Virus record (IMG/VR): IMGVR_UViG_3300044697_000029 | Location: 1-64,000 of that record | Reading direction: 5' to 3' (one strand) | DNA length: 64,000 nt | Source of the DNA: a virus | Shown here: positions 1 to 64,000 of the stretch, one piece after another | Layout of the letters: every line of letters begins with the position of its first letter | Position numbering within the stretch: the stretch's first letter is position 1 | Position numbers and translations under genes: made by a program | The notes under the pieces: model-generated | Database searches by the model: none | Told to the model about the DNA's origin: nothing | Seen by the model: the letters and a program-made list of their open reading frames with translations, nothing else

Positions 1-21
1 GCGGCGGGCGAGATCGAGACG

Positions 22-240
22 ATGCTCGACCAGGATGCGTTGCAGATCGCGCACATCAATGTCGCCAACTCCACCGTGCTTGCCAAGGCTCAGGCAGCGG
101 TCGATGCCGTGCCGGCCGCTGCGGCGGCGCTGGGTGTTACGCCGGCTGGGATGGCGCGCATGATCGTGGGGGCGGTGGATACCGGCTCGCGGACGGCTAC
201 GGCGGCTCCTGCGGCGGCTCCGGCGCTCAGGGCGGTGTGA
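22..240 (+). CDS. Hypothetical protein, probably the 3' part of an ORF starting before the window
   Basis: Ala-rich ORF; frame is open from position 1; stop overlaps the next ORF. Confidence 0.4.
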   Translation: MLDQDALQIAHINVANSTVLAKAQAAVDAVPAAAAALGVTPAGMARMIVGAVDTGSRTATAAPAAAPALRAV

Positions 241-717
241 TGCTTGTCACGGGCCTTTCGCACCACGAATGCCACGACCGGTTCGCGGCGCTCTTTGGTC
301 AATGCGCTTCGGATATGCAGCGCGGCGCATACGATGACGCCGTACGGCAGCGGGCAAATGTCTGGCGTTCAGCATCTATCGAACTTGCCTGCGTTCAGAA
401 ACTGGCGGCGCGGATGACCACACGCATAGCGGTGTTGCGCAAATGCCCACGCTTTGTGCGGGCGTATAACGGATGCGCTTATGATGGGGGCAATCCATGC
501 GAATGCGCCTCGCAGTTTGCCGCCAAGGCGCGGGGGTAGGGGATGAAATTCCGAGACTTTATGCTGACCAATGGCAGAATGCCCTGCATGGAATGTGAAA
601 CGGTAGAAAATTGCATCGCGGGCGGCTGCCATCGGACAGAAGTCGAGATAGAGTGCGCAGCCCGCATGGAGATGCTGACTGCCGCCGAACTCGTCGAGCG
701 CGACGCGATGATGGAGT

Positions 718-963
718 GTGTCGATGGCTGAGGACGGCGCTCCCTCCAACTCCGCCCGCGCCGACCGCATGAACAGTCTAGCGGCTCGCGTCATGGCAGC
801 GATCCCGGATGCCTACCTGGACGATCCCTACGTGCTGGCGGCTGCGCTCGGGGCGGTGTGCGGGACGTTTGCCGCAGCGACGGGGACGCCTGGGCAGTTC
901 CTGGGGGAACTGATCGCCGTTGCTGTTAGCATTACCAGCGGCAGAACGGCAGACGCGACATGA
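718..963 (+). CDS. Hypothetical protein
   Basis: Small ORF with plausible codon usage; GGAG just upstream. Confidence 0.45.
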   Translation: MSMAEDGAPSNSARADRMNSLAARVMAAIPDAYLDDPYVLAAALGAVCGTFAAATGTPGQFLGELIAVAVSITSGRTADAT

Positions 964-1390
964 TCCATGACAATTTCTGGTTCGGTTTCTACTGTGGCGC
1001 CGTTGTGATCGGCTACCCAAGTTTCTGTGCGTGGCTTTGGCTTCGCTGCGAGATTGACCGCCTACGAACGAGGCGCGGATGATGACCTGCGCTCGCCGAA
1101 CCTGCCGAGCCGATAAGCCGATCGACCGTCCGTGTCCGCGATGCGGTGGGATGGCGAACCTGATTGAAGGAGGAAGCCGATGGCCGGTCTCGCTCGCATC
1201 TGCAAGCTCTACGGCGCAATGGTCATCAACGGGCAGCGCTTCGTGTGGGACTACGCAAATGATCGCGCGGTCCCCGAACACGAAATGACGGCCGGATGGC
1301 TTGCCCGCGACATGCAGCGGGCACAGCGGCGTATGGCCGAATAGCGCGCGTTTATGGAATTTGCGAACTCGACAACCAAGGAGACCACAA

Positions 1391-1651
1391 ATGAAAGTGC
1401 TTGCCAAATTCATGCTGACCGGCCACAGGCATGACGCATACGGCCCCGATGCGGAGCGTCAAAGCCACGAGTTCACCTTCACCCCGCAGTATGATCCGAA
1501 TCTCCCCGAAGACCAACGGTTCAACAAAGCGTCGCCATCCGGCAGCATGACGATCCGGGTGGACAATCTGTCAGTCGTCCATTTCTGGGTGAACCAGATG
1601 GGACGCCAATTCTACCTCGATTTCACGCCGGCCGACGCCGATGGCGCTTGA
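1391..1651 (+). CDS. Conserved phage hypothetical protein (AKF...ASPSGSMTIRVDN...FYLDFTP type)
   Basis: AAGGAG RBS before ATG 1391; motif pattern typical of small phage proteins. Confidence 0.7.
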   Translation: MKVLAKFMLTGHRHDAYGPDAERQSHEFTFTPQYDPNLPEDQRFNKASPSGSMTIRVDNLSVVHFWVNQMGRQFYLDFTPADADGA

Positions 1652-1828
1652 TCCCGAGAACAAGCCGCGAGAGTTCCTGACGATCCTCATCGCGGCCGGC
1701 CTTCGCATCTTCGGCAACAAGCCGTGGAGCGACACCGAGCATTTCCAGGCTGCGGAGAAGTTCGTGGCTGAGGCCGAGCAACGCTACGGCAAGCTGAATC
1801 CATAACCAACCACAAGGAACACGTCACT

Positions 1829-2044
1829 ATGCATCCCTCAACATTCGAGTATCTGAAACCAACCGACGAGCAAATCGCCAAGATGGCGAAAGTCCGAGCC
1901 GCTTTCGCTGATCTGGTTGGGATGCTGGGAGGCGAACTGCCGCCGGGACCGGATGCGACCTACGTCATTCGGAAGGTGCGCGAGTGCGCCATGTGGGCGA
2001 ACGTCGCTATCACGCGGCATCCCGACGGCTCGCCACGCGAATAA
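1829..2044 (+). CDS. Acb2/Tad1-like helical hairpin protein (putative immune-signal sponge)
   Basis: FEYLKPTDEQ...VRAAF...LPPGPD...RKVRECAMWANVAITR resembles the FxYHxP...KLEEAxMWANxAIAR family; AAGGA RBS. Confidence 0.6.
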   Translation: MHPSTFEYLKPTDEQIAKMAKVRAAFADLVGMLGGELPPGPDATYVIRKVRECAMWANVAITRHPDGSPRE

Positions 2045-2114
2045 CGTGACCAACCTTCAACGTCACCAATTCAGCGCCTTGTGTGAGGCGCTTTACCAAA
2101 GGGACACAACAAAC

Positions 2115-2423
2115 ATGGATAGCGAGTCCGACGCCTCGAATCGACCGGATGGCCCCATCGTCACGCAAGCGGCGGCGCAGGGACAGCCGGACGCGAAGCG
2201 GCAGCCAACGGTTTCCATCCCACGCCATGCGTTACGCATCGCGTTGCGGCAGGCTGAACTGGCTGCTGACGAGATCAACGCCAAACTTCGCGATGCCGAG
2301 ATCGAGCGCGACCAGTTGGCGCGGAGGCTTGGCGTCCAGCAAGGGATCGTGGATCGTCTGACCGGCGAACGGGATTACCGTTCTTTGCATGTCCGTAGCC
2401 TCGAAGCGGCGGCGCGCGAGTAA
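2115..2423 (+). CDS. Hypothetical coiled-coil protein
   Basis: Heptad-like C-terminal half. Confidence 0.5.
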   Translation: MDSESDASNRPDGPIVTQAAAQGQPDAKRQPTVSIPRHALRIALRQAELAADEINAKLRDAEIERDQLARRLGVQQGIVDRLTGERDYRSLHVRSLEAAARE

Positions 2424-2456
2424 GGGCTTCATACTCATCACAAGGAACACGTCACC

Positions 2457-3008
2457 ATGATCCACCTCACCCGCCGCCGGCTGCTGGCCGGAACCGCCGC
2501 ACTACCCCTCCCGCTGATGCTGGGCGGCTGCCCAGCCGGCACGACGCTCACCCCGGCCCAAGTCGTCTCCTACGCGCAGACCGCCGTCAGCGGCCTCGCC
2601 GGCGCATTCAAGGCGCTGGTCGCCGCAGACCCGGCGCTGGTGCCAACGGCAACCGCGACCGCGATCGTCGGGTATCTCAACGATGCCCAGGTCGTGGCTG
2701 GCGGCCTCTCTGCGAACCTGACAGCGCCAGCGGGGGCGACTGTGGTACAGCAGATCGACACGGACCTGAATGCCGTTCTGAATGCCCTGGCCGCACCGCC
2801 GATAAACGGGTTGATCCCGGCCCCGTTCAATGAGGCCATTGCGGCGGTTGCCATCGTGGCGCCGACGCTGGAAGCGTTCGTGAACCAATATCTCCCGGCC
2901 GCGCCTGTCGCCGCTGCATCGCTCGCTCGCGCCAAGGTGGCAGCCCTTGCGCCGGCCATGACGGTGCCGCAGGCGGTCGCGGTGTTGCAGGGGTATGCGG
3001 GGAAGTAA
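2457..3008 (+). CDS. Putative Tat-exported lipoprotein
   Basis: LTRRRLL twin-Arg motif, hydrophobic stretch, LGGC lipobox; AAGGA RBS. Confidence 0.7.
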   Translation: MIHLTRRRLLAGTAALPLPLMLGGCPAGTTLTPAQVVSYAQTAVSGLAGAFKALVAADPALVPTATATAIVGYLNDAQVVAGGLSANLTAPAGATVVQQIDTDLNAVLNALAAPPINGLIPAPFNEAIAAVAIVAPTLEAFVNQYLPAAPVAAASLARAKVAALAPAMTVPQAVAVLQGYAGK

Positions 3009-3010
3009 CA

Positions 3011-3313
3011 ATGCCCCGCCGCACCGAGGCACCGTCCTTCCCGATCCGCTCGTCGCTGCCCGTGGCGTCGCAGCCTGAGCGTCCGCGGGGCGATAAGAAC
3101 TGTATGGCGACGCATCCAATCGTGCACGGTCTTGTCCTGACGGTTTGCCCTGGAGACCGGAACGACCTGATTGCAATCTGCTCGGATGGCTCGCCGCAGC
3201 TTGGACATGAGGATATTACAGTCCTCTCGGTGGAACGTGTAAATTCAGTGAAGGCTGCGCGGGACTGGTTTCGTCGCGTTAAAAAAGAGCGGCCGTGGGA
3301 AACGCGAAATTGA
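3011..3313 (+). CDS. Hypothetical protein
   Basis: Fills the gap between coupled genes; start uncertain. Confidence 0.45.
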   Translation: MPRRTEAPSFPIRSSLPVASQPERPRGDKNCMATHPIVHGLVLTVCPGDRNDLIAICSDGSPQLGHEDITVLSVERVNSVKAARDWFRRVKKERPWETRN

Positions 3314-3315
3314 AC

Positions 3316-3990
3316 ATGATCGACCTCTCCACCATCCGCACCTTCGGCCGCCTCCCGCACGCCCCGGAGCGCGTCGCCGCAGTGGCGGCGCACACTGCTG
3401 CCGGCGCGCCGCCGCCGCCCGAGTATCCAGGACGGCTCCCGGCATGGACCCCGACGCTGGCCGACAACACCACACTCCCGACCTGCGTGGTGGCAGGCGC
3501 CGCCAACGACGCGCGGGCCTGGGCGGCCGCACAGGGCTACGACCTGCCAATCGTGGATCAGAAGCTGTACGACCTCTACGGCGCCCTGGCGCCGTGCCAG
3601 CCCACGGAACAGGCCATCGCTGCCACGGATGGGCTGGTCATGCTGGACGCGCTGCAATACCTAGCGCAACACGGCTTCGATTACGGCGGACCGGGGCCGA
3701 TGTCGCTCACGGCGTTCCGGGTGGGGTTGGCCGCCGAGGCGATCCGTGAGGCCACATTCGCGCGCGGCGCGGTGTATGCCGGCGTCATGCTGTACCAGTC
3801 CGACATGACGGATGACGCTGCGTGGCACGGCACCCCGGCGGGGGCGCAGGCCGGGCGCCATTGTCTCGTCGTGATCGGCTACGCGCCGGGGCGGTTCATG
3901 CTGGCGACCTGGGGCATGGTGATCATGTGCGATGACGATTGGCTGGTGGGGCGTATTGAGGAGGCTTACGGGCTGGCCTGGGGGCTGTAG
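3316..3990 (+). CDS. Papain-like (C1-type) cysteine peptidase
   Basis: DNTTLPTCVVA (Cys), GRHCLVVIGY (His) and ATWG motifs in the expected order. Confidence 0.7.
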   Translation: MIDLSTIRTFGRLPHAPERVAAVAAHTAAGAPPPPEYPGRLPAWTPTLADNTTLPTCVVAGAANDARAWAAAQGYDLPIVDQKLYDLYGALAPCQPTEQAIAATDGLVMLDALQYLAQHGFDYGGPGPMSLTAFRVGLAAEAIREATFARGAVYAGVMLYQSDMTDDAAWHGTPAGAQAGRHCLVVIGYAPGRFMLATWGMVIMCDDDWLVGRIEEAYGLAWGL

Positions 3991-4013
3991 CGGCTGCCAT
4001 CGCCCGACGCGCG

Positions 4014-4045
4014 AACGCCCCGCTGGCCGATGGCTGGCGGGCGTT
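4014..4045. terminator. Hairpin between convergent operons, possible terminator
   Basis: aacgccc-cgctggcc-gat-ggctggcg-ggcgtt stem; no U-tract. Confidence 0.4.
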
Positions 4046-4055
4046 GGGGGAAGGC

Positions 4056-4280
4056 TCACCAGTAGTACTCGTGCGGCCGGCGCGATCCCACACTGAACGC
4101 AGCGGAATCGGCGTCTATGTCGCCGGCCGCAATTCGATGCAGCAAACGACCATCGCGGCGTCGGTTTGGCACAGTGACGCAAAGATGGCTGTACCAGTTC
4201 GGTTCAGGGCCGACGTGCGGGAGCAAGCGCACGTAGTGCCGCTTCCCGTATTTCCAATGATGGTGATAGGTCCGGGACAT
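4056..4280 (-). CDS. Small phage hypothetical protein (MSRT...PHEYYW type)
   Basis: AAGGA RBS; characteristic termini. Confidence 0.65.
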   Translation of the reverse strand: MSRTYHHHWKYGKRHYVRLLPHVGPEPNWYSHLCVTVPNRRRDGRLLHRIAAGDIDADSAAFSVGSRRPHEYYW

Positions 4281-4541
4281 GGCGGATTTCCTTGAGTGTC
4301 TGCCTACGTCACGGTCTTTCTCCTCTATTTATTGCTGCGGGCCATCCGACAGATGGTCACCGACTTGCGCCAGCCGAGCTACTAACGGCTGGTGAGGCCG
4401 CTTTCTTCCCGCCGCAGCCCCGCCCTCATACAGCAACGGCCCCGCTTTTGGCTAGGGCCGTGTGTGCTGCGGGCCGGGCTGACAGTCCCGGCCGCCAGTT
4501 CACGGGTGTTGATTCACGCCGCCGCAGCGCCGTCAGCAGCG

Positions 4542-5339
4542 TCAATATCTTGCGTGCAATCGCTGCATTTCTGCAAGGGCGACTTTGATACGATCCGATG
4601 ATAGGCGTTCGGCCTCCGTTAGTGGTCGCCCCGCCAAGCTTTGCACAAACTGATCAAGTTCGGCCGCGATATCCAAAGGTACCGGATCGGCCGCTAGTGA
4701 TCCTGCTGCGGCAGCAGTTTCTAGTCCCTTCTTAAGCCTAGCCATTTGCAGGTCCGCCGCTTTCATGTCCTCCCGGTCCACATAGTCTGCTACCTTGTTA
4801 CGGGCGCTCCCGAGTAGAACCACGGCGTCAGTCAGCCAAGGATCAGCGCCCACGGACTCCACAGCATCAATCGCGGCGCAGATAGCCTGCTCGGCATCAG
4901 TGTGCCGCAATGTGTCGCAGCGGCGCAAGGGATCGCGGGGTTGGAAGGGACTGGTCGGAACCAGTCCAAGGCCCCGCTCAATCCGGTAGCATTTCCTGGC
5001 GCGATCACACCAAACTGCCGCTTCGCAACAACCGCAAGGGCGCCAGAATCCCCCTGGCGCATCTGGATCGCTCAACTCCCAACGAATCGCTTCCTTCGGC
5101 TCGCCGGGGCCACGTAGCCAATCAATGCGTAGTTTGCGAGCGGTCTCGACGATGGCCTTCGGAGTTCCGTTCAGGGCGGACTCAGCGTCGGCAAGCGCGT
5201 GCGCCACGACGTTTGCGCGATCAACGTTGTCAAATTCGCCGAAGGGGATGGATTTCTGATCGCCATAGTCATCATCGCAGATGAAATCGGTGACGACGTA
5301 GCGGACCACCGGGCGCACCCGGATTTCACGGTAACTCAT
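4542..5339 (-). CDS. Hypothetical multi-module phage protein
   Basis: AGGAGA RBS; AEQAI..AIDAVESVGAD..LTDAVVLL module. Confidence 0.6.
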   Translation of the reverse strand: MSYREIRVRPVVRYVVTDFICDDDYGDQKSIPFGEFDNVDRANVVAHALADAESALNGTPKAIVETARKLRIDWLRGPGEPKEAIRWELSDPDAPGGFWRPCGCCEAAVWCDRARKCYRIERGLGLVPTSPFQPRDPLRRCDTLRHTDAEQAICAAIDAVESVGADPWLTDAVVLLGSARNKVADYVDREDMKAADLQMARLKKGLETAAAAGSLAADPVPLDIAAELDQFVQSLAGRPLTEAERLSSDRIKVALAEMQRLHARY

Positions 5340-5578
5340 GGTTCTCTCCTGTCAGCCTCCGCAGAGGCTACATGGCTGCGACACCACGCCGCAGCCCCAT
5401 CCCTATAGCGCACCGCGGGCGGCGGGGCTATAGTTAGATTCCCTTGCGGGGAAATGCGGCCGACCTTTCGTCACACCACAGCAGTCGTCCGGATCGCCGG
5501 GCGGCTGTTGGTGGTTTGGGGGCGACGATTCGGAACGGCTTCTATGGCAGAGCTACGACGCGAGCCATTGACTCCCCC

Positions 5579-6043
5579 TCAAAGGTAGCTCTTGCCTACC
5601 ACACGACCCCCTACTTTATCAAGTAGGTATCTGACTTTAGGCTTTTCTCCCGCCATAACCAGTGGCGCCTGCCGAGGCGGCGCGGCGACGAAACGTGCGC
5701 CACTGATCTGATTGTTCATTCGAGCCAAAGCATCAAGTACATCCACCGACAACCTTGCATCTTCTCGATCCCAGGTCCCTAAGGCTGGGTCGGCTGCCTT
5801 TTGATCGAACCGCGCTCGCATAGCGTTCAGCGTCCGCTCGCCGCGCCCCATGTCGCACAGATACGCCCGGATTTCTTGACGAACGGCGGAATACCTGATT
5901 CTAGATGGGGTAGTGTAGTCCCGTGCGTTGCGGATAATCCCCATTCTGCCAGTGTCGCCGGCCACCATGAAGCGGGCCAGCTCATTGGCGCTAATGCGGG
6001 GGTTTTCGCGGCGACCGCCGCGGGACAGGGGAGATCGCGTCAT
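5579..6043 (-). CDS. Hypothetical protein, possibly C-terminally truncated
   Basis: PRISANELARF...IRY start; low-information tail after PLVMAG. Confidence 0.5.
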   Translation of the reverse strand: MTRSPLSRGGRRENPRISANELARFMVAGDTGRMGIIRNARDYTTPSRIRYSAVRQEIRAYLCDMGRGERTLNAMRARFDQKAADPALGTWDREDARLSVDVLDALARMNNQISGARFVAAPPRQAPLVMAGEKPKVRYLLDKVGGRVVGKSYL

Positions 6044-6302
6044 GGAATCTGATGACCTTTTCGTGGTTGAGCGTCTTGATAACTGCCGGTCACTGTGCCT
6101 TTCGACCCTGGCCCGTCAGACCGTAAACGAATCGGAGGCGTCCCATCTCGGGGGCGATAGGGGATTTTTCATCTATGAGGTCGATGACAGTCAACCGGCA
6201 GATGGTATCCAGATATTGGCAAAGGCCGCATCGTTGGAGGCGGCATTCAGACTAATTGACCTTTGGCGAGCCAGGATCGGCCGACCGGGACTGCATTCCT
6301 AG
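6042..6302 (+). CDS. Hypothetical protein
   Basis: GGAG RBS; protein-like composition; opposite strand to neighbours. Confidence 0.55.
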   Translation: MESDDLFVVERLDNCRSLCLSTLARQTVNESEASHLGGDRGFFIYEVDDSQPADGIQILAKAASLEAAFRLIDLWRARIGRPGLHS

Positions 6303-6322
6303 CCGCCATTCTCTTTATTGAA

Positions 6323-6428
6323 ACTGACCCACTACCCATGGGCGCAAATCATGGCTCGTTGCCAGCTTGAGTCGAGTCGGACAATATTCCTTGGACGACA
6401 ATCTCATTCCTGATACTGACCCACTACC
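6323..6428. repeat. Two direct 14-bp copies of ACTGACCCACTACC (6323-6336, 6415-6428), IS-terminus-like
   Basis: Exact repeat; reverse complement starts GGTAGTG like IS1-family ends. Confidence 0.6.
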
Positions 6429-6574
6429 AGGGCCAGCCTCAACTTGTATCATCACTCCGTTGCGCGGTTTCATGCGACGTTCGTTGCCGTGGTCCGTGAC
6501 ATATCGACGGGCGATCTGCGCGGCTTTCATGGTCCAATCGGGTTCGGCGGTGATCGTCATTCTGATGGTGGCGC

Positions 6575-6940
6575 TCACCCCACACCTCCCGCACGGATGG
6601 CTGCGGCAATGCTTTTCTTGGTAGCCTTCACTGCGGCGATGATTGCGCGCTCTACCGCGACGGTGTTCTGAGATAAGACGGACGCCACGATAGATGGTGG
6701 CATTTCTCCTGCGGCCGGCTCTTCCTCTTCGTCCGCGATCTTCGCATCCGCCTCCCGCACCCGCTCGGCGACCAGGGAGGCGATGGCGGCAACGCAGCCA
6801 GGCCAGAGTGATCCCTTTTCGGCGATCTTCGTCTCAATGAACATCGCAAGCTCTGGACTCGGCGTGCCAAGAACGCGTTCAGCAATATCCTCCACCGTGA
6901 TCCCGTGCGCGCGGAGGATGGTGGCGAGGTCAGGGGGCAT
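6575..6940 (-). CDS. Hypothetical protein
   Basis: Part of a coupled leftward ORF chain. Confidence 0.55.
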   Translation of the reverse strand: MPPDLATILRAHGITVEDIAERVLGTPSPELAMFIETKIAEKGSLWPGCVAAIASLVAERVREADAKIADEEEEPAAGEMPPSIVASVLSQNTVAVERAIIAAVKATKKSIAAAIRAGGVG

Positions 6941-7325
6941 CGGGGTTCTCCGGCATGGACGGCAGCGGTGTCCAGTGCGTGTGATAACCGGGCCAGCCGC
7001 CTACATATCCGCGGCAGACAACGCGGGTTTCCGGCGCATCGCGTGTCCAGACTTCGACGGTATGACCCACCGAAAGCGGCGAGCCTATCCACGGGGCCTC
7101 CTCAATCGGAAAGCGCCACCACAGGACATCGCCGACTTCTTCCGTCCAGTCGCTCAACGGACGCGGCTTGCCGGCCTCGGCCTCCGCAGCCGCCAGCGCG
7201 GCGCGCATCATGTGCTGAAACTGCCCAGGAGCCGGGCCGTTAGAAAAAGAGAATCCTTGCGGCATTGCCTGCAAGAACGTCTCGCACGCCGCTTCCACGA
7301 CGCGATCGGGGATTTCAACGGGCAT
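6930..7325 (-). CDS. Phage hypothetical protein (DVLWWRFPIEEAPWIGSP...THWTPLP)
   Basis: GGAG RBS; THWxPLP C-terminus common in phage accessory genes. Confidence 0.7.
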   Translation of the reverse strand: MPVEIPDRVVEAACETFLQAMPQGFSFSNGPAPGQFQHMMRAALAAAEAEAGKPRPLSDWTEEVGDVLWWRFPIEEAPWIGSPLSVGHTVEVWTRDAPETRVVCRGYVGGWPGYHTHWTPLPSMPENPDAP

Positions 7326-7833
7326 TGCGCTTCTCCTTGTGTGTCGCCTGCAACCGCGCCCGCGCCTCAGTAAGCTCGCGCTGCAACAGGTCGATCGTCG
7401 CGGCCTGGCGGGTGCGGGTGGCTTCGGATGCGGCGTAGGCGTCGAGGAGGGTTAGGATGGTCTGGGGATCGCAGGCGGCAATGAAAGCGCCATTATCCTT
7501 CATCTGCTGCCGTGTGTTGGCGGCGACACCCGGGGCTCCCAGCCACGATATGTTACCGCATTGAGCGATTGCGTTTTCGTCCTTTGTCTCGACCCACACG
7601 TCTGGGCAACTCCACGGCCCAGGCGTCGCCCTCTCCGCGAGCGCCCGCAGCGCATCGAGGTCAGTAGTAAGGCCCGGCGCAGATTCGTGGTCAGACATCG
7701 GCACCGCTCCTTTTTCTTTGGCTTCTGCCGCCATCAGCGCGTCCTTCTCGTCCTGGCCGAGCGCGGACCATTGGTTGAACTGATCGGCTCCGGCGTTCCA
7801 GCGCGCGACTACCGCAGATTCGTGGTCAGACAT
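7315..7833 (-). CDS. Ead/Ea22-like protein with duplicated N-terminus
   Basis: LRALAERATPGPW...NGAFIAACDPQTILTLL. Confidence 0.75.
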   Translation of the reverse strand: MSDHESAVVARWNAGADQFNQWSALGQDEKDALMAAEAKEKGAVPMSDHESAPGLTTDLDALRALAERATPGPWSCPDVWVETKDENAIAQCGNISWLGAPGVAANTRQQMKDNGAFIAACDPQTILTLLDAYAASEATRTRQAATIDLLQRELTEARARLQATHKEKRNAR

Positions 7834-7838
7834 CGGCA
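7678..7838. repeat. 26-bp direct repeat (7678-7703, 7813-7838) encoding PMSDHESA
   Basis: cgcagattcgtggtcagacatcggca occurs twice. Confidence 0.9.
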
Positions 7839-8056
7839 GCCTCCATGAATGCCGCTTCGACCGCCAGGAAGACGGCGGTTTCACGGACGGTAAGGTTGCC
7901 GATCGCCACGCCGCTGCGGTCGTTCGTTGCGACGCGGAACTCCTTCATGGCGCAGTATGTGGCACTAAGCACTGCGTCCAACAGCCGCTCATCCCTCGCT
8001 TTGTCCCGCTGTGCGAGGTGCGACAGGCAGTCCGGGAGGGGGTTGCGCTCAGCCAT
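7826..8056 (-). CDS. Hypothetical protein
   Basis: Overlaps neighbours in the operon. Confidence 0.5.
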   Translation of the reverse strand: MAERNPLPDCLSHLAQRDKARDERLLDAVLSATYCAMKEFRVATNDRSGVAIGNLTVRETAVFLAVEAAFMEAADV

Positions 8057-8423
8057 TGGAAGCCGGCGGGAACATCTCTGCCATCAGTCGCAGGATGGCG
8101 TCGGCGGCAAGATGCGGCGGTCGGTGCCAAGCGACACTAATTCCGCGCCGTAACTCCCACCAAGCGTCGTCGGCGGCGCGCGTCGCATCGCGTTCCGCAC
8201 GCTGGTGTTGCCAGTCCTCCTCTGACCGGTACATCGCGCCGTAGAAGCCTTCAACATGCATGGTCTTGATATTGAATCGCACTGGCCGAAGCCAACACGA
8301 GTGCGGGAAGAACTCTGCCCACTTGCGCCCGACCTTTTTGATCTCGATCTCGGTCGGCGCCCACTCATCCAGACCGCGGCAGCACCACAGAAGCTTGTCG
8401 CCGGGCTTGATGGTCTGGGGCAT
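8049..8423 (-). CDS. Hypothetical protein (IKKVGRKW beta-barrel-like)
   Basis: TGATG coupling to the upstream gene; AAGGA RBS. Confidence 0.6.
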   Translation of the reverse strand: MPQTIKPGDKLLWCCRGLDEWAPTEIEIKKVGRKWAEFFPHSCWLRPVRFNIKTMHVEGFYGAMYRSEEDWQHQRAERDATRAADDAWWELRRGISVAWHRPPHLAADAILRLMAEMFPPASNG

Positions 8424-8722
8424 CAGGAGCGTTCCTTTACTTCCGACAGCAGCGCTCGGCCGGCCTCGGTGGTGCGCCATCCGGCATGCGGCATGTTAGA
8501 CACAAGCCCGCGCTTCCTCAGCGACCCACAAACACTGGCCCCAACCGCTTGATTTCCGCCGCAGGCGACGCCACGCTCGAAACACCGCATCGAACACGCG
8601 ACCACTGTCCCCTCGTTGCGCTGCTGTGCATACCAGGGGTCCGGCAGAATGAGATGACGATGCGGCCCGATCGACGCTCGGGCCTCGGCACCGCACGCAT
8701 CGCAGATTGCTATGAGGCTCAT
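8423..8722 (-). CDS. Hypothetical protein with CxxC motifs
   Basis: GAGGAGG RBS; CDAC and CSMRC. Confidence 0.6.
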   Translation of the reverse strand: MSLIAICDACGAEARASIGPHRHLILPDPWYAQQRNEGTVVACSMRCFERGVACGGNQAVGASVCGSLRKRGLVSNMPHAGWRTTEAGRALLSEVKERS

Positions 8723-8794
8723 GTTACCTCCTCAGCGCCTCAAAGATGGCGCGCTCGATGGCGTCACGCACCCGCTTGAGGATGGGGGGGGACA

Positions 8795-10027
8795 TCAGGC
8801 GGCGCTCGCCAATTGCAGTTCGCCTTTCCGGACGCCATCTGCCGCATCAACGATCTCCCACAGCGCCGGCTTCTCCGCCTTCCAACGATCCATGTCCCCC
8901 GCCACGCGCGGGTTGCGGCGCAGAACCGACAACTCCTCCAATGTGGCGCAGGCGGCGAACTGGCCGGCGAGGCTCTGCGCACGCTCCGCATCGGGGTCGC
9001 GTTGCTCAGTTGAACCACCCGCGCCGCGGGAATCGCCGTCGTCCTGCGACTGCGCGGAGGCGCGTTCCTTGGCAATGCGAGCGCGGGCACCAGCGAGCAT
9101 CTGCCGTATCTCGGTCTTCACCTGCTCCGGAGCGTCCGCTAGCGCCTTCTGCACTGCGGGCAGGTCCTCGACGGCCTTCACGTCGGCCTCGTCGCCAGCG
9201 GCAACGCAGCGGTCGTGCACGATCTCGCGCACTGTGCGCCGTGCCGCCAACTTATCCGGGGCATGTGAGGTGCGCCATTCGCGTATCTTGTCGCCAGCCT
9301 CTTCCGTGATGAATTGCTCGGGAGGAAACCAAGGCCGGAACATGCCGGACATTTTCCACGCATCCTCGCCGGTCGGCGTTTTCAGATCATACCGCGGTAC
9401 CCCCGGTGTGTTCGGGTGCATCGTCAGCGAAAATGTCCATTCGTAAATGAACCGCTGATCTTGCTCCATGCGCCACGTGCCTTCACGACCGCCAGCCAAG
9501 TGCTTGGCTTGCAGGTTGCATCGAATGCAGAAGATGATCGGCATCCGTGACTGCAACAGACGATCGCGCATCTTCTTGTGCGGCGCCTTTGCGAAATCCC
9601 AGCCTTTGTCGCTTAGGTTCTGACCTTTGCCCATCATGAACTGGTCGTAGCGGTCGCGTACCCCGCCAATGCCGGACCACTCAAGAGAGAAACTGTCGAT
9701 CACCAGACAATCATATCCCTGGCCCTCCGCCTCAGATGCGATATCGCAGAACCGCAGCGGATCGAACGGGCTTTGCATTTCGTAAACGTCGAAGTGATAC
9801 TTGAACGCGCCGCCTTCGCCATGCACCTCGGCCTCGCGTGGATGGGCGGCGTAATGCTCCATGCGTCGGCCCTCAGTGTCGATGGCGGCGATCTTTCCTT
9901 GCGGTCCCGCGATGCCGCGGGCGACGCGCAGCGCGGTCAGCGTCTTGCCGCTGCGGCTGGTGCCGGCGATGCAGCCGAACACGCCGACGCCATCAAGCGC
10001 GGCAGGGCGGAAAACATAATTGCTCAC
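8795..10027 (-). CDS. AAA ATPase, Sak4-like phage recombinase
   Basis: Walker A GTSRSGKT, IDTE, Walker B LVIDS; adjacent to a RecE-like gene. Confidence 0.8.
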   Translation of the reverse strand: MSNYVFRPAALDGVGVFGCIAGTSRSGKTLTALRVARGIAGPQGKIAAIDTEGRRMEHYAAHPREAEVHGEGGAFKYHFDVYEMQSPFDPLRFCDIASEAEGQGYDCLVIDSFSLEWSGIGGVRDRYDQFMMGKGQNLSDKGWDFAKAPHKKMRDRLLQSRMPIIFCIRCNLQAKHLAGGREGTWRMEQDQRFIYEWTFSLTMHPNTPGVPRYDLKTPTGEDAWKMSGMFRPWFPPEQFITEEAGDKIREWRTSHAPDKLAARRTVREIVHDRCVAAGDEADVKAVEDLPAVQKALADAPEQVKTEIRQMLAGARARIAKERASAQSQDDGDSRGAGGSTEQRDPDAERAQSLAGQFAACATLEELSVLRRNPRVAGDMDRWKAEKPALWEIVDAADGVRKGELQLASAA

Positions 10028-10030
10028 AGG

Positions 10031-11077
10031 TCAAGCTCCCCAATCAGTGCGTTCCGTCGCGACATCGGCGATGTAGGATTCGTATGATTCCGGCACCTTC
10101 GGAGGGTCCATCATCATCCTGTCGGTGTAGGCATCGCGCGCCGCTGCCTCATCGTCCTGGCGCTCCCACCAACTCGGCGGGTCGGAATAGTAGGTAACAG
10201 GCAGATAACTCGGCCACCGGCCATTCTGCATGCACCAGTTCCATCGGCGGAGCGCCACCTGGGATCGGCGCCAGCCCTTGCCGATCAACAGCGGGCCGGC
10301 GGCGTGGACCGATGCGCCATAAGGTGCATCCCACTCGCACACGATGAATTTGAACTCCGGCAGGTCGCCGCGCTGTGCCTCGACGGCGCGCGGGTACAGA
10401 GCCGCAGAGAAAAGGTGCTCCCCTCGCATCTGCTTGGCCCAGGTCTCCGGTTCCGCCTCGCGGCCAGTGAACTTGAAATCGCAGATCACCTTGCAACCAG
10501 GGGGCGGCAACGCATCGGCTCGGCAGCGATATAGAGCACCTTCAATGTGCGTAATGATCGTCACCTCGCGCAGCGTGCCGGGATCGGTCAGCGCCGCCCA
10601 CAGATCGGGATAGTCCCGCCGCAGTCTCGTGCGGAGCGCCGTGGCGACGGGCGGCAGTTCATCGAACTTTTTGCCAAGGATCGGGATCATACCGGCGGCG
10701 CGGGCGTCCTCTTTCGCGGCCTTGGCTGCGTCCGTCTTGTAATCCTTGAAGTGCAGAATGCGGTATGGTGCCGGCTGATCCAGCATCAGCGCATGCAGGA
10801 TTGTGCCCTTGTCCTTTTCGTCGGTCGGGTCGCTCGGCTCCCAATCGGGATTGAGTTTGGGGTGCAATGTCCAGGCATGCTCGGGCGATTTGTTGTAGAG
10901 CGTTTTCAGCACCGACGCGCTGGCGCTGATCCCCTCGGCGGGATCGGCGTGGTACGCACGCTCTGGCACGTTCGGATAGATGCCGGGCGGCAGACCGACG
11001 AAGGCGCCGGCCGACGCCACCTTCGTGGCAGCGACAACCGGCGGGGCTTTCATGGTGTCACCAAATTCAAGCGGCAT
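10031..11077 (-). CDS. RecE/exonuclease VIII-like PD-(D/E)XK nuclease
   Basis: YHADP..ISAS, GTILHAL, RCRAD, CDFKFT, FKFIVCE; ATG 11077 follows the upstream stop. Confidence 0.85.
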   Translation of the reverse strand: MPLEFGDTMKAPPVVAATKVASAGAFVGLPPGIYPNVPERAYHADPAEGISASASVLKTLYNKSPEHAWTLHPKLNPDWEPSDPTDEKDKGTILHALMLDQPAPYRILHFKDYKTDAAKAAKEDARAAGMIPILGKKFDELPPVATALRTRLRRDYPDLWAALTDPGTLREVTIITHIEGALYRCRADALPPPGCKVICDFKFTGREAEPETWAKQMRGEHLFSAALYPRAVEAQRGDLPEFKFIVCEWDAPYGASVHAAGPLLIGKGWRRSQVALRRWNWCMQNGRWPSYLPVTYYSDPPSWWERQDDEAAARDAYTDRMMMDPPKVPESYESYIADVATERTDWGA

Positions 11078-11078
11078 A

Positions 11079-11414
11079 TCAGTACTCCAGCGGGGGTTCG
11101 GATGCCGACGCAGAATTGCGTTGGCCACGCGGCGATGCGGCGCGGAAGCCGGGCGCCGGGGGCTGTGCTGTGCCGGCTCCGTTGGCTGGGAGGGGCGTTG
11201 CGGCGGCTTGCGCTGCCGGGCGCACCTGGGCGCGGTATGTTTCTTCCAGCATCGCGCGCAGTTCGACCTGCAATGCCGCGCGGGCCTTGGCGGGATCGTC
11301 CCCTTCATCCAACGTCGCCACGACGCCAGCATCGAGCTTCACGGGCTGGTAGCGGTCGCCGCCGGGGGGAATGATCGTGCGCGCCAGGCCGATGCGGATT
11401 TCGGTGATCTTCAT
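11079..11414 (-). CDS. Hypothetical protein
   Basis: Tightly packed between recombination genes. Confidence 0.65.
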   Translation of the reverse strand: MKITEIRIGLARTIIPPGGDRYQPVKLDAGVVATLDEGDDPAKARAALQVELRAMLEETYRAQVRPAAQAAATPLPANGAGTAQPPAPGFRAASPRGQRNSASASEPPLEY

Positions 11415-11420
11415 GTCGCG

Positions 11421-12935
11421 TCAGTACTCCAGCCGAACGTGGGGAACGTCGCCCTTGGCAATCGCCACGATGACGGCCTTCCCGGTTTCTTCGCTCAATC
11501 CAAGCAGGATCAGCGGTGCCAGCGCCTCCCGGTGTATCTTGGCCCGGTGCGCCTTGTTGGCCTCCCGCGCCGCGGTCTCGCGCTGCGCCTTCTCGGCATC
11601 CGCTGCCGCCTGCCGTCGAGCGGCTGCGGCGATCTCCTCGCGCTGCGCCGCCTCTCGTTGCTCGGCAAGGGCAAGCTCGCCCTCCAAACTCGTGCGGGCG
11701 GCCTCCCGCACTTGATAGGCTTCGTCGGCAAATTCCTGCCAATCCCGGTCGGCGTGCATTCCGCGCAGGCTGTGTAGGAATTGCCGCGCCATCGCTGGCG
11801 CCGCACCATCCGGTAGCGGACGGCCAAGTGCACGCAGATCGTTGATGGCCTGCCGGTGGGCGGCGACACGCACGGCATTGGCCTCACGCTTCAATGCGGC
11901 ATCGAGAAATCCCTCGGCGCGCTCGACCTCGGCGCGGATCGCCGCGGCAGCTTCGTCAGCGAACTCCTCGAATTGCGTGGTGTCGATGTTGCTGAGCCAG
12001 GCGATGCGCCGCTGAATGTCGGCGCTGCTTTCGGTCGGACCCCATGCCGGGTTCTCGGCCAGTGCATCGATCGCGGCGCGGTGCCGGCGGATGCGCGCGG
12101 TCTCGGCTTGGCGCACGCGCTCCTCGGCCTCGGCCTTCTCCCGTTCCGCCTGGGCCAGCGCCGCCGCCGCTGCCTCACGGTCGCGCTGGGCGGCTTCCTC
12201 GGCCAGCCGCGCTTGCTCTGCCGCCTTGGCCTCCGCAACCCGCGTGGCCTCGGCTGCGGCGTCCGCTGCGGCACGTTCCTCGCGGGCTTTCTGCTCCTGC
12301 GCCAACCGCAACGCCTCAGCCTTGGCGCGCTCTTCTTCCTCGGCGGCCAGTCGCGCAGCTTCGGCCTCGCGTGTCGCCGCATCGGCCTGGGCCACGCGCA
12401 GCGCATTGTAGGCGTTCCGGGCTGCGGTTTGGCCGCGCTCCTGGAACTCCTGCCAGTCGCGCGTCAGGTGAGGATGCTGTTTCAGTTCCTCGATGCGCGC
12501 GGCGATCTGCGCCGCGGTCCAATCGGCCGGAACCGCCGCCCATCCCTCGATCTCGGCAATCGCGGCTTCATGCGCGGCAACCCGGTTCTTCTCCCGGTTC
12601 TCGAACTCAGTCAGTGGCGCGCGGACCTGCATGGCCAAGGCATCCAGGCGCTCTGCGACAATCTTACGCTCGGCATTCACCGCCTCGGTTGATCTGCGCC
12701 AACCCTCGGTCAATCCTTTGCCGAGCCGATCTAGATCGGCCTTCACGCGTCGGCACTCAGCCGCGAGATTGCGGATTTCGTCGCGGCCCTTGGTTGTCGT
12801 GGGGTCTGCCTTGTGTGTGGCCACTCTTGCCGAGAGTGCGGCGAGGATGTCCGATGCGCCATCCGCCGCCATGATAGCGGGGAGTTGCGTGGCAGGGATT
12901 ACGACAAGCGTTCCGGATTCGATTGTTTCGCTCAT
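11421..12935 (-). CDS. Long Ala/Glu/Arg coiled-coil phage protein
   Basis: TTKGRDEIR N-terminal part and IAKGDVPHVRLEY C-terminus, typical upstream of phage recombination genes. Confidence 0.8.
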   Translation of the reverse strand: MSETIESGTLVVIPATQLPAIMAADGASDILAALSARVATHKADPTTTKGRDEIRNLAAECRRVKADLDRLGKGLTEGWRRSTEAVNAERKIVAERLDALAMQVRAPLTEFENREKNRVAAHEAAIAEIEGWAAVPADWTAAQIAARIEELKQHPHLTRDWQEFQERGQTAARNAYNALRVAQADAATREAEAARLAAEEEERAKAEALRLAQEQKAREERAAADAAAEATRVAEAKAAEQARLAEEAAQRDREAAAAALAQAEREKAEAEERVRQAETARIRRHRAAIDALAENPAWGPTESSADIQRRIAWLSNIDTTQFEEFADEAAAAIRAEVERAEGFLDAALKREANAVRVAAHRQAINDLRALGRPLPDGAAPAMARQFLHSLRGMHADRDWQEFADEAYQVREAARTSLEGELALAEQREAAQREEIAAAARRQAAADAEKAQRETAAREANKAHRAKIHREALAPLILLGLSEETGKAVIVAIAKGDVPHVRLEY

Positions 12936-13138
12936 GTCCGCTTCTCCGCTACCTTCCGATACGTAACCACGCGCTCCAGGCCGAGCGGCTTCAGTATTCC
13001 AACACCAGGGTCGCGCCTGCCGTTCAGCACATCATGGACATACTGGCCGCTTGTGCCGTTGCGGCGCGCCCATTCCCGCTGGGAACCAGCCGTTTCGCAG
13101 GCTCGCCGCAAGGTTTTCAGAACGTCTTCCGTTGTCAT
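12932..13138 (-). CDS. HTH DNA-binding protein
   Basis: GSQREWARRNGTSGQYVHDVLNGRRDPG. Confidence 0.8.
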   Translation of the reverse strand: MTTEDVLKTLRRACETAGSQREWARRNGTSGQYVHDVLNGRRDPGVGILKPLGLERVVTYRKVAEKRT

Positions 13139-13211
13139 GCCCGCTTATCCGCTATTCCGCTGGCATTGTCAAGCATCGCCCCACCCTCCGCCCCCGGCTT
13201 CGTGATCTCGT

Positions 13212-13475
13212 TCATGTGTTGCTGCTCCTGTAATCCCAATGCGCTACGTCTGCTGGGGCTGGATCGTAGTGATCGTTGAAACTCCACCTGCCGCCGCGCC
13301 AGCGCCAGTACCGTCGAGCATTTCCCGGCAATTCCAGCACGCGCTCCACTTCTGAATCGGTCCGCGTCGCGCGCATCGCACATGCCCGTTGACGCGCAAT
13401 CTTAATGGTTGTTAGGGCGCCCCACACGGTCGCGCCGGATACGACTTGATAGCGATAGCGGGGCTTCTCCTTCAT
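13212..13475 (-). CDS. Hypothetical protein
   Basis: ATGA coupling. Confidence 0.5.
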   Translation of the reverse strand: MKEKPRYRYQVVSGATVWGALTTIKIARQRACAMRATRTDSEVERVLELPGNARRYWRWRGGRWSFNDHYDPAPADVAHWDYRSSNT

Positions 13476-13876
13476 GTGCCGACCTTTCGGAGTTGAGCGG
13501 CGATGTCGTGGTAACGATTGGCTTCCGAGTGATCACCCTCCCTCGCTCTCATGCGATGATAGCATTCGTAGTCAAGTATTGCGTTCCGAAACGTGATACG
13601 AACGCTTTCTTCCATGTCCTTTGGCACCAGCGCACCGACCCACACGAGGTCGGGCGCCCCTTCTTCCAGCGCGCGATCAATCATGGCGAGCGTCTGTTGT
13701 GCCTCGCCGATGATGCCGCCTTCCGATTCGTCTATCGTCGAGAGATCGCCGCCCAGCGTGTGACTGTCGATGCGTACCGCCAACTCGTCAGCCACGAAGG
13801 CGCGGGCGTTTACCAATGTGGCACGTAGCCTTGCATTCTCGGCCAGCAGCGTGGTGGGATCGGGGGTGTCGGTCAT
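13472..13876 (-). CDS. Hypothetical protein
   Basis: ATGA coupling on both sides. Confidence 0.6.
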   Translation of the reverse strand: MTDTPDPTTLLAENARLRATLVNARAFVADELAVRIDSHTLGGDLSTIDESEGGIIGEAQQTLAMIDRALEEGAPDLVWVGALVPKDMEESVRITFRNAILDYECYHRMRAREGDHSEANRYHDIAAQLRKVGT

Positions 13877-14238
13877 GCCACAAGTCCAATCTCAGCCGGC
13901 GGGGAATCCGACTTGCGCAAGTACTTCTCGCGCAGCAGATGGGGACGCCGATCGCCCTCAAACGCCACAATGTAGGTAATTGTGCGAGCGCCCACTGCGT
14001 GCATCAGCCGGCGGGGCCTGCCCCACAGATCATCCAGCGCCCAATCGGGAGAGAAGCCCGGCGGGATCACTGCACAGACGGCGCCAATCGCTGGCAAATG
14101 CCGCAGATGCTTCAGGCGACGGACGCGAACAACATCACGGACCTTGAACAGCGCCTCCGGACATTCTGGCGTGACACCACGTTCGCCTTCCAGCTTGAGG
14201 ATTTGTCCATTTCCAATCAGCCACGCACCTTCGCTCAC
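13873..14238 (-). CDS. Hypothetical protein
   Basis: GTGA coupling; GGAGG RBS. Confidence 0.55.
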   Translation of the reverse strand: MSEGAWLIGNGQILKLEGERGVTPECPEALFKVRDVVRVRRLKHLRHLPAIGAVCAVIPPGFSPDWALDDLWGRPRRLMHAVGARTITYIVAFEGDRRPHLLREKYLRKSDSPPAEIGLVA

Positions 14239-14612
14239 CACACCCTCCCGTTCCCAATACCCCGAACGACCCATGCCGTCAGCGCGGCGATCGGCGCCTC
14301 GAACAGCAGCCACAACACGATCATTACCCCCACGCTGACGGCAACCGCTGCGCCGATCCCTCGCGCCGGACGCAGATCGTCCATCACAGGCACCCAGAAC
14401 AGTGCCCGGCGCGCTTCCTCAACCGGCTCGCGTTTCGTGCGGCCGGCTGGGAGGGCGACGTAGCGGTGCGTCGGCGCGATCGGCTGGCTATCCCATCCGC
14501 CGTCGCACACACATTCATCGGCCCACGCGCGGCAGTGGAAGCAGCGTCCGACCCACGGCTCTTCATCGGGGAAGGGTGGTTCTTCGTGGGTATTGGTGAA
14601 AGTGTGGGGCAT
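14235..14612 (-). CDS. Hypothetical protein with Cys cluster and C-terminal TM helix
   Basis: CFHC..CVC; hydrophobic GIGAAVAVSVGVMIVLWLL. Confidence 0.55.
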   Translation of the reverse strand: MPHTFTNTHEEPPFPDEEPWVGRCFHCRAWADECVCDGGWDSQPIAPTHRYVALPAGRTKREPVEEARRALFWVPVMDDLRPARGIGAAVAVSVGVMIVLWLLFEAPIAALTAWVVRGIGNGRVW

Positions 14613-14932
14613 CAGGCGCCAACTCCAAACTGACCATGATCGACTTGCTCGCGGGCCGCGTCATCCTCCTCAATGGCAGCGATGCAGCGGTCGCAGATCA
14701 GATAGCTCTGGCCTCCGCTCTTGAACTCGTGCGTGGCCCAGCCGGTCGCGCAGTATTCGCACGCCTGATTGCCCGACCCGTCGCAGGCTTCGCATGGCCC
14801 GGCATCCCATACGTCTGGGTCATTGCCGCCGTAACGCGAGCGGTATTCCCGGCCCTCACCGCCGCACTTTGCGCACGGCAGGACGCCGGCCGGCATGGGA
14901 TCGGGGTGCGTCGGCGTGCGGTGGAGGGTCAT
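14612..14932 (-). CDS. Zinc-finger protein (CxxCxGxG repeats)
   Basis: CAKCGGEG, CEACDGSG, CEYC, CDRC. Confidence 0.7.
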   Translation of the reverse strand: MTLHRTPTHPDPMPAGVLPCAKCGGEGREYRSRYGGNDPDVWDAGPCEACDGSGNQACEYCATGWATHEFKSGGQSYLICDRCIAAIEEDDAAREQVDHGQFGVGA

Positions 14933-15159
14933 GGCAATGCCGGCAAGCGGCTGTCCCAGTGCTTGTGGTCCTGGGCCGCTAATAACTTGAAGATACGTGT
15001 ATTAGCCGCAGCAGGGCTCACGCCGGCGCGTTCCGCAGCGCGAAAGAAATCCTCTCGGTTTTCGTGAGCGGAAAGGATGATCCAATCCATTTCGCGAGAC
15101 CAAACAATCTGACCTCTTTGAGTTGCCCACGTGCTTGGTCGATCCCACCAAGTTTTCAT
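14929..15159 (-). CDS. Hypothetical protein, possible HTH
   Basis: AAERAGVSPAAANTRI; ATGA coupling. Confidence 0.45.
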   Translation of the reverse strand: MKTWWDRPSTWATQRGQIVWSREMDWIILSAHENREDFFRAAERAGVSPAAANTRIFKLLAAQDHKHWDSRLPALP

Positions 15160-15229
15160 CCCGGCTCTCCCACCCCAATCGGCACCACCCGCACCGTCCC
15201 CGGCTCGCGCGGCACATGCTTGACGAACT

Positions 15230-15412
15230 TTACCCCGGCACATACGGCCCCTCGACAAACGCCAGCGCATCAATCGACGCGATCAGGAGTTCGACAGCGG
15301 CCAGGACCGCCGTGTGTGCCTCGCTCCCGCGGTCGGTCTGCGCGTCGTATGCCGCAGCCTCGGCTTCCTTGGCGCGGGCGTGGAGGGCGGCGATCAGTGG
15401 GGCGTCGGTCAT
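15230..15412 (-). CDS. Hypothetical protein
   Basis: AAGGA RBS before ATG 15412. Confidence 0.5.
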   Translation of the reverse strand: MTDAPLIAALHARAKEAEAAAYDAQTDRGSEAHTAVLAAVELLIASIDALAFVEGPYVPG

Positions 15413-15513
15413 GGGGTGGTTCCTTCCGTATTGCTCGATAAAGTACCAAGGAACGGGCGACGGTTGCGCGCTAATGGTGTTGTTTTTGGGAATTATATGG
15501 ATGACTCCCTCAG

Positions 15514-15792
15514 TCACGGGCTGTCATCCAGTGGATTGGCCTTCGGCGGTCGCTCCGTCATTTCGGCTGCCATGACGGTTTGTAAGATCGTCACACCACC
15601 CAATAATGTGATCTTGCTGCCATCCTTGTAGACAATGCGGGTGCGACACTCGCCGTCTGCGTCGATTGTCACGAGCGCGATAGCCTTGATACCACCGGCG
15701 TAGACCCACTCGGTCAGTTCGCCCGCAACATCGACCATAGCAGCATTGGCCGCAGCTTCGCTTTCCGGCGTCATGCGCTCAGGGGGACTCAT
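15514..15792 (-). CDS. Hypothetical protein
   Basis: Protein-like ORF with purine-rich upstream region. Confidence 0.55.
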   Translation of the reverse strand: MSPPERMTPESEAAANAAMVDVAGELTEWVYAGGIKAIALVTIDADGECRTRIVYKDGSKITLLGGVTILQTVMAAEMTERPPKANPLDDSP

Positions 15793-15815
15793 CTATATAA
15801 TTCCCTTGTTTTTCA

Positions 15816-16175
15816 TCACGCAGCCCTCCGTCCACCAAACGCATCGACCAGCGCCAGCCGGTCATGCGAAAAGATATAGTTCGCATCGGGCAACCCGAGC
15901 GCTGACAGGCGGTCCAGGATCACCCGGAACTCGTATGAGCCGCTGAGCGCGCCCTTCTCGCCAAGCCGGCCCAGTAGGTCCAGGGCAACCATCAGCGGGC
16001 GACCGTCCATCGCGTGGAGGGCAGCAGACAGGGCCGTGAACCGCGTCTCGTATTCGGCGTGGCGCTTTGCGTCGGACGCGACGAAGACCGCGCGCTGCTC
16101 TGGCGTGAACCATGTATTGTCGGCAATCGCCGCTCGGTCTCGCGCGAACACGGCGCGGGTTTCGGAAGTCAGCAT
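15816..16175 (-). CDS. Hypothetical protein
   Basis: GAGGA RBS. Confidence 0.6.
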   Translation of the reverse strand: MLTSETRAVFARDRAAIADNTWFTPEQRAVFVASDAKRHAEYETRFTALSAALHAMDGRPLMVALDLLGRLGEKGALSGSYEFRVILDRLSALGLPDANYIFSHDRLALVDAFGGRRAA

Positions 16176-16184
16176 GTTGTCCTC

Positions 16185-16433
16185 TCAATCGTTCCGAGCG
16201 TGCGGATATTCGCACCGGCTCGGATTGCCGTTGGCGCACGCCACTTCGCCAGATCGGCATTTCCAGCAATTGTGGAGACGAAAGATTCCCGCGCGCGTCG
16301 GATCGGGGTCTCGGGGATCGGGCGTCCCGTGCGCCCGGTCGTTCAACTCGGATAGGGTCGCGCCGCCTTCCGTGAGGCATTTGTCGCCGTCCCACATGCT
16401 GCCGTCTGGTAATGTCACCTTTTCGTCAGTCAT
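16185..16433 (-). CDS. Small Cys-rich hypothetical protein
   Basis: HNCWKC...C...CEYPHARND; GAGGA RBS. Confidence 0.6.
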   Translation of the reverse strand: MTDEKVTLPDGSMWDGDKCLTEGGATLSELNDRAHGTPDPRDPDPTRAGIFRLHNCWKCRSGEVACANGNPSRCEYPHARND

Positions 16434-16792
16434 GGCGCTATTTCCTCAAACATCCACCCAGCCATCGCGGCAACGTCATAACTCGATAGGGTGTTGCCAT
16501 TACAAGCCCATTGGGCCGCTTCGTCGCACCAATACACCTGTCGCCTGACCATCTTGCCTGCATCAAGGCCATCTAGATTTTCTAGCCGCGACAACACCTT
16601 TATGTACGTGCCGTCGCGTGGCGCGCCGTCCATCGAAAACCATCTCGGCGCTGTTTGCCATTGTATCGCCGCTTCCCTCAGCGTGACGGCCAACAGATCA
16701 GCGTCGCGCCCGCTGATAGGACCGAGGCGGTTGTCTATCTTATCGGCCCAATCATTAAGGCTTTGGGGCGTAACGGGGTGCGCGTCACTCAC
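16430..16792 (-). CDS. DUF551-like phage protein
   Basis: WFSMDGAPRDGT...WM. Confidence 0.55.
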   Translation of the reverse strand: MSDAHPVTPQSLNDWADKIDNRLGPISGRDADLLAVTLREAAIQWQTAPRWFSMDGAPRDGTYIKVLSRLENLDGLDAGKMVRRQVYWCDEAAQWACNGNTLSSYDVAAMAGWMFEEIAP

Positions 16793-17143
16793 CGTCCAAA
16801 CTCCCTTGCATCATCCATCCGCCGATCCCGCGCATCGTCGGGGTCCGGCATCATGCGTTCGGCCGCTTCCTCGCAGGCCGCGTCATAGCCTTCGTTCCGC
16901 AAGTACTCGCGCGCCCACTCATCGAACTCGGGCGCGTCGATCCACTTGCCGTCGATCTCGCGTTCAACGTGATGCAGTTCGACTTCCGCAGGACACGCCG
17001 GCTCGCCGCCGCTGGCGTAGGAAGGCCCGCGCTCAGGCTGGCCCGGAACGAATGTGAAGTGGATCAGCAGTTCCGCGTCGGGCAGCCCGGCGTCGTGGTC
17101 GGTGTCGCGCTCGTAGGTGGTGGCGATGGAGTGTGCGGGTCAT
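16789..17143 (-). pseudogene. Frameshifted phage gene (…PGQPERGPSYASGGEPACPAEVE…), missing from the ORF track
   Basis: ATG 17143 is out of frame by +1 (ATGACCCGCA) with a long protein-like frame that ends at 16789 in a GTGA overlap. Confidence 0.65.
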
Positions 17144-17520
17144 GATTTGACCGCCTCCGCACGCATCTCCGAAGATGGGCGATCGACAAGTTTCACGATG
17201 CGCCATCCAGAGGCGTGAGCTTCGGCGGGCGTCATGCTTGCAATGGGCGAATAACAACAGGTCGATAAGTTGGACCAGCAAGAGCCGTTCCAGTATGAAA
17301 CGCACTCGTCCTTCCGGCCGCGCGCCATCCAGAAATATCCAATCGGCGGATGGCGCTCCGGATGGGGTCGGCATTCTGGCGCAGTCGGATAGAGCGCCAT
17401 TGTATGCGCATCCTGCCATCCGGTTTCGTACGACGTTGCGTCAAGTCTCGGTAGGCCGACGCTTGTCCTACGATCGTTTGCGTTGCGGTAACCTTCGAAC
17501 CATTCAACTATTTTCGTCAT
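17140..17520 (-). CDS. Hypothetical protein
   Basis: ATGA coupling; GGAGG RBS. Confidence 0.55.
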   Translation of the reverse strand: MTKIVEWFEGYRNANDRRTSVGLPRLDATSYETGWQDAHTMALYPTAPECRPHPERHPPIGYFWMARGRKDECVSYWNGSCWSNLSTCCYSPIASMTPAEAHASGWRIVKLVDRPSSEMRAEAVKS

Positions 17521-17966
17521 AGCGGCGCCTCCAATGGGCCTTCGCCCCAGAAGAAGTTTTCAAGCGACTGGCTGTCAGAAACGCCAGCGATATGCACACG
17601 CAAATGCTCAGGATCGGCCGAATCAACGGTATTACGGAATACCTCTACGACCTCCCACGTCTTTTGCGGCAGATAGGAATTGTATTCCTCAGTCTTCGGA
17701 CTTCCTTCGTCAGCGATCTTCCATTTGGCCCAGTAGAATCCGGACTTCGTCGGCGCCCCGGCTCGCGTCGTCTTCTGCCGTCGCTTTAACAGTTCGACCA
17801 TCTCGCCGATCATGTCGTTGGTCATCATGAAGTCCTGATCGGGCTTGTGTGGGCGCCGGACCAAAACTGCGATCTTTGCGCCGGGTTTGAACCGCATCAG
17901 GATTTGGTCCATCGCGTCGGCGACAAATTGCTGGGCATTACGAAGAGCCTCGTTTCCGTCCATCAC
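17517..17966 (-). CDS. Hypothetical protein
   Basis: GGAGG RBS; PTKSGFYWAKW module. Confidence 0.6.
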   Translation of the reverse strand: MMDGNEALRNAQQFVADAMDQILMRFKPGAKIAVLVRRPHKPDQDFMMTNDMIGEMVELLKRRQKTTRAGAPTKSGFYWAKWKIADEGSPKTEEYNSYLPQKTWEVVEVFRNTVDSADPEHLRVHIAGVSDSQSLENFFWGEGPLEAPL

Positions 17967-17994
17967 GCAGCCCTCCGCTCAGTCGCCACACGCA

Positions 17995-18399
17995 TCAGAA
18001 CGGTCGATCATCGTCGGGGTCTGGATCGACTTCATCGTCCGGCTCGATGTCGTAGCTGCGCGGCGGCCGGGCCGTCTCCGCTTCCAGCAACGCCACCGGC
18101 ACCGTGGCCTTGATCGCTGGCGGCAGCTGGTAGGGGCGTGTCGGCGCCTCACGGAACGCGATCTCGGCAGAGACCTGCGTCAGCCGATAGATCGACGGCC
18201 CACCATGCAGGACAACCGGCAGGAACTCACCGCAGAAGATCGGCTCGATCGCCAGCATCTTCGTCCCGAACCGTTCCACTTCGGCAAAACGGCCGACCAA
18301 TGTAGTGTGCCCCATAATCTCCACGATGGCGTATTCGCCGGCGGGATATTCCTTGGGTGGCGCTTCCGGTGCCGCAGCCCCGGTTGTCACGTCGGTCAT
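17995..18399 (-). CDS. Conserved phage hypothetical protein (YAIVEIMGH..LVGR..EVERFG)
   Basis: GGAG RBS; recognisable motif. Confidence 0.7.
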   Translation of the reverse strand: MTDVTTGAAAPEAPPKEYPAGEYAIVEIMGHTTLVGRFAEVERFGTKMLAIEPIFCGEFLPVVLHGGPSIYRLTQVSAEIAFREAPTRPYQLPPAIKATVPVALLEAETARPPRSYDIEPDDEVDPDPDDDRPF

Positions 18400-18770
18400 T
18401 GGTGGTTCTCCGTGTGTGTTTGTGCCAGAAGCCGTGCCTGCAATTCGGCCTCGTATTTCGCGATTGCCGCCTCAAGGCCCGACACCGATTCGGTCGCCGA
18501 CGCAATGGCGAGCGGCTTGCCGGACGCAAGCGCCAGGTCCAGTTTGCGCCGTCCCTCCGGAACCGCGTCTCGCAGGTTGGCGACAAACGCGGCCAACTCT
18601 AATGTGCTAACCAGTTTGAAGCTATTGCGCTGGCGTGCGAGGTCGTGCAGTTCTTCCCGCAGCCACACACCGAATGGCTGCCCAGCCAGCGTCCACAGCG
18701 TCTCCCGGTCAACCGACGCGAGATCAAGCGGGCCGGGCGGTAGCGCGTCGAGAGCTTGTTGAAACTCCAT
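18396..18770 (-). CDS. Hypothetical protein
   Basis: TGATG coupling to the methyltransferase; GGAGG RBS. Confidence 0.55.
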   Translation of the reverse strand: MEFQQALDALPPGPLDLASVDRETLWTLAGQPFGVWLREELHDLARQRNSFKLVSTLELAAFVANLRDAVPEGRRKLDLALASGKPLAIASATESVSGLEAAIAKYEAELQARLLAQTHTENHQ

Positions 18771-19534
18771 CACGCGGCTTCCATCGTCACGATAACCGCG
18801 TTCACCATCGTTCCTGATGCTCGGAACGATCCGTCCGGCAAGTCCTCGACTGTGCCGTTGCGCCGCATCAGCAGATCGCGAAACTCGGTGGCGGCGCGAT
18901 CCTGCCGAAACGTCACTCCCGCCGACATGACGGACACCAAGCGGCCACCGGACCTGAGAAACTTCAGCGCGTGCGCGACGTGCTGAATATCGGCCCCGCG
19001 CGGTGGTGCGAACGGCGGGTTCATCACAACCCGGTCGTAGATCGGCGTGGCCAGGAATGTGAGAAAGTCGCCTTGTGAAACTGTCATATTCGCCGGCCGC
19101 TGTTGCAATATGCAAGCGCATCCGTCCGGTCGCAATTCGATGCAATCGATGGTACGCACCATCGGCGCGACAACGAAAGCGATCGCGCCGTGGCCAGCGG
19201 ATGGTTCTAGGACGGTGTGTTCGCGGGTCAGCGTGGCAGCTTCGGCCAGTCGATCCGTGACGGTCGGCGGTGTTTCAAAAAAACCGAAGTCCTGCGCACG
19301 CGTGTATTCGCCAGTCAGCAACAGCGGCTCAATCGCGTCGGCGGCATCTCCCTCGAACAAATGCGCCTTGGCCTTCCGGTTCCAGGTGCCCCCGGCAGTT
19401 TCCAGCGCTTCGTTGACGCGCAGATACATCTGGCGATTTAACTGACCGCCGGTGATCCGAGCCGCATTTCCATCGAATTGCAGGCCGGAAAGAATAGCGA
19501 GTGTGTCGTTGTCAATTGTGCGGGGCATTTGCAT
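18770..19534 (-). CDS. SAM-dependent methyltransferase, probably N6-adenine DNA MTase
   Basis: FFETP, VLEPSAGHG, MNPPF. Confidence 0.85.
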   Translation of the reverse strand: MQMPRTIDNDTLAILSGLQFDGNAARITGGQLNRQMYLRVNEALETAGGTWNRKAKAHLFEGDAADAIEPLLLTGEYTRAQDFGFFETPPTVTDRLAEAATLTREHTVLEPSAGHGAIAFVVAPMVRTIDCIELRPDGCACILQQRPANMTVSQGDFLTFLATPIYDRVVMNPPFAPPRGADIQHVAHALKFLRSGGRLVSVMSAGVTFRQDRAATEFRDLLMRRNGTVEDLPDGSFRASGTMVNAVIVTMEAA

Positions 19535-19561
19535 AGCCTGCCACGAGGATCATAAGAATTG

Positions 19562-19810
19562 TCACTTTAACCGGCACCGCGCGTTGGTCGGGACGAATTT
19601 GGCCCCCTTGCGCCGGACGATCATCGGCTCGTCGGCATCCCACCCGCGCGCATGGAGCGACGCCTGCAACTCAGCAATATGCGCCTGCGTCTCAGCCGAT
19701 TCCATATCGCGCGGGTTCAACGCAGGATCGACCTCGATCACGTCGGGCGGCAGCATGTAGCCCTTGAACTGCTGATAGAGCTTCGTGCCTTCGACGGTCT
19801 GTAGGGCCAT
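19562..19810 (-). pseudogene. Truncated ParB/Srx-like N-terminal domain
   Basis: IEVDPALNPRD...HIAELQASL...EPMIVRR...TNARCRL then stop; GGAG RBS. Confidence 0.55.
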
Positions 19811-19848
19811 TTGGCCGGTTCTCCCGGTGGGGATTGCGTGTGGCGGGA

Positions 19849-19877
19849 AATCTATGCCGGCGCCGCTTTTGCGTCAA
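19849..19877 (-). promoter_or_regulatory. Leftward sigma70 promoter
   Basis: TTGACG-17 nt-TAGATT. Confidence 0.7.
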
Positions 19878-19892
19878 GCGGGATTTTTGCGC

Positions 19893-19921
19893 TTGACGGG
19901 AAAAAACGCTCCCCTTATCGT
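19893..19921 (+). promoter_or_regulatory. Rightward sigma70 promoter, probably a leaderless transcript
   Basis: TTGACG-17 nt-TATCGT, 8 nt before ATG 19930. Confidence 0.7.
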
Positions 19922-19929
19922 CCGCGCCG

Positions 19930-20139
19930 ATGACGGACCTGAAAGCCATGATCCGAAGCGCCGGACTGACGCAGACGGCAGTTGCGCGCCATCTCGGCGT
20001 CAGCACTTCCAATGTGAGTCGGTGGGCTGCTCGGGAGGCCGACATTCCCACGCGGGAGATTGAGCCTCTTGCAGCGCTGCTCGGCGTTGATTCGCAGCAG
20101 GTCCTGGCTGTTGCGGTCGCATGTCCGCGCGCCGCATGA
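19930..20139 (+). CDS. Cro-like XRE HTH regulator
   Basis: GLTQTAVARHLGVSTSNVSRW; first gene after the divergent promoters. Confidence 0.85.
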   Translation: MTDLKAMIRSAGLTQTAVARHLGVSTSNVSRWAAREADIPTREIEPLAALLGVDSQQVLAVAVACPRAA

Positions 20140-20323
20140 CGACCACCCCACACGCGGCGCGCCTCTTCTTAGCCGATGGTCAGTCGCGTCACGCCGGCGT
20201 GGAAACGGCTGGGGTTTCGCCCCCGGTGGAAGCGCCGGCGTCCCCCTCCTCGCTGTGGCCTGAGTGGCTGCGGCGGTTCGCTGTGGAAGTGCCTTACGAC
20301 GACAACCAACAGGAACAGACAAC

Positions 20324-20902
20324 ATGACCGATACTCCGAAGCCCGACCGGGCACCCGTCATCCGCGCCTACATCACCGACCGCACGCTGGGGATCGTGGA
20401 GTTCCGCCGGGAAGGCGCTGTGTTGGAGACCATGAAGGTCACTGACGTTGGCGATGATATTCTGGACTGTCTCGCTATCGAAGGTGCCATTCGGCTACGT
20501 CTGGCCGGCGCGTCTATCAAGGACATTCTGTCCGGCGATGCTGTGCCGCTTCGCGAGCCTCCGGCCGTCAAAGTCTCCGCCCCCAAGGAGCGCAAGCCCA
20601 CCCAATTGATGGTCGCCATCGCCGCAGTGAAGGAGGCTGAACTGCTGCGCGCAGCGCGGCAGAACGGTGCCAAGCCGACCAAGACCGAGATTGAGGACAT
20701 CAAGGCCCGGGCGCTGACCTGGGCGCGTGGCCTGTCGGCAGAACAGCATGCAACCCTTGGGAAGAATGTGCATGTCAAAGCCGAGCTTGCCAAACTGACC
20801 GGTGTAGCGAAGTCGCTGGACGAAATGCTGGCGCCGCCCGTCGAGAAAGAAGCGCCCAGCGACACGGTGGACGATACCGACCTGCCAGTCGCAGCGGAGT
20901 GA
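20324..20902 (+). CDS. Hypothetical protein
   Basis: AGGA RBS; strong GC3 codon bias. Confidence 0.7.
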   Translation: MTDTPKPDRAPVIRAYITDRTLGIVEFRREGAVLETMKVTDVGDDILDCLAIEGAIRLRLAGASIKDILSGDAVPLREPPAVKVSAPKERKPTQLMVAIAAVKEAELLRAARQNGAKPTKTEIEDIKARALTWARGLSAEQHATLGKNVHVKAELAKLTGVAKSLDEMLAPPVEKEAPSDTVDDTDLPVAAE

Positions 20903-20940
20903 CCACCCGCTGCATCACTCCCAGAAAAAGGAAATCACAC

Positions 20941-21408
20941 ATGGCCAAAGATACGCCAGCCGTCTCCACGCAAGAGCGGCCCGATATCGTCACGCTGGCA
21001 TCCGAAACCCTGATGGGAGACATCCGGGATTTCCTGCTTGATCGCCTCAAGCGCGACCACAATCCTCTGCCGTGGCAAATGCGTCCGGAGAAGGATCAAC
21101 AGGAGACAATCGATCAGGCAACGGCAGCAGCCCGACATTGGGTGAGCCGTGCGGTTAGTATGATCGCTGCGCGGGGCCAGCAGGCCGCACGCGGTTCGAT
21201 GGTCAAGTTCCAGTCCAAGGACGGCATTCAGATGCAGATCAACATCGCCGCATCCGACCCGCTGCGGCACAAGCTGATGGATCATGTCGGAGGCACCGTT
21301 CTGGTCATCATCGCCGACGCTGAGCAATATCAAGGCGAACGCAGTACGCCGAAGGTATCGAAGGATCAGCGCGACATTCTCGATGACGAACCGCACGACG
21401 AAGACTGA
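20941..21408 (+). CDS. Conserved phage hypothetical protein
   Basis: AAGGA RBS; PW..RPE.DQ..ID...VLVIIADAEQY. Confidence 0.75.
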   Translation: MAKDTPAVSTQERPDIVTLASETLMGDIRDFLLDRLKRDHNPLPWQMRPEKDQQETIDQATAAARHWVSRAVSMIAARGQQAARGSMVKFQSKDGIQMQINIAASDPLRHKLMDHVGGTVLVIIADAEQYQGERSTPKVSKDQRDILDDEPHDED

Positions 21409-21605
21409 TGCCGCAGCATATCTGGAAACTCTATGGCGGTCGCAGGCGGATTTGTGGCGCCTGCGACGTGGTGCAAACCAAGACTGGCACGGGAACCTGG
21501 GTACCAAAGGCCAAGGATATTTGTCCTGGCGACGGACGCGATTCAAGCCGCCGTGAGCGCCCCAAGCCAAATGCAGACGGCCCCCGCATATTGGAGGACG
21601 CATGA
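21408..21605 (+). CDS. Small Cys/His protein
   Basis: TGATG and ATGA coupling. Confidence 0.5.
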   Translation: MPQHIWKLYGGRRRICGACDVVQTKTGTGTWVPKAKDICPGDGRDSSRRERPKPNADGPRILEDA

Positions 21606-22078
21606 CATCAGCCCCGCCAACGCGCTCCGTCTTGCTTGTCCTCCCCTTCGCGACCGAAAGCCTAAACGTCCGCGACCGCAAGCACTGGTCGGCGCGCCGT
21701 CGCAGCCAAGACCTTATGCGAGGAGAGGTCATCGCCGCCCTCGGTGGCACACGGGATATCCCACGACCGCCATTTGGCCGCGCTAGGATTACCGTGGTCC
21801 GATCGTCCAGCGGGCAACTCGATGAAGACAACTTGGTGAGTTCATGCAAAGCGCTTCTCGACGTGCTTTGCGTCCAGTCCGCAACGCATCCGCTCGGTTT
21901 GGGGCTGATCGAGGACGATAGCCCCCGGCACATCGAACTGATCGTGCGACAAGGATCAGCCCCACGTGGTCGGGGTGTCACCACGGTGCAGATTGACGAA
22001 TTGCCCGGCATCGTCGCGCCAGCATCGCGGCGGAAGCGCCAGGTTGAGGCTCAGACCACCCTGCCGGCCGTCGCCTGA
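21602..22078 (+). CDS. RusA-like Holliday junction resolvase
   Basis: LDEDNL..CKALLDVL...LIEDDS. Confidence 0.75.
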   Translation: MTSAPPTRSVLLVLPFATESLNVRDRKHWSARRRSQDLMRGEVIAALGGTRDIPRPPFGRARITVVRSSSGQLDEDNLVSSCKALLDVLCVQSATHPLGLGLIEDDSPRHIELIVRQGSAPRGRGVTTVQIDELPGIVAPASRRKRQVEAQTTLPAVA

Positions 22079-22082
22079 TCGA

Positions 22083-22442
22083 TCATGACGTAATTTCGGC
22101 GCGCCAGCCCTTCGCCGCAAACCGCCCGCGCAAATCGTCTCTGGATTGGCCGAGTGCCCAGCGCAAGGATGGCGTGGCGTCCGTGCATACATCGCCCACG
22201 CAGATAATCGCCCCGACGAAGCCGCGTCCTTCAACACGCACGGTGATGCGGCGCTTTGTGGAGGGACGCTCGCCGCGCGCGATAATTGTTGGCGTCCGTG
22301 CCAACCGCTCAATCATCAGTCTCTCGTGCAGTTCGTCCCGCGAAAGATGTGGGAAAAGGTCAGCGAACAATTCAATGGCGACTGCCAGCGGCAGAAGCCT
22401 CTCAAGGCGCAATCCCATCACGCCGCGATCTGCGGCGGCCAC
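22083..22442 (-). CDS. Hypothetical protein (start uncertain)
   Basis: FVGAII...ATPSLRWALG..GW C-terminal module. Confidence 0.45.
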   Translation of the reverse strand: MAAADRGVMGLRLERLLPLAVAIELFADLFPHLSRDELHERLMIERLARTPTIIARGERPSTKRRITVRVEGRGFVGAIICVGDVCTDATPSLRWALGQSRDDLRGRFAAKGWRAEITS

Positions 22443-23293
22443 TGACGGATCATCAGGTCGTCGGGGATCGGCATCACCTTGTCAATCTGTTTCACAAACA
22501 GCGGCACGCCAGCCGACGCGCACTGGTCCCGGATGGACCGCATCCATGCGGGATCGACCGGTCGGCGGCGTGGACCGCTCTCACCTCCAACAATTACGAG
22601 GTCGATCTTGGCGTGCCGCGTGTATTTCGGATTGATAGCAATGTACCGATCGCCAGCGTCAACCACGTTCGACTCCGACATACCCTCGAGGCAGTCCGTC
22701 AGCGTCTCGGCGTGGTATAGATGCGTCAGGTCAACCTCGGACAGCAGCGGTTCACACGACAGGAACCGCCGTGCCGCTGGCGTCGCCAGCAGGTTCGGAA
22801 TGCGCTCATCAGCGCGCTGTTGGTCCTCGACGGACACGCCGAGCATGACATTGGGGAGGGGCCAGCGTTGGATAATGTGCGGTTTCTTAAGGTGTCTGGT
22901 CGGATCATTGACGAAGCCAAAATACCTCCCCGGCCGGTATTGCATGTCATGGATAAGGTCGGCCGTTGTCGCCCCGTCGCGATCTCCCGTCATGTACTCC
23001 AGCATCCGATCGCTGCGCTTCGTCAGCACAAGATATTCATGCTGCGGCGTCAGCGCCATAATGGCAAACACCCGGTCGATCGCCTCATCCGGCAGGTTCT
23101 CGCGGAACAAATCGCTCATCGAATGTACGAACACCCGGCGAGGCTTGCGCCAGCGCATCGGCAGTTCCAGCGTTTCGGGGATCAACGCCAGCTTGCCGGT
23201 CCAGGTCGCGCCACCACACCCCGGCGATGTGCGCGAGCAACCGCGCACAGGGTTCCATACGACCTCAGCCCATTCTATGTTCGTCTTGCCCAT
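22418..23293 (-). CDS. DUF5131 / phage Gp37Gp68 family protein with an incomplete Cys motif
   Basis: TNIEW..WNPVRGC, VFVHSMSDLF, LTKR, GVSVEDQ, FLSCEPLL, VIVGGESG, FVKQ. Confidence 0.9.
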   Translation of the reverse strand: MGKTNIEWAEVVWNPVRGCSRTSPGCGGATWTGKLALIPETLELPMRWRKPRRVFVHSMSDLFRENLPDEAIDRVFAIMALTPQHEYLVLTKRSDRMLEYMTGDRDGATTADLIHDMQYRPGRYFGFVNDPTRHLKKPHIIQRWPLPNVMLGVSVEDQQRADERIPNLLATPAARRFLSCEPLLSEVDLTHLYHAETLTDCLEGMSESNVVDAGDRYIAINPKYTRHAKIDLVIVGGESGPRRRPVDPAWMRSIRDQCASAGVPLFVKQIDKVMPIPDDLMIRQWPPQIAA

Positions 23294-23302
23294 CGGTTTC
23301 TC

Positions 23303-24349
23303 CTATGCCTCGGTTCGGATGTCGGCGAACAGCCCGGCGTCGCGCCCAAGGCGGCGTGTTGCCATACCACAGTGACCCGCTCCCAGCTCTATCCCAATAG
23401 CGTGCCGCTGCAACCGATCGGCGACTAAGCATGTGGTGAAAACGCCGGCGAACGGATCGCATACCACGTCTCCCGGTCTTGACCCGGCCCGGATACAAAT
23501 CTCGGCCACCTGATCCGGCATGACGGCGAAGTGTTCTTCTGCATATTGGGCGGGGCTGATCCACCACACTGACCTGAGATTGCCGCCCTCCGCAATTTGC
23601 TGGTCACGCTCCATCTTGTCCCACCGCTCGTTGAAGCCGGTGTGTCTGCGCGAATGGCCGCGTTGCTTATCCACTATACGCCGCTTTATGTCTGAGGCAT
23701 TCTGAACGCCAGCCAGATCATGGCTTTTGGTTGATTGCCCAATGTAGGGCGACGCGAGTTGCGTCTGCGTAGATGCTTTTGGCGCCGATCGCACGGCTTC
23801 GTGATCGTAGTAGTACCGCTCGCTCTTGCTTAACAGAAACACATATTCATGCGCGCGGGTAGTCCGATCAGTGCAGCTTTCTGGCATACCGTTAGGTTTG
23901 CCCCATACGTTGTCGGCGCGAAGATACCAGCCATCCGCCCGCAGCGCGAAAGCGACCATCCAGGGAATTCCAACCAGGTCCTTTGGTTTCAGGCCATTCC
24001 CAGCCCGCACGTTCGGCGAGTGTCCCGCTTGCTTCCACCCGGCATTCGAGTGCATGGAACGCGGCGCGTTGTATGTAGAACTGCTCGCGAAGCAGTCTCC
24101 CAAGTTGATCCACAGCGTGCCGTCGTCACGCAGGACGCGCCGACATTCGTGCATCACGCCGACGATTGTCTCAACGTATGCGTCTGGTGTCTCCTCCTGC
24201 CCGATTTCGAACGGCTTCAATGGGTCATCAGGCTTCAGGTACGATCGTTGCCGGAAGTAGGGCGGGGAGGTCACAATGCACTGCACGCTGCCATCCGCCA
24301 GTTCCGGCAGCCGCTCGCGGCAATCGCCCTGCATCACGGTGATTGTCAT
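23303..24349 (-). CDS. DNA methyltransferase, N4-C/N6-A beta class
   Basis: TSPPY...HFAVMP...DPFAG. Confidence 0.92.
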   Translation of the reverse strand: MTITVMQGDCRERLPELADGSVQCIVTSPPYFRQRSYLKPDDPLKPFEIGQEETPDAYVETIVGVMHECRRVLRDDGTLWINLGDCFASSSTYNAPRSMHSNAGWKQAGHSPNVRAGNGLKPKDLVGIPWMVAFALRADGWYLRADNVWGKPNGMPESCTDRTTRAHEYVFLLSKSERYYYDHEAVRSAPKASTQTQLASPYIGQSTKSHDLAGVQNASDIKRRIVDKQRGHSRRHTGFNERWDKMERDQQIAEGGNLRSVWWISPAQYAEEHFAVMPDQVAEICIRAGSRPGDVVCDPFAGVFTTCLVADRLQRHAIGIELGAGHCGMATRRLGRDAGLFADIRTEA

Positions 24350-24500
24350 CGAGACACTGCGTCCGGACTACTGGCCTCGCGCGCATGCCGGCTTGCCCAC
24401 GTAAGCGCGCAATCCAGGCATAGTTCCGGCAGCCCGTCGATCTGCCGCACCGGGAACACCGCCTGCTCTGACGTGGCGCCACAATCCTCGCAGGTCCGCA

Positions 24501-25550
24501 TCACTTCGCCTCCTCAAACAGCCGCGCCTGCGTTGCGATGGGCGTCGGTTCGGGGATGAACAGGTCGCGCTGGCGGTGGGCGGCTTCGATGCGGCGGCAG
24601 GCTATGTCGAAGTACGGTTCGTGTTTTTCGATGCCGACGAACCGCCGACCGAGTTTCAGGCATGCAACGCCGGTGGTTCCAGAACCAAGGAAACCATCCA
24701 CCACAAGCTGGTTGAGCTTCGTCGAAGTTCCGACGATGTGTTCCATGACGGAAAGGGGCTTTTCGCATGGGTGCTTACCGTCATAGCCTTGGATACAATT
24801 GTAATCCCATATGTCGCCTCTCATCCTCTCGTCATAAACAGAGAACGGCCGCCGCAGGTCTTCGTACTCCCGCCGCAGGTCTTCGTACTCCCGCCGCAGG
24901 AGAGACGTGTTCGAGCGTTGGAATAACTCCCGACACTTTTGATAGTCAGTTTGGTTCGGAAGGGATGATCCTTCCTCCCAACGCAGATAAAGAGCGCTGT
25001 CGCGGTCAATGTGATCAGCTATTTGGCGATACGAAAGGCCGGCCTCAATACGTTGTGATTTGAAGTAATCACCCAGCGGTCGAAAAACTCGCTTGTGAAG
25101 CGCATCGCAAGCTGCGTCGTAACCTAGTGCGTTCATCGCCGAAGCGTCGTCGCACTTCTGCGCAAATATGCATGCCTCCCAGTTTTGTTGGAACACTCGC
25201 ATATCATCGGATGCCTGCTTCATATGCCAACCTTGAGGCTTCCTCCAGCGTATCGAATTGAGAAATACAAAATTCTGCCGCACGAGACGTTGGACCTCCC
25301 ATTCCATTCTCGCCGACGCAAAGCAATAAAGACTCGCCCAGTCCTCCATGATCCCCGAGCATGAAGCAAGGATCGAGCCGAGCCATTCAAGGAACTTCCC
25401 CGCATCATCCCATTGACGGTCCCACCATTCGTCCTTCACTCGGAAGTACGGAGGGTCCATCACACACGCATCCACGCCGCTCAGAGTCGGCAGAATATCC
25501 CTACAATCACCCAACATCAGCGTAGCCGCCCCGATCCGCTCAACGCGCAT
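24501..25550 (-). CDS. DNA adenine methyltransferase (DPPY) with an inserted XRE-HTH domain
   Basis: DPPY, HPCEKP, DGFLGSGTTG; internal GLSYRQIA...RWEEG. Confidence 0.9.
   Translation of the reverse strand: MRVERIGAATLMLGDCRDILPTLSGVDACVMDPPYFRVKDEWWDRQWDDAGKFLEWLGSILASCSGIMEDWASLYCFASARMEWEVQRLVRQNFVFLNSIRWRKPQGWHMKQASDDMRVFQQNWEACIFAQKCDDASAMNALGYDAACDALHKRVFRPLGDYFKSQRIEAGLSYRQIADHIDRDSALYLRWEEGSSLPNQTDYQKCRELFQRSNTSLLRREYEDLRREYEDLRRPFSVYDERMRGDIWDYNCIQGYDGKHPCEKPLSVMEHIVGTSTKLNQLVVDGFLGSGTTGVACLKLGRRFVGIEKHEPYFDIACRRIEAAHRQRDLFIPEPTPIATQARLFEEAK
24849..24900. repeat. 21-bp tandem repeat, 2.5 copies (LRREYED)
   Basis: ccgccgcaggtcttcgtactc twice plus ccgccgcagg. Confidence 0.9.
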
Positions 25551-25623
25551 CACGCTGCCTCCATCCCAAACGCCACCCGCCAGCAGTCGGCGCACCAGCC
25601 GATGTCAGGCACCGCGCGGCGGA

Positions 25624-26250
25624 TCATGGCAGCCATCCGATCGTCGGCGCGCCTCGATGGTCGCGCTGGAACACGTACCATGCGAACGCCACCGCACCAC
25701 CCTGCGCCTTCACGGCAGCGTCGCCGGGCGGCATACTGATACGTGATCGGAACTGCCACAGCCGCGCCAGCGTGCCGCGCGCGAACAGTTCCTGGTAACG
25801 GCGCTCTCCTTCCAACCAAGTCGTACGTTGCAGGACACACACCTTTCCAGTCGCAAAGGTCAACGCACGGCGCACGAACTGCACAGCGATACCAAAGGGC
25901 GGGTTGCTCACCACATTCGGCGGCGCATTCTGCCAGTCGGTTGCGAGGAAATCGACCCCGCCTTCGCCATAACCGCGGTCAACAAGGTCTGTGGCGAAGG
26001 TCTGGTAGCCGCGTGCTTTGCATGCCTCTGGGATATTCCCGCCACCGCAAGCCGGGTCCCAGATAGCGCCGCTGAAAGTCTCTACATCGAGAAGCGCGCA
26101 AATGGCACGGGCCGGTTCAACGTACCAGTCGTCAGTGTGCCTATCGTATCCCGAACTGCGAGGATTGCCGCGCGGGATCAGTTCCGGTGGCGCCTCGCTC
26201 CCCGGTCGCACGGCAATGGCCGGCGCGCCGCATGCGCAGGGGGTTGTCAT
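25624..26250 (-). CDS. Small NPPF-type DNA methyltransferase
   Basis: DWYVEP, WDPACGGG, SNPPF; ATGA coupling at 26247-26250. Confidence 0.85.
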   Translation of the reverse strand: MTTPCACGAPAIAVRPGSEAPPELIPRGNPRSSGYDRHTDDWYVEPARAICALLDVETFSGAIWDPACGGGNIPEACKARGYQTFATDLVDRGYGEGGVDFLATDWQNAPPNVVSNPPFGIAVQFVRRALTFATGKVCVLQRTTWLEGERRYQELFARGTLARLWQFRSRISMPPGDAAVKAQGGAVAFAWYVFQRDHRGAPTIGWLP

Positions 26251-27104
26251 GCGGCGTCCTTCCGGCTGCCGTGGCTCATTCCGTGGCCGATGAACACGAT
26301 CCGTTTGCCAGTGGCGCCCGGCGACCAGCACAGGCCGCACGTCGCACATGCCGCCGTCTTGTGGGTCTGCGCCGGGCAGATCAGACCCTCCGGCACATTG
26401 CTGCCCTCGGGCTGGCGCCAGATCGTGGTGGCCTGCATCGGCTGCGGGTTGTCGTCGGCAGCGACAGAGAACCGCATCATCCATCGGTCGGGATGCAGCG
26501 CGCCGAGCAGGTTCACCAGCCATCCGATTTGGCTTTCGGCGGGGTGCGCGGTGTAGCCGAACACGTGCAGTTCCGGCAGATCGCGCATCCATCGCCCCCA
26601 GGCGAGTGCGTAGGCCATATCCGGGAAGTCCCCGAGATTATGCAGCCGCACCACGAAGCCCGTCTGTGCGTGCTTCACAGCCGCCGCGCGTAGCTCCCTG
26701 TCCAGCGTCGGGACCAGAGCCGGCGTGTAGCGATGGCGCCGCGCGAGGGGCATGCCGTTGCCGAAGCACTCGCGCCATAGCTGGCAGGTGCGCGGACAGG
26801 TCTCGCGTTCGACCAGGGTCAGGTGGAAGATCGGCATGCCACGCCACGGGCCTTTCAGCACGACACGACCGAGCTTCGCGCTGTTGAAGCCGGAGACCAG
26901 AAGGCGCGGGGCTTTCTCCGGATCAATGATTGACTTCTGGAACAACGTCGTGGAGTTGACGATTGCTGGGTGCGTGGCAGGCAGAGCCGCATCCTTGCGG
27001 TTTGCGTGAGCGGCGGTCCCCTTAAAGCGAGTCAGGTAGCCACCGGGATCGCGGTGACAGCCGCCGTAAAAATCCTGCCATTGATGGGTCTGCGCATATG
27101 TCAT
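26247..27104 (-). CDS. GP88-like Cys-rich (radical-SAM-related) phage protein
   Basis: NSAKLG, TCPRTC...C, VRLHNLGDF, FGYT, CPAQ...CATCGLCW. Confidence 0.7.
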   Translation of the reverse strand: MTYAQTHQWQDFYGGCHRDPGGYLTRFKGTAAHANRKDAALPATHPAIVNSTTLFQKSIIDPEKAPRLLVSGFNSAKLGRVVLKGPWRGMPIFHLTLVERETCPRTCQLWRECFGNGMPLARRHRYTPALVPTLDRELRAAAVKHAQTGFVVRLHNLGDFPDMAYALAWGRWMRDLPELHVFGYTAHPAESQIGWLVNLLGALHPDRWMMRFSVAADDNPQPMQATTIWRQPEGSNVPEGLICPAQTHKTAACATCGLCWSPGATGKRIVFIGHGMSHGSRKDAA

Positions 27105-27310
27105 ACGAACGCCCTCAGCGCCTCGACGATCGCCGCATGCTCGACGGCCGTCGCCGGAACTTCGTGGAGGATAATGCCGTGCGGCGGTGCATTGGACACC
27201 GTTCGGCATTCCAGGATCAACACGCCGCCGCGGTCGATGCGCTCGGCCAGGTCACGGAACACACTCGGCGGTATGTCGCTCGCCCGCGTGCATGAGGTGA
27301 GGTGCAGCAT
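27101..27310 (-). CDS. Hypothetical protein
   Basis: ATGA coupling; RBS. Confidence 0.5.
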   Translation of the reverse strand: MLHLTSCTRASDIPPSVFRDLAERIDRGGVLILECRTVSNAPPHGIILHEVPATAVEHAAIVEALRAFV

Positions 27311-27329
27311 GGTGGTTCCCCCTTGGTTG

Positions 27330-29129
27330 TTACTCGGTCACCCACTCGGGCATCTGTGGCGTGGCGGGTTCGGCGCCGATAGGTGAACTGTACCGGCCAT
27401 TGATAGCATCGAAATCCAGCGTCGCCTTCGCGCCGCGCGTTCCGAAGCGGCGATAGCGAGCTTTCCATAAGTGCAGATCAACGCTGCCGGGTTGTGGCGA
27501 ATGCACCGTCAATCCCAGGTCCGGTTTGTTAAACCAGTGAGCTGAACCGCTGATGTCATATGGGCCAGGAAAGGCGCGCGTCTCTCCCGGTTTCAACGGT
27601 TGCGGCTTCGCGGGATGGCAGATCATCCATACGTTGCAGCCATGTCGCAGACCGAACGCTCGAAGCCGTTGTAATGCGCGACCAGTGTAATCAGTCTCGC
27701 TCAACGTGCCGCGCTGGTGGTCGATCTCGTTCCACGGGTCGATCACCAGATCGGTCGTGCCATCGCGGAGCACCGTGGCAGCCGCACGGTCAAGTATCCA
27801 ATCCAGCGTCGGCGAATCGTCTTCCGCGTCGCATACCAGCATGGTCACGCGAGAGGACAACCATTGCTCGGCTTCGACAACTTCCTCGTCCGACATGCTT
27901 TCGATAGCGCGGCTCGGCCAGAACGACTTACCCGAATAGACTTCGGCGCATTCCGCAACGAATTGCTCCCACGGCTGCATCTCTGGGCTGAAGACGCCCC
28001 ATTTTCTTCCGCAATCGGATGCCGTGCGCACCATGACAAAGCGCATCCAGGAAGTTTTCCCAGAGCCAGGATACCCGGTAACGACGACGAGTCGGCCTTC
28101 GGTGGGAAGATGGATCACGGCATCAGTTGCCCGAGCGCCAGTCGTCATTGTTGTCGGCGCAGGCTGCTGGCGCAGCCCCAGAAGCGTGCCGACCTTGATC
28201 CGCTGCAGCCCGCTGATCGGATACGGCTGCGCGTCTGCCACAGCCTGGGTGACGGCCTCGGGACCGTGTACGCGCAGCACGTCGCAGGCATCCTTGCAGC
28301 CATCAGGCCATGTCACAAGCCAACAGCGATGCCGTCCGAGCCGACGTGCCAGTTCCTCCCGCAGCGCCAAGCCTGGTTTGTCAGCATCCCCCGCCAACAC
28401 GACGCGCTTTGCTTTTCCGAGCAGATCACCATGCGTGCGCAGCGCCTCGAACCGCTTGTCGTCAGGTCGAAATGTCGCTTCTGACGGCGCGCCGTCTGGC
28501 AGTGTGACAGCATGCCGGATGCCGCACTCGAACATTGCCATCACGTCCGGTTCACCTTCAACCCAAACGATCTCGGCGGGATCGCCGCCAAGCCGATCGA
28601 CATTGAACAGCGACCGCAGCGCGTCCTTTTCCTGCATCTGCGGGGTTTTGTCCGGGTGTGGACGGTACTTCCGGTTCACTACCTCTCCGGCCAAAATGTA
28701 GGGAAAAACGATCGCCTGTTTTTCCCCAAGCGACTCGAACTGACGGATCGCTGCATAGCACCCGAATTCGTGGACGGTCCGCGCGCCGATGTGCCGCTCG
28801 GCAAAGAATTCGTATAGCCAATCCGGCCGATTGCTGACGATGGCTGGCGCGTGGGGTTTGGGCTTCTGCACCGCTCGTTCCCGCAGTGGCAGGGCTGCGT
28901 AGTCCCTCACGCGCTGTCCCCCAGACCACCCGCAGGAACCGCGGTGACAGGTCCAAACTGCACCCTGGCCGTCCTGGTCGATCGTGACAGTCAGCGAGAT
29001 TTCCTTGGTTCGCCCCCCTTCGCATCGCGGACAGATGACTTGGCACGATCGGCCCGGCGTGATTGTCTTCGGCCGAATGCGGTGATCGGCGAAGATTGCC
29101 ATCAGGCTGTCTGGCGCGGACTGGACCAT
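27330..29129 (-). CDS. Bifunctional DNA primase-helicase (T7 gp4/Twinkle-like)
   Basis: Zn finger CPRC..CHRGSC, TOPRIM VEGEPD/DAD/KDA, Walker A GYPGSGKT, IDPWN, YDISGSAHW. Confidence 0.92.
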   Translation of the reverse strand: MVQSAPDSLMAIFADHRIRPKTITPGRSCQVICPRCEGGRTKEISLTVTIDQDGQGAVWTCHRGSCGWSGGQRVRDYAALPLRERAVQKPKPHAPAIVSNRPDWLYEFFAERHIGARTVHEFGCYAAIRQFESLGEKQAIVFPYILAGEVVNRKYRPHPDKTPQMQEKDALRSLFNVDRLGGDPAEIVWVEGEPDVMAMFECGIRHAVTLPDGAPSEATFRPDDKRFEALRTHGDLLGKAKRVVLAGDADKPGLALREELARRLGRHRCWLVTWPDGCKDACDVLRVHGPEAVTQAVADAQPYPISGLQRIKVGTLLGLRQQPAPTTMTTGARATDAVIHLPTEGRLVVVTGYPGSGKTSWMRFVMVRTASDCGRKWGVFSPEMQPWEQFVAECAEVYSGKSFWPSRAIESMSDEEVVEAEQWLSSRVTMLVCDAEDDSPTLDWILDRAAATVLRDGTTDLVIDPWNEIDHQRGTLSETDYTGRALQRLRAFGLRHGCNVWMICHPAKPQPLKPGETRAFPGPYDISGSAHWFNKPDLGLTVHSPQPGSVDLHLWKARYRRFGTRGAKATLDFDAINGRYSSPIGAEPATPQMPEWVTE

Positions 29130-29953
29130 CAGAAGTTCCACCCAGGAAGCTCTGCGCCGCTCGATGGGTCACGCGGAACTGGCGCCTTGGGAGCGATCGA
29201 GCCGCCGCCGTTTCCTTTGGTCTGCTCATTGCGACACCAGTTCCGCCACGTGGCGAACCAGTCGGTTTTTCGCCCTTTCAGGCCGGGCTGCGCCGCCCAA
29301 TAATCGCGAAACTTGTCGAAGGTGACGACCGGGTCAAGGCCGAGGCTACGGGCAAACTGCGCGCCTTCGTGGCCTGGGTTCCATTCCTCGGGCAGCCGGA
29401 AGCCTTTTGCGTTCTCGCGTGCGCGCGCGTCTCGACTCTCGTTATCTCGTATCTCTGTATCTCGTATCTCGATTCTGTCTTTAGGGGAGGGGTTAACCCC
29501 CCCCTTTAAGGGGTTTGCGTCACAAGTCGTTTCTGGTTGGTTATCCCTACCTGTAGATTCTACGTTATCCCTTTCTTGGTTGCCTTCCCTCATAAGGGTT
29601 GGATTGCCGCCGCGCAGTCCGTTGTTTCTTCCGGTCTCACGCGCCTCGTTGTCGCGCACCATACGCCTGCACCAGATCACTCCGTCTGCGGTCCGACTGA
29701 AAACGCCATTATCTTCCAGTTCATCTATGAGTTCCGTAACCTCTTTCTCGGTTGTATTTCCCACAAGTGCCGCGATCTGTTTGGGCGTTGGGGATTTGCC
29801 GCGCACGGTCAGATGCCCGTACGGCAAGCAACCGTGCATGATGGCGAGTAGCTCGGCCCAAAGACCACGCGCCGCAAGGCTACACAATCTAAGCCCTTCG
29901 TCATTGCGCCATTTATCGAAGCGCCACTTCACCCACGGCTGCGCGGCGGTCAT
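29129..29953 (-). CDS. Phage replication initiator (O-like) with DnaT-like C-terminus
   Basis: LCSLAARGLW...RRMVRD; FRDYW...DWFATWRNW; upstream of the helicase. Confidence 0.8.
   Translation of the reverse strand: MTAAQPWVKWRFDKWRNDEGLRLCSLAARGLWAELLAIMHGCLPYGHLTVRGKSPTPKQIAALVGNTTEKEVTELIDELEDNGVFSRTADGVIWCRRMVRDNEARETGRNNGLRGGNPTLMREGNQERDNVESTGRDNQPETTCDANPLKGGVNPSPKDRIEIRDTEIRDNESRDARARENAKGFRLPEEWNPGHEGAQFARSLGLDPVVTFDKFRDYWAAQPGLKGRKTDWFATWRNWCRNEQTKGNGGGSIAPKAPVPRDPSSGAELPGWNF
29441..29570. promoter_or_regulatory. Candidate replication origin inside the initiator gene
   Basis: Four TATCTC copies, palindrome GGGGTTAACCCC (29489-29500), CCCCTTTAAGGGG, two GTTATCCC. Confidence 0.5.
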
Positions 29954-30435
29954 CTTGTGGCGCCCGTATCAGGGTCAAATACCACGCCCCAAGCCCATAC
30001 ATGCGGCCATTCGGCGCGGAGATCGGCCAGCTTCGGATCGTTCGCGTCGCACACGAGGTGATAGTCCAGGTGCGCGATGAATTTAATCTGATGCCGCAGC
30101 AGTTCGGCCGACGATTTGGCTTGGCGCACGATGGCAAACGGGCTGTCGATCTCTGGCTTGACTTCGAAGGCCGACACGAACCGCAGCAGGTTCACGTCAA
30201 GGACTTCGATGGCATCAACGAAGCTGACGACTTGGCCTCGTTTGGTCAGCGGGTATTCTGCTTCCACCTCACGGTTGATAACCGCATTAGCCGGCAGGCC
30301 AGCGATTGACCTGGCGCGGAGGAATGCCAGCAGTTCGGCTTGCATCTTGTCGTGGCGCCAGGATGACTTGCCGCGTCCGCGGTCCTCGTGGAACTTGCTT
30401 GGAGGCTTTGGAAGGAACGGCTCGTCACCGATCAT
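29950..30435 (-). CDS. Hypothetical protein with PD-(D/E)XK-like motif
   Basis: EAEY...FVDA...AFEVKP; ATGA coupling. Confidence 0.6.
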   Translation of the reverse strand: MIGDEPFLPKPPSKFHEDRGRGKSSWRHDKMQAELLAFLRARSIAGLPANAVINREVEAEYPLTKRGQVVSFVDAIEVLDVNLLRFVSAFEVKPEIDSPFAIVRQAKSSAELLRHQIKFIAHLDYHLVCDANDPKLADLRAEWPHVWAWGVVFDPDTGATR

Positions 30436-30938
30436 CCCACCGCCTCCCCACCCGCTGCGGTGCCGCGCGCTTCGGCGATGGCAGCCATCTCGGAAGTTGC
30501 TGCCCTGGCGCCAAGGCAAGCCTGGGCGTATCGCTCGGGCGACGGATCATCGTCATGGTCGAAAGCGTCCCTGCAATCCGCCGGCGCGATCTGCTCCCCG
30601 TCCTCGCCAGTGATTCGGCTGATCTCATCCACGACCCTTGCGCGGAAATTCGCGGCCCTGTTGGCGAGGGCGGCTTGGGCCTGGGTGACCAGATGCTCGC
30701 TGATCGCCTCCAGTACCACGAATTTCGATCCGGGGCTCTGCGCCGCCAGCCATCGAGCCTCGCGCACGGCGTCGTTCATGGTGGCGTGCCGGAACATGTG
30801 GCCGTGCACTGGCCCGGCGCGACGCATGACGCGGACCGCCCACCACGGCGGGGATTTCGGTGCTTCGGGCGCGCGTTGGCCCCACGGACGCTCGCGGCGG
30901 TTGCCGTTGGTGGTTGATTTGTCGGGGTGGTCGGGCAT
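30432..30938 (-). CDS. Hypothetical protein (FRHAT..DAVREARWLA..PG.KFVVLEA)
   Basis: GGAGG RBS before ATG 30938. Confidence 0.65.
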   Translation of the reverse strand: MPDHPDKSTTNGNRRERPWGQRAPEAPKSPPWWAVRVMRRAGPVHGHMFRHATMNDAVREARWLAAQSPGSKFVVLEAISEHLVTQAQAALANRAANFRARVVDEISRITGEDGEQIAPADCRDAFDHDDDPSPERYAQACLGARAATSEMAAIAEARGTAAGGEAVG

Positions 30939-31304
30939 TGCGTCCTCCGATCTGTGGCCGGGGGGCTTGCAATGTCCGGGATAGTCCGCTACCTCAGAAT
31001 GGCAACGGACGATCTGGACCTGCACCGTCCTCCGGGCGGGTTCAACCAAGGGGCGCTTCCTGCAACGGACGGCGCCCTTTGTGTTTTCAGGTTGCTACCG
31101 TGTGACGGGGGCTGTCAAGGGGTTGTGAGGGCGCCCGGCGAGCCGTTGATAGGCGGTCGGCTTCCAACCGCCGCTCTCTCGGTCGCCCTTACAGCGCGCG
31201 CCTTGACAAGGTGAGCGCGCTGGTTGTCGCTCAAGGAAGGAGCGGTATTATCTAGCACCGACCACCACAAGATGCGCGCCGCCGCCCCGGCCATCGCCTA
31301 CCAT

Positions 31305-31748
31305 ATGTCGATGGCGCAACGCGACACGTTCCTCATCCTCGGCCTGCGCCGCAAGCGCGCCCGGCTGGCCGGGGAGATCGCCGCCGCCGAGCAACGGCTT
31401 GCCCCGGTCCGCGAGGCGCTGACCCAGGTCGATGCGCTGATTCGGCTGTTTGAGGGCAGCAACCCGGAACTGATCCCGCCGATCCGCCCCACCCCACGTT
31501 GCCTGTTCTTCCGGCATGGGGAGCAGCAACGGCTATGCGTCGCGGCGCTGCGGGAGGCTGGTAGGCCGCTGCCGACCCGGAAGGTTACGGATTACGTGAT
31601 GCTGGCCAAGGGACTGCCTAGCGGCAACGCGGCCGTCCGGGAGAAGGTGGCGCAGCAGACGCGGACGGCGCTGGTGCGGCTGGAGAAGCGCGGGAAGGTC
31701 CGACGGGTGGTGTGCGAGCCGGAGATGTGGTGGGAGTTGGTGGGGTAG
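31305..31748 (+). CDS. IS passenger, coiled-coil plus winged-HTH-like protein
   Basis: GLRRKRARLAGEI...FRHGE...ALREAGRPL. Confidence 0.75.
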   Translation: MSMAQRDTFLILGLRRKRARLAGEIAAAEQRLAPVREALTQVDALIRLFEGSNPELIPPIRPTPRCLFFRHGEQQRLCVAALREAGRPLPTRKVTDYVMLAKGLPSGNAAVREKVAQQTRTALVRLEKRGKVRRVVCEPEMWWELVG

Positions 31749-31880
31749 CAATGCGGCCTTTGAGGCCCGCTTCCGCGCGCCGCTTGACTCATCCAGTTAA
31801 ACGTGATAACAAACGGACTTCTAACTACCACTAAACACTCGCTAGGCTAAGTTATTGGATTTTAACTCTTTTGTAATCAT

Positions 31881-32387
31881 TTGACCTATAGGAGTTCTGG
31901 CTTGTGGCACAAACTCGTTGTGGGATGGGGTATTGACAATGACGACGCGGCAACGAAAGAGTTTCCACAGGAAACGTCTTGGCAGCTCCGCCCAATGCCA
32001 CGTGCCGCAGAAGTCACCCTGACCGGCCGACAGGTTGTCCTACTCAAGGTCATCGACCGTGGGGTGCAATTGTCGCTCGCAATCGTGAAGGCGCTCACCG
32101 TGCTAGGGCTTGGATACCTCGCTAAAGAGGCGGTCTTGGGCTTGGCTGGACATAACACGAGCATCTTGATGAGTTTCTTGACGAGCACCGGAAGCGGGGG
32201 GACCGCGGTAGCCGGAGTTGGAGTAGGGGGTCTTGGCGCTGGCTACGGGGTGTGGCAGCGGCGGCTGCACCGTCGCTCCATAAGGCACTTTGGCCCGCGC
32301 TTGGCCAAGTACGAAAGTATGCTCGATCCGAACCGAACTTCGAGTGGCCTGACCGAATTCGGCCAAACGAATCCGGACCAAGAGTAG
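31881..32387 (+). CDS. IS passenger, membrane protein (start uncertain)
   Basis: Two hydrophobic segments; LDPNRTSSGLT C-terminus. Confidence 0.65.
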   Translation: MTYRSSGLWHKLVVGWGIDNDDAATKEFPQETSWQLRPMPRAAEVTLTGRQVVLLKVIDRGVQLSLAIVKALTVLGLGYLAKEAVLGLAGHNTSILMSFLTSTGSGGTAVAGVGVGGLGAGYGVWQRRLHRRSIRHFGPRLAKYESMLDPNRTSSGLTEFGQTNPDQE

Positions 32388-32394
32388 GAGTATT

Positions 32395-32973
32395 GTGATG
32401 GAACAGGCAGGCGGCGCCGTGTTTATGGTCCTGGTGATCGTATTCGTGGTCTGGTTTTATGGTCCTTGGCAATCGCTGTGCGTTGATTGGGGTCGCGAAC
32501 GCATGTTCGAGGCTCGTAATGCCATCTTTGATATGGCTGCGGACGGTCGCCTTAGTTTTGGTTCGCCAGAGTACCGCGAAATCCGACGAAAGATCGAAAG
32601 CAGCATCGCATTTGCCCACCGTATCTCGTGGCCATCGTTAGTGCTTCTGTATCTCGGCGTTCGTAGGTTTGAGATCAAGAAGCCACGCTCTATAGTTGAT
32701 CTCCTGGCAGCGATTCCTGATGACGGAGTTCGCCGAGAGGTGCAGCAGCACACTGATGCAGTCACCTGGACGATCGTGCGCATGATCGTATTCCGGTCCA
32801 CGATATTCCTCGCAATTTATATGATGACGTGGGTGCTTTGGAAGTGTGGTGCGCCGGTCTATTGGTGGTGCAAGGGGCGCGCACAGGAGATAGCTGAGGC
32901 AATCCAGGACGATGCACTGGCAGTGGATGACGGCGCCGCCGTCCTACGAAGGCGTTATCATCTGTCGGTCTAG
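32395..32973 (+). CDS. IS passenger, membrane protein
   Basis: AGGAG RBS; about three TM segments. Confidence 0.7.
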   Translation: MMEQAGGAVFMVLVIVFVVWFYGPWQSLCVDWGRERMFEARNAIFDMAADGRLSFGSPEYREIRRKIESSIAFAHRISWPSLVLLYLGVRRFEIKKPRSIVDLLAAIPDDGVRREVQQHTDAVTWTIVRMIVFRSTIFLAIYMMTWVLWKCGAPVYWWCKGRAQEIAEAIQDDALAVDDGAAVLRRRYHLSV

Positions 32974-33953
32974 CCGCACTGCGCCCGCTGCCAGTACCCG
33001 CACCAGTCCACCGAGGTAGGCGCCCGCATGGCCAGCCCGGACACGGCGATGACCTGGTGCCCGTTGTCCACCCGCCGATGATCCTCGCGCCAAGCCGACT
33101 CCTGCGCATACCGAACCAAGTAGGGGCCGGCGACGTGGTGATGATGGCCGATTTCGCCCCGGCGCGTGCGGGAGAAGAAGGACTCTGCGCCGTTGGTGTA
33201 CACGCCGGCGCCCGTGCTGTACAACTGCTCATGGTTGATCCGGTGCACGTCGTAGCGGGCGTGTAGATCGTTCCATGACCCGGCTTCGTCGGCCATCAGC
33301 CGGGTGCCCTTGGCGACGCTGCGGCTGATCCAGCCCAGCGCAGCCGACTCGGACTTGAACACGGCCGGCAGCGTGGAACCGCCGCGCTCGCGGACCACCA
33401 CAACCACCTTGCGCTTGCCGTTCTGGTTCTTGCCGAGCCGGCGGTCCCGGCGGTTCTCCTTGTGGTTCGCTGGCTTGATGTAGCCGCCGAAGTACGCGCC
33501 GTCAGTCTCGACCGTCTCGCCCTCGCCCCCCAGCTTCATCCCCTTCAACTCGGACGCCATCGCCTCGCGGATTTTGTGCGCCAGAACGAAGCTGGTCATG
33601 TAGGCCACGCCGAGATCGCGGGACAGCGCCAGTGCGGACTTGCCCTTGACCTCGTTGATGAAGATGGCGATCGCCGCGAGGTAGGCGCGCAGCGGCAGCT
33701 TGTGGAACGCGAACAACGTGCCGGACGTGATGGAGAAATCCTTGCGGCACGCCTTGCATCGCCACCGGGCCGAAGCGCCCTTGCGGCAGTCATAGATGGT
33801 CTCGCAGCCGCAGTGCGGGCAGACCGGCTTTCCCTTCGTGGCAGCCCAGCGAACCGACATGAAGGCCGACTCGGCTTCCTCATCCGTCATCCGCATGACA
33901 GCCGCCAGAGAAAGGGTCTTGGCGCGGGAGGAAAGGAGGAAGTGCTGGGGCAT
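32970..33953 (-). CDS. IS1595-family (ISXO2-like) DDE transposase
   Basis: Zn ribbon CPHC/CKAC, VETDGAYFGG, LMADE, TNGAESFFS. Confidence 0.95.
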   Translation of the reverse strand: MPQHFLLSSRAKTLSLAAVMRMTDEEAESAFMSVRWAATKGKPVCPHCGCETIYDCRKGASARWRCKACRKDFSITSGTLFAFHKLPLRAYLAAIAIFINEVKGKSALALSRDLGVAYMTSFVLAHKIREAMASELKGMKLGGEGETVETDGAYFGGYIKPANHKENRRDRRLGKNQNGKRKVVVVVRERGGSTLPAVFKSESAALGWISRSVAKGTRLMADEAGSWNDLHARYDVHRINHEQLYSTGAGVYTNGAESFFSRTRRGEIGHHHHVAGPYLVRYAQESAWREDHRRVDNGHQVIAVSGLAMRAPTSVDWCGYWQRAQCG

Positions 33954-34063
33954 TGGGATCGTATCCGCTTTGAACAAAGCGAATATGATCTGATCCGAGC
34001 GACTTGTCAATCAGAAAAGATCGTATATGATCGGTTCCAGTCGATTTTGCTCGGGAGAAAGCG

Positions 34064-34306
34064 ATGCCCCTATCAGCCAAGGAACAGGAATGGGCGGACA
34101 AGGCTCGGCGCTTCCTCAAGGCGGAGTTGAAGCGGGCGGATGTGACCTATGCCGAGCTTGCCCGGCGGTTGAATGAGCATGGGCTGGAAGGGGAGACCGA
34201 GGCGTCGGTCAACAGCAAACTGGTCCGTGGCACGTTCTCTCTGACATGGTTCCTGGTCGTGCTGACCGTGCTAGGGATCGCGGCAGTGACACTCGCGGAC
34301 CTCTAG
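34064..34306 (+). CDS. DUF6471-like HTH regulator, divergent from the transposase
   Basis: LKAELKRADVTYAELARRL...KLVRGTFS. Confidence 0.8.
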   Translation: MPLSAKEQEWADKARRFLKAELKRADVTYAELARRLNEHGLEGETEASVNSKLVRGTFSLTWFLVVLTVLGIAAVTLADL

Positions 34307-34908
34307 TCCAGCCTATTGAGGCCCGGCGGCAGGGTGTCCTTGATCCAAAATGTCCAACTGCGCCCAGCCTTGTCATCCAAATGAAGCCGCACGGGGTTTG
34401 AGTTCCCCAGGACTTCGACCACGCGCATGAGCGAGGGATCATCCCTGCCGCTGACGACAATACCATCACCAATCAAGTTGGCTTCATCAATGGGTTGAAC
34501 GTCTGCCCAGCCAGCATTTCGAAATGCAGCCTCAAGGTCATTCGCATATTTGCAGGATTCTGCTCTACCGATCTGCACAGTAATACGAATAGGTCGCGGC
34601 GGCCGATCGGCGGTTTCTCGGACCCCCTCAAGGAAGGTCTTCACGGAGTCAAAATCCATTTTCATGGAGCATGCGCCCGCCACCGCAGATTCGTTTGGCG
34701 AGGATTGAAGTGCGTAACAGCAGTAAGCCGCAGCAAGCACCGCGACGCCAGTCGGCAACCACCGGAAGGCCGGTTTGCGGAATCCGGGCTGCGGCTCATG
34801 CATGCCGGCGCGCTCCGACCGCTCCTTGAACCACTTGTCCAAGTCTGTGAGCGCGCTGATGATGGTCGCCGTGGCCGCGATATAGGTGGCGATCTCGGGT
34901 CCACTCAT
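34303..34908 (-). CDS. IS passenger, membrane-anchored hypothetical protein
   Basis: TM segment; YANDLEAAFRNAGW. Confidence 0.6.
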   Translation of the reverse strand: MSGPEIATYIAATATIISALTDLDKWFKERSERAGMHEPQPGFRKPAFRWLPTGVAVLAAAYCCYALQSSPNESAVAGACSMKMDFDSVKTFLEGVRETADRPPRPIRITVQIGRAESCKYANDLEAAFRNAGWADVQPIDEANLIGDGIVVSGRDDPSLMRVVEVLGNSNPVRLHLDDKAGRSWTFWIKDTLPPGLNRLD

Positions 34909-35398
34909 TCGCCCACCCTACCCGGACTCCGAAACGCCCGGATAGTGTCTGCACCGCCCGTCTCTCTGTTTGCTGGGCCACCTTTCACCTACCGGCCGAG
35001 GTAGGTGGGGTTTGTTCGCTCCCCGTTCTTGTGGTGGTTGCTTGATAATACCGGGAAGGAGATAAAAGGCTCAGCGCGCGGATTTTTTTGACGACTTGGA
35101 CCCGCGTAACGGGCGCCCCGGCGAGTTCGTTGATAGGCGCCACCATCGCTTTTGGCTTCACGCCACCCTGGCGGAGTTCCCGTAGAAGCCGCTTCCGCTC
35201 GGGCGTCCATCGCGCGCCTTCCGCCAGCGCCGATGGGGGGTCATTCTTTGGCGCCCCCCTCACGAAATCGAGTGCCTCCGCCGCCTTTGAGACATCCCAA
35301 CCGACGCCCGAGAGCACCAGAAGCCGCAGCCGTTCATCGTTGGTCAACTCAATACCGTCCATTTGCGTGTTTTCCTTTCCGGGGGTTGTCACTTCGCC

Positions 35399-35815
35399 TC
35401 ACTGTCCGCCCTGAGCTAACCCCAAATACTCCGCCGCCGCATGCAGCCGCCTGTCCAGTTCCAGCATCGCCGCGTCGATCTCGCCAGCGTGTCGTTGGGC
35501 CTCGGGGTCGTCCCGCATGGAGTGCAGCCGCTTCTGCGCTGCGAGGGCGTCGCGCATGACCGCGTGCCAAGAATCGTCCGCGCCTGGCGCTACGGGGACG
35601 GGCATCGGGCGCGCCTTTGGTGCTGCGTTCCTGGACATCTGCGACACACAAGCGGGGCACGGTCGGATGTAGGGATCGTATCCGGCGTCGCGACAAATGT
35701 GGTCCATCGATCCACCCTCCGCCCGCGCAGCGCGCGCCTTCGCTTCGTCGCCGGGGGCTTCGGACCTGACCTCCCATCCGTTGCCGCGGTCCATTTCGAT
35801 GCGAATGTGTGCCAT
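35399..35815 (-). CDS. Hypothetical early protein
   Basis: GGAG RBS. Confidence 0.55.
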   Translation of the reverse strand: MAHIRIEMDRGNGWEVRSEAPGDEAKARAARAEGGSMDHICRDAGYDPYIRPCPACVSQMSRNAAPKARPMPVPVAPGADDSWHAVMRDALAAQKRLHSMRDDPEAQRHAGEIDAAMLELDRRLHAAAEYLGLAQGGQ

Positions 35816-36040
35816 CTGTCGGTCTCCGTATAGGCGGCGCGGCTTCTAACGCTGCCACCCTGAATATGATGAAAGCTGGTGCCACTTCAGTTGGCCCGCG
35901 TCGTCCAGGCTAGAAAAAAGCCGCAGATTTTCCGAAACCGGATTAGTCCTGAGCGCGGCGATAATCGCATCTACCGTCTGCGCTCGAATATCATCCGGAC
36001 CGCCAACAACGAAAATGCAAACCTTGTCCATGTCGGGTCC

Positions 36041-36316
36041 TCACGCCGCCACGCATGAAAGAGCACCCTTGCCGTGGTTCTTGCCCCCGCACGAGCATTC
36101 GCACTGCATCGTGCGGCCAGTGGCATACATGCAGCGAGCATCGCACTTGTGGAGGCTGGGGTTGCTCTTGCGCTCGATGATTCGCGTCACACGGACCCAT
36201 CCTCCTTCGATATAAATGCGCGGCATTTTCTGATGACCCTGATCCCAGTCGCAGCGATCAATGCTCGTTGCTACGTCGCCGTTCGGTAGGTCTGCCAAGT
36301 AGAGCATTTTCGCCAC
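36041..36316 (-). CDS. Cys-rich early protein (CDARC...CECSCGGKNHG)
   Basis: Strong RBS GGAGAAGGAG; metal-binding motif. Confidence 0.7.
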   Translation of the reverse strand: MAKMLYLADLPNGDVATSIDRCDWDQGHQKMPRIYIEGGWVRVTRIIERKSNPSLHKCDARCMYATGRTMQCECSCGGKNHGKGALSCVAA

Positions 36317-36359
36317 TCGCCCTCTCCTTCTCCGGCCGTCCATCGGCCGTGTGGTGTGC

Positions 36360-36680
36360 TTATCGGCCGGTCTCGGCCTCGACTTCGATCGACAAATCGT
36401 CGCCGCCCCATCCTGTGTAGCCGTACGGGAGATCATCGGCGGCGGAGGCGGCGGCGATCCCGATCGCGTCGCGAGTGATGGCGTCAAAGCGGCGCTGCGT
36501 CGCTGGGTTGAGATCGCCATTGGCGTCGGTCGAGAGGTCCAAGTCGAAGGGCAGTTCGCCCATCAACGCGGCGGCGGTGTCCATCGCGAGGTCGGCTACT
36601 GCCGGCCATTTCTCGCGCCACTCCTGGCACTGATTCAGGCGCAGTTGCCCGATGACTCGCGTGCCGTAGGACTGATCCAT
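36360..36680 (-). CDS. Hypothetical early protein
   Basis: GGAGG RBS. Confidence 0.6.
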   Translation of the reverse strand: MDQSYGTRVIGQLRLNQCQEWREKWPAVADLAMDTAAALMGELPFDLDLSTDANGDLNPATQRRFDAITRDAIGIAAASAADDLPYGYTGWGGDDLSIEVEAETGR

Positions 36681-36683
36681 CGG

Positions 36684-36920
36684 TCAGCCCTCCCCGCGTG
36701 CATGGCGATCCCGCGCGGTCTCGCCCGCCGCATGACGGCCGGCGAAGCGGAAAATGCGGTCAATCTCCTCGCGCTGACCCGGGCGATCCGCGATCAACTT
36801 GTCTGCGGCGGCGAGCCGCTCAGCCATCGTTGATCCAGGAACCGTGCCCCGAACCGTCGCCATCAGGAATTCGTACCGTCTGTATTCCATCATCCGTCTC
36901 CTTTGGTGTGCGTGGCTCAT
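36684..36920 (-). CDS. Hypothetical early protein (start may be near 36893)
   Basis: AAGGAG RBS before an internal MME. Confidence 0.55.
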   Translation of the reverse strand: MSHAHQRRRMMEYRRYEFLMATVRGTVPGSTMAERLAAADKLIADRPGQREEIDRIFRFAGRHAAGETARDRHARGEG

Positions 36921-37333
36921 TCCGCCTCAATCAGCGCTACCTGACCATACCGGCGGAAGAAATCCTCCGCGAACGCCTCGGCGTCTTCGAGGCAGTCGAA
37001 GCGTCCGAGCGACGCGCTGCCCCAACACACCCAATATCCGCTACGAGCGCGACCGGCGCGCCGGAAAAGCCACGGGGCTGCTGCATTTGTTTCATTTGCG
37101 GGAGCCATTTGAATCAAGAAGTGCGTTATTTTTCCATCCACCGAATACGCCCAAGAGTCGGGACCGTACTTGAAGAAAGCGGCATCTTCTCCCGCCGATC
37201 TGTGGGCCACGTCAAATGCCTCAACCCCATAGTATTGGCCGACAAAGCGGCACAGAATTTCTTCATCGGCGCGCGAAAACAGCCGATAAAGAGTGTCGTG
37301 CCGCTGCTTAGTGCGTCCTGGATGATTGACCAT
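36917..37333 (-). CDS. Early protein with MVNHPGR N-terminus
   Basis: GGAG RBS; first gene after the promoter. Confidence 0.6.
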   Translation of the reverse strand: MVNHPGRTKQRHDTLYRLFSRADEEILCRFVGQYYGVEAFDVAHRSAGEDAAFFKYGPDSWAYSVDGKITHFLIQMAPANETNAAAPWLFRRAGRARSGYWVCWGSASLGRFDCLEDAEAFAEDFFRRYGQVALIEAE

Positions 37334-37396
37334 CGGTGGTCTCCCTGCCCTGAGTTTCCGTGGGCCTCGGTCTGGCCGTCCATCGGCCATAGGGGG

Positions 37397-37424
37397 ATCA
37401 TACCCATTTCCGGACCCTTTGCAA
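37397..37424 (-). promoter_or_regulatory. Leftward early promoter
   Basis: TTGCAA-16 nt-TATGAT. Confidence 0.55.
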
Positions 37425-37474
37425 GAACTATTTCGGTATTGCCGTCCGATTTCCGTTCGTTGTAGGGTGCGTCC

Positions 37475-37834
37475 ATGATTCGGGACCCGGAAGAGCATCG
37501 CCGCCGCAGCATCGCCGGGAGTGAGCGCGCCCGCGCGGCTGGCCGGCCACCTGGCAGGCCGATGAAGCCGATCAACCCCGAGGCGGTGGCGATGCTTGCC
37601 GCCGGCGTGGGCGTGGTGCGGGTCGCCAAGGCCCTGCACATTTCCAAGGATGCCATACGGCGCGCGCGCGATGCTCAGCCACCCGGTCAGATCGTGGACG
37701 CGAGCGATCTGGCAGACAGCATCGTCTCGTCGCCTGCACGAGCGCCCAAGCCCGCGCGCTGGACCGAGGGACCGCGCTGTCCGAAGTGCAGCAGCCTCCT
37801 GCGGCTCGGCAAATGTGGCCTGGGGTGCAGATAA
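37475..37834 (+). CDS. HTH protein with C-terminal Zn ribbon
   Basis: GVGVVRVAKALHISKDAIRR; CPKC...C. Confidence 0.6.
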   Translation: MIRDPEEHRRRSIAGSERARAAGRPPGRPMKPINPEAVAMLAAGVGVVRVAKALHISKDAIRRARDAQPPGQIVDASDLADSIVSSPARAPKPARWTEGPRCPKCSSLLRLGKCGLGCR

Positions 37835-38434
37835 TCGCCATGCGCGATGGGCAAGCGCAGCCGAGGGGAGTGCGGATGATGGACGCGGCGAAGCGCGAGC
37901 GCGCGGACGAACGGAAGATCGGCATACCGTTGTGCATGGCGTTCAGTTTTTGCGGGGGCCTTCACTGGCGCGGCAGGAATGCTCACGCTCGCGTGGCTTC
38001 ATCCCGACCTGCTCAATTACCCGTGGCCAGTCCCGTGCTTTATCCTTGGATGCGCGTCCATGTGGTGGCGGCTGTCCTGGATGCTTTGATCAAGGCCGCG
38101 ATCCGCGGCGTGCCCGGCGTCACCCCGAAGCGGCCATGCCGCCGAAAGCGAGACAGGCCACCACGCTTCCGATTCCCTCTTGCCTGTCATGACAACGCTG
38201 TGGCATTTTCGCCACACCAATCCACGTCGCGCGCGCGGGGGGTATCCGGCGGGAGTTGTAGCCATCACCTGGGCGCTTGACGGCGCCCCTTGACGGGTGG
38301 CAGTCTCCCGGTACGGTACGGTCCGGACGGTTGGTCAGTGCGCGCGCGGGCGCGGATATCTGCATAACGCGCGCGCGGGGGAAGAGTTTCGACCCCAATG
38401 ATGCTCTAGGAAACTTTGGGCTATGTGCCAAGGA

Positions 38435-39170
38435 TCACGTGTCATCGAAGTTGCTGACGACGAACCACGCCAACTTGGCGAGATCGCGGAGCGCGGGCAG
38501 CACTGGCCCGCGGAGCGCGGTATCACTCTCGCTGAACGCTATGTTGTGGGTGATCTGAAAATCGCACTCCGTCGCGTTGATGTTGGTCCACGCTACTACG
38601 GCGCCATCCTTGAAGCCGGGCCATTGAGCGGGAAATTCCAGCCCCTGAGCGCGGGCGGCTGCGGAAACAGAGACCATTGCCAACGCCGAATCCACCTTAA
38701 TCAGACGCATGTGTTTTCGTGTAATGTCGAGGTGGTGCAGGGCGAACAGTTGGTCATCCCCTCCACGATAAGGCCGCAGTCTTTCCAGGCCGATCCTCTC
38801 ACTCTCTCGGAGCCACTTTTTGCGTTTCGCCGCGTTCAGCGGGTCGATGAAATCCTGGAGGGAGGCATAAAGGGGAAAGTGACAGTCGGCGTTTGGTTGT
38901 ACGCCGTTCCTTGTCGCCAGTGCCGACGCAAGCAAATCGAGGCTGCTGCGGAGGCTGCCGATGATAGCGCCAACGCCGGCATTGATGAGATTGGGAATTT
39001 TCCAGTCCACCCGGAGCTTGATGAGTTTCTTCCCCATCTCCGGGTGGTCCTCAGCGATGAAGGAATAAGGGTGACGGTCGGTCCAGCCTTCGATCTGCTT
39101 TTGCAACACTGGGAGATAGGATGCGGCCCAGTCGATGGCCGCATTGGCGTCTAGCTAGGTCATCTCGCAT
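38435..39170 (-). pseudogene. Hypothetical gene frameshifted near its start at CTAGCTAG
   Basis: ATG 39170 (MRDDL) is out of frame with LDANAAIDWAASYLPVLQK; removing one CTAG restores the frame. Confidence 0.6.
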
Positions 39171-39184
39171 GGGAGCAAAGCGCC

Positions 39185-39442
39185 TTACGTTTCAGACTCA
39201 GGACGGAAAGAAACACTGGGTTGCCCTGCGGCGCTACTATGTGCCTGAAGGCGTTGTATTTGTTCCGGCTGAAAATCCGTGTGAGTCCCGCACCGATCAC
39301 ATTCCGCTTCCGCTGGCCAAGAGCGGACAATCGGATGCTGCCCCGGCGCTGGCGCGGGACCAAGTGGCAACATCCGCTGGCAATTCGGGCACGTGCCAAC
39401 GAAATACCATTCCCCCGGCACGATGACGGGAATTACTGGCAT
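39185..39442 (-). CDS. Zn-ribbon protein
   Basis: CPNC...CDRC. Confidence 0.6.
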   Translation of the reverse strand: MPVIPVIVPGEWYFVGTCPNCQRMLPLGPAPAPGQHPIVRSWPAEAECDRCGTHTDFQPEQIQRLQAHSSAAGQPSVSFRPESET

Positions 39443-39628
39443 CCTCTTCGCTCCCTGGTAGGTCTCGACAACCCCACGGTAGCGGAATGGCGGTCGGGAG
39501 TCTCAGGATTCCCGGCCGTCCGGCTTTCGTGCTACGGTGGCGCCCAGACGCAGATTCAGCGTGTGGTCGGCGGATCGGTCGCGCCTGTCGCCCCGAAGGG
39601 GAGGACTGAAACTGAGGGGCCTGACTCA

Positions 39629-39862
39629 ATGGCGAGCGGCCAACTGATCTGGGATATGAGCGCCGAAGCCCTCGGCTGGACGCTCGCGGAGCCGGGTGAG
39701 CCGGGCGCCGTGTCAGCCACCAACGGAAAGGGAGAGGTGATCTGGCGCAAGCGGTTGCCGTCCCCACCTTTGGACGGCCTGGCGCGGGATTCGCTGGATG
39801 CATCCTCGCCAGGGCTGCCGGATATCGACTACGCCGCGATCACAAGGGAGCTTAGCCTGTGA
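39629..39862 (+). CDS. Hypothetical protein
   Basis: GAGG RBS; GTGA coupling to the next ORF. Confidence 0.45.
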   Translation: MASGQLIWDMSAEALGWTLAEPGEPGAVSATNGKGEVIWRKRLPSPPLDGLARDSLDASSPGLPDIDYAAITRELSL

Positions 39863-40092
39863 CGGAAGGAACGCTCCGGCCGCCGGCGCAGCATACTGAC
39901 AAGGCGCTGCACTGGTTAGGCCACCCCACGATGCTCGCCCGCGGGATCGTCGCTGACCAGGAAGTGGCGGCGTGGACGGGAGGCGTATGGAAGCTGCTCG
40001 GAGACGATAGGCTGTTTTCGCCTGATGAACTGGCCAGGGCTGGCTGGCGCTACCTCGGCCCTGCAGAGCGCAAAGGCCGCGGCTCGGTCTAA
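39859..40092 (+). CDS. Hypothetical protein (LHWL...AGWRYLGP)
   Basis: GGAG RBS; coupling. Confidence 0.55.
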   Translation: MTEGTLRPPAQHTDKALHWLGHPTMLARGIVADQEVAAWTGGVWKLLGDDRLFSPDELARAGWRYLGPAERKGRGSV

Positions 40093-40359
40093 CCCCATGC
40101 TCCCTGTTCCCACCACCCGCACCGATTCCTGGCAGTTCTACGCCGACATGCGTTCCTAGTGGCTGGGCAGGCCGCCCACATGGGTTCGTCGGAAGCCATT
40201 GAAGCACTCGGGCTGGTCGAGCCAGACTGGACGCCGGACCCTGCCGCATGAGGTAGCCCAACAGAAAAAGCCGCCCGCTGGCAACGGACGGCTCTTCCCC
40301 TCGCGTCTCGGTTGGTTCGTCGCCCAACCCCATATCCGGCATGCAACGGAGACGCAAGG

Positions 40360-41010
40360 ATGTCTTTGGCCATTGAGGCAGCGAAAATACCGCTTGACAG
40401 GCGCGTGAGGGCGTCGGTAGCGTCCGCCCCGCTTCGGGAGCCCGCGCAAGGATCGTGCGGCGCGCCCGGCGGTAGCCGTAGCGGGATGCGATTCCAGCCC
40501 GCCGGCTTTCGACCCGGTATCCCCTGGCATTGCATCTACGCCAAGCCGAACGAGGAATCCCGCGCCGAGCGGGAAATCATCAAGCAGGGATTCGCGGCGT
40601 GGGCGCCGATGGAGATAGTCCGGCTGCCCGATCGCCATATCAGGGTTCGGCCGATGCTGCCGCGGTATCTGTTCGCTCAGTTTGATGCCGACGCCGAGCC
40701 GTGGGGGTCACTACGCGATACCCGCGGCGTTTCGCACGTCCTGACCGATTCGGCCCTCCGACCGTTGGTTGTGCCGGACGCTGCCCTCTCCATCATCCTG
40801 GACCAATGCGCGCCCAATGGTGTGGTGCCATTGCCTGAAGAGCGGGAAGTGCGGCGGCGCGATGTCGTCCGCGTCCTTGATGGACCTTGGCGCGATTTTT
40901 CGGGCATCGTAGGCTTGACGGCCAAGACACGGGTAGAGGTGATGCTCATGATTTTCGGGCGCCTTAGCCCCATCCCGTTCAGGCGCGATCAGGTCGAACT
41001 GGTGGCCTAG
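40360..41010 (+). CDS. Phage NusG/RfaH-like transcription antiterminator
   Basis: NGN domain (WHCIYAKPNEE, PMLPRYLF, TRGVSHVL) plus KOW (VRVLDGPWRDFSG); directly before the terminase. Confidence 0.9.
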   Translation: MSLAIEAAKIPLDRRVRASVASAPLREPAQGSCGAPGGSRSGMRFQPAGFRPGIPWHCIYAKPNEESRAEREIIKQGFAAWAPMEIVRLPDRHIRVRPMLPRYLFAQFDADAEPWGSLRDTRGVSHVLTDSALRPLVVPDAALSIILDQCAPNGVVPLPEEREVRRRDVVRVLDGPWRDFSGIVGLTAKTRVEVMLMIFGRLSPIPFRRDQVELVA

Positions 41011-41013
41011 AAA

Positions 41014-41451
41014 ATGGCGCGCAACCGCACGACATTTCCACCCGGCAAAGGAACAGGATGGGGCGGTCCGGCCAGAGGGCCGGGCGCCGGTCCAAAGTTC
41101 GAGAAGTTCATGGAAGGCAACCAGACCGAGCATCCCGCGGGCGACGATTATCGCGAGCGTCGGCAGAAACGCCGCGAGTTGCGCGCCGCTGGCGCCGAAA
41201 GGCTTCAGCAGTTGAAGGACCATCTAGCCGATCTAGCCCTCAATGCCGAGCATGAAGCCACGCAGGTTAGCGCGACCGTCGCGTGGCTAAATCGGGAAGA
41301 GGGGATGCCGGCACAGACGAACAAGAATCTGAATGTCGATGTCATCAGCGGTCTCCCGCTCGACCAACAGCGAGCTATTGCGGCGGCTCTCGACGCTCTC
41401 CCCGACGACGCGGGCGACGATGCGGGAGGCGCTGCGCCGCAGCATCACTGA
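41014..41451 (+). CDS. Putative terminase small subunit
   Basis: Position; FPPG/FMEGNQ N-terminus; WLNREEGMPAQ. Confidence 0.6.
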   Translation: MARNRTTFPPGKGTGWGGPARGPGAGPKFEKFMEGNQTEHPAGDDYRERRQKRRELRAAGAERLQQLKDHLADLALNAEHEATQVSATVAWLNREEGMPAQTNKNLNVDVISGLPLDQQRAIAAALDALPDDAGDDAGGAAPQHH

Positions 41452-42139
41452 GGCCGAGCGCGGCCGGTTCATCGACACACTCTATCCCCACACGGGGCCT
41501 CTACGCCGCGAACTCTACATCAAGCACCTGGAGTTCTGGCGCGCGGGCGCGGTGCATGACGAACGGGCGTTCGTTGCAGGGAATCGGACCGGTAAGACCA
41601 CGTGCGTATCATACGAGGATGTACTGCACCTGACCGGTGATTATCCGGAGTGGTGGGAAGGCAGGCGCTTCGATCGCCCGATCACATGCTGGGCCTGCGG
41701 CACAGATGCCAAGGCAGTGCGCGAAAAGCTGCAGCCTGCATTGATTGGGCCGGCCGAAGCGCGAGGGACTGGGATCATCCCCCGCGACCGGCTTCTGCGG
41801 ACCTTCGCACGAAGCGGCACGGCGGACGCAATCGACTTTGCACTCGTTCGCAACCAGTTCGGCGGATTGTCGCGCCTGGTGTTCAAGGCATACGAACAAG
41901 GGCGTGAATCGTTCCAGGCCGCCGAGGTCGATGTCGTCCACCTGGACGAAGAGCCGCCGATGGCGATCTACACCGAGGCGCTGACCCGCACGCTCTCGAC
42001 GGTGCCCGGGCGGCGTAACGGTATTCTGGTCTTCAGTTTCACGCCACTCCAAGGACTGAGCGACGTGGTTCTGCAGTTCCTGCCTGGCGGTGCATACCCC
42101 GCAACGGAAGAGGTCCGCAAACAGGCGTGGGGATGGTAA
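41333..42139 (+). CDS. Terminase large subunit, ATPase half
   Basis: AGNRTGKT, VHLDEEPP, SFTPLQG. Confidence 0.9.
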   Translation: MSMSSAVSRSTNSELLRRLSTLSPTTRATMREALRRSITEAERGRFIDTLYPHTGPLRRELYIKHLEFWRAGAVHDERAFVAGNRTGKTTCVSYEDVLHLTGDYPEWWEGRRFDRPITCWACGTDAKAVREKLQPALIGPAEARGTGIIPRDRLLRTFARSGTADAIDFALVRNQFGGLSRLVFKAYEQGRESFQAAEVDVVHLDEEPPMAIYTEALTRTLSTVPGRRNGILVFSFTPLQGLSDVVLQFLPGGAYPATEEVRKQAWGW

Positions 42140-42521
42140 ATGCGGGTTGTTCTACCCTAGGTAGGTGCGGTATATCTCCCCGATGTGCCCCACCCAGCCT
42201 TCTGCCGTAGAACGGCTAGCCAAGCGAATAAGAGAGAGTGTGCGCGCCGATATAGCAGCCGCGCTTCTGCCTAATGTTCCGTCTGCCTCGGACGGAGAGC
42301 ATTTCCGTCCCATGCAATTTGATCCAATGAGTCAATCGCGGCCCGCATTGCAGCCGCCGCAAAAAGATCAAGGAGAACCGTCGTCAAAGCGCCATTCCGG
42401 TGCGCGAACTTAATTGCTAGGTACTCGACGGTCCCCGTCTGCCCCACGCAGGGGAGCGCCTTGAGGCTCAACGCCACATCGCCACGAGCGTACGCGCTGC
42501 GCGCTTCTTGTTCGGTAAACG

Positions 42522-42644
42522 AAGGTTCGTGCCATCCTCTGTCGCCGCTGCAACACAGTTTTAGGGCAGGTCAGCGACTCAAAAGAACTGCTTCACGCAA
42601 TGGCTGACTACCTCGCGGGAGGTGGAACATCACGAGATACGTAG
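42522..42644 (+). pseudogene. C-terminal remnant of an endonuclease VII-type HNH nuclease
   Basis: KVRAILCRRCNTVLGQVSDSKELLHAMADYL; in-frame TAA at 42516. Confidence 0.7.
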
Positions 42645-43390
42645 TACAAGCCGGATGGGCCGACTCACCGCACCTTTCGCCAGACGCCACGGAGGAGCTT
42701 GCGCGCTCGTATCCACCGAATGAACGGGACGCCCGCATGCGCGGCATCCCTTCGCTCGGGGCGGGCGCGATTTACCCCGTGCCGGAAAGCGAAGTCGTCG
42801 TGCAGCCGTTCAAAGTGCCGCACTATTGGCCTATCTGCTACGCCCTGGATGTCGGCTGGAACCGCACTGCTGCGCTATGGGCCGCTCACGACACAGAGAC
42901 CGACACAGCCTATCTCGTGAGCGAGCACTATCGAGCGCACGCCGAGCCGCCGATCCACGCTGAGGCGATCAAGGCGCGTGGCGCGTGGATACCTGGAGTA
43001 ATCGACCCAGCGGCGCGCGGACGCAGCCAGAAGGACGGCGCCGCCCTGATGACGACCTATCAGGAGCTTGGGCTAAGGCTAACCGCCGCGAACAATGCCG
43101 TCGAAGCGGGCATTTACGAGGTGTGGACGCGGTTTTCAACGGGACGCCTGAAGGTCTTCGCGACGCTGCAGAACTTCCTCGCGGAGTATCGTATCTACAG
43201 GCGCGATGAAAAAGGCCACATCGTGAAGGACAGCGACCACCTCATGGACGATTGTCGCTACATCTGCATGAGCGGCCTTGATATCGCGGCATTCCGACCG
43301 CCAGAACTGGTGCGCGGTCTGGTCGGGAAGCCGAAACAGGAATGGTCCCCCCGCGCCGCACTCGATTCCGATGGATACGGATTGCGATGA
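42629..43390 (+). CDS. Terminase large subunit, nuclease half (likely ATC start)
   Basis: ITRYVVQAGWADSPHL...RMRGIPSLGAGAIYP, ALDVGW, DHLMDDCRY; GGAGGT 5 nt before ATC. Confidence 0.85.
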   Translation: MTRYVVQAGWADSPHLSPDATEELARSYPPNERDARMRGIPSLGAGAIYPVPESEVVVQPFKVPHYWPICYALDVGWNRTAALWAAHDTETDTAYLVSEHYRAHAEPPIHAEAIKARGAWIPGVIDPAARGRSQKDGAALMTTYQELGLRLTAANNAVEAGIYEVWTRFSTGRLKVFATLQNFLAEYRIYRRDEKGHIVKDSDHLMDDCRYICMSGLDIAAFRPPELVRGLVGKPKQEWSPRAALDSDGYGLR

Positions 43391-43602
43391 GCGTTCTCGG
43401 CCTCGGCGCATCGCCGCCTCCCGTGCCACCGCCGCCTCCGCCGCCTCCCACGCCAGCGTCGCCTGCGATCAGCCAAGTGGCGTCCAGCACGGCGCAGCAG
43501 GCAGCAGCGGCGGCAGGGGCCGGATTCGGGGGCACGTTGCTGACCGGCGCACAGGGGGCCGCACAGCCGAGCACGTCGCTGAAGACCCTTCTTGGCCAAT
43601 AG
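43387..43602 (+). CDS. Small Pro-rich virion protein (TLLT...KTLLGQ)
   Basis: Typical pre-portal gene of BPP-1-like phages; ATGA coupling. Confidence 0.75.
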   Translation: MSVLGLGASPPPVPPPPPPPPTPASPAISQVASSTAQQAAAAAGAGFGGTLLTGAQGAAQPSTSLKTLLGQ

Positions 43603-43603
43603 C

Positions 43604-43780
43604 GTGACCGAATCCGTCTGTCTTTTCGACTCCCTTCGCGACCTGTTTCATGCGGTGCAGTACGAGCGGTGGTTGGGTCGGGTGTACGGAAAGATCGAGG
43701 AGCATGAGATGACCGTGAAGGCCATGCTGACGGCCTACGCGATCGACCGCGGTCTATCATGGCGCCCGACGAATGCCTGA
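43604..43780 (+). CDS. Hypothetical protein
   Basis: Fills the gap before the portal. Confidence 0.45.
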   Translation: MTESVCLFDSLRDLFHAVQYERWLGRVYGKIEEHEMTVKAMLTAYAIDRGLSWRPTNA

Positions 43781-45614
43781 ATCTGCTGCCCAACGCCGCT
43801 ACGCCCGCGGCAACGGTCTCGATCCGGCACAACCGTTCTATTTCCAGTCATCCCCAACGATGCTGGGGATGCAGCCGGCAAACGACAGCGCGCCGGCGCC
43901 CGTTGCTCCGTCGTGGCTGGGTTGGCCCGACCTCTACCGCCATCTGGAAGCGCGGCTCGCGGCCGAAAAGACGTGGCGGCTGTCATGGTGGCGGCTGTGG
44001 GGAGATATCGCCCGGTTCGAGCTTCCGAGGCGGTACCACGCGTTTTTGACGGAGAACGACTACAACAGGGGCACGCGCCGCGACGGTGCCATCCTCGACA
44101 ACACCGCGACGCAGGATGGTGAGACCTGTGCCGGCGGCATCATGACGGTCTGCACGGACCCCGATCGGGAGTGGATCAAGCTGGGCGCGCCGGCCGGCGT
44201 CGAGGTCGATCGCGACGGGCAGATGTTCTTCGATGACCTGACCGAACGGCTCCGCTTCGTGCAGGATGAGACCAACTTTTACGAGAGCCTGAACCAGTTC
44301 TATGAGGACCTGACGTTCTTCGGAACCGGCGTGGCGATCGACTATGACGATGCCGACAACATCTTCGTCTGCCGGAATCCGTGTGCCGGCGAGTTCTGCC
44401 TCGCGAGCGGTGCCGGCAACGAGGACCAGTCGCTTTTCGTCGAGGAACGCCGGACGGTTGCGCAGATCGTTGAGATGTTCGGGCTGGACAACTGCCCGCT
44501 CGATATTCGCCAGCAGTTCGTCCAGAAAGGTGGCGCGCTGGAACAGGAGCGCATCGTCGGACATGCCATCGAGCCGAATTTCGCGCTGTCGGACGGTAAC
44601 GGTGGGTCCGTTGGCAGGTTGCCGGGCCATTTCACGTGGCGCGAGGTGTACTGGATCGTCGGCAAATCCGACACCGCGCCGCTGAGCATCGCGGGCTTTC
44701 AGGAGAAGCCCTTTGCTGCCTCGCAGTGGCATCGTGTGTCCAACGACCCCTACGGCCACGGGCCGGGATCGACGGTGCTTGGCGACACGATCGAACTGCA
44801 AATCCTCACGGCGCGGCAGGCCGAACTGGTGGAGAAGATCGGTCGGCCCCCGATGACGGCGCCGGTCTCGCTCAAGAACGAACCGCACTCGATCAAGCCC
44901 GACCAGATCACGTATTACGATGCGACCACTTCCGCGCCGCAGTTCAAGCCGATATTCGAGGTCGATGCGCGCGCCTTGGTTGGCATCAACGCCTCGATCG
45001 CCGCCGTGCAGGAGCGCATCCATCGCGGCATGCACGCCGACCTGTTTCGGATGATCCAGGAACTGTCACAACGCCCAGGCCAGAAGACGGCAACCGAGAT
45101 CGACGCGCTTCGGGAAGAACGTCTGATGCAACTCGGGCCGGTGATCGGCCGCGTCTATCGCTACGGCATCCGCCCACGGATCAACCGGCAACTGGCCATC
45201 TTGCGGCGCCGCGGGCTGTGGCCGAAGATTCCGCAATCGATGCGCCGGCTGCCGTTGCAGATCGAGTTCATCTCGATGCTGACCCTGGCGCAGCGGGCCG
45301 GGGCGGTCGGCTCGATCGAACGGACGTTTGCCTTCGCCCAATCGCTGGCGCCCGATCCGCGGTTCGCTGAGAGCGGCGACGTGCTGGATGCCGACGAAGC
45401 CGTGCGAGAAGCGGCATCCTTGCGCGGCGCACCGTCCCGGATTATCAGGGCGGCGGCGGACGTGCGGAGGATCAGGGCGGCACGCCAGCAGGCCGTGTCG
45501 GCGCAGCAGCAGGCACAGACCGCGCAAGCAGCCGTGGCGGGAGCGCAGCAGTTGTCGCAGACCAGTCTCAATCCGGGGAACGCCCTGGGGGCCATGTTGC
45601 AGGGGGCACGGTGA
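43773..45614 (+). CDS. Portal protein (head-tail connector)
   Basis: 613 aa; TNFY..L...Y.DL..FGTG, YGHGPG, TATEI...EE.L.QLGPV, IEFISML. Confidence 0.93.
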   Translation: MPESAAQRRYARGNGLDPAQPFYFQSSPTMLGMQPANDSAPAPVAPSWLGWPDLYRHLEARLAAEKTWRLSWWRLWGDIARFELPRRYHAFLTENDYNRGTRRDGAILDNTATQDGETCAGGIMTVCTDPDREWIKLGAPAGVEVDRDGQMFFDDLTERLRFVQDETNFYESLNQFYEDLTFFGTGVAIDYDDADNIFVCRNPCAGEFCLASGAGNEDQSLFVEERRTVAQIVEMFGLDNCPLDIRQQFVQKGGALEQERIVGHAIEPNFALSDGNGGSVGRLPGHFTWREVYWIVGKSDTAPLSIAGFQEKPFAASQWHRVSNDPYGHGPGSTVLGDTIELQILTARQAELVEKIGRPPMTAPVSLKNEPHSIKPDQITYYDATTSAPQFKPIFEVDARALVGINASIAAVQERIHRGMHADLFRMIQELSQRPGQKTATEIDALREERLMQLGPVIGRVYRYGIRPRINRQLAILRRRGLWPKIPQSMRRLPLQIEFISMLTLAQRAGAVGSIERTFAFAQSLAPDPRFAESGDVLDADEAVREAASLRGAPSRIIRAAADVRRIRAARQQAVSAQQQAQTAQAAVAGAQQLSQTSLNPGNALGAMLQGAR

Positions 45615-45859
45615 TCAAATCCTATCCCGCCCATCCCCAGGTTCTGCAACGCGACGCCGGGTCTGAGGCGATGCTGATGTGGCCCAGGAACGCCGAGATT
45701 GATCTCGCGCACGTGACGGGCGCCTATCCGGTGCCATACGTGCCGCCGATGGTTGATCCGGTGTCTAACGTGGTCGCGGTGCAGCATGGCGGCCAGACGA
45801 CGGTGATCCACGCCGATTTCGACCAGTTCCAGCGGGATTGGGAGGCAAGCCGGCGATGA
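45611..45859 (+). CDS. Hypothetical protein
   Basis: GTGA and ATGA coupling. Confidence 0.55.
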   Translation: MIKSYPAHPQVLQRDAGSEAMLMWPRNAEIDLAHVTGAYPVPYVPPMVDPVSNVVAVQHGGQTTVIHADFDQFQRDWEASRR

Positions 45860-46716
45860 GCCGCGAAAGCAAACAGGACGATCCGTGGGAGCGCCGTGCA
45901 CTCTACGGGTGCGCCGCCGCTCTTGGTGGCAACGTGCCGCAAGCAATCCGGGATTTCGCAGGCCATCTTGACCAGGCCGCTGATGTGTTGGCCGATGCGC
46001 CCTGGATTGAGGGCAATGCTATGAGCGGCCACATCTTCGAACGATATGGGGGAGGCGGCGCCCGCAGTAGGCTCGGGGTGGGAAGGAGGCTCGCGCTCTC
46101 CGAAATACCGGAATGGATCGTTCGCATGAGCGATGACGCTGCGCAATGCAGGATGGCCGAGCTCGGGGCCGACCATGAAGCTCTGGGGCAAACTGTTGCC
46201 ACGGACATTTTCTATGGTAGCCCGCAGGCGGACCCATGCAGTTGCATCGGGCTATCGGCCTTTTGCGAGTCACCCCAAGGAAACGTGGTTGACGGCGGTG
46301 GTGACGGCGGCTCGTCGATCTGGCTGCTCTCATGGCACCAGGAGGAACTTTATATCGCCTATCCAAAAGGCAGTATGGCTGGCCTCATGCGCCACGATCT
46401 CGGTCTTCAAGTGGGAGAGCGGGATGCAACGGGCGCCCGAGAGGTTGTTTACACAGAAGCGTCGGAAGTTTCGTTGGCGATAATTCCTCAGAGGGCACAA
46501 AGCGTAGTGCGTATCGCAAACCTAGCTGGTGTCGTGGGAGCGCGGCTGGATCAGTTGATGAGAGCGGCTCTGGGCATGCTCGGCGATACAAAAGGAAGGC
46601 CGACATTTTACATGAACCGCACGGTAGCGGCGGCCCGTGGCAGTACAGAGCCGCTGGATGACTATCCGGTGCGTATCGCCGACGAACTGCGTTTTGATGA
46701 GGCGAGGGTTGCCTGA
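45856..46716 (+). CDS. Major-capsid-protein paralog 1 (internally deleted)
   Basis: Colinear with 49903-50958: PWIEGN..GH, QTVA..IFYG, SSIWL, YPKGS.AGL, VVRIANL, FYMNRT, DEARV. Confidence 0.85.
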   Translation: MSRESKQDDPWERRALYGCAAALGGNVPQAIRDFAGHLDQAADVLADAPWIEGNAMSGHIFERYGGGGARSRLGVGRRLALSEIPEWIVRMSDDAAQCRMAELGADHEALGQTVATDIFYGSPQADPCSCIGLSAFCESPQGNVVDGGGDGGSSIWLLSWHQEELYIAYPKGSMAGLMRHDLGLQVGERDATGAREVVYTEASEVSLAIIPQRAQSVVRIANLAGVVGARLDQLMRAALGMLGDTKGRPTFYMNRTVAAARGSTEPLDDYPVRIADELRFDEARVA

Positions 46717-47147
46717 TGTCTCGCGAAACCGAGTTCCTCACGCGCCACAAGGAAGACCTGACGCAAGCCGCCGAGATGTGCCGCACACTTCAGCGCCAGG
46801 CCGTCGAGGTCTCGCCGCGGCATCGCACCTACCTGCGGCTTCTGCAGACCTGCAAGCGGCTGGAAGGCACCTGCCGTCAGATGGCACATGAGCGCGGCGA
46901 CGACTTCACGTGGTTGCAGCTTGGGCACCACTATCACGCGGTATCGCGGAAGGTGACGGCGCTGCGGCACGAGGGGAAATGGCTGCTGTTCGGGAAGTTG
47001 GCTGAGGTATTCGAGGCTGGGATGCCGCAGGTCGGGCGGCTGGCCACGACTGCGACGGGGCTGACCAGCATGAGCACTTCGCCGCTGCTGATCCTGCCGC
47101 CCTACCTGCGTGGCGGCAAAATGGATGGACGGATTATCGTGCCATGA
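46716..47147 (+). CDS. Hypothetical helical protein between the capsid paralogs
   Basis: TGATG and ATGA coupling. Confidence 0.7.
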   Translation: MSRETEFLTRHKEDLTQAAEMCRTLQRQAVEVSPRHRTYLRLLQTCKRLEGTCRQMAHERGDDFTWLQLGHHYHAVSRKVTALRHEGKWLLFGKLAEVFEAGMPQVGRLATTATGLTSMSTSPLLILPPYLRGGKMDGRIIVP

Positions 47148-47833
47148 CCGCACGATGGCTGAGTGACCCGGGTCGGCCCACTGAACTGGCGTGGTTCTTT
47201 GACGCGCCGTGGGAAGCGGCCAACCAGCGGCGCTGGCACAAGTACAATGTCCTTGCCACATCGTCGCCTATACGGATGATGTCAGGTGTGCTTGCGCTCA
47301 GCGCACCAGCAAAAGACGTGCTGCGGCAGGTAATCTACGGCAACCCCGTCGCTCAGAGCGTCGCGGGTCAGCCGCTGACCGAGATGATGGGCCTCGCGCC
47401 TATGTTTGCTAGCCGCGATCCGGGCGACGCCGCCAATGCGGTGAATGTCCTGGATGCTGGTGGCACGAGCAACCTATGTTCCGCGTGGTTGATCGGGTGG
47501 GGACCGCGCACGGTATTCATGGTCTCGCCAGATGGGGATCCACCTTCCCTCGAAGGCGAATGCGGCATTGCGGTTGCGGACTGGCGCTATGTGGTGCGAA
47601 TCGCGAACATCGACGCTGTTTCGCCGAACTTCAATGCGCTGGCAATGATGGCGATGGCGAGTATCCGTCTGCCGCGCCTGACCTGCGATGAGAACCTGCG
47701 GCCAATGTTCTATGTCACAAAGGACGTGGAAAATCGGCTGAAGGACGATGTGTCGAAGCACGTTGAGCGGTTCAGTGGCGTCCCTATCCGTGTGATTGAT
47801 GAACTGCGGAGCGACGAGGCGCGCATCGCTTGA
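47144..47833 (+). CDS. Major-capsid-protein paralog 2 (more extensively deleted)
   Basis: IYGN, AANAVNVLDAGG, SAWLIGWGPR, DWRYVVRIANID, RLP, FSGVPIR..DE. Confidence 0.85.
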   Translation: MTARWLSDPGRPTELAWFFDAPWEAANQRRWHKYNVLATSSPIRMMSGVLALSAPAKDVLRQVIYGNPVAQSVAGQPLTEMMGLAPMFASRDPGDAANAVNVLDAGGTSNLCSAWLIGWGPRTVFMVSPDGDPPSLEGECGIAVADWRYVVRIANIDAVSPNFNALAMMAMASIRLPRLTCDENLRPMFYVTKDVENRLKDDVSKHVERFSGVPIRVIDELRSDEARIA

Positions 47834-48189
47834 GTGACTATCCCTACGCCTCCCGCGTCGCGGCTGCTGATGCCGCTATCGAAGACGTCCTCGATCCAGG
47901 TGCGGCTGCCGCTCGCGAGGAACAGAACCGCGAACACGAACGCGCCAGACAGCAACGCCGAGCGTTCCTGATGCAGACCATGCAGCATCCCGAAGGCCGG
48001 AAGTGGCTCAAGGAGATGCTGGACCGGTTCCACACGTTCGAGGCCCGCATGGCATCGGTGAACGGCATGGCGCCCGATCCGATGGGCACAATGCTTCTGG
48101 CCGGCGAGCAACGCTGCGGCTGGTGGATTTGGGAGCAGTTGGACGACGCCGATCCAGTCGTGGCTTCGAGACTGCGGAGGAATGCGTGA
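47830..48189 (+). CDS. Bbp19-like head protein
   Basis: MQHPEGRKWLKEML...AGEQRCG; position between portal and scaffold. Confidence 0.75.
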   Translation: MSDYPYASRVAAADAAIEDVLDPGAAAAREEQNREHERARQQRRAFLMQTMQHPEGRKWLKEMLDRFHTFEARMASVNGMAPDPMGTMLLAGEQRCGWWIWEQLDDADPVVASRLRRNA

Positions 48190-48625
48190 GAACGATCATC
48201 AAGGTGGACGAAGGCTGCCTCAACGGGCTGCTGACGACGCGGTTCATCGTGTTGGATCACGACTGCTGGTCGTTCGGCGAGCGTGTCAGTCAGGTCGATG
48301 CGGCGCTCGCCTCCATTCGGGACAGCGAAGACGCGGAGTGCCTGCGGGTGTTCGGCCAGGAGTTCTGCCCTGCTGTCGTGCCAGATGAATGTGAGACTCT
48401 GGTCGCGGCGAAGATCAGATAGGGCGCGCGGTCCCCGGCAACTCCATCGTAGGGAACGGCACTCCGGCTGGAGTGCAGAAATACCATCCTGCCGCTTCAA
48501 CCGAGTAGCGGAACGCCGCATCCTCGGATTCCCGTTCGCGCCGATCCGCTTCGACCATCGCTTGACCGGTGTAGGTGCGCTCGCTCATGATTTGCTCTCC
48601 CTGCGGCACTAGGGAAGTTCAAGCG

Positions 48626-49036
48626 TCATGCCACGCTCCGCGTTTGACGCGATGCGGGTCGGTAGGTCGTCATCTGTAACCGGCGTCGCTCATGATCGCC
48701 CCCTTCCCTCAGCGGCAACGCGGACCGTTCAGCGGGCGCTACGCCATCCATGATGTTGCGCGGCAGCACAGTCCGCACCGACACGACCGCTCCGTTGCTG
48801 TTTCGGTCGTCTAACGAGATGTGCGGTGCGTAAACCGCCAGCGGGGCGGTCTGACGTTCTGTCGCGACTGCGTTCCGCGGCACGAATTGCATCTCATGGA
48901 ATGCCCCATCGTCACCACGCTCGAAGACGCCTTCGCTTGTGGCGACGAACAGCCGGTCCTTGAACACGACCATTGAGATGATCGGCACTTTGCTCGTCGC
49001 GACCAGTTCCATGTTGCGGGGCGGCTCTGCGTCCAT
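48626..49036 (-). CDS. Hypothetical protein on the opposite strand (moron-like)
   Basis: IISMVVFKDRLFVATSEGVF beta-blade-like segment; AAGGTG RBS. Confidence 0.5.
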   Translation of the reverse strand: MDAEPPRNMELVATSKVPIISMVVFKDRLFVATSEGVFERGDDGAFHEMQFVPRNAVATERQTAPLAVYAPHISLDDRNSNGAVVSVRTVLPRNIMDGVAPAERSALPLREGGDHERRRLQMTTYRPASRQTRSVA

Positions 49037-49055
49037 GTCCACACCTTGAGGTTTC

Positions 49056-49886
49056 ATGTCCGACAGTTCTACCGCAGCAGAAACGCCCGCGCCAGCGTCG
49101 GAACCGGCTCCCGCAGCCGCTGCACCGGCGCCCGAGCCTGTCGCTGCGCCGGCCACCGAGGTAACGCCCGCAGCCACCCCAGAGCCGGTCGCCGAACCGG
49201 CAGCCCCATCCCCCGAGCCGGAGCCGGCCGCAGCCGCAGGAGAGCCTGCGCCCGCCACGGTCCAGGATCCGGCCGCAGCCGAACTGGAGAAGGCGCCGGA
49301 GGCTGCCGAACCGGTCGCAGAGCCGCCGAAGCCGGAACCGCCGACCTACACCGATTTCAAGTTCCCGGACGGTGTGAAGGTCGCCCCCGAAGCTATGACC
49401 GCCGCAACCAAGGTGTTCGGCGAGTTCGGCCTAACCCAGGAGCAGGCGCAAAGGCTGATCGACATTCATGCCGAACAGCAGCAAGCGGCGGTTAAGCAGT
49501 TCACCACTGCGGCCACGGACTACTGGAACGCCGAGTCCAGGAAATGGGTTGCCGAGGTCGAGAAGACATTCGGCAACCAGCTCAACACCAACATAGAGCG
49601 TGCCCGCGCGGTTTGGTCCGACGTGCTGCCCAAGCAAGCCGATCGTGACCGTCTGTTCGGCGCGCTGAACGACACCAAGATCGGCGACCACCCCATGCTG
49701 GCCCGCGCGCTGGCGGAGGTCGGCCGCCGCTTCGAGCAAATCTACCAGTTGACCGGAACCAATAGCTGGGATGCCGCGATGAGACGGCTGCGTGAACCGG
49801 CCGCGCCGCCACCTGCCCAACCTGCCCGTGCGCCTGGTGCCGCCGGGCGACCTGCCGACCGCCGTTACAGCGGCACCCGAGCATAG
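49056..49886 (+). CDS. Capsid scaffolding protein
   Basis: Pro/Ala/Glu N-terminus, YTDFKFPDG, GLTQEQAQRL, IGDHP; directly before the capsid gene. Confidence 0.85.
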   Translation: MSDSSTAAETPAPASEPAPAAAAPAPEPVAAPATEVTPAATPEPVAEPAAPSPEPEPAAAAGEPAPATVQDPAAAELEKAPEAAEPVAEPPKPEPPTYTDFKFPDGVKVAPEAMTAATKVFGEFGLTQEQAQRLIDIHAEQQQAAVKQFTTAATDYWNAESRKWVAEVEKTFGNQLNTNIERARAVWSDVLPKQADRDRLFGALNDTKIGDHPMLARALAEVGRRFEQIYQLTGTNSWDAAMRRLREPAAPPPAQPARAPGAAGRPADRRYSGTRA

Positions 49887-49902
49887 AGAAGGAGCTTGAA
49901 CG

Positions 49903-50958
49903 ATGGCCACCGGCCAATACCTGACGCTTGTCGATCTCGCGCGGCGCACCGACCCTGACGGTGAGGCGGCGGACATTGCCGAACTGCTTTCCCAGGCCAA
50001 CGAGATTTACGATGATCTCGTCTGGAAAGAAGGCAACACCAACACCGGGCACGTCTATACGATGCGGACCTCCATCCCGAAGGGCTGGTGGCGCTTCATC
50101 GGCCAGGGTGTGCCGGGCAGCAAGTCCACCACGGCGCAGGGTCGCACCAACTGCGGCGACCTGGAAATGAACTCGACCATTGATCTCAAGCTGGTCGAAA
50201 TGGCGCCGGATCAAAACCAGTTCCGCTACGATGAAGACAACGCCATCCTGGAAGGCGCCAGCCAGACTGTGGCTGGCCAGTTCTTCTATGGTAACGGCCA
50301 GACCAACCCAGCATCGTTCACCGGCCTCTCGAACTACTACAACACGCTGGAAACCTCGACGGCCGCGAACGCAGTCAACGTGTTCGACGGCGGCGGACGG
50401 TCCACTAACAATTCGTCGATCTGGCTGATTGGTTGGTCGCCGCGCTCGATCTATGGCGTCTTCCCGCGCGGCATGAAAGCCGGCGTTGAGCTGCAGCCGC
50501 TCGATGAAGTTGTGCTGGCCTACGACAGCCTGGGCAATCCGTACCGCGCCAAGATCACATGGTTCCGGCAGATGGCTGGGCTGTGCGTCGAAGACTGGCG
50601 CTGGGGCGTCCGCATCGCCAACCTGGACGTGACCAACGCAGCGGCTGGCGGTCTGGCTGGCCCGAATGCGTATGACATCTTCGTCGGGCTGTCCAAGGCG
50701 GTGAAGCGCTTGCCGAAGATGGCGCGCGGGCAAAGCGGCATCACCGAGACCGACGCTCGCAATGAGCGCGGGATGACGGTACGGCCGGCCATCTACTTCA
50801 ACCGCACTGTCGGCGGCTTTGCTGATGTGCAAGCGATACGTGACCGCAACGTGTTGCTCGGCCCGAGGGACTACGCTGGCGAGCCGGTCACGTCGTTCCG
50901 CGGCATTCCGATGCGCACGCAAGACCAGATTCTGTCCACCGAAACGCAGGTCACCTGA
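49903..50958 (+). CDS. Major capsid protein (BPP-1-like HK97 fold)
   Basis: AAGGAG RBS; TL.DLA...IAELLSQ.NEI..D...EGN..TGH, DWRW.VRIANLD, FRGIP; strong codon bias. Confidence 0.95.
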   Translation: MATGQYLTLVDLARRTDPDGEAADIAELLSQANEIYDDLVWKEGNTNTGHVYTMRTSIPKGWWRFIGQGVPGSKSTTAQGRTNCGDLEMNSTIDLKLVEMAPDQNQFRYDEDNAILEGASQTVAGQFFYGNGQTNPASFTGLSNYYNTLETSTAANAVNVFDGGGRSTNNSSIWLIGWSPRSIYGVFPRGMKAGVELQPLDEVVLAYDSLGNPYRAKITWFRQMAGLCVEDWRWGVRIANLDVTNAAAGGLAGPNAYDIFVGLSKAVKRLPKMARGQSGITETDARNERGMTVRPAIYFNRTVGGFADVQAIRDRNVLLGPRDYAGEPVTSFRGIPMRTQDQILSTETQVT

Positions 50959-51097
50959 TTCCGACAACGACTGCTCGGCTCATCCCGTCCACGAAAAGAA
51001 GGTGTGGCCGAAGTCCCGTTGGATCGAGCCCCTAACCCCTGCGCCCATAACAACCGGGTGCATATCGCTTTTCTTCCCGACCTGAAAGGGTAATGCC

Positions 51098-51631
51098 GTG
51101 GCGATCAATGACGCACAGCTCATCTTTGACAGCAACGTCTCCCTCGCCATCGCGGCGCCGGGGCAGCCGTCCTCGGAGACCATCGACCTGATGGGAGTCG
51201 GGGTCGGGCAGGCGCCCCCGAACTACTTTGGCGTGCAGGATGCGGTGTTCGGGGAAGACCCCGGCATCGGCGACGGGGCAAGCCCGCCGGTTCTGCAAGT
51301 CATCGTCGGCACGGCGTTCGTTGCCGTGGCAGGCGCCACGCTCCGGGTGCAGTTCCAGGAATCGGTGGACAGCGGCGCCCCTGGGTACACGCCTGCCGCC
51401 TGGAAGACCGTGCTGCAGACCGATGATCTGCCGGCGTCGGTTCTGACGGCGGGCGCCAAGATCGCCGAGATGGCCATCCCGCCGCGGTATCCCGGCGCTG
51501 CGTTCCCCCGCTATCTGCGGCTGAACTACCTTTTGAATGTCGGTGGTTCGAGCTTCAGCGCGGGCACGATCGCGATCGCGAACATCGTCACGGGCCGCGA
51601 CGACACCCCTGCGTATCCCGCCGGTTACTGA
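51098..51631 (+). CDS. Bbp16-like capsid cement protein
   Basis: DAQLIF, SETIDL, RYLRLNY, GTI; follows the capsid gene. Confidence 0.85.
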   Translation: MAINDAQLIFDSNVSLAIAAPGQPSSETIDLMGVGVGQAPPNYFGVQDAVFGEDPGIGDGASPPVLQVIVGTAFVAVAGATLRVQFQESVDSGAPGYTPAAWKTVLQTDDLPASVLTAGAKIAEMAIPPRYPGAAFPRYLRLNYLLNVGGSSFSAGTIAIANIVTGRDDTPAYPAGY

Positions 51632-51777
51632 TCCCGCTTACGGGTGGGAGACACCTGAGAGCCGCACGCAGGCGGCTTCGAGTCCGGGCCTCGCTATCCG
51701 TCGCTGCCCGTAGGGCTTGGAGGCGGCGGTGTGCGGAAACCCAGTCTCCCGGCAACCGTACGCGGGAAAGGCCCGGA
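51632..51777 (+). ncRNA. Unidentified highly structured intergenic RNA candidate
   Basis: Nested stems plus a 9-bp crossing pairing (51683-51691 with 51769-51777). Confidence 0.5.
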
Positions 51778-51804
51778 ACTGCGCAATATCACAAGGATAA
51801 CGTA

Positions 51805-52776
51805 ATGGCACGTAACCCACGCCTCACGCTGAGCGGTCCGGCCGGCAGCGAGCAGGACAATGATGGTTGGACTCCGAGCGACGAAGAGCTTGGCGTCGGC
51901 GAAGAGACCGAAGCAGAGCGTAAGGCGGAAGAGGCTGCGCGCATCACAGCGGCTATGGCTGATCCAGTCATCGCCACGGCCATTGATCAGTTGGTGCAAC
52001 AACGCGTCACCGAACTCGCAGCCTCACCCCAGACGGCGCCGACCGGCGTTGATTTCATCGCTGCCATACGCGTGCTGGCGCAGGAAATGGCCACTGCCAT
52101 CAATCGCAGTACCGCGGCGACGGTGGAGCAAATCCCCGGCCACGTGAAGCCGATCCCGGCCGAAGAGGTCGAGAAGCGCGCGGCGGCGTGGGTCGAATTG
52201 CAGAGCCAGTTGATCGAGGTGTCACGACGCTACGCGGCGGCGATCGAGCGGAAAAACCAATACGAGGCCGAGCGGGAAACCCCGATCTACTGGCTGGGCG
52301 AGGATTTCTATGGTCCGGGTGAAGTCGGCAACGAGGTGTATGTGCGGGGCGAAACCATTCGCTGGTTTGGCGTTCCTGGCATCTACATGGAGCCGCGCAA
52401 CGATATCGCCAACCGGCTTTGCGAGTTGGCCTGGACCTATCTCGGCAACGAAGGCGCCCCGACGCCAGAGCAACTGGCGGACAAGGCACAACAGATGATG
52501 AAGCCGAGCGCACCAGGCTCGCCGCTGCCGGAACTGGCGTCGCTCTTGTCTGCGCGCGGCCAGCGGCGCCCGATGGCGTCCCGTGTTTCGGAGATGGGCA
52601 TCGCCGAACGCCAACCGGATGGGATTGTGGGTACGGTGGTGAAGGTGACCCGTGGCGGCTTCGGCCACGGCATCGTCACGGACGGTCCAGGGCTGGCGCA
52701 GCACAGCATCGGGCCACGTACAGGACCGCATCCGGTTCGCGGGGCGGCGCTTGCTGACGCTGGCGCGGCGCTCTGA
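51805..52776 (+). CDS. Hypothetical virion-module protein
   Basis: AAGGA RBS; long ORF in the late operon. Confidence 0.75.
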   Translation: MARNPRLTLSGPAGSEQDNDGWTPSDEELGVGEETEAERKAEEAARITAAMADPVIATAIDQLVQQRVTELAASPQTAPTGVDFIAAIRVLAQEMATAINRSTAATVEQIPGHVKPIPAEEVEKRAAAWVELQSQLIEVSRRYAAAIERKNQYEAERETPIYWLGEDFYGPGEVGNEVYVRGETIRWFGVPGIYMEPRNDIANRLCELAWTYLGNEGAPTPEQLADKAQQMMKPSAPGSPLPELASLLSARGQRRPMASRVSEMGIAERQPDGIVGTVVKVTRGGFGHGIVTDGPGLAQHSIGPRTGPHPVRGAALADAGAAL

Positions 52777-52779
52777 CGC

Positions 52780-53214
52780 ATGGGCGTTCCAGTCGCCAAC
52801 ATCCAGACGCCGGCCGCGAACGATCTCGCAAACGCCGTTGTCCAATCAGGGCTGAATGGCGCCAATCCAGCGTTTGCTGGAACAGGTGTATCCTCAGTCT
52901 TCTCCGCGTGGGGATCATTCAACGCCCTGCTGTGGGCGAGCGGCGGCCCGAACGGCAACTGGAACGCGACGATCCAGCTTGAACGGTCGTTTGACGGCGG
53001 CACGACGTGGCTGGTGTGTGGCGTCGGAGGAGCTGGCCAGCAGGCGATCTACCAAAGTTCCGGCACCGGCCAGGACATCTCGTTCGTCGTGAGTGAGCCG
53101 GAATCCGGCGTTTTGTATCGCTGGCATTGCACCGCCTACTCGTCCGGCACGATCAACTATCGCTTCTCAACCACTAGCCCGGCGCCGTTGGCGTGGGGCA
53201 TCGCTCCCCGATGA
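52780..53214 (+). CDS. Putative capsid decoration / spike-base protein
   Basis: Beta-rich; ATIQLERSFDGGTTW. Confidence 0.65.
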   Translation: MGVPVANIQTPAANDLANAVVQSGLNGANPAFAGTGVSSVFSAWGSFNALLWASGGPNGNWNATIQLERSFDGGTTWLVCGVGGAGQQAIYQSSGTGQDISFVVSEPESGVLYRWHCTAYSSGTINYRFSTTSPAPLAWGIAPR

Positions 53215-53224
53215 GGCACAGCAC

Positions 53225-54652
53225 ATGAAGTTCCGCACCAAACTGCTCGGCGCTATTGGGCTGCTCGCTGTCATTGGCGTTGCCGGCGCGCACAGCCAAG
53301 GACTCCAGTACTACACCACTCTAAGCGGCAGCGAAGGCATCGCCGATCAGCTCAATCCGACCGGCGCCAGCTTCACCTCGGGTCTGGTGCATGCAACGTC
53401 GCAGGGCGTCAACGCTCAGACGGGGACCAGCTACACGGTCCTCGGCACGACTGGCATTCCCCAATCTGGGGCCGCGCCGACCGGCGACATGGGCAAACTG
53501 GTCACGTTCAGCAACACAGGCGCAGTGGCGGTCTCGCTGCCACAGGCTGGTACGGCTGGATTTGAGGCGGGGAAATGGCTTGACGCTGAGAATCTGAACA
53601 GCGGCGCCGTCACGATCACGCCGACGACTTCGACCATCAACGGCGCTTCCACGCTGGTTCTCGATCAGAACAGGGGCGTCCGCATCTATTCGGACGGCAC
53701 GAACTGGCAGATCATGGCTGGTGGTGGCGGGCTGCTCGGCACGCCGCTCACGGTGCCTGAAGGAGGTACCGGCGCGGCGACGTTCACCGCACATGGTGTC
53801 CTGATCGGAGAAGGCGCTACCCCGATTGTGGCAGCGAGCGTTGGCGCAACTGGCACCATACTGGCCGGCACGTCGGGCGCCGATCCGGCATTCACGGCGA
53901 CCCCATCCGGCCTGACCTCGATCGAAGCGACCACGCTCAATGCCGGCCTCGCCACCGGCACTGCCGGCACAGTCGCGGTGTTTCCCGGCACGACGACGAC
54001 CGGTAAGACGACTTTCACTGCGACGGCCAACAGCGGCAACACAACCACCAACATCAACACCGCCGCCCAGGCTGGCGCGCGCACCTACACCGTGCCGGAT
54101 CAGGGCGGCAACGCCACCTTCCAGATGACGGGCGGCACCGTCAGTTCAACGACCGGCATGACGGTGACTCCGCTGCCGCTGGTCAACATGAAGACCGTCG
54201 CCGGCCTTCAGATGACCGGCTCGGCGTCAAGCACGAACTGGGGCCTCGTCTATACTCCCGCCACCGGGAACTACCTGACCGGCACAGCGACCTCATCCGG
54301 CTCGACCTCCAACGTTGCTTCCTACGACATCGTGTTGCCGGCGAACTATATCGCCGGAACCAACATAACGCTGAAGGTTGCCTGCTATTACACGAACTCG
54401 TCCTCGACGGCCTCGGTCCATACAATGGCTGCGGCGGCCTATCTCAACGATCCGGTTCTCGGCACGCAGGGATCGACGCTCATCGCTACATCGGCACAGA
54501 CCTGTCCGATCACGACCGCAACCGCGCAGACCTTCACGATCACTGGCACGTCGCTGGTCCCGGGATCCTACCTGACGCTCACCTTCTCGGCCGCGGTGAC
54601 GAACGGCGGCGGCGCATCAACCGAGTTCCTGACTGCGGCGAACATCAACTGA
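53225..54652 (+). CDS. Thr/Gly-rich fibre-like protein with Sec signal peptide
   Basis: MKFRTKLLGAIGLLAVIGVAGAHS-Q; NAQTGTSYT...SDGTNW; LTVPEGGTG. Confidence 0.8.
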   Translation: MKFRTKLLGAIGLLAVIGVAGAHSQGLQYYTTLSGSEGIADQLNPTGASFTSGLVHATSQGVNAQTGTSYTVLGTTGIPQSGAAPTGDMGKLVTFSNTGAVAVSLPQAGTAGFEAGKWLDAENLNSGAVTITPTTSTINGASTLVLDQNRGVRIYSDGTNWQIMAGGGGLLGTPLTVPEGGTGAATFTAHGVLIGEGATPIVAASVGATGTILAGTSGADPAFTATPSGLTSIEATTLNAGLATGTAGTVAVFPGTTTTGKTTFTATANSGNTTTNINTAAQAGARTYTVPDQGGNATFQMTGGTVSSTTGMTVTPLPLVNMKTVAGLQMTGSASSTNWGLVYTPATGNYLTGTATSSGSTSNVASYDIVLPANYIAGTNITLKVACYYTNSSSTASVHTMAAAAYLNDPVLGTQGSTLIATSAQTCPITTATAQTFTITGTSLVPGSYLTLTFSAAVTNGGGASTEFLTAANIN

Positions 54653-54675
54653 GCCATCACGGAGAACCCCATCCC

Positions 54676-55953
54676 ATGAAGAACCTCTCGCTCGGCGCGG
54701 CTTGGCTGATCCTGGCCGGGGGCGTTGCCTTCGGGCAACTCCCGACGCCTTCTCAGGTGCAGAATATCGGGCCGGCTGACCTGTTCCAGGACATTCCGAA
54801 CGGCGTCCCGCAGCCGGCCAGCCAGTACGCCAACGCGCTTCTGCTCGGCAACTACGCCGCGACGCAGCCGGGCAACAATGATGAGAACGACGTGGTCGGT
54901 GGCGACTTCGGACAGAACTTGTTCCAGGACGGAACGTCAGTCGGCACGATCACGACGACGGCCACCTATGTGGCTGATCAGTTTTTCGCATTCTCCGGCA
55001 CCAGCACGACGATCGGCGGCGCGCAGGAAACCGGCGCAGCCGATATCCCACCCGGCTATACAGCATCCCTGCGGATCACTCGTACCGGCTCCGGTGTCAT
55101 TCAGGCCTGTGTCGGCACGATCATTCCGTCGGCCAACGTTACCCGCTACCAAGGTCAGACGCTGGAGGTGGACGCCCACGCCCTCGCTGGCGCCGGGTTT
55201 TCCGCGGCATCGTCCAATCTGACGTTTGTCCAGGTGCAGGGCACTGGCACAAACGACAGCGCGGCGAACTTCGCCAAGACGGTCAACGGCGCGCTCAGCG
55301 GCACAGCGTGGGCCGGCGCGGTGGTCAATTCTGTCAACGTGCCGATCAGCACAAGCTTTGGCCGCTACAGCGTTGCCTTCCCGGTGGCGTCAACCACAAC
55401 CGAGATGGGCGCGGCCTGGTGTTGGACGCCGGTCGGCGCTTCCCCGAGCAACGATTATTTCGAGTTCACTGGCGCGCAGATGACGCCGAACTCGGCCTTG
55501 GCCACGGTCGCAGGCACAACGGGTGGTGCACTCTCACCCAATGACCGCCGCGCAAAATCCTTTTTGCGGCGTCCGATCGCGGTAGAAACCGCGCTGGAGT
55601 TGTCATTTTACTGGCGTCAGAACGAGCCTGCATCCGGCGCTGGTGTTGCAGGCGTTTACGGCACCTGCCAAGGCACCTCGACCAACACGGTGGCGAATTG
55701 CTTCATGCAGTTCCCTGTGGCCATGTTCAAAGTGCCGACGCTTTCCTACACCGCCGGCACAATCGCGATGACCGCGACCTCGACTGCGGCAGCGGAAGCA
55801 GTGAGCGGCCTTGTCATCCCGACCAACGGCGCGACGCTTTATGGTGCAAGCCTCACTGCCACATCGTCATCGGTCGCAGAAGGCGGGTTTGGATACCTGG
55901 AGTCGGGCAACTCGACCGGCGGCGGCAAGATCGCGTTCTCGGCGCGGTTCTGA
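54676..55953 (+). CDS. Fibre/carbohydrate-binding-like protein with Sec signal peptide
   Basis: GGAG RBS; MKNLSLGAAWLILAGGVAFG-Q; GGDF.QN, YVADQF, FPVAMFKVPT. Confidence 0.8.
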   Translation: MKNLSLGAAWLILAGGVAFGQLPTPSQVQNIGPADLFQDIPNGVPQPASQYANALLLGNYAATQPGNNDENDVVGGDFGQNLFQDGTSVGTITTTATYVADQFFAFSGTSTTIGGAQETGAADIPPGYTASLRITRTGSGVIQACVGTIIPSANVTRYQGQTLEVDAHALAGAGFSAASSNLTFVQVQGTGTNDSAANFAKTVNGALSGTAWAGAVVNSVNVPISTSFGRYSVAFPVASTTTEMGAAWCWTPVGASPSNDYFEFTGAQMTPNSALATVAGTTGGALSPNDRRAKSFLRRPIAVETALELSFYWRQNEPASGAGVAGVYGTCQGTSTNTVANCFMQFPVAMFKVPTLSYTAGTIAMTATSTAAAEAVSGLVIPTNGATLYGASLTATSSSVAEGGFGYLESGNSTGGGKIAFSARF

Positions 55954-56102
55954 TGGACCACGTTCCGGTCGGCGCTCTCCCCGAGGCAAGGAGCGCCGAC
56001 ACACCACCCGTCATGGCGGCCGACGACGTGAAGACGATCAAGCGCCGGATGGACGAAATCCGCGCTGAGGAAGAGGCGTGGCGCGCAAAGCCCGCAAGCT
56101 GA
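55953..56102 (+). CDS. Small hypothetical protein
   Basis: TGATG coupling. Confidence 0.45.
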   Translation: MDHVPVGALPEARSADTPPVMAADDVKTIKRRMDEIRAEEEAWRAKPAS

Positions 56103-56301
56103 CGGCCGCACGGCGCCCGACGTTCTGCGGAACGTGGGAGTGCGAGTGCGCGGTATGCGTCGAACACCAGCAGTTGCGCGTGACCGCGCAATTCAATCCG
56201 GCGATGCCTCTGCGCCTGAGCGCGATGACGTTTCTCGGCGCGATGGACCGCATCCACGAAGGAGCCTACGGCGGCGTTGCGATCGAGCAGTTGTTCGACT
56301 G

Positions 56302-56649
56302 ATGCGCCCCATTCCCACTTCGGTGCGCGTTGGCTACCGGACGTACACGATCGAGGATTGGCCGACCAAGCACGCCACTTCGGCCAACCGCTACGGCGAG
56401 GTTGCACACGGACCACGGGTCATTCGTGTCGATACAACACACGGCGCCTTGCAGGCCGCAGAAACTCTTCTGCATGAAATCATGCACTGCATCTGCGTTA
56501 TGTGGTGTCGTGACGATGATGCGGCCGAGGAGAAAACGGTAAGCATCATGTCAACTGGGCTGGCCACTGTGTGGCATGATAACCCAGACGTGATGGCATG
56601 GATCACTGAGGGCATTGCGGAGGGTCGCGCAAATGCCTGCATTTCTTGA
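56302..56649 (+). CDS. Phage HEXXH metallopeptidase-like protein
   Basis: ETLLHEIMH...EE.TV..M.TGL..V..DNP. Confidence 0.75.
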   Translation: MRPIPTSVRVGYRTYTIEDWPTKHATSANRYGEVAHGPRVIRVDTTHGALQAAETLLHEIMHCICVMWCRDDDAAEEKTVSIMSTGLATVWHDNPDVMAWITEGIAEGRANACIS

Positions 56650-56845
56650 AAATAAACTGGAGCGTGAGGCTGCGGCGAAGGGTCTCAAGGGCAAAGCGGC
56701 GGCGCGGTACACGTTCGGCACGCTCAATAACATTGGCGCAATGAAGGGGTCTGCCGAGACCGCCAAGGGCGCCGAGATGCAGCGCAAGCACGATGAGAAA
56801 GTCGAGAGTGCCGCAGACCGCCGGTATCGTCGGCGGAAGACATGA
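56633..56845 (+). CDS. Small basic protein with C-terminal SAADRRY
   Basis: GGAGG RBS; Lys/Arg-rich. Confidence 0.75.
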   Translation: MPAFLENKLEREAAAKGLKGKAAARYTFGTLNNIGAMKGSAETAKGAEMQRKHDEKVESAADRRYRRRKT

Positions 56846-56963
56846 TGGCGCTCCGGGTCTGCCCTTAATGTGGAGTTCCCACTTGGGATAACCGGCCCGC
56901 CGCCGCAGCAGAGAGAATACGATGCCATCCCTGACAATTCAAGACGCAGCACGGAGGCCAACG

Positions 56964-57209
56964 ATGGCGCGGGCGCACAGGTATGTTCCCAAGAAGGATT
57001 TCCATCCAGGGGGGCAGAAGGGAAAGCTCCACCGCGAGCTTGGTGTTCCAGTCGATCAGCCGATTGGCGCCGCACGCATTGAGGCGGCGACGCATTCCAA
57101 GAACCCCGAAATTCGCCGTGACGCGATCCGCGCCCAGACGATGGCAGGATGGCATCACGGCAGCAGCAAGCCCCGAGCCGCCGATCGTCGCTACGCCGGC
57201 CACAAGTGA
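56964..57209 (+). CDS. Small basic protein (GKLHRELGVP) with C-terminal AADRRY
   Basis: GGAGG RBS before ATG 56964. Confidence 0.75.
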   Translation: MARAHRYVPKKDFHPGGQKGKLHRELGVPVDQPIGAARIEAATHSKNPEIRRDAIRAQTMAGWHHGSSKPRAADRRYAGHK

Positions 57210-57221
57210 AGGATAGAACCG

Positions 57222-57815
57222 ATGCCCGATGGAATGATGAGCGCGGCCCAGCGGCGTTATGCCAAGGAAAGGCCCGGCGAGAAGCGTGAGGAAAAGCCGG
57301 GCCAGGAAGGCGGTCGCGAGAAGCCGACCGAACCGCGCCGGGAAGAGCGCCGCGAGGAACGCCGGGGCGAGGATCGCCATGAGCGTCGCGAGGCCCGCGG
57401 TCGCGGTCGCGAGTCCGAAGGCATGAAGGCGATGCTGGAACGGCACAACGACGAGCACGCCGAACGCGAGAAGAGGCAGGAAGGCGAGCGCCGCGACATG
57501 CACATGCGGCATCGCGAAGCCCACCGCGACATGGCGAAGCGCCACACCGAAGAACGGATGGGCATCAGGTCGCACGCCGAGATGATGGCTGTTCATCGCC
57601 GGCACGAACACGAGAAACGCGCCCTCCATCATACCCATCACGAAGAAATGGGGCTGCTCCATCATCGGCATGAAAACGAGACCGCAATGATGCACGCCAG
57701 ACACGAAGCGGAGATGGCTGGCGCCCCGGATGCTGCGGCTGCGGTCGAAGGCGCGACGCCGGCCGGTCCTGGTGGCGCAGCGGCTCCCGAGGGTCCGCAG
57801 GGCGCCGGGGTATAG
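57222..57815 (+). CDS. His/Glu/Arg/Met-rich helical protein with N-terminal SAAQRRY
   Basis: AAGGA RBS; 11-residue HxxHExE repeats. Confidence 0.75.
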   Translation: MPDGMMSAAQRRYAKERPGEKREEKPGQEGGREKPTEPRREERREERRGEDRHERREARGRGRESEGMKAMLERHNDEHAEREKRQEGERRDMHMRHREAHRDMAKRHTEERMGIRSHAEMMAVHRRHEHEKRALHHTHHEEMGLLHHRHENETAMMHARHEAEMAGAPDAAAAVEGATPAGPGGAAAPEGPQGAGV

Positions 57816-57819
57816 GGCC

Positions 57820-58347
57820 GTGGCGCAATTCCGGGAGTTCCGCAGTCTCGCCCTCTCGGACGATGAACTGCATGACATGGCGCAGGCCCGCGCCGGCATC
57901 ACGACTGACGAAGACTTGCCGGAATACCCGCCCGGTCTTCGTTTTACGATCCGCGAGCAGTCGTTCGAGGATTTCGGGATCGACGGCGCTCGGCCTGGCG
58001 CAACCGTGGAGTTCGCCGCCTTCGCCCGTGTAAGTAGTGTCAGCCTCCGCACGGACGGCTGCCGCGTCGAGCTTGAGCTGATGATGGTTTCGCTCGATGA
58101 CGGAGAGTTCGTGGAGTTGCCGGACCAGGATCGGCCGACAATCTGCCTTGATGAGAATGACCACGAGCGGTTGGACCTGGAGGAAGGATCTGCCGAGCGC
58201 GGGCACATCCTGCACCTGATGGGCGCAGCGGAAGTGGTCTCGGTGGACGACACCTCTTATGGCGGCAAGTCGCTGGTGCTTCAGATCACAGACGGGATGG
58301 TGGTTGAAGACGAAGACGAGGAGGCGCATGACCAGTCCTCGCAGTAG
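57820..58347 (+). CDS. Capsid-staple-like protein with an internally duplicated domain
   Basis: YPPGLRFTI...A.V.SVS...LEL followed by a similar TICLD...AEVVSV...LQIT. Confidence 0.6.
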   Translation: MAQFREFRSLALSDDELHDMAQARAGITTDEDLPEYPPGLRFTIREQSFEDFGIDGARPGATVEFAAFARVSSVSLRTDGCRVELELMMVSLDDGEFVELPDQDRPTICLDENDHERLDLEEGSAERGHILHLMGAAEVVSVDDTSYGGKSLVLQITDGMVVEDEDEEAHDQSSQ

Positions 58348-58358
58348 AGGACGAAACG

Positions 58359-59126
58359 ATGAAGACTTGCAAGAGTTGCGGTCAGACGAAAGCGCCAGAT
58401 GAGTTCCTTCCAGAGCCTCGTGTGCGCGACGGCTTGACGGCGAGATGTCGCACTTGCCTGTTGGAGTATGGCCGACAGTGGGCAGTGGCGAATGCCGGAA
58501 GCGTCAAACGGTCCAGGGAGGCGTACAAGGAACGGAATGCTGACCGGCATCGAGCAAACCGCGCTGCCGCGAAAGAGCGCAACACGGAGGCTAGACGCCT
58601 CCGAGCCGCCGAGGCTCGCGTTGCCAGAGGGCGGGCGCTTCTTGACCGAGACGCAGAGTTGCGTAAGCAGATCGACGGGGTCAATGTGCGTCTCTGCTCA
58701 AAGTGCCGGCGCTACCAACCATACTCCGCCTTCTCGCCAGCCATCGGGAGGGGTGACGGCCTACAGCCCTCCTGCAAAGCATGCGGCGCTATGGCTGCCA
58801 GAAAAAGCCGCGCAGCGGCGACGTACGAGCAGCGCGAAGCGAAGCGCCGCTATATGTTGCCATACGGGCTAAAGCGCCTCTATGGAATTTTGCTTGAGGA
58901 CTACCAGCGAATGAGGGCCGTGCAGGAAGAACGTTGTGGGGTTTGCCATGATCCACTACCGACCGGCCGAAGGTGCCATGTTGACCATGACCATCGAACT
59001 GGCATCGTTCGTGGGCTGCTCTGTGGGCGATGCAATAATGGGTTGGGCCAATTTCGTGATGACCCAGCGACGCTTCGCGCGGCTGCTGCATACTTAGAAA
59101 ACTCGCGAGTGAGGGAAGCTGCATAG
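58359..59126 (+). CDS. Free-standing endonuclease VII-type HNH homing endonuclease
   Basis: Two N-terminal CxxC fingers; CGVC, HVDHDH, VRGLLCGRCN.GLG. Confidence 0.9.
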   Translation: MKTCKSCGQTKAPDEFLPEPRVRDGLTARCRTCLLEYGRQWAVANAGSVKRSREAYKERNADRHRANRAAAKERNTEARRLRAAEARVARGRALLDRDAELRKQIDGVNVRLCSKCRRYQPYSAFSPAIGRGDGLQPSCKACGAMAARKSRAAATYEQREAKRRYMLPYGLKRLYGILLEDYQRMRAVQEERCGVCHDPLPTGRRCHVDHDHRTGIVRGLLCGRCNNGLGQFRDDPATLRAAAAYLENSRVREAA

Positions 59127-59614
59127 TGAGCGATGCCCCCTACGGCGCTGGGGCCGACCCGGACCCGGCTTGGCAATCACACATTGACCGCTTGAACCCT
59201 GGCGTCAATCCGGCACATATCCCCGGGCAGGGACCGCCAGCGCAGGAGACCGATGAGATGACCCCCGACCAATTCACAGAGTTCAAGGCGCTGGTGACCG
59301 ATTTCCTGACGCCGGTACGCGAGGTTGCGCTGCGGCATCTTGCATGGATGGAGGAACAGCAGCCGATACCGCAGATGCCAAATGTTGCGCCCCCACCAGA
59401 CCTGTCGCCCGACGTGCAGGATTGGGAGCCGACTGACCTGACGGGTAATGACGGGCTACCGATGGTATTCAGTCCATCGCTGAACGTGTACCGCTCTGCG
59501 TCGCGACTGGAAGCGGCGAGTAGCTATGATGGCGACGCCCCTCCGGAACCCGGTAACCGAGGCGACGAGCGTTCCGCTGATACGGCCCCCACGGGCGACG
59601 CTGCCGCCGTCTGA
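59126..59614 (+). CDS. Hypothetical acidic Pro-rich protein
   Basis: Coupled ORF in the late operon. Confidence 0.5.
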   Translation: MSDAPYGAGADPDPAWQSHIDRLNPGVNPAHIPGQGPPAQETDEMTPDQFTEFKALVTDFLTPVREVALRHLAWMEEQQPIPQMPNVAPPPDLSPDVQDWEPTDLTGNDGLPMVFSPSLNVYRSASRLEAASSYDGDAPPEPGNRGDERSADTAPTGDAAAV

Positions 59615-59625
59615 ATGACGCCGCC

Positions 59626-61653
59626 ATGATCCTGCGCCGTCTCGTCGCGTTGGCTTGTACGCTTGTCCTGGCGCCCGCGTTGGCATGGGCACAAGGTTCC
59701 GTGCTGCAAGCTGGCCCTCCGGTTGGCGGCCATGTGCCGATGTATTCGCCAGGGGGCAGCTTTCAGGCCGTCATTCAGGACAGCGGACCGGCCAGCGGAG
59801 GGCAGCCTGGCCTTGGCCTGTCGGAACTTCTCGGCGTGTCACGTTCCCCCAATGCCAACAGTGGAACCGGCCCACTGGGAACCCATGCGTGCTGGTATGA
59901 CGCCCCCATCACAACCGGCGGCTATCATTACATCTGCTTTGACCCGAACGCCCAAGGTGGCGGCCTCATCGCGTATGGCAATGCCGGCACCGCGCCGCAG
60001 GAGTCGCTACAGATCGCCGTCAACGGAACGGCCTACCCATTTCCCTTCGTGCTGAGCGGCATCGCTGGCCCATCCGTCAGCACGCCCAACGATCTCATGT
60101 GCTGGAACAATTCCAACGGCACGCTGGCAAAAGACTGTGGCGAGGGTTCCAGCACAATCAATTTCGGCAACCAGCTCGGAACGGGCATCTGCCTAGGATG
60201 CAACACTGCTCTCGGCCTGAACGGTCTTGACCTTGCGGTGTATGGCAACGGTAGCTGGGGCTACGTACAGCCCTCCACGCCGCTTCGGGGAGGCCAATGG
60301 CAGGTTTACAGCACATTCGCCACAGCCCGCGCGGCGGCGAGCGGCTCTGCCACGCTGGTCCTGAGCAGTGGCGCGACCGTCAACCCGGCGTGGATCGGGC
60401 TACCGTTCGGCTACTACGTTCCAGACGGCGGCGGCTTTGGGCTGCGGTACTACGTGCAAAGCGTCAATGTCGGCGCCAACTCCGTCACGCTCACCAATCT
60501 CGATGCTTCCACACCGACGTTCTCCAGCGGCAATGGCGATTTTTTCTTCGGTGCGGACGTAAACGTCTCGGTGGTCAACTGCTCCGGTTCGACGTGCACA
60601 TGGGTAAGCGGTGAGCAGTTCTCTCCTTTCGCCGCGGGCGGAACAACGGCTGTTGCAGTGATCGGTGGCACGGATTACGTCATCAACTCATCGACGGCGA
60701 CCACGCTTTCGCTGGCTACAAGCGCGGGTACACAAACCGGCGTCTCCATGACGCAATATACCTGGGACTTCGACACCGCCACGAACTACCGAGCCCAACT
60801 TGTTGCGGGATCGTGGGAAGAGAACTTGTTTATTGGCGCCCGCGCGATCGGCGATTTTGAAATCCGCGGGCTGCAATCCGGCGTTGGGCAGTTCCACCCG
60901 CTAGTGATCGGCAACGGATTCTCCGGATCGCCAACCAACTTCCTTTACGACCAGATCGTTGAGAACCCAGACGGGATGCTTTCTCTGGGCGGCTCCGAGG
61001 GTGGCGACACTCTTAGAGTGCAGCCAACCAATGACTCGGCCGCCACCAACTATCTCTACATGCCCACCCCATACACGGGAGACAACATCGCCCTGTCGGC
61101 TCGCACGAACGGGAGTGATAGCGCGGTCAATATCAACTTCGATACGCTCGGGACCGGCGCCACAATCTTTACGAGCCACACTTTCGGCTACACCGAGTTC
61201 GCGATTTATGGAGCCGGCCACGCGGACTATCCCACAGCAGCCAGCGGGTCCGGATCAGCGGTCTTTGGGGCGGCCTCTGGCACCGACACGAATGTCAATG
61301 TCCAGATGCTGCCGAAGGGAACCGGGATCGTATTGCTCGGCAATCTATGCACCGCGTCCGGATCAACGCCGCAGACATGCAATGATCCCCGCGGCATTGT
61401 CACCACCTCATCCCTTTCGACCGCCGCCTCGACGCTCGCCGCCGACTATGTGATCGACGACAGTTCGGTGACTGGCAGTTCGATGGTGCAGTGCACGATC
61501 GATGCGTATTCCGGGACATGGCATACAAACGGCGTCCCCGTCATCGCCGCGTGCATCCCTGGGAGTGGCACGATTACGGTCAAGATTCAGAATGTTGATA
61601 CTGCGAATGCGCTCAGTGGCACGGTTGGGATCGGCTTTGCCGTATTGAACTGA
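59626..61653 (+). CDS. Large Gly/Ser/Thr-rich fibre/spike-like protein with Sec signal peptide
   Basis: MILRRLVALACTLVLAPALAWA-Q; beta-rich; GTDTNVNVQMLPKGTG. Confidence 0.8.
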   Translation: MILRRLVALACTLVLAPALAWAQGSVLQAGPPVGGHVPMYSPGGSFQAVIQDSGPASGGQPGLGLSELLGVSRSPNANSGTGPLGTHACWYDAPITTGGYHYICFDPNAQGGGLIAYGNAGTAPQESLQIAVNGTAYPFPFVLSGIAGPSVSTPNDLMCWNNSNGTLAKDCGEGSSTINFGNQLGTGICLGCNTALGLNGLDLAVYGNGSWGYVQPSTPLRGGQWQVYSTFATARAAASGSATLVLSSGATVNPAWIGLPFGYYVPDGGGFGLRYYVQSVNVGANSVTLTNLDASTPTFSSGNGDFFFGADVNVSVVNCSGSTCTWVSGEQFSPFAAGGTTAVAVIGGTDYVINSSTATTLSLATSAGTQTGVSMTQYTWDFDTATNYRAQLVAGSWEENLFIGARAIGDFEIRGLQSGVGQFHPLVIGNGFSGSPTNFLYDQIVENPDGMLSLGGSEGGDTLRVQPTNDSAATNYLYMPTPYTGDNIALSARTNGSDSAVNINFDTLGTGATIFTSHTFGYTEFAIYGAGHADYPTAASGSGSAVFGAASGTDTNVNVQMLPKGTGIVLLGNLCTASGSTPQTCNDPRGIVTTSSLSTAASTLAADYVIDDSSVTGSSMVQCTIDAYSGTWHTNGVPVIAACIPGSGTITVKIQNVDTANALSGTVGIGFAVLN

Positions 61654-62225
61654 TGATGACGGCACTCGATATCGTAAATGCCGCCATCCAGTACATCGGC
61701 GACGACCAGCCTCCGGTCACAGGTTCGTACCCGACCTTCGATGACAGTGCGGCCGGGATCGCGGCTGCTGCACTCTACGGCTCCTGCGTCTCGACGGTGG
61801 CCCGGCAGTTCGGATGGGATTTCGGGCGCAACCAGGTCGCGCTGGCGACATCTGGGAATGCGGCGCCGCTAGGATGGGCCTACGAGTATCTCTACCCATC
61901 CCTCGCCGTTGAGGTGCAGCAGATCGTTCCGCCTGCCATCGCTGATCCGAACAATCCGCTGCCGCAGAACTGGTCTGTTGGCAGCGCTCTTGTTTCTGGG
62001 GTGCCCACCAAGGTGATCTGGTCGAATGAGCAGGCGGCTTTGGCGGTGTTCACCAATCCGCAGTTGAGCAACCCGACCGTGTGGGACCCGTTGTTTCGCG
62101 AGGCGGTGGTGCGGCTGCTGGGGTCCGAGATGGCGATTGCGGTTGCCGGCAAGCCGGATACGAGCCGCGACCTGCTTGAAAGCGCCAGCGGCTTCGGGAA
62201 TGCCGGGATGACGAGGCCGAACTAG
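61653..62225 (+). CDS. Tail adaptor / tubular protein A-like, paralog 1
   Basis: DIVNAAI..IG, WDFGR, WAYEYLYP, WDPLFREAV. Confidence 0.85.
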   Translation: MMTALDIVNAAIQYIGDDQPPVTGSYPTFDDSAAGIAAAALYGSCVSTVARQFGWDFGRNQVALATSGNAAPLGWAYEYLYPSLAVEVQQIVPPAIADPNNPLPQNWSVGSALVSGVPTKVIWSNEQAALAVFTNPQLSNPTVWDPLFREAVVRLLGSEMAIAVAGKPDTSRDLLESASGFGNAGMTRPN

Positions 62226-62240
62226 AGGAGCGCCAACTTC

Positions 62241-62750
62241 TCAGCCCCACGTTTGGTTTGGTGGCGGGGGGCCTTGATAGTCCTGTGTATTGATAAGAAA
62301 AGCGCAACGCGGCTCATGAAAACTGAACTTTGTCGGGGCACGCGATGCCTGTAGCGGCTCGCCGCAACGCGCGGCGTTGATGGCGCACCCAGCAATCGCA
62401 CGTAACCGCTCCCGATTGTCAGGGTCCATGTTCCATTTTCCGCCATGAAAGTGTGGGTCACTCGCCTTTCCCACCGCGATGGCCGCAGCGTCCAACAGAG
62501 TCGCGCTATCTACTGGTTGTGGTGCTGCAAGATTCGGAATTATGAGGTGCGGACCGCCAGAATGGCGCAGTTCCGCATCTATCATGGCCTGATAGTGCGC
62601 CTTACAATCGGGGGCGGCTACCGCCATCGCCGCAGTTGGCTCGCGCATTTCCACCAACACGTCGTGCGCAATGAGCCGCCAGTCCGAAACGCCGCTCAGG
62701 ACACCATCCTGGATAACCTTCGCAACGCGGTCTATCAGGTCGCCGTCCAT
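62241..62750 (-). CDS. Hypothetical protein (MREPT.AM...AMIDA type) inserted antisense between adaptor genes
   Basis: AGGAG RBS; recognisable motif. Confidence 0.6.
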   Translation of the reverse strand: MDGDLIDRVAKVIQDGVLSGVSDWRLIAHDVLVEMREPTAAMAVAAPDCKAHYQAMIDAELRHSGGPHLIIPNLAAPQPVDSATLLDAAAIAVGKASDPHFHGGKWNMDPDNRERLRAIAGCAINAARCGEPLQASRAPTKFSFHEPRCAFLINTQDYQGPPPPNQTWG

Positions 62751-62772
62751 CGGGCTGCTCCTAGGGGAATGA

Positions 62773-63405
62773 ATGGTCGCATCTGTCCAGTCTCCGGCCG
62801 ATATTGTCAACCTCGCGCTATCCCGTGCCGGCCGCACGGAGCGCGTCGGCAATCTCTACGACGGCAGCGAGTTCGCCAAACGCGCGCTCGACACGTACGG
62901 CCAGACCCGCGACGCGCTGCTCCGCAACGCAGACTGGGGCTTTCCGCGCCGCGATACTGCGCTGACGCTGCTGAAGTCCGCGCCGGCAGGCGGCTACGTG
63001 CCAGGCATTTCGACGTGGAATCCAGCGCTCAACCCGCCGCGGCCGTACTCGTACGAATACGCCTACCCGACTGACTGCATGCTGCTGCGCGCGATCCGGC
63101 CACCGTCGATCTGGCAGCCTGAGTTCACGCCGCTGCCGCAGGTGTTCGAGATCGCCAACGACGCGGTACCGGTGAACAACCAAGGGGGCGCCCCGGGGCG
63201 TGTGATCCTGTGCTACCTCGGCGACGCAGTGGCTACCTACTGCGGGCAAGTCACAGACATGACGCAGTGGGATATCGGGTTCGTTGAGGCGATGGCAAAC
63301 GAAATGGCGCGGGCATTGAGCATGGGGAAAGTGGCGCCGCAACAGCAGGCCAACCCGTTCCCGGGTGCGATACAGCCGGTGCATACGCCGGTTTTGCAGG
63401 GATAA
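62773..63405 (+). CDS. Tail adaptor / tubular protein A-like, paralog 2
   Basis: DIVNLALSRAG, RDALLR..DWGF, YEYAYPTDC, WDIGFVEAM. Confidence 0.85.
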   Translation: MVASVQSPADIVNLALSRAGRTERVGNLYDGSEFAKRALDTYGQTRDALLRNADWGFPRRDTALTLLKSAPAGGYVPGISTWNPALNPPRPYSYEYAYPTDCMLLRAIRPPSIWQPEFTPLPQVFEIANDAVPVNNQGGAPGRVILCYLGDAVATYCGQVTDMTQWDIGFVEAMANEMARALSMGKVAPQQQANPFPGAIQPVHTPVLQG

Positions 63406-63408
63406 CCG

Positions 63409-64000
63409 ATGCAGGTCGAGGACATTTGTAACAGAGCACTCGATATCTGCGGGTGTCCTGAGCAGGCAATCGGTGACATCCAGCAGGGCACCAACGCTGC
63501 CCGTATTCTGCTGCGGCACTACATCCCGTGCCTTGAGCAATTGTCGCGCGCCGCATACTGGAATACGCATCGTAAACAAGCGCCGATGCAGTTGCTCGGC
63601 GCCAAGCCGGGTTTCGGTCCTGCGGTTCCGAGCGGCCAACAGCCGACATATGGTTCACAGGTTATCTTCCCTTGGACCTATGAATATGCGTGGCCGATCG
63701 ACTGCGTCGCCGCAAGATTTGTACCGTGGAACAATAGCCTTCCACAGAGCGCGACTCCCTCCAACAATACCTCCGTTCCGCCGGTCCCTCCCACCACATT
63801 CGACGCGCCGTTCCAGACACCGGCTACCATCATGCCGGCAAGAATGTTGGTTGCCAGCGACAACAACTATCCTCTGCCGATCAGTCCGGAGACACCGCCG
63901 CAACAATGGTGGAACACACGCGGTGCCGCACCCGACATCAGAACGGTCGTGCTGACCAATGTTCCGAATGCCGAGTTGGTCTATACGGCATTCATCCCCT
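63409..64000 (+). CDS. Tail adaptor / tubular protein A-like, paralog 3 (runs off the window; not in the ORF track)
   Basis: MQVEDICNRALD...LSRAAYWN...WTYEYAWPIDC. Confidence 0.85.
   Translation, partial: MQVEDICNRALDICGCPEQAIGDIQQGTNAARILLRHYIPCLEQLSRAAYWNTHRKQAPMQLLGAKPGFGPAVPSGQQPTYGSQVIFPWTYEYAWPIDCVAARFVPWNNSLPQSATPSNNTSVPPVPPTTFDAPFQTPATIMPARMLVASDNNYPLPISPETPPQQWWNTRGAAPDIRTVVLTNVPNAELVYTAFIP

Follow-up and report, generated by a model that had tools for sequence, protein, structure and literature searches.

In phage 80alpha, the scaffold ends in a C-terminal helix-and-hook with an RIIK motif that fits into a capsid-protein cleft; the SaPI1 protein CpmB bears the same RIIK hook and competes for the 80alpha capsid site (PMC5644958). 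The internal proteins of T4 and DarB of P1 carry short terminal capsid-targeting peptides (PMC9024508). These signals are N-terminal, route small, in many cases basic, proteins to the prohead interior and are transferable to foreign proteins. The T4 targeting sequence acts via the scaffolding core and is removed by the prohead protease. In P22, the coat-binding C-terminal end of the scaffold has been engineered for cargo loading, and we are not aware of any natural P22 protein that also has it. Encapsulins load their cargo into an HK97-fold shell through a short, flexibly linked peptide at one terminus.

The window analyzed here, a 64-kb stretch of an 84,249-bp genome, contained an epsilon15/BPP-1-type podovirus head module with a PF12236 portal, a PF20911 capsid protein and a Bbp16-type cement protein. 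The portal protein (613 aa; 43773..45614, + strand) matched PF12236 at 6.6e-87 and phrog_332, and was 31–33% identical to the portals of Ab31, epsilon15 and other isolated phages. The scaffolding protein (276 aa; 49056..49886, + strand) was encoded immediately upstream of the capsid gene and matched phrog_458. It was followed on the same strand by the major capsid protein (351 aa; 49903..50958; PF20911 GP7, 9.7e-95), which is the presumed receptor of the tag described below, and by the cement protein, a Bbp16 homolog (51098..51631; PF21190, 28.2 bits, cut-off 27.1). Further genes on the + strand encoded small basic protein 1 (70 aa, pI 10.2; 56633..56845), small basic protein 2 (81 aa, pI 11.0; 56964..57209), a His- and charge-rich protein (197 aa; 57222..57815) and an acidic Gp10-like protein (175 aa from a GTG start; 57820..58347). 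The ATGs at 56633 and 56964 were preceded by GGAGG-type ribosome sites (GGAGGG and GGAGG, respectively), and GAAGGA lay upstream of 57222. The two small basic proteins had no Pfam or PHROG family match. Small basic protein 1 had no match among phage records, and isolated phages offered hardly any match to the small proteins; a suspected similarity to known families of small proteins was not borne out and was dropped.

Translation of the window revealed five copies of the peptide A[DQ]RRY near the termini of late proteins, exactly where the original prediction had placed them. The portal copy, SAAQRRYA (43782–43805), has AQRRY at residues 6–10 (43788–43802) of an N-terminal extension of ~55 residues. 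The portal start was fixed by two related contigs, L005 and L014, in which the stop of the upstream gene lies directly before the Met and one codon before it, respectively. The scaffold copy is RPADRRYS (49848–49871), with ADRRY (49854–49868) five residues before the stop. Small basic protein 1 carried SAADRRYR (56807–56830; ADRRY at 56813–56827, five residues before the stop), and small basic protein 2 carried RAADRRYA (57174–57197; ADRRY at 57180–57194, four residues before the stop). The His-rich protein had SAAQRRYA (57240–57263), with AQRRY at residues 9–13 (57246–57260). The cement protein had no A[DQ]RRY and ends PAYPAGY, and the large ejection-type proteins encoded downstream had no tag.

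In six frames, A[DQ]RRY occurred exactly five times in the window and exactly five times in the whole genome, compared with an expected count of 0.21 (maximum 1 in 100) in first-order Markov sequences matched in dinucleotide frequency. Residue shuffling gave an expectation of 0.006–0.008 in the late proteins and a Poisson P(≥5) of ~4e-13, for a pattern that was picked after the fact and that contig L005 repeats independently at the same five positions. All five copies belonged to real late proteins and lay 4–12 residues from one end; the chance that all would fall within 14 residues of a terminus was ~9e-5. The five bearers had no detectable relationship to one another, and the rest of the proteome of the 84-kb genome was free of the tag, both in support of the original prediction. 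Because the copies are encoded by differing codons, the tag is not a DNA repeat; the retention of the peptide in relatives likewise confirmed that its conservation is at the protein level. No description of the Tyr motif turned up in a literature search.

The same layout was found in relatives. In L005, whose portal is 72% identical, the portal N-terminus has ATKRY, the scaffold C-terminus has AADRRY, a 59-aa protein ends AADKRY and a 106-aa protein ends AADRRY. Its His-rich protein, a homolog of that in the window, starts with AADKRY (MAEKESAADKRY...). No homology was detectable outside the tag between the two small proteins of L005 and those of the window. In L008, whose portal is only 41% identical, the scaffold ends GLARYSGNR*, the His-rich homolog keeps the N-terminal tag (MAGEDRY...), and four small proteins, one of them a Gp10-like protein confirmed by Pfam, have x-R-Y at a terminus. 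The form A-x-[RK]-R-Y was kept at the portal N-terminus in six relatives. The portals of epsilon15, BPP-1 and Ab31 had no tag, which indicated that portal tagging is a feature of this clade. A portal tag outside the clade was also considered and dropped, since hydrophobic-Tyr near the N-terminus of ~18 of 42 other family portals was close to the chance rate of ~0.3.

The scaffold copy connected the peptide to a much larger group of phages. At least 90% of 21 homologs shared Tyr271 of the scaffold, in agreement with the claim that the tag is the conserved C-terminal element of this protein, and ~80 further scaffolds also ended in hydrophobic/Arg-Tyr. Nearly all of the ~100 epsilon15/BPP-1 family scaffolds had hydrophobic/Arg-Tyr 3–12 residues from the stop, in the form x-x-[hydrophobic or R]-Y-[G/P], mostly as hydrophobic-Tyr and not as Arg-Tyr. 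In the AlphaFold2 model, residues 1–100 of the scaffold were disordered and residues 111–246 formed a helical core (pLDDT >90), followed by a disordered Pro-rich linker, a short helix (266–270) and then Tyr271, so that the tag sits beyond the linker. No PDB chain matched the scaffold profile or model, although the protein may still share a fold with the 80alpha or P22 scaffold. A[DQ]RRY is the local Arg-Tyr variant of the epsilon15/BPP-1 family scaffold hook; since the peptide is a local form of the family tyrosine motif, it is most likely a shared head-assembly address tag.

Family-wide, the commonest second bearer of the motif was the Gp10-like protein, which has no tag in this phage. The protein in the window apparently consists of two Gp10 domains (a duplication); it scored 22.3 bits against PF21628, below the cut-off of 27, and 3.4e-29 against an HMM built from related loci. 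The alignment of the Gp10-like family (A3 profile) matched 3J40_N at 4.7e-22. The motif ended 20 of the 22 unique Gp10-like proteins in related loci, and it also ends the homologs of Vibrio, Xanthomonas and Limnohabitans phages. In epsilon15, both gp10 and the scaffold end AFYP; in BPP-1, Bbp20 ends AQRLYGAS and the scaffold ARRLYAAS. The tail of the Gp10-like protein scored 9.2 against the scaffold tail of its own genome and 4.0 against those of other genomes (permutation p 5e-5), and its own scaffold ranked top in 9 of 24 genomes, whereas control segments in the same within-genome test were not significant (p 0.24–0.69). Co-variation with the scaffold tail, a test suggested with the original prediction, was seen with the Gp10-like tail. 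The fold of the Gp10-like protein gave weak small-beta-barrel matches alone (Z<5, Foldseek E>0.01), from which a function could not be read. Virion proteomics of epsilon15 putatively identified gp10, and a later assessment holds its assignment to the outer surface in the 3J40 structure to be probably mistaken (PMC9207676).

On balance we lean, without great assurance, toward the reading suggested by these sequence patterns, in which a portable linear motif binds one site in the procapsid, probably on the capsid protein, and recruits the portal and the small basic proteins alongside the scaffold. A[DQ]RRY would act as a flexibly tethered short linear motif, and all bearers would dock at one common procapsid site, most probably the inner face of the capsid protein. 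The hook would let the scaffold drive shell assembly, and other proteins with a copy of it would be co-assembled likewise. In most relatives this would be the Gp10-like protein; here it would be the portal, through its N-terminal tether, together with the two small basic proteins and the His-rich protein, and the small proteins would end up inside the head. The cargo-tag interpretation of the original prediction is partly supported by a peptide that is conserved, restricted and co-varying, but it had overlooked the family-wide, mostly hydrophobic-Tyr form and the Gp10-like protein as the commonest second bearer.

Some observations speak against such a mechanism. Scaffolds normally exit the head, so proteins bound at the same site might exit too. 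The similarity of tags within a genome could also come from gene conversion. The Gp10-like protein of the window and the large downstream ejection-type proteins are themselves untagged.

A broader version, which we regard as doubtful, would extend the Tyr hook to the whole epsilon15/BPP-1 family and hundreds of metagenomic relatives as one general procapsid address. Any protein with the last 6–8 residues of the scaffold at either end might then be loaded into the head. In this clade, twelve hooks on flexible arms might even fasten the portal straight to the shell, sidestepping recruitment by the scaffold and accommodating the 12-to-5 symmetry mismatch, and the small basic cargo might be injected together with the DNA.

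By analogy, the 80alpha scaffold and SaPI1 CpmB are a direct precedent for a shared hook. In both cases the scaffold ends, at its extreme C-terminus, in a very short motif that a second, otherwise different protein also bears. The two 80alpha bearers dock at one and the same site on a capsid protein with the HK97 fold; their binding has been solved, whereas docking of the hook here is predicted. The Tyr hook has no sequence similarity to RIIK. Moreover, the second bearer in 80alpha comes from a parasite island and changes the capsid size, whereas the bearers here are the phage's own portal, small basic and Gp10-like proteins, tagged at either the N- or the C-terminus. The signals of T4 and P1 resemble the tag as short terminal peptides but are restricted to the N-terminus; compared with T4, the tag is also the scaffold's own tail, the portal is tagged too, and a scan of late proteins turned up no protease family. 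P22 shares a coat-binding C-terminal end on an otherwise flexible helical podovirus scaffold, although its element is a folded helix-turn-helix domain of ~30 residues and not a hook of 5–7 residues. Encapsulins would be comparable in the proposed docking of cargo, but they have no portal, scaffold or DNA, and their motifs show no similarity to the tag. The portal and tail genes in the window, the complete tailed-phage head module and 84 kb of phage-type content set this genome apart from an encapsulin.

The major capsid protein is probably the common receptor of the tag. Related loci were collected with single capsid proteins as queries, and a candidate specificity residue was considered at capsid position 86 (Cys-Gly-x-Leu-Glu). 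This position was Asp/Glu in the Arg-Tyr clades; in the 10 other genomes first compared, it was hydrophobic in nine and Thr in the tenth. The candidate was dropped once 80 more loci were compared: L080 and L114 combine an Arg-Arg-Tyr scaffold with Met at position 86, and L034 combines a Leu-Tyr scaffold with Glu. That no capsid residue was found to track the tag suits another explanation, namely that the tag's partner is the scaffold's own helical core. Scaffold tails would then link scaffolds into a lattice on which the portal and small proteins ride, as T4 internal proteins are directed to the scaffolding core. The sequence evidence fits this explanation equally well, because it reveals just a shared partner, and terminal capsid-targeting sequences are used by T4 and P1 (PMC9024508). 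We nevertheless consider it unlikely, since in 80alpha and P22, the scaffolds whose capsid binding is backed by structural or genetic data, the C-terminal end is implicated in contact with the capsid protein (PMC5644958). Binding to the core would also need a conserved pocket, and the core is only 25–35% identical across the family.

The tag might instead bind the portal or portal vertex, where the scaffold and small proteins would dock for nucleation or to form an inner core, while the copy on the portal itself would have a regulatory role or link subunits. Podoviruses do build a protein core on the portal, a scaffold-portal contact is required to incorporate the portal in P22 and phi29, and the small tagged genes lie within the structural operon. 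However, the portal itself is tagged in this clade, which would be odd for a portal ligand, and 12 portal subunits could not accommodate all of the ~400 scaffold tails in a head. Phages whose portals have no matching feature also conserve the scaffold motif, and we judge this explanation improbable.

A site for processing or recognition by a protease, other enzyme or chaperone, or an ejection/export signal, is suggested by the "protease" labels on phrog_458 and many GenBank records of scaffold homologs, and by a 171-aa protein with an HExxH motif (56134–56649) encoded just upstream of small basic protein 1. The modeled scaffold, however, is predicted to be all-helical, with neither a protease fold nor a PDB match, and the HExxH gene is not at the corresponding place in L005 or L008. 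Cleavage this close to an end (4–12 residues) would trim hardly anything, and the capsid and cement proteins of BPP-1 are uncleaved (PMC3863775). A role of this kind is thus very improbable, and a simple DNA-binding role was ruled out by the replacement of the Arg before Tyr with Leu, Phe or Met. Recent recombination or gene-conversion copies with no common function would account for tags being more alike within a genome than between genomes, but they are hardly credible given the differing codons, the survival of the motif where portals are only 41% identical and throughout the scaffold family, and the terminal placement kept at both N- and C-ends.

A capsid-directed tag would bear on a step that is poorly understood outside T4 and P22, the counting of portals and minor internal proteins into the procapsid. 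It would allow one to predict, by a simple rule read from sequence, which proteins of a large phage family should enter the head, and a natural loading tag of 6–8 residues would help to pack proteins into phage-derived shells. The tag model may also offer a place for epsilon15 gp10, a protein putatively identified in virions whose reported position is in doubt.

The A[DQ]RRY peptide was located near a terminus of five late proteins in the window, namely at the N-terminus of the portal protein (43782–43805), the C-terminus of the scaffold (49848–49871), the C-termini of small protein 1 (56633–56845, 70 aa) and small protein 2 (56964–57209, 81 aa), and the N-terminus of the His-rich protein (57222–57815). 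The translations and coordinates in the original prediction were all correct, and the underlying DNA was unlike between the five copies, in agreement with its statement that they are not a DNA repeat. In six frames the motif occurred exactly five times, both in the window and in the whole genome (a viral contig of 84,249 bp with a G+C content of 62.5%, of which the window covers the first 64 kb). The expectation was 0.21 per genome in simulated sequences (first-order Markov, dinucleotide-frequency-matched), 0.006 in residue-shuffled late proteins and 0.008 analytically, the last giving P(≥5) of ~4e-13. All five copies lay 4–12 residues from a terminus, and the probability that five of five fall within 14 residues of one was ~9e-5. 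These termini are credible because GGAGG-type ribosome sites preceded the small tagged genes, and because the stop of the gene upstream of the portal was found immediately before the first Met in the related locus L005 and one codon before it in L014. No tag was found in the large ejection-type proteins. The sharing of this peptide is genuine and far exceeds chance expectation.

The window's late operon carries an epsilon15/BPP-1-type head module. It encoded a T7-type portal (PF12236, 6.6e-87), a GP7-type capsid protein (PF20911, 9.7e-95) and a Bbp16-type cement protein, and the gene immediately upstream of the capsid gene matched phrog_458. The closest isolated phages by portal (Ab31, epsilon15 and others) shared only 31–33% identity. 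Between the portal and scaffold genes lay two incomplete paralogs of the major capsid protein (partial PF20911 matches at 45838–46716, 2.7e-32, and 47144–47833, 3.5e-26). Directly upstream of the tagged small genes, 56134–56649 encodes a protein of 171 aa that contains HEIMH, an HExxH motif; it matched phrog_1233 (function not assigned in PHROG) and was absent from that place in L005 and in a more distant relative, L008. The structural operon also contained an endonuclease VII gene (58359–59126; PF02945, 5.4e-23) with additional Cys-rich N-terminal repeats. The tail tubular A/adaptor protein had tandem paralogs at 61653–62225 and 62773–63405, both matching phrog_394, and at genome position 63409–64329, an ORF only, with a similar N-terminus. 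Limnohabitans phage DC33 (PQ492659.1) encoded a head module of this type, yet its taxonomy line reads Inoviridae; its scaffold gene is unannotated and spans the start of the circular record.

Homologs of the scaffold found by protein search carried RPADRRY, AAQLLYP, AEIFYPKG, SAVLYDHP and similar sequences close to their C-termini, and at least 90% of these homologs kept the Tyr. Three capsid-protein scans added 83 loci, and in nearly all of these the capsid gene was preceded by one with the terminal motif 3–12 residues before the stop (for example, SLEEVFYGKQN, AERLYGG and KRRYPKS). The isolated phages followed the same pattern: epsilon15 gp6 (SAFYPKK), BPP-1 Bbp18 (ARRLYAASNMNP), Ab31 (AERMYPNYPA), Vibrio 1.021.A (VSLLYPNDKTA), Cobetia Carin1 (AEIMYPDLK) and Xanthomonas Sopo (NRMYPDM). 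Since homologs, added loci and isolated phages share this tail, A[DQ]RRY is a clade-specific, Arg-before-Tyr version of a family-wide scaffold tail. An AlphaFold2 model built with 21 homologs predicted a disordered Pro/Ala-rich region (1–100), a confident helical core (111–246), and then a Pro-rich linker, a five-residue helix (266–270) and Tyr271. Neither the scaffold profile nor the model matched solved structures, and no protease fold was found; the BPP-1 head proteins are uncleaved (PMC3863775). For these two reasons, the "protease" label of the scaffold family looks like an inherited annotation. The C-termini of cement proteins also contained x-Tyr-Pro/Ala, with PAYPAGY in the window (51098–51631) and VAYPDSPRIA in BPP-1 bbp16, and those of many metagenomic relatives ended in Y[AP][DK]x[IY]TIS.

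A portal-based scan of viral contigs gave 24 loci. In six close relatives (72–81% identity), A-x-[RK]-R-Y was kept at portal residues 5–10, in the forms AAERRY, AAARRY, ARKRY, ATKRY and AAGRRY, and scaffold C-termini of close relatives read PADRRYNGART, PAQRRYARGK and AADRRYGRR. L005, the only close relative with sufficient flanking DNA for comparison of the whole layout, repeated all five positions: the portal, the scaffold, two small proteins (59 and 106 aa, both with C-terminal AAD[RK]RY) and the His-rich protein (N-terminus MAEKESAADKRY). The His-rich proteins of L005 and the window were homologous. The small proteins of L005 had no convincing similarity outside the tag to the two in the window; therefore, the tag bearers have no detectable mutual relation. 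The motif was looser in L008 (portal identity 41%), where the scaffold ended in GLARYSGNR, a 73-aa protein carried AVERYGKK at its N-terminal and MAGRYGG at its C-terminal end, a 60-aa protein ended in MKDRYGKKD, the His-rich homolog began with MAGEDRY, and a Pfam-confirmed Gp10-like protein (PF21628) ended in MKSRYTTDSDKY. The motif was thus conserved in relatives, more loosely in L008.

Gp10-like proteins were a second bearer across the family. The tail of epsilon15 gp10 (KDAFYPDGEDD) resembled that of its own scaffold (SAFYPKK), as did that of BPP-1 Bbp20 (AAQRLYGASSMSA against ARRLYAASNMNP), and homologs from Vibrio, Xanthomonas, Limnohabitans and Manatee-Spring had C-terminal LYG, MYA or LLYG. 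With an HMM built from the loci, the motif terminated 20 of 22 distinct Gp10-like proteins. The exceptions were those of the window (57820–58347) and L005 (20132–20644), which lacked the C-terminal Tyr tag; in this clade the protein has the appearance of a tandemly duplicated Gp10 domain, and its AlphaFold2 model (pLDDT 71) gave only weak small-beta-barrel matches. The predicted co-variation with the scaffold motif was borne out for Gp10-like tails: scored over six residues around the aromatic, with the aromatic itself excluded, they averaged 9.2 against the scaffold tail of their own genome and 4.0 against those of other genomes (permutation p 5e-5), and their own scaffold ranked top in 9 of 24 genomes. 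Control comparisons with other stretches of these proteins were not significant (p 0.24–0.69), some of these controls being weak with few aromatic residues. Several pairs had 6–9 residues in common (SFADKLY/SFADKFY, SAEEVIYG/TAEEIMYG, EKLYGG/ERLYGG), and gene conversion could be an additional source of such within-genome similarity. In L032 (MW202640.1), the Gp10-like protein (12097–12465) had two tandem tags (ATALYGAG and SNALYGGG at the extreme end), and the N-terminus of its 140-aa neighbour (11657–12079) was MAAPGNKGTLLYGN.

Epsilon15 gp10 (7705–8040; gp8 is at 6971–7363) was putatively identified in virion proteomics, and its published outer-surface position was judged probably wrong, the outer staple density being fitted by the 130-aa Bbp16 homolog and not by the 111-aa gp10 (PMC9207676). 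The Pfam description of PF21628 is still "Major coat protein-like." The scaffold-like tail points to a hypothetical inside location of gp10.

The tag is short, terminal, tethered, conserved, present on unrelated-looking proteins and co-varying within genomes, and so its pattern looks like a linear motif with a single common receptor. The capsid protein is, by analogy, the likeliest candidate for this receptor. In the 80alpha scaffold, the C-terminal 16 residues fold into a helix plus a hook of five residues (RIIK), which fits into a capsid-protein cleft for which SaPI1 CpmB, bearing the same hook, competes (PMC5644958), and terminal capsid-targeting peptides are known from T4 internal proteins and P1 DarB (PMC9024508). 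The pattern would fit almost equally well if the receptor lay on the core of the scaffold or on the portal. One capsid residue appeared to track Arg versus a hydrophobic residue before the Tyr, but this link broke in the larger locus set. The ~55-residue arm that carries the portal tag in the window, and that epsilon15-type portals lack, could tether the dodecamer to neighbouring capsid subunits. Small proteins 1 and 2 were strongly basic (pI 10.2 and 11.0), as are the T4 internal proteins.

The original prediction held that the coat-binding peptide of the scaffold is reused as an address tag recruiting the portal and internal cargo into the procapsid, and the sequence-level tests proposed with it all came out in its favour. 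From these sequence patterns, we infer that the tag is probably bound and that its bearers may be encapsidated. A capsid-targeting peptide, and a second protein mimicking a scaffold tail, are already known in principle. The Tyr-hook motif itself, the family-wide pairing of the scaffold tail with Gp10-like proteins, and the spread of the hook to the portal and other small proteins are apparently undescribed in the literature searched.

Follow-up and report, generated by a model that had tools for sequence, protein, structure and literature searches.

Two trimmed capsid-protein paralogs in the head operon of an 84-kb phage genome: candidate accessory modifiers of head assembly

Why should a phage that encodes a full-length major capsid protein carry two further, shortened versions of such a protein a few genes upstream? 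The question was raised by a stretch of 64,000 nucleotides (the window; positions 1 to 64,000 of IMG/VR record IMGVR_UViG_3300044697_000029), in which a reading of the letters alone (the original prediction) had proposed two extra, trimmed capsid paralogs, here called par1 and par2, upstream of the true capsid gene (Table 1). BLASTP aligned par1 and par2 with the resident 351-aa capsid protein at E-values of 2e-22 (29% identity) and 2e-20 (26% identity), respectively, and with each other at 6e-10; chance similarity to the capsid protein is excluded by these E-values. All three proteins scored above the curated cut-off of 27 bits for Pfam PF20911 (GP7), with 112.3 bits for par1, 92.3 for par2 and 317.5 for the resident protein, and they account for the three PF20911 genes in the whole record. 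By sequence comparison, par1 and par2 were confirmed as true BPP-1/epsilon15-type (Pfam GP7) capsid homologs. The resident protein matched the capsid proteins of BPP-1 (3j4u, 8.8e-53), Carin1 (8cjz) and epsilon15 (3j40) in a phmmer search, and its full-length gene is the obvious candidate for encoding the shell protein.

Table 1. Features of the window from the portal gene to the cement-protein gene.
Feature	Coordinates	Strand	Description
Portal gene	43773..45614	+	PF12236, E 6.6e-87; phrog_332; first in coupled chain
orf82	45611..45859	+	Small ORF; no Pfam, PHROG or PADLOC match
par1	45856..46716	+	286-aa trimmed capsid paralog; PF20911, 112 bits
orf143	46716..47147	+	Basic helical protein; homologs 31-67% identical between portal and orf119 in relatives
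par2	47144..47833	+	229-aa paralog cut to A-domain and spine helix; PF20911, 92 bits
orf119	47830..48189	+	Closes coupled chain; 31-66% identical homologs in relatives; weak phrog_528 match
Gap	48190..49055		867 nt, no recognisable gene, between orf119 and scaffold gene
Scaffold-like protein	49056..49886	+	phrog_458, E 1.2e-22; directly upstream of capsid gene in relatives too
Resident major capsid protein	49903..50958	+	351 aa; PF20911, 317 bits
Bbp16-type cement protein	51098..51631	+	PF21190, 28.2 bits (cut-off 27.1)

Both paralogs lie within a chain of genes, portal-orf82-par1-orf143-par2-orf119, that overlap by 1 or 4 nt throughout. The junctions read GTGA between the portal gene and orf82, TGATG at 46714-46718, ATGA at 47144-47147 and TTGA at 47830-47833. 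With every frame intact and an overlap found at each of the junctions named beforehand (ATGA/TGATG/TTGA), the chain is fully coupled, as had been proposed. The start codon of par1 is the ATG at 45856, which overlaps the stop codon of orf82 as ATGA and has a GGGAGG 10 nt upstream, and the ribosome-binding site of par2 is weak. The chance of a 286-codon open frame at the local base composition is, by our own arithmetic, about 2.5e-4. GC3 of par1 is 0.62, a value close to the overall G+C, compared with 0.73-0.84 in neighbouring genes. A faint Tat-like signal peptide at the N-terminus of par1 (ERRALYGCAAALGG) was rejected, since this part aligns with the ARR segment of the capsid protein itself and is predicted to be helical; no signal peptide was detected in par2.

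The deletions were mapped onto BPP-1 with domain boundaries taken from PMC3863775. In the alignment, par1 lacks capsid residues ~54-76, equivalent to BPP-1 57-79, while par2 lacks residues ~1-18, ~60-106 and ~195-221, the last equivalent to BPP-1 194-217 and replaced by SPDGDPPSLEG. The gap in par1 falls on the E-loop, which is also missing from par2, in agreement with the suggestion that the segment lost from both is the E-loop. A published comparison of the BPP-1 backbone omits residues 61-80 and lists E-loops as the most variable part (PMC3863775). The original account of par2 stood in part: the N-arm and the segment replaced by SPDGDPPSLEG are gone, but the spine helix, much of which had been thought lost, seems mostly kept, and it is the E-loop and P-domain strands that are missing instead. 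A change absent from that account concerns the C-terminal proximal loop (BPP-1 293-309), which lines the capsomer axis and is lost in par1 and shortened in par2.

An AF2 model of par1 (pLDDT 93.7, pTM 0.90) aligned with BPP-1 3j4u_A over 245 aa (Z 23.2, rmsd 3.3), and a model of par2 (pLDDT 67.7, pTM 0.73) aligned with 3j4u_G over 203 aa (Z 15.5, rmsd 4.3). The HK97 fold, on which the proposal of capsid paralogs had been staked, is thus predicted for both. The par1 model confidently predicts an HK97-like fold that is complete but for three features: the E-loop is clipped, the axial (C-terminal proximal) loop is missing and the N-terminus is altered. In par2 the N-arm, E-loop and P-domain sheet are absent; besides its replacement loop, it carries an N-terminal motif specific to its family. 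Both paralogs resemble the capsid proteins of BPP-1 (Bbp17), Carin1 and epsilon15 (gp7) in PF20911 membership and HK97-like fold, and have motifs such as SIWLxxW, RIAN and FYxN in common with BPP-1-type proteins. Neither, however, has the full GP7 architecture of N-arm, extended E-loop, P-domain sheet, A-domain and C-terminal proximal loop, and in contrast to BPP-1-type proteins they are encoded beside a normal capsid gene and belong to a separate clade.

This clade, in which the families of par1 and par2 group to the exclusion of every canonical capsid protein, had an SH-aLRT value of 100 and contains, besides par1 and par2, ~14 rare metagenomic clusters. The tree places both paralogs in an old, rare clade of capsid proteins, consistent with the earlier statement that neither was copied recently from the resident gene; the branch leading to par1 is very long (1.86). 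Homologs of one or the other are P0006-P0013, P0125, P0127, P0148, P0268 and P0283, with P0006-P0013 forming the par2 family at 38-61% identity. Within the par2 family, mean pairwise identity was highest in the strands of the A-domain and at the C-terminus (0.64-0.72), followed by the replacement loop (0.56) and the new N-terminal motif (0.49); linkers scored 0.19-0.30. A C-terminal motif, DELRxDEARV, was found in eight of nine par2-family rows, in par1 and in P0125 of the par1 family, so that a common C-terminus different from that of the resident capsid protein extends to most members of both families. Forty-one positions are conserved in at least 80% of 78 canonical capsid proteins, which themselves keep 29-41 of them; 32 are kept in par1 and 26 in par2, with seven more lying inside the deletions of par2.

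It is conceivable, but very improbable, that par1 and par2 are remnants, without function, of an old duplication or recombination and just happen to be open still. The family is very rare, par1 combines its long branch with a GC3 near the overall G+C and has lost the DWR of DWRYVVRIAN, a near-universal part of that motif, and P0013, one of the nine proteins in the par2 family, ends in an Arg-rich C-terminus that cannot be aligned and has the look of a frameshift. Yet neither frame, of 286 and 229 codons, is interrupted, and both are exactly coupled to their neighbours; par1 retains most of the conserved positions together with a high-scoring model, and its variants in other assemblies differ by single substitutions only, with zero frame breaks. 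Frameshifted homologs had been named in advance as a sign of decay; P0013 looks like one, but at identities as low as 38% the par2-family relatives still have open, conserved frames and keep the family motifs, including the new ones. Together with the intact frames and retained positions, this is in line with genes maintained rather than decayed, as originally supposed.

The locus was compared with 15 relatives covering the portal gene to the capsid gene (capsid identity 49-91%). All keep the order portal-small ORF-orf143-orf119-scaffold-capsid, and both par1 and par2 are missing from them; the paralogs are missing from all 26 related loci. This shared order without the paralogs argues that par1 and par2 are insertions into a variable slot, and by gene order they are two separate, lineage-specific insertions in the variable portal-to-scaffold segment. 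The position of orf82 is held in relatives by unrelated ORFs of 69-80 aa (16-19% identity to the L165 and L167 counterparts), and orf82 may be part of the first insertion. orf143, flanked here by insertions on both sides, belongs to no Pfam or PHROG family, and its Atlas model is helical-bundle-like with generic look-alikes only. In relative L167 the counterparts of orf119 and the scaffold gene abut; here they are separated by the gap, whose ORFs match no PHROG family and in which promoter- and terminator-like sites are no commoner than in shuffled sequence. Among relatives, the slot is occupied by a DHH phosphoesterase in L173 and by an HNH endonuclease in L183; a TROVE-like protein and unknown cargo (L181) were also found there. 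The closest relatives have a capsid protein 87-91% identical and a scaffold of equal length, and no paralogs. Absence from relatives with a capsid protein up to 91% identical implies that the paralogs are not core virion parts.

Three roles had originally been suggested: decoys for capsid-sensing immunity, poisons of competing phage assembly, and vertex or minor capsid subunits. Accessory genes in a variable slot are what would be expected of anti-defence decoys, and the non-structural cargo in the same slot keeps this idea alive. Host immunity triggered by capsid protein includes CapRel and Lit. Capsid proteins are known to trigger several defence systems, among them Avs7 and Dsr1 (bioRxiv 10.64898/2026.01.04.697583). 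As decoys, par1 and par2 would mimic unassembled capsid protein and bind such sensors without activating them and, without lattice parts, would stay outside the phage's own shell. Trimming that takes the parts needed for polymerisation and leaves the core fold, long branches, atypical codon use and presence here but not in the 26 related loci are all consistent with such a role. We nevertheless regard it, though the main rival to the reading favoured below, as rather unlikely: decoys would have to outcompete a very abundant capsid protein, whereas translation of par1 and par2 is coupled to that of the low-copy portal gene and par2 has a weak ribosome-binding site; no capsid-like decoy was found in the literature searched; and the 84-kb genome is left unexplained. 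There was also no PADLOC match at the paralogs, although PADLOC is uninformative for anti-defence genes. Were par1 and par2 decoys, they would add a new class to phage counter-defence, aimed at capsid-sensing immunity of the CapRel, Lit, Avs7 or Dsr1 kind, and would be the first case in which a structural protein serves as the decoy.

The reading that we favour, tentatively and by analogy, is that par1 and par2 are accessory modifiers of head assembly or geometry, in the manner of T4 gp24 and SaPIbov5 Ccm. T4 gp24, a paralog of gp23 from the head gene cluster, is a penton specialist that bypass mutations can render dispensable. Like par1 and par2 it is a phage-encoded capsid paralog among head genes, but it is a full-length shell subunit conserved across T4-like phages, whereas par1 and par2, both trimmed and rare, are missing from close relatives. 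SaPIbov5 Ccm, which has 24% identity to its capsid protein, occupies the pentons and alters capsid shape (PMC8569155). It too is an accessory, diverged capsid homolog beside a normal capsid protein (24% identity compared with 26-29% here); unlike the paralogs, however, Ccm keeps N-arm, E-loop and P-domain, is satellite-borne and gives smaller capsids, while par1 and par2 are trimmed, belong to the head operon of the phage itself and occur with a larger genome.

Acting as modifiers, the two proteins would probably be made in low amounts, through coupled translation behind the portal gene. The A-domain, which packs subunits around the capsomer axis, is kept in both. Gone are the parts that tie capsomers into a lattice: par1 and par2 alike have lost the E-loop, and par2 is further without the P-domain sheet and the cement-binding N-arm. 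The loop that crowds the capsomer axis is lost or shortened in each. par1 could then serve as a vertex- or penton-type minor subunit held by the E-loops of adjoining hexamers, and par2 as an A-domain-only partner that caps or biases capsomers. Jointly they might help to build a head big enough for 84 kb, paralog-free relatives packaging 63-65 kb. We infer the oligomerisation, virion position and head-size effect of par1 and par2. Several points argue against a modifier role. An extra, diverged capsid paralog is present, as for known penton and vertex paralogs, but the lattice elements (E-loop, P-domain) are not all kept: gp24 and Ccm retain the E-loop, which is clipped in par1, and par2 as modelled, without the P-domain sheet, cannot tile a shell. 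Relatives with an 87-91% identical capsid protein assemble without the paralogs, and in relatives the slot carries non-structural cargo. The low GC3 and the long branch of par1 also fit arms-race or foreign genes.

Ccm, as a capsid homolog used to interfere with assembly (PMC8569155), is also in line with a dominant-negative reading, in which par1 and par2 would use A-domain contacts to join the capsomers of a co-infecting GP7-type phage and halt lattice growth, the resident capsid protein being too diverged to suffer. Retention of the A-domain with loss of lattice contacts and just 26-29% identity to the resident protein are as such poisons would require. We consider this improbable, however, because genes that lie in the late operon of the phage itself and lack a promoter of their own would be useful only in simultaneous co-infection, and the phage's own capsids would also be at risk. 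Nor is there a sign of lysogeny, no integrase being present among the ORFs scanned and no tRNA having been found.

Genome size bears on the favoured modifier role. The record spans 84.2 kb without terminal repeats, and a protein identical to par1 is also encoded on an 86.2-kb contig, whereas complete relatives with terminal repeats measure 63.1, 63.9 and 64.8 kb, each with one capsid gene. Scaling BPP-1 (T=7, 42,493 bp) by T^1.5 gives, by our own arithmetic, ~62 kb at T=9 and ~95 kb at T=12, so that the relatives' head should not hold 84 kb. The unusually large genome of the carrier therefore favours a role in assembly or geometry. The link between genome size and the paralogs rests on a single genome. 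GP4 (T=9) was set aside as a comparison, its capsid protein not having been shown to be of this family. Precedents for extra capsid paralogs exist in vertex proteins such as T4 gp24 and in Ccm, with which a satellite redirects capsid size; a conserved clade of lattice-stripped capsid proteins carried as optional cargo in the phage's own head operon was not found in the literature searched. If par1 and par2 do set head geometry, a podophage lineage would have moved from ~63 kb to ~84 kb of packaged DNA through accessory genes, with no remodelling of its capsid protein.

Searches for further paralogs were made with several queries. An alignment of the C-terminal motif gave zero matches in IMG/VR and in JGI metagenome contigs, as did par1 in the JGI contigs and P0283 and a par1-family profile in IMG/VR. 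The full par2 alignment retrieved only ordinary capsid genes from IMG/VR and GTDB genomes, and tblastn detected no second capsid-like gene in 160 loci from these matches. One locus, L122, had seemed to carry such a gene, which proved to be a rearranged capsid gene. Each of 99 matching cultured-phage records matched at one place. Fragments identical to the locus were present in a peat metatranscriptome over par1, the par2 junctions and the capsid and cement genes, and also over an apparently non-coding stretch, a pattern compatible with DNA carry-over and not taken as a sign of expression. Contigs from four runs had no usable variants for a dN/dS estimate, being essentially identical across par1 and par2.

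Late genes of the 84,249-bp IMG/VR record (no end repeats; CheckV completeness 100%) lie on the plus strand. The window covers the record's first 64 kb. The operon runs from a NusG-like gene through a small ORF at the small-terminase position and a split large terminase to the portal, then orf82, par1, orf143, par2, orf119 (small ORFs named by length in amino acids), an 867-nt gap, a scaffold-like gene, the resident major capsid protein (MCP) and a cement protein. All junctions from the portal to orf119 are overlaps of 1 or 4 nt, and par1 starts at the ATG at 45856 with GGGAGG upstream. The gap (48190-49055) holds no recognisable gene; in the related locus L167 orf119 and the scaffold gene abut. 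The two large-terminase ORFs are separated by about 600 nt, and 42144-42611 in that region has no tblastx match in G001, a 63-kb relative genome.

Coordinates of the features discussed (positions in the window unless a related locus is named)
Feature	Position	Strand	Match or remark
Large terminase, two ORFs	41333-42139; 42737-43390	+	
Portal	43773-45614	+	PF12236
par1, 286 aa	45856-46716	+	PF20911, 112 bits
par2, 229 aa	47144-47833	+	PF20911, 92 bits
Scaffold-like gene	49056-49886	+	
MCP, 351 aa	49903-50958	+	PF20911, 317 bits
Cement protein, Bbp16-type	downstream of MCP	+	
IS1595-family transposase	32970-34010	-	DDE_Tnp_IS1595, E 2.7e-36; zinc ribbon
DHH phosphoesterase, 297 aa	L173:7632-8525	+	phrog_4771, E 5e-102
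ORF of ~96 aa	L190:7058-7348	-	64.6-kb relative; lies in the portal-orf143 interval

By sequence comparison par1 and par2 are true capsid homologs, as originally predicted: they match the MCP at E 2e-22 and 2e-20, respectively (BLASTP), and both score against PF20911. The resident MCP itself has clear homologs of solved structure in the capsid proteins of BPP-1, Carin1 and epsilon15. A confident model of par1 (pLDDT 93.7, pTM 0.90; 91-row alignment) superimposed on BPP-1 3j4u_A with Z 23.2 and rmsd 3.3 over 245 residues. The par2 model, with nine relatives only in its alignment, was of moderate quality (pLDDT 67.7, pTM 0.73); its best matches were the capsids of the same three phages (Foldseek E 1.6e-10), and it aligned to BPP-1 3j4u_G with Z 15.5 and rmsd 4.3 over 203 residues.

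HMMER alignment to BPP-1 set the deletion limits, read against the domains described in PMC3863775. par1 lacks MCP residues 54-76 (BPP-1 57-79), the tip of the E-loop. Missing from par2 are residues 1-18, the N-terminal arm (the cement-binding part of the BPP-1 protein; PMC3863775); residues 60-106, comprising the E-loop with the P-domain strands next to it; and residues 195-221 (BPP-1 194-217), a hairpin of the beta-element. These losses agree with the original prediction, except that most of the spine helix of par2, a region thought to be largely lost, seems to be kept. A further deletion, absent from that description, removes or shortens the C-terminal proximal loop (BPP-1 293-309) in both proteins. 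Proteins of this anatomy would keep side-by-side packing round the capsomer axis and lose the lacing of capsomers together; par2 would be incapable of tiling a shell.

Scanning IMG/VR for relatives of the resident MCP yielded 26 loci (MCP identity 48-91%). Fifteen span portal to MCP and share the order portal, small ORF, orf143, orf119, scaffold, MCP, cement, orf323. No par1- or par2-like gene turned up in these fifteen with tblastn or with three profile HMMs. The closest relative, L165 (MCP 91%, portal 79% identical), lacks both. On the evidence of this absence from L165 and the other relatives, par1 (together with orf82) and par2 are insertions specific to this lineage, at the junctions flanking orf143, the key new result of these sequence comparisons. 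In three relatives whose genomes are complete, with terminal repeats, only one capsid gene occurs genome-wide, and neither 160 more distantly related GP7-type loci nor 99 cultured phages showed an extra capsid paralog.

The portal-to-MCP interval is a cargo hot spot: its length in relatives varies between 1.8 and 6.8 kb, and it holds unrelated genes. At the exact par2 junction, between its orf143 and orf119 homologs, L173 carries a DHH phosphoesterase that is translationally coupled too; L183 has an HNH or EndoVII-like endonuclease, and L181 a TROVE-like fragment and an 851-aa protein of unassigned function. The minus-strand ORF of L190 has a Tat-like leader (SRRGFITGLISLVAAPAIVRAG) followed by a duplicate of the C-terminal capsid segment (43% identity over 46 aa with the capsid protein of the same phage); the copy includes the axial loop, which is lost from par1 and shortened in par2. 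Judged from its sequence, the ORF represents another type of accessory gene derived from a capsid gene and located in this slot. par1 and par2 were checked for a signal peptide, with negative results.

An exhaustive HMMER search with par1 returned only distant short relatives, the metagenomic proteins P0125 and P0127 (284 aa), P0148 (236 aa) and P0268 (226 aa). P0283 (233 aa) came from a profile search. All five share the E-loop and axial-loop deletions of par1, and the DELRxDEARV-like tail, clear in par1 and P0125, is degenerate in the other four. In a maximum-likelihood tree of 49 proteins, built from a quick search and with long paralog branches, the par1 and par2 families formed one clade (SH-aLRT 100) outside every canonical MCP, a grouping independently supported by the shared deletions. 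The resident MCP fell deep among canonical MCPs; thus the resident gene has not recently given rise to the paralogs, in line with the earlier reading.

That the paralogs are maintained rather than decaying is favoured by indirect evidence. Members of the par2 family (213-242 aa, 38-61% identity) have a mean pairwise identity of 0.64-0.72 in A-domain strands and C-terminus and 0.19-0.30 in linkers. The hairpin's replacement, the SPDGxPPSxxGECC loop, has 0.56 and a new N-terminal motif 0.49; conservation of these family-specific novelties argues for new function and against decay. Of 41 positions with conservation of at least 80% across 78 canonical MCPs, par1 keeps 32 and the canonical proteins themselves 29-41. 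The claim of maintenance nevertheless carries caveats: GC3 is 0.62 in par1 and 0.70 in par2 (neighbours, 0.73-0.84), the DWR of the DWRYVVRIAN motif is gone from par1, and the par2-family protein P0013 looks frameshifted. That the two genes are relics seems very improbable. par1 variants in other assemblies differ by single residues, and the phage population is nearly clonal.

To our knowledge, all known capsid paralogs act on assembly; gp24 of T4, for example, is a capsid paralog that acts at vertices. Ccm, a capsid homolog of SaPIbov5, fills pentons and alters capsid shape (PMC8569155). Genomes of the complete relatives measure 63.1, 63.9 and 64.8 kb, against 84.2 kb for the present record; a contig of 86.2 kb encodes an identical par1 protein. 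As an arithmetic estimate, T^1.5 scaling from BPP-1 (T=7, 42.5 kb) puts T=9 at about 62 kb and T=12 at about 95 kb, so the relatives fit T=9 and 84 kb of DNA should call for a head that is larger or elongated; par1 and par2 are the only obvious gains of the head module. Together with the known paralogs, the head-operon position and the axial-loop loss, the 84-kb genome makes an accessory role in assembly or geometry our tentative first choice. The trimming of the paralogs, an accessory slot whose cargo elsewhere is non-structural, atypical codon use and long branches would also suit a role in conflict, either as an immune decoy, which we consider rather unlikely, or as a poison of competitors, which we consider improbable.

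Thirteen studies of freshwater, lake, peat and marine samples (2017-2025) contain, in 20 runs, DNA essentially identical to window 45600-51000. For an uncultured phage this is unusually clonal and widespread; a contaminant source or a common host strain may be the reason. G001 (capsid protein 87% identical) shares with the record only the late structural module, at about 41.5-78 kb, whereas the early region (window 1-41482) is wholly unrelated; the genome is therefore strongly mosaic. The record ends show no obvious host genes; they carry orphan genes and a tail-fibre gene whose product has an S74 chaperone domain. The early 40 kb encodes phage replication genes (primase-helicase, PDDEXK nuclease, methylases), together with DUF5131 and an IS1595-family transposase.
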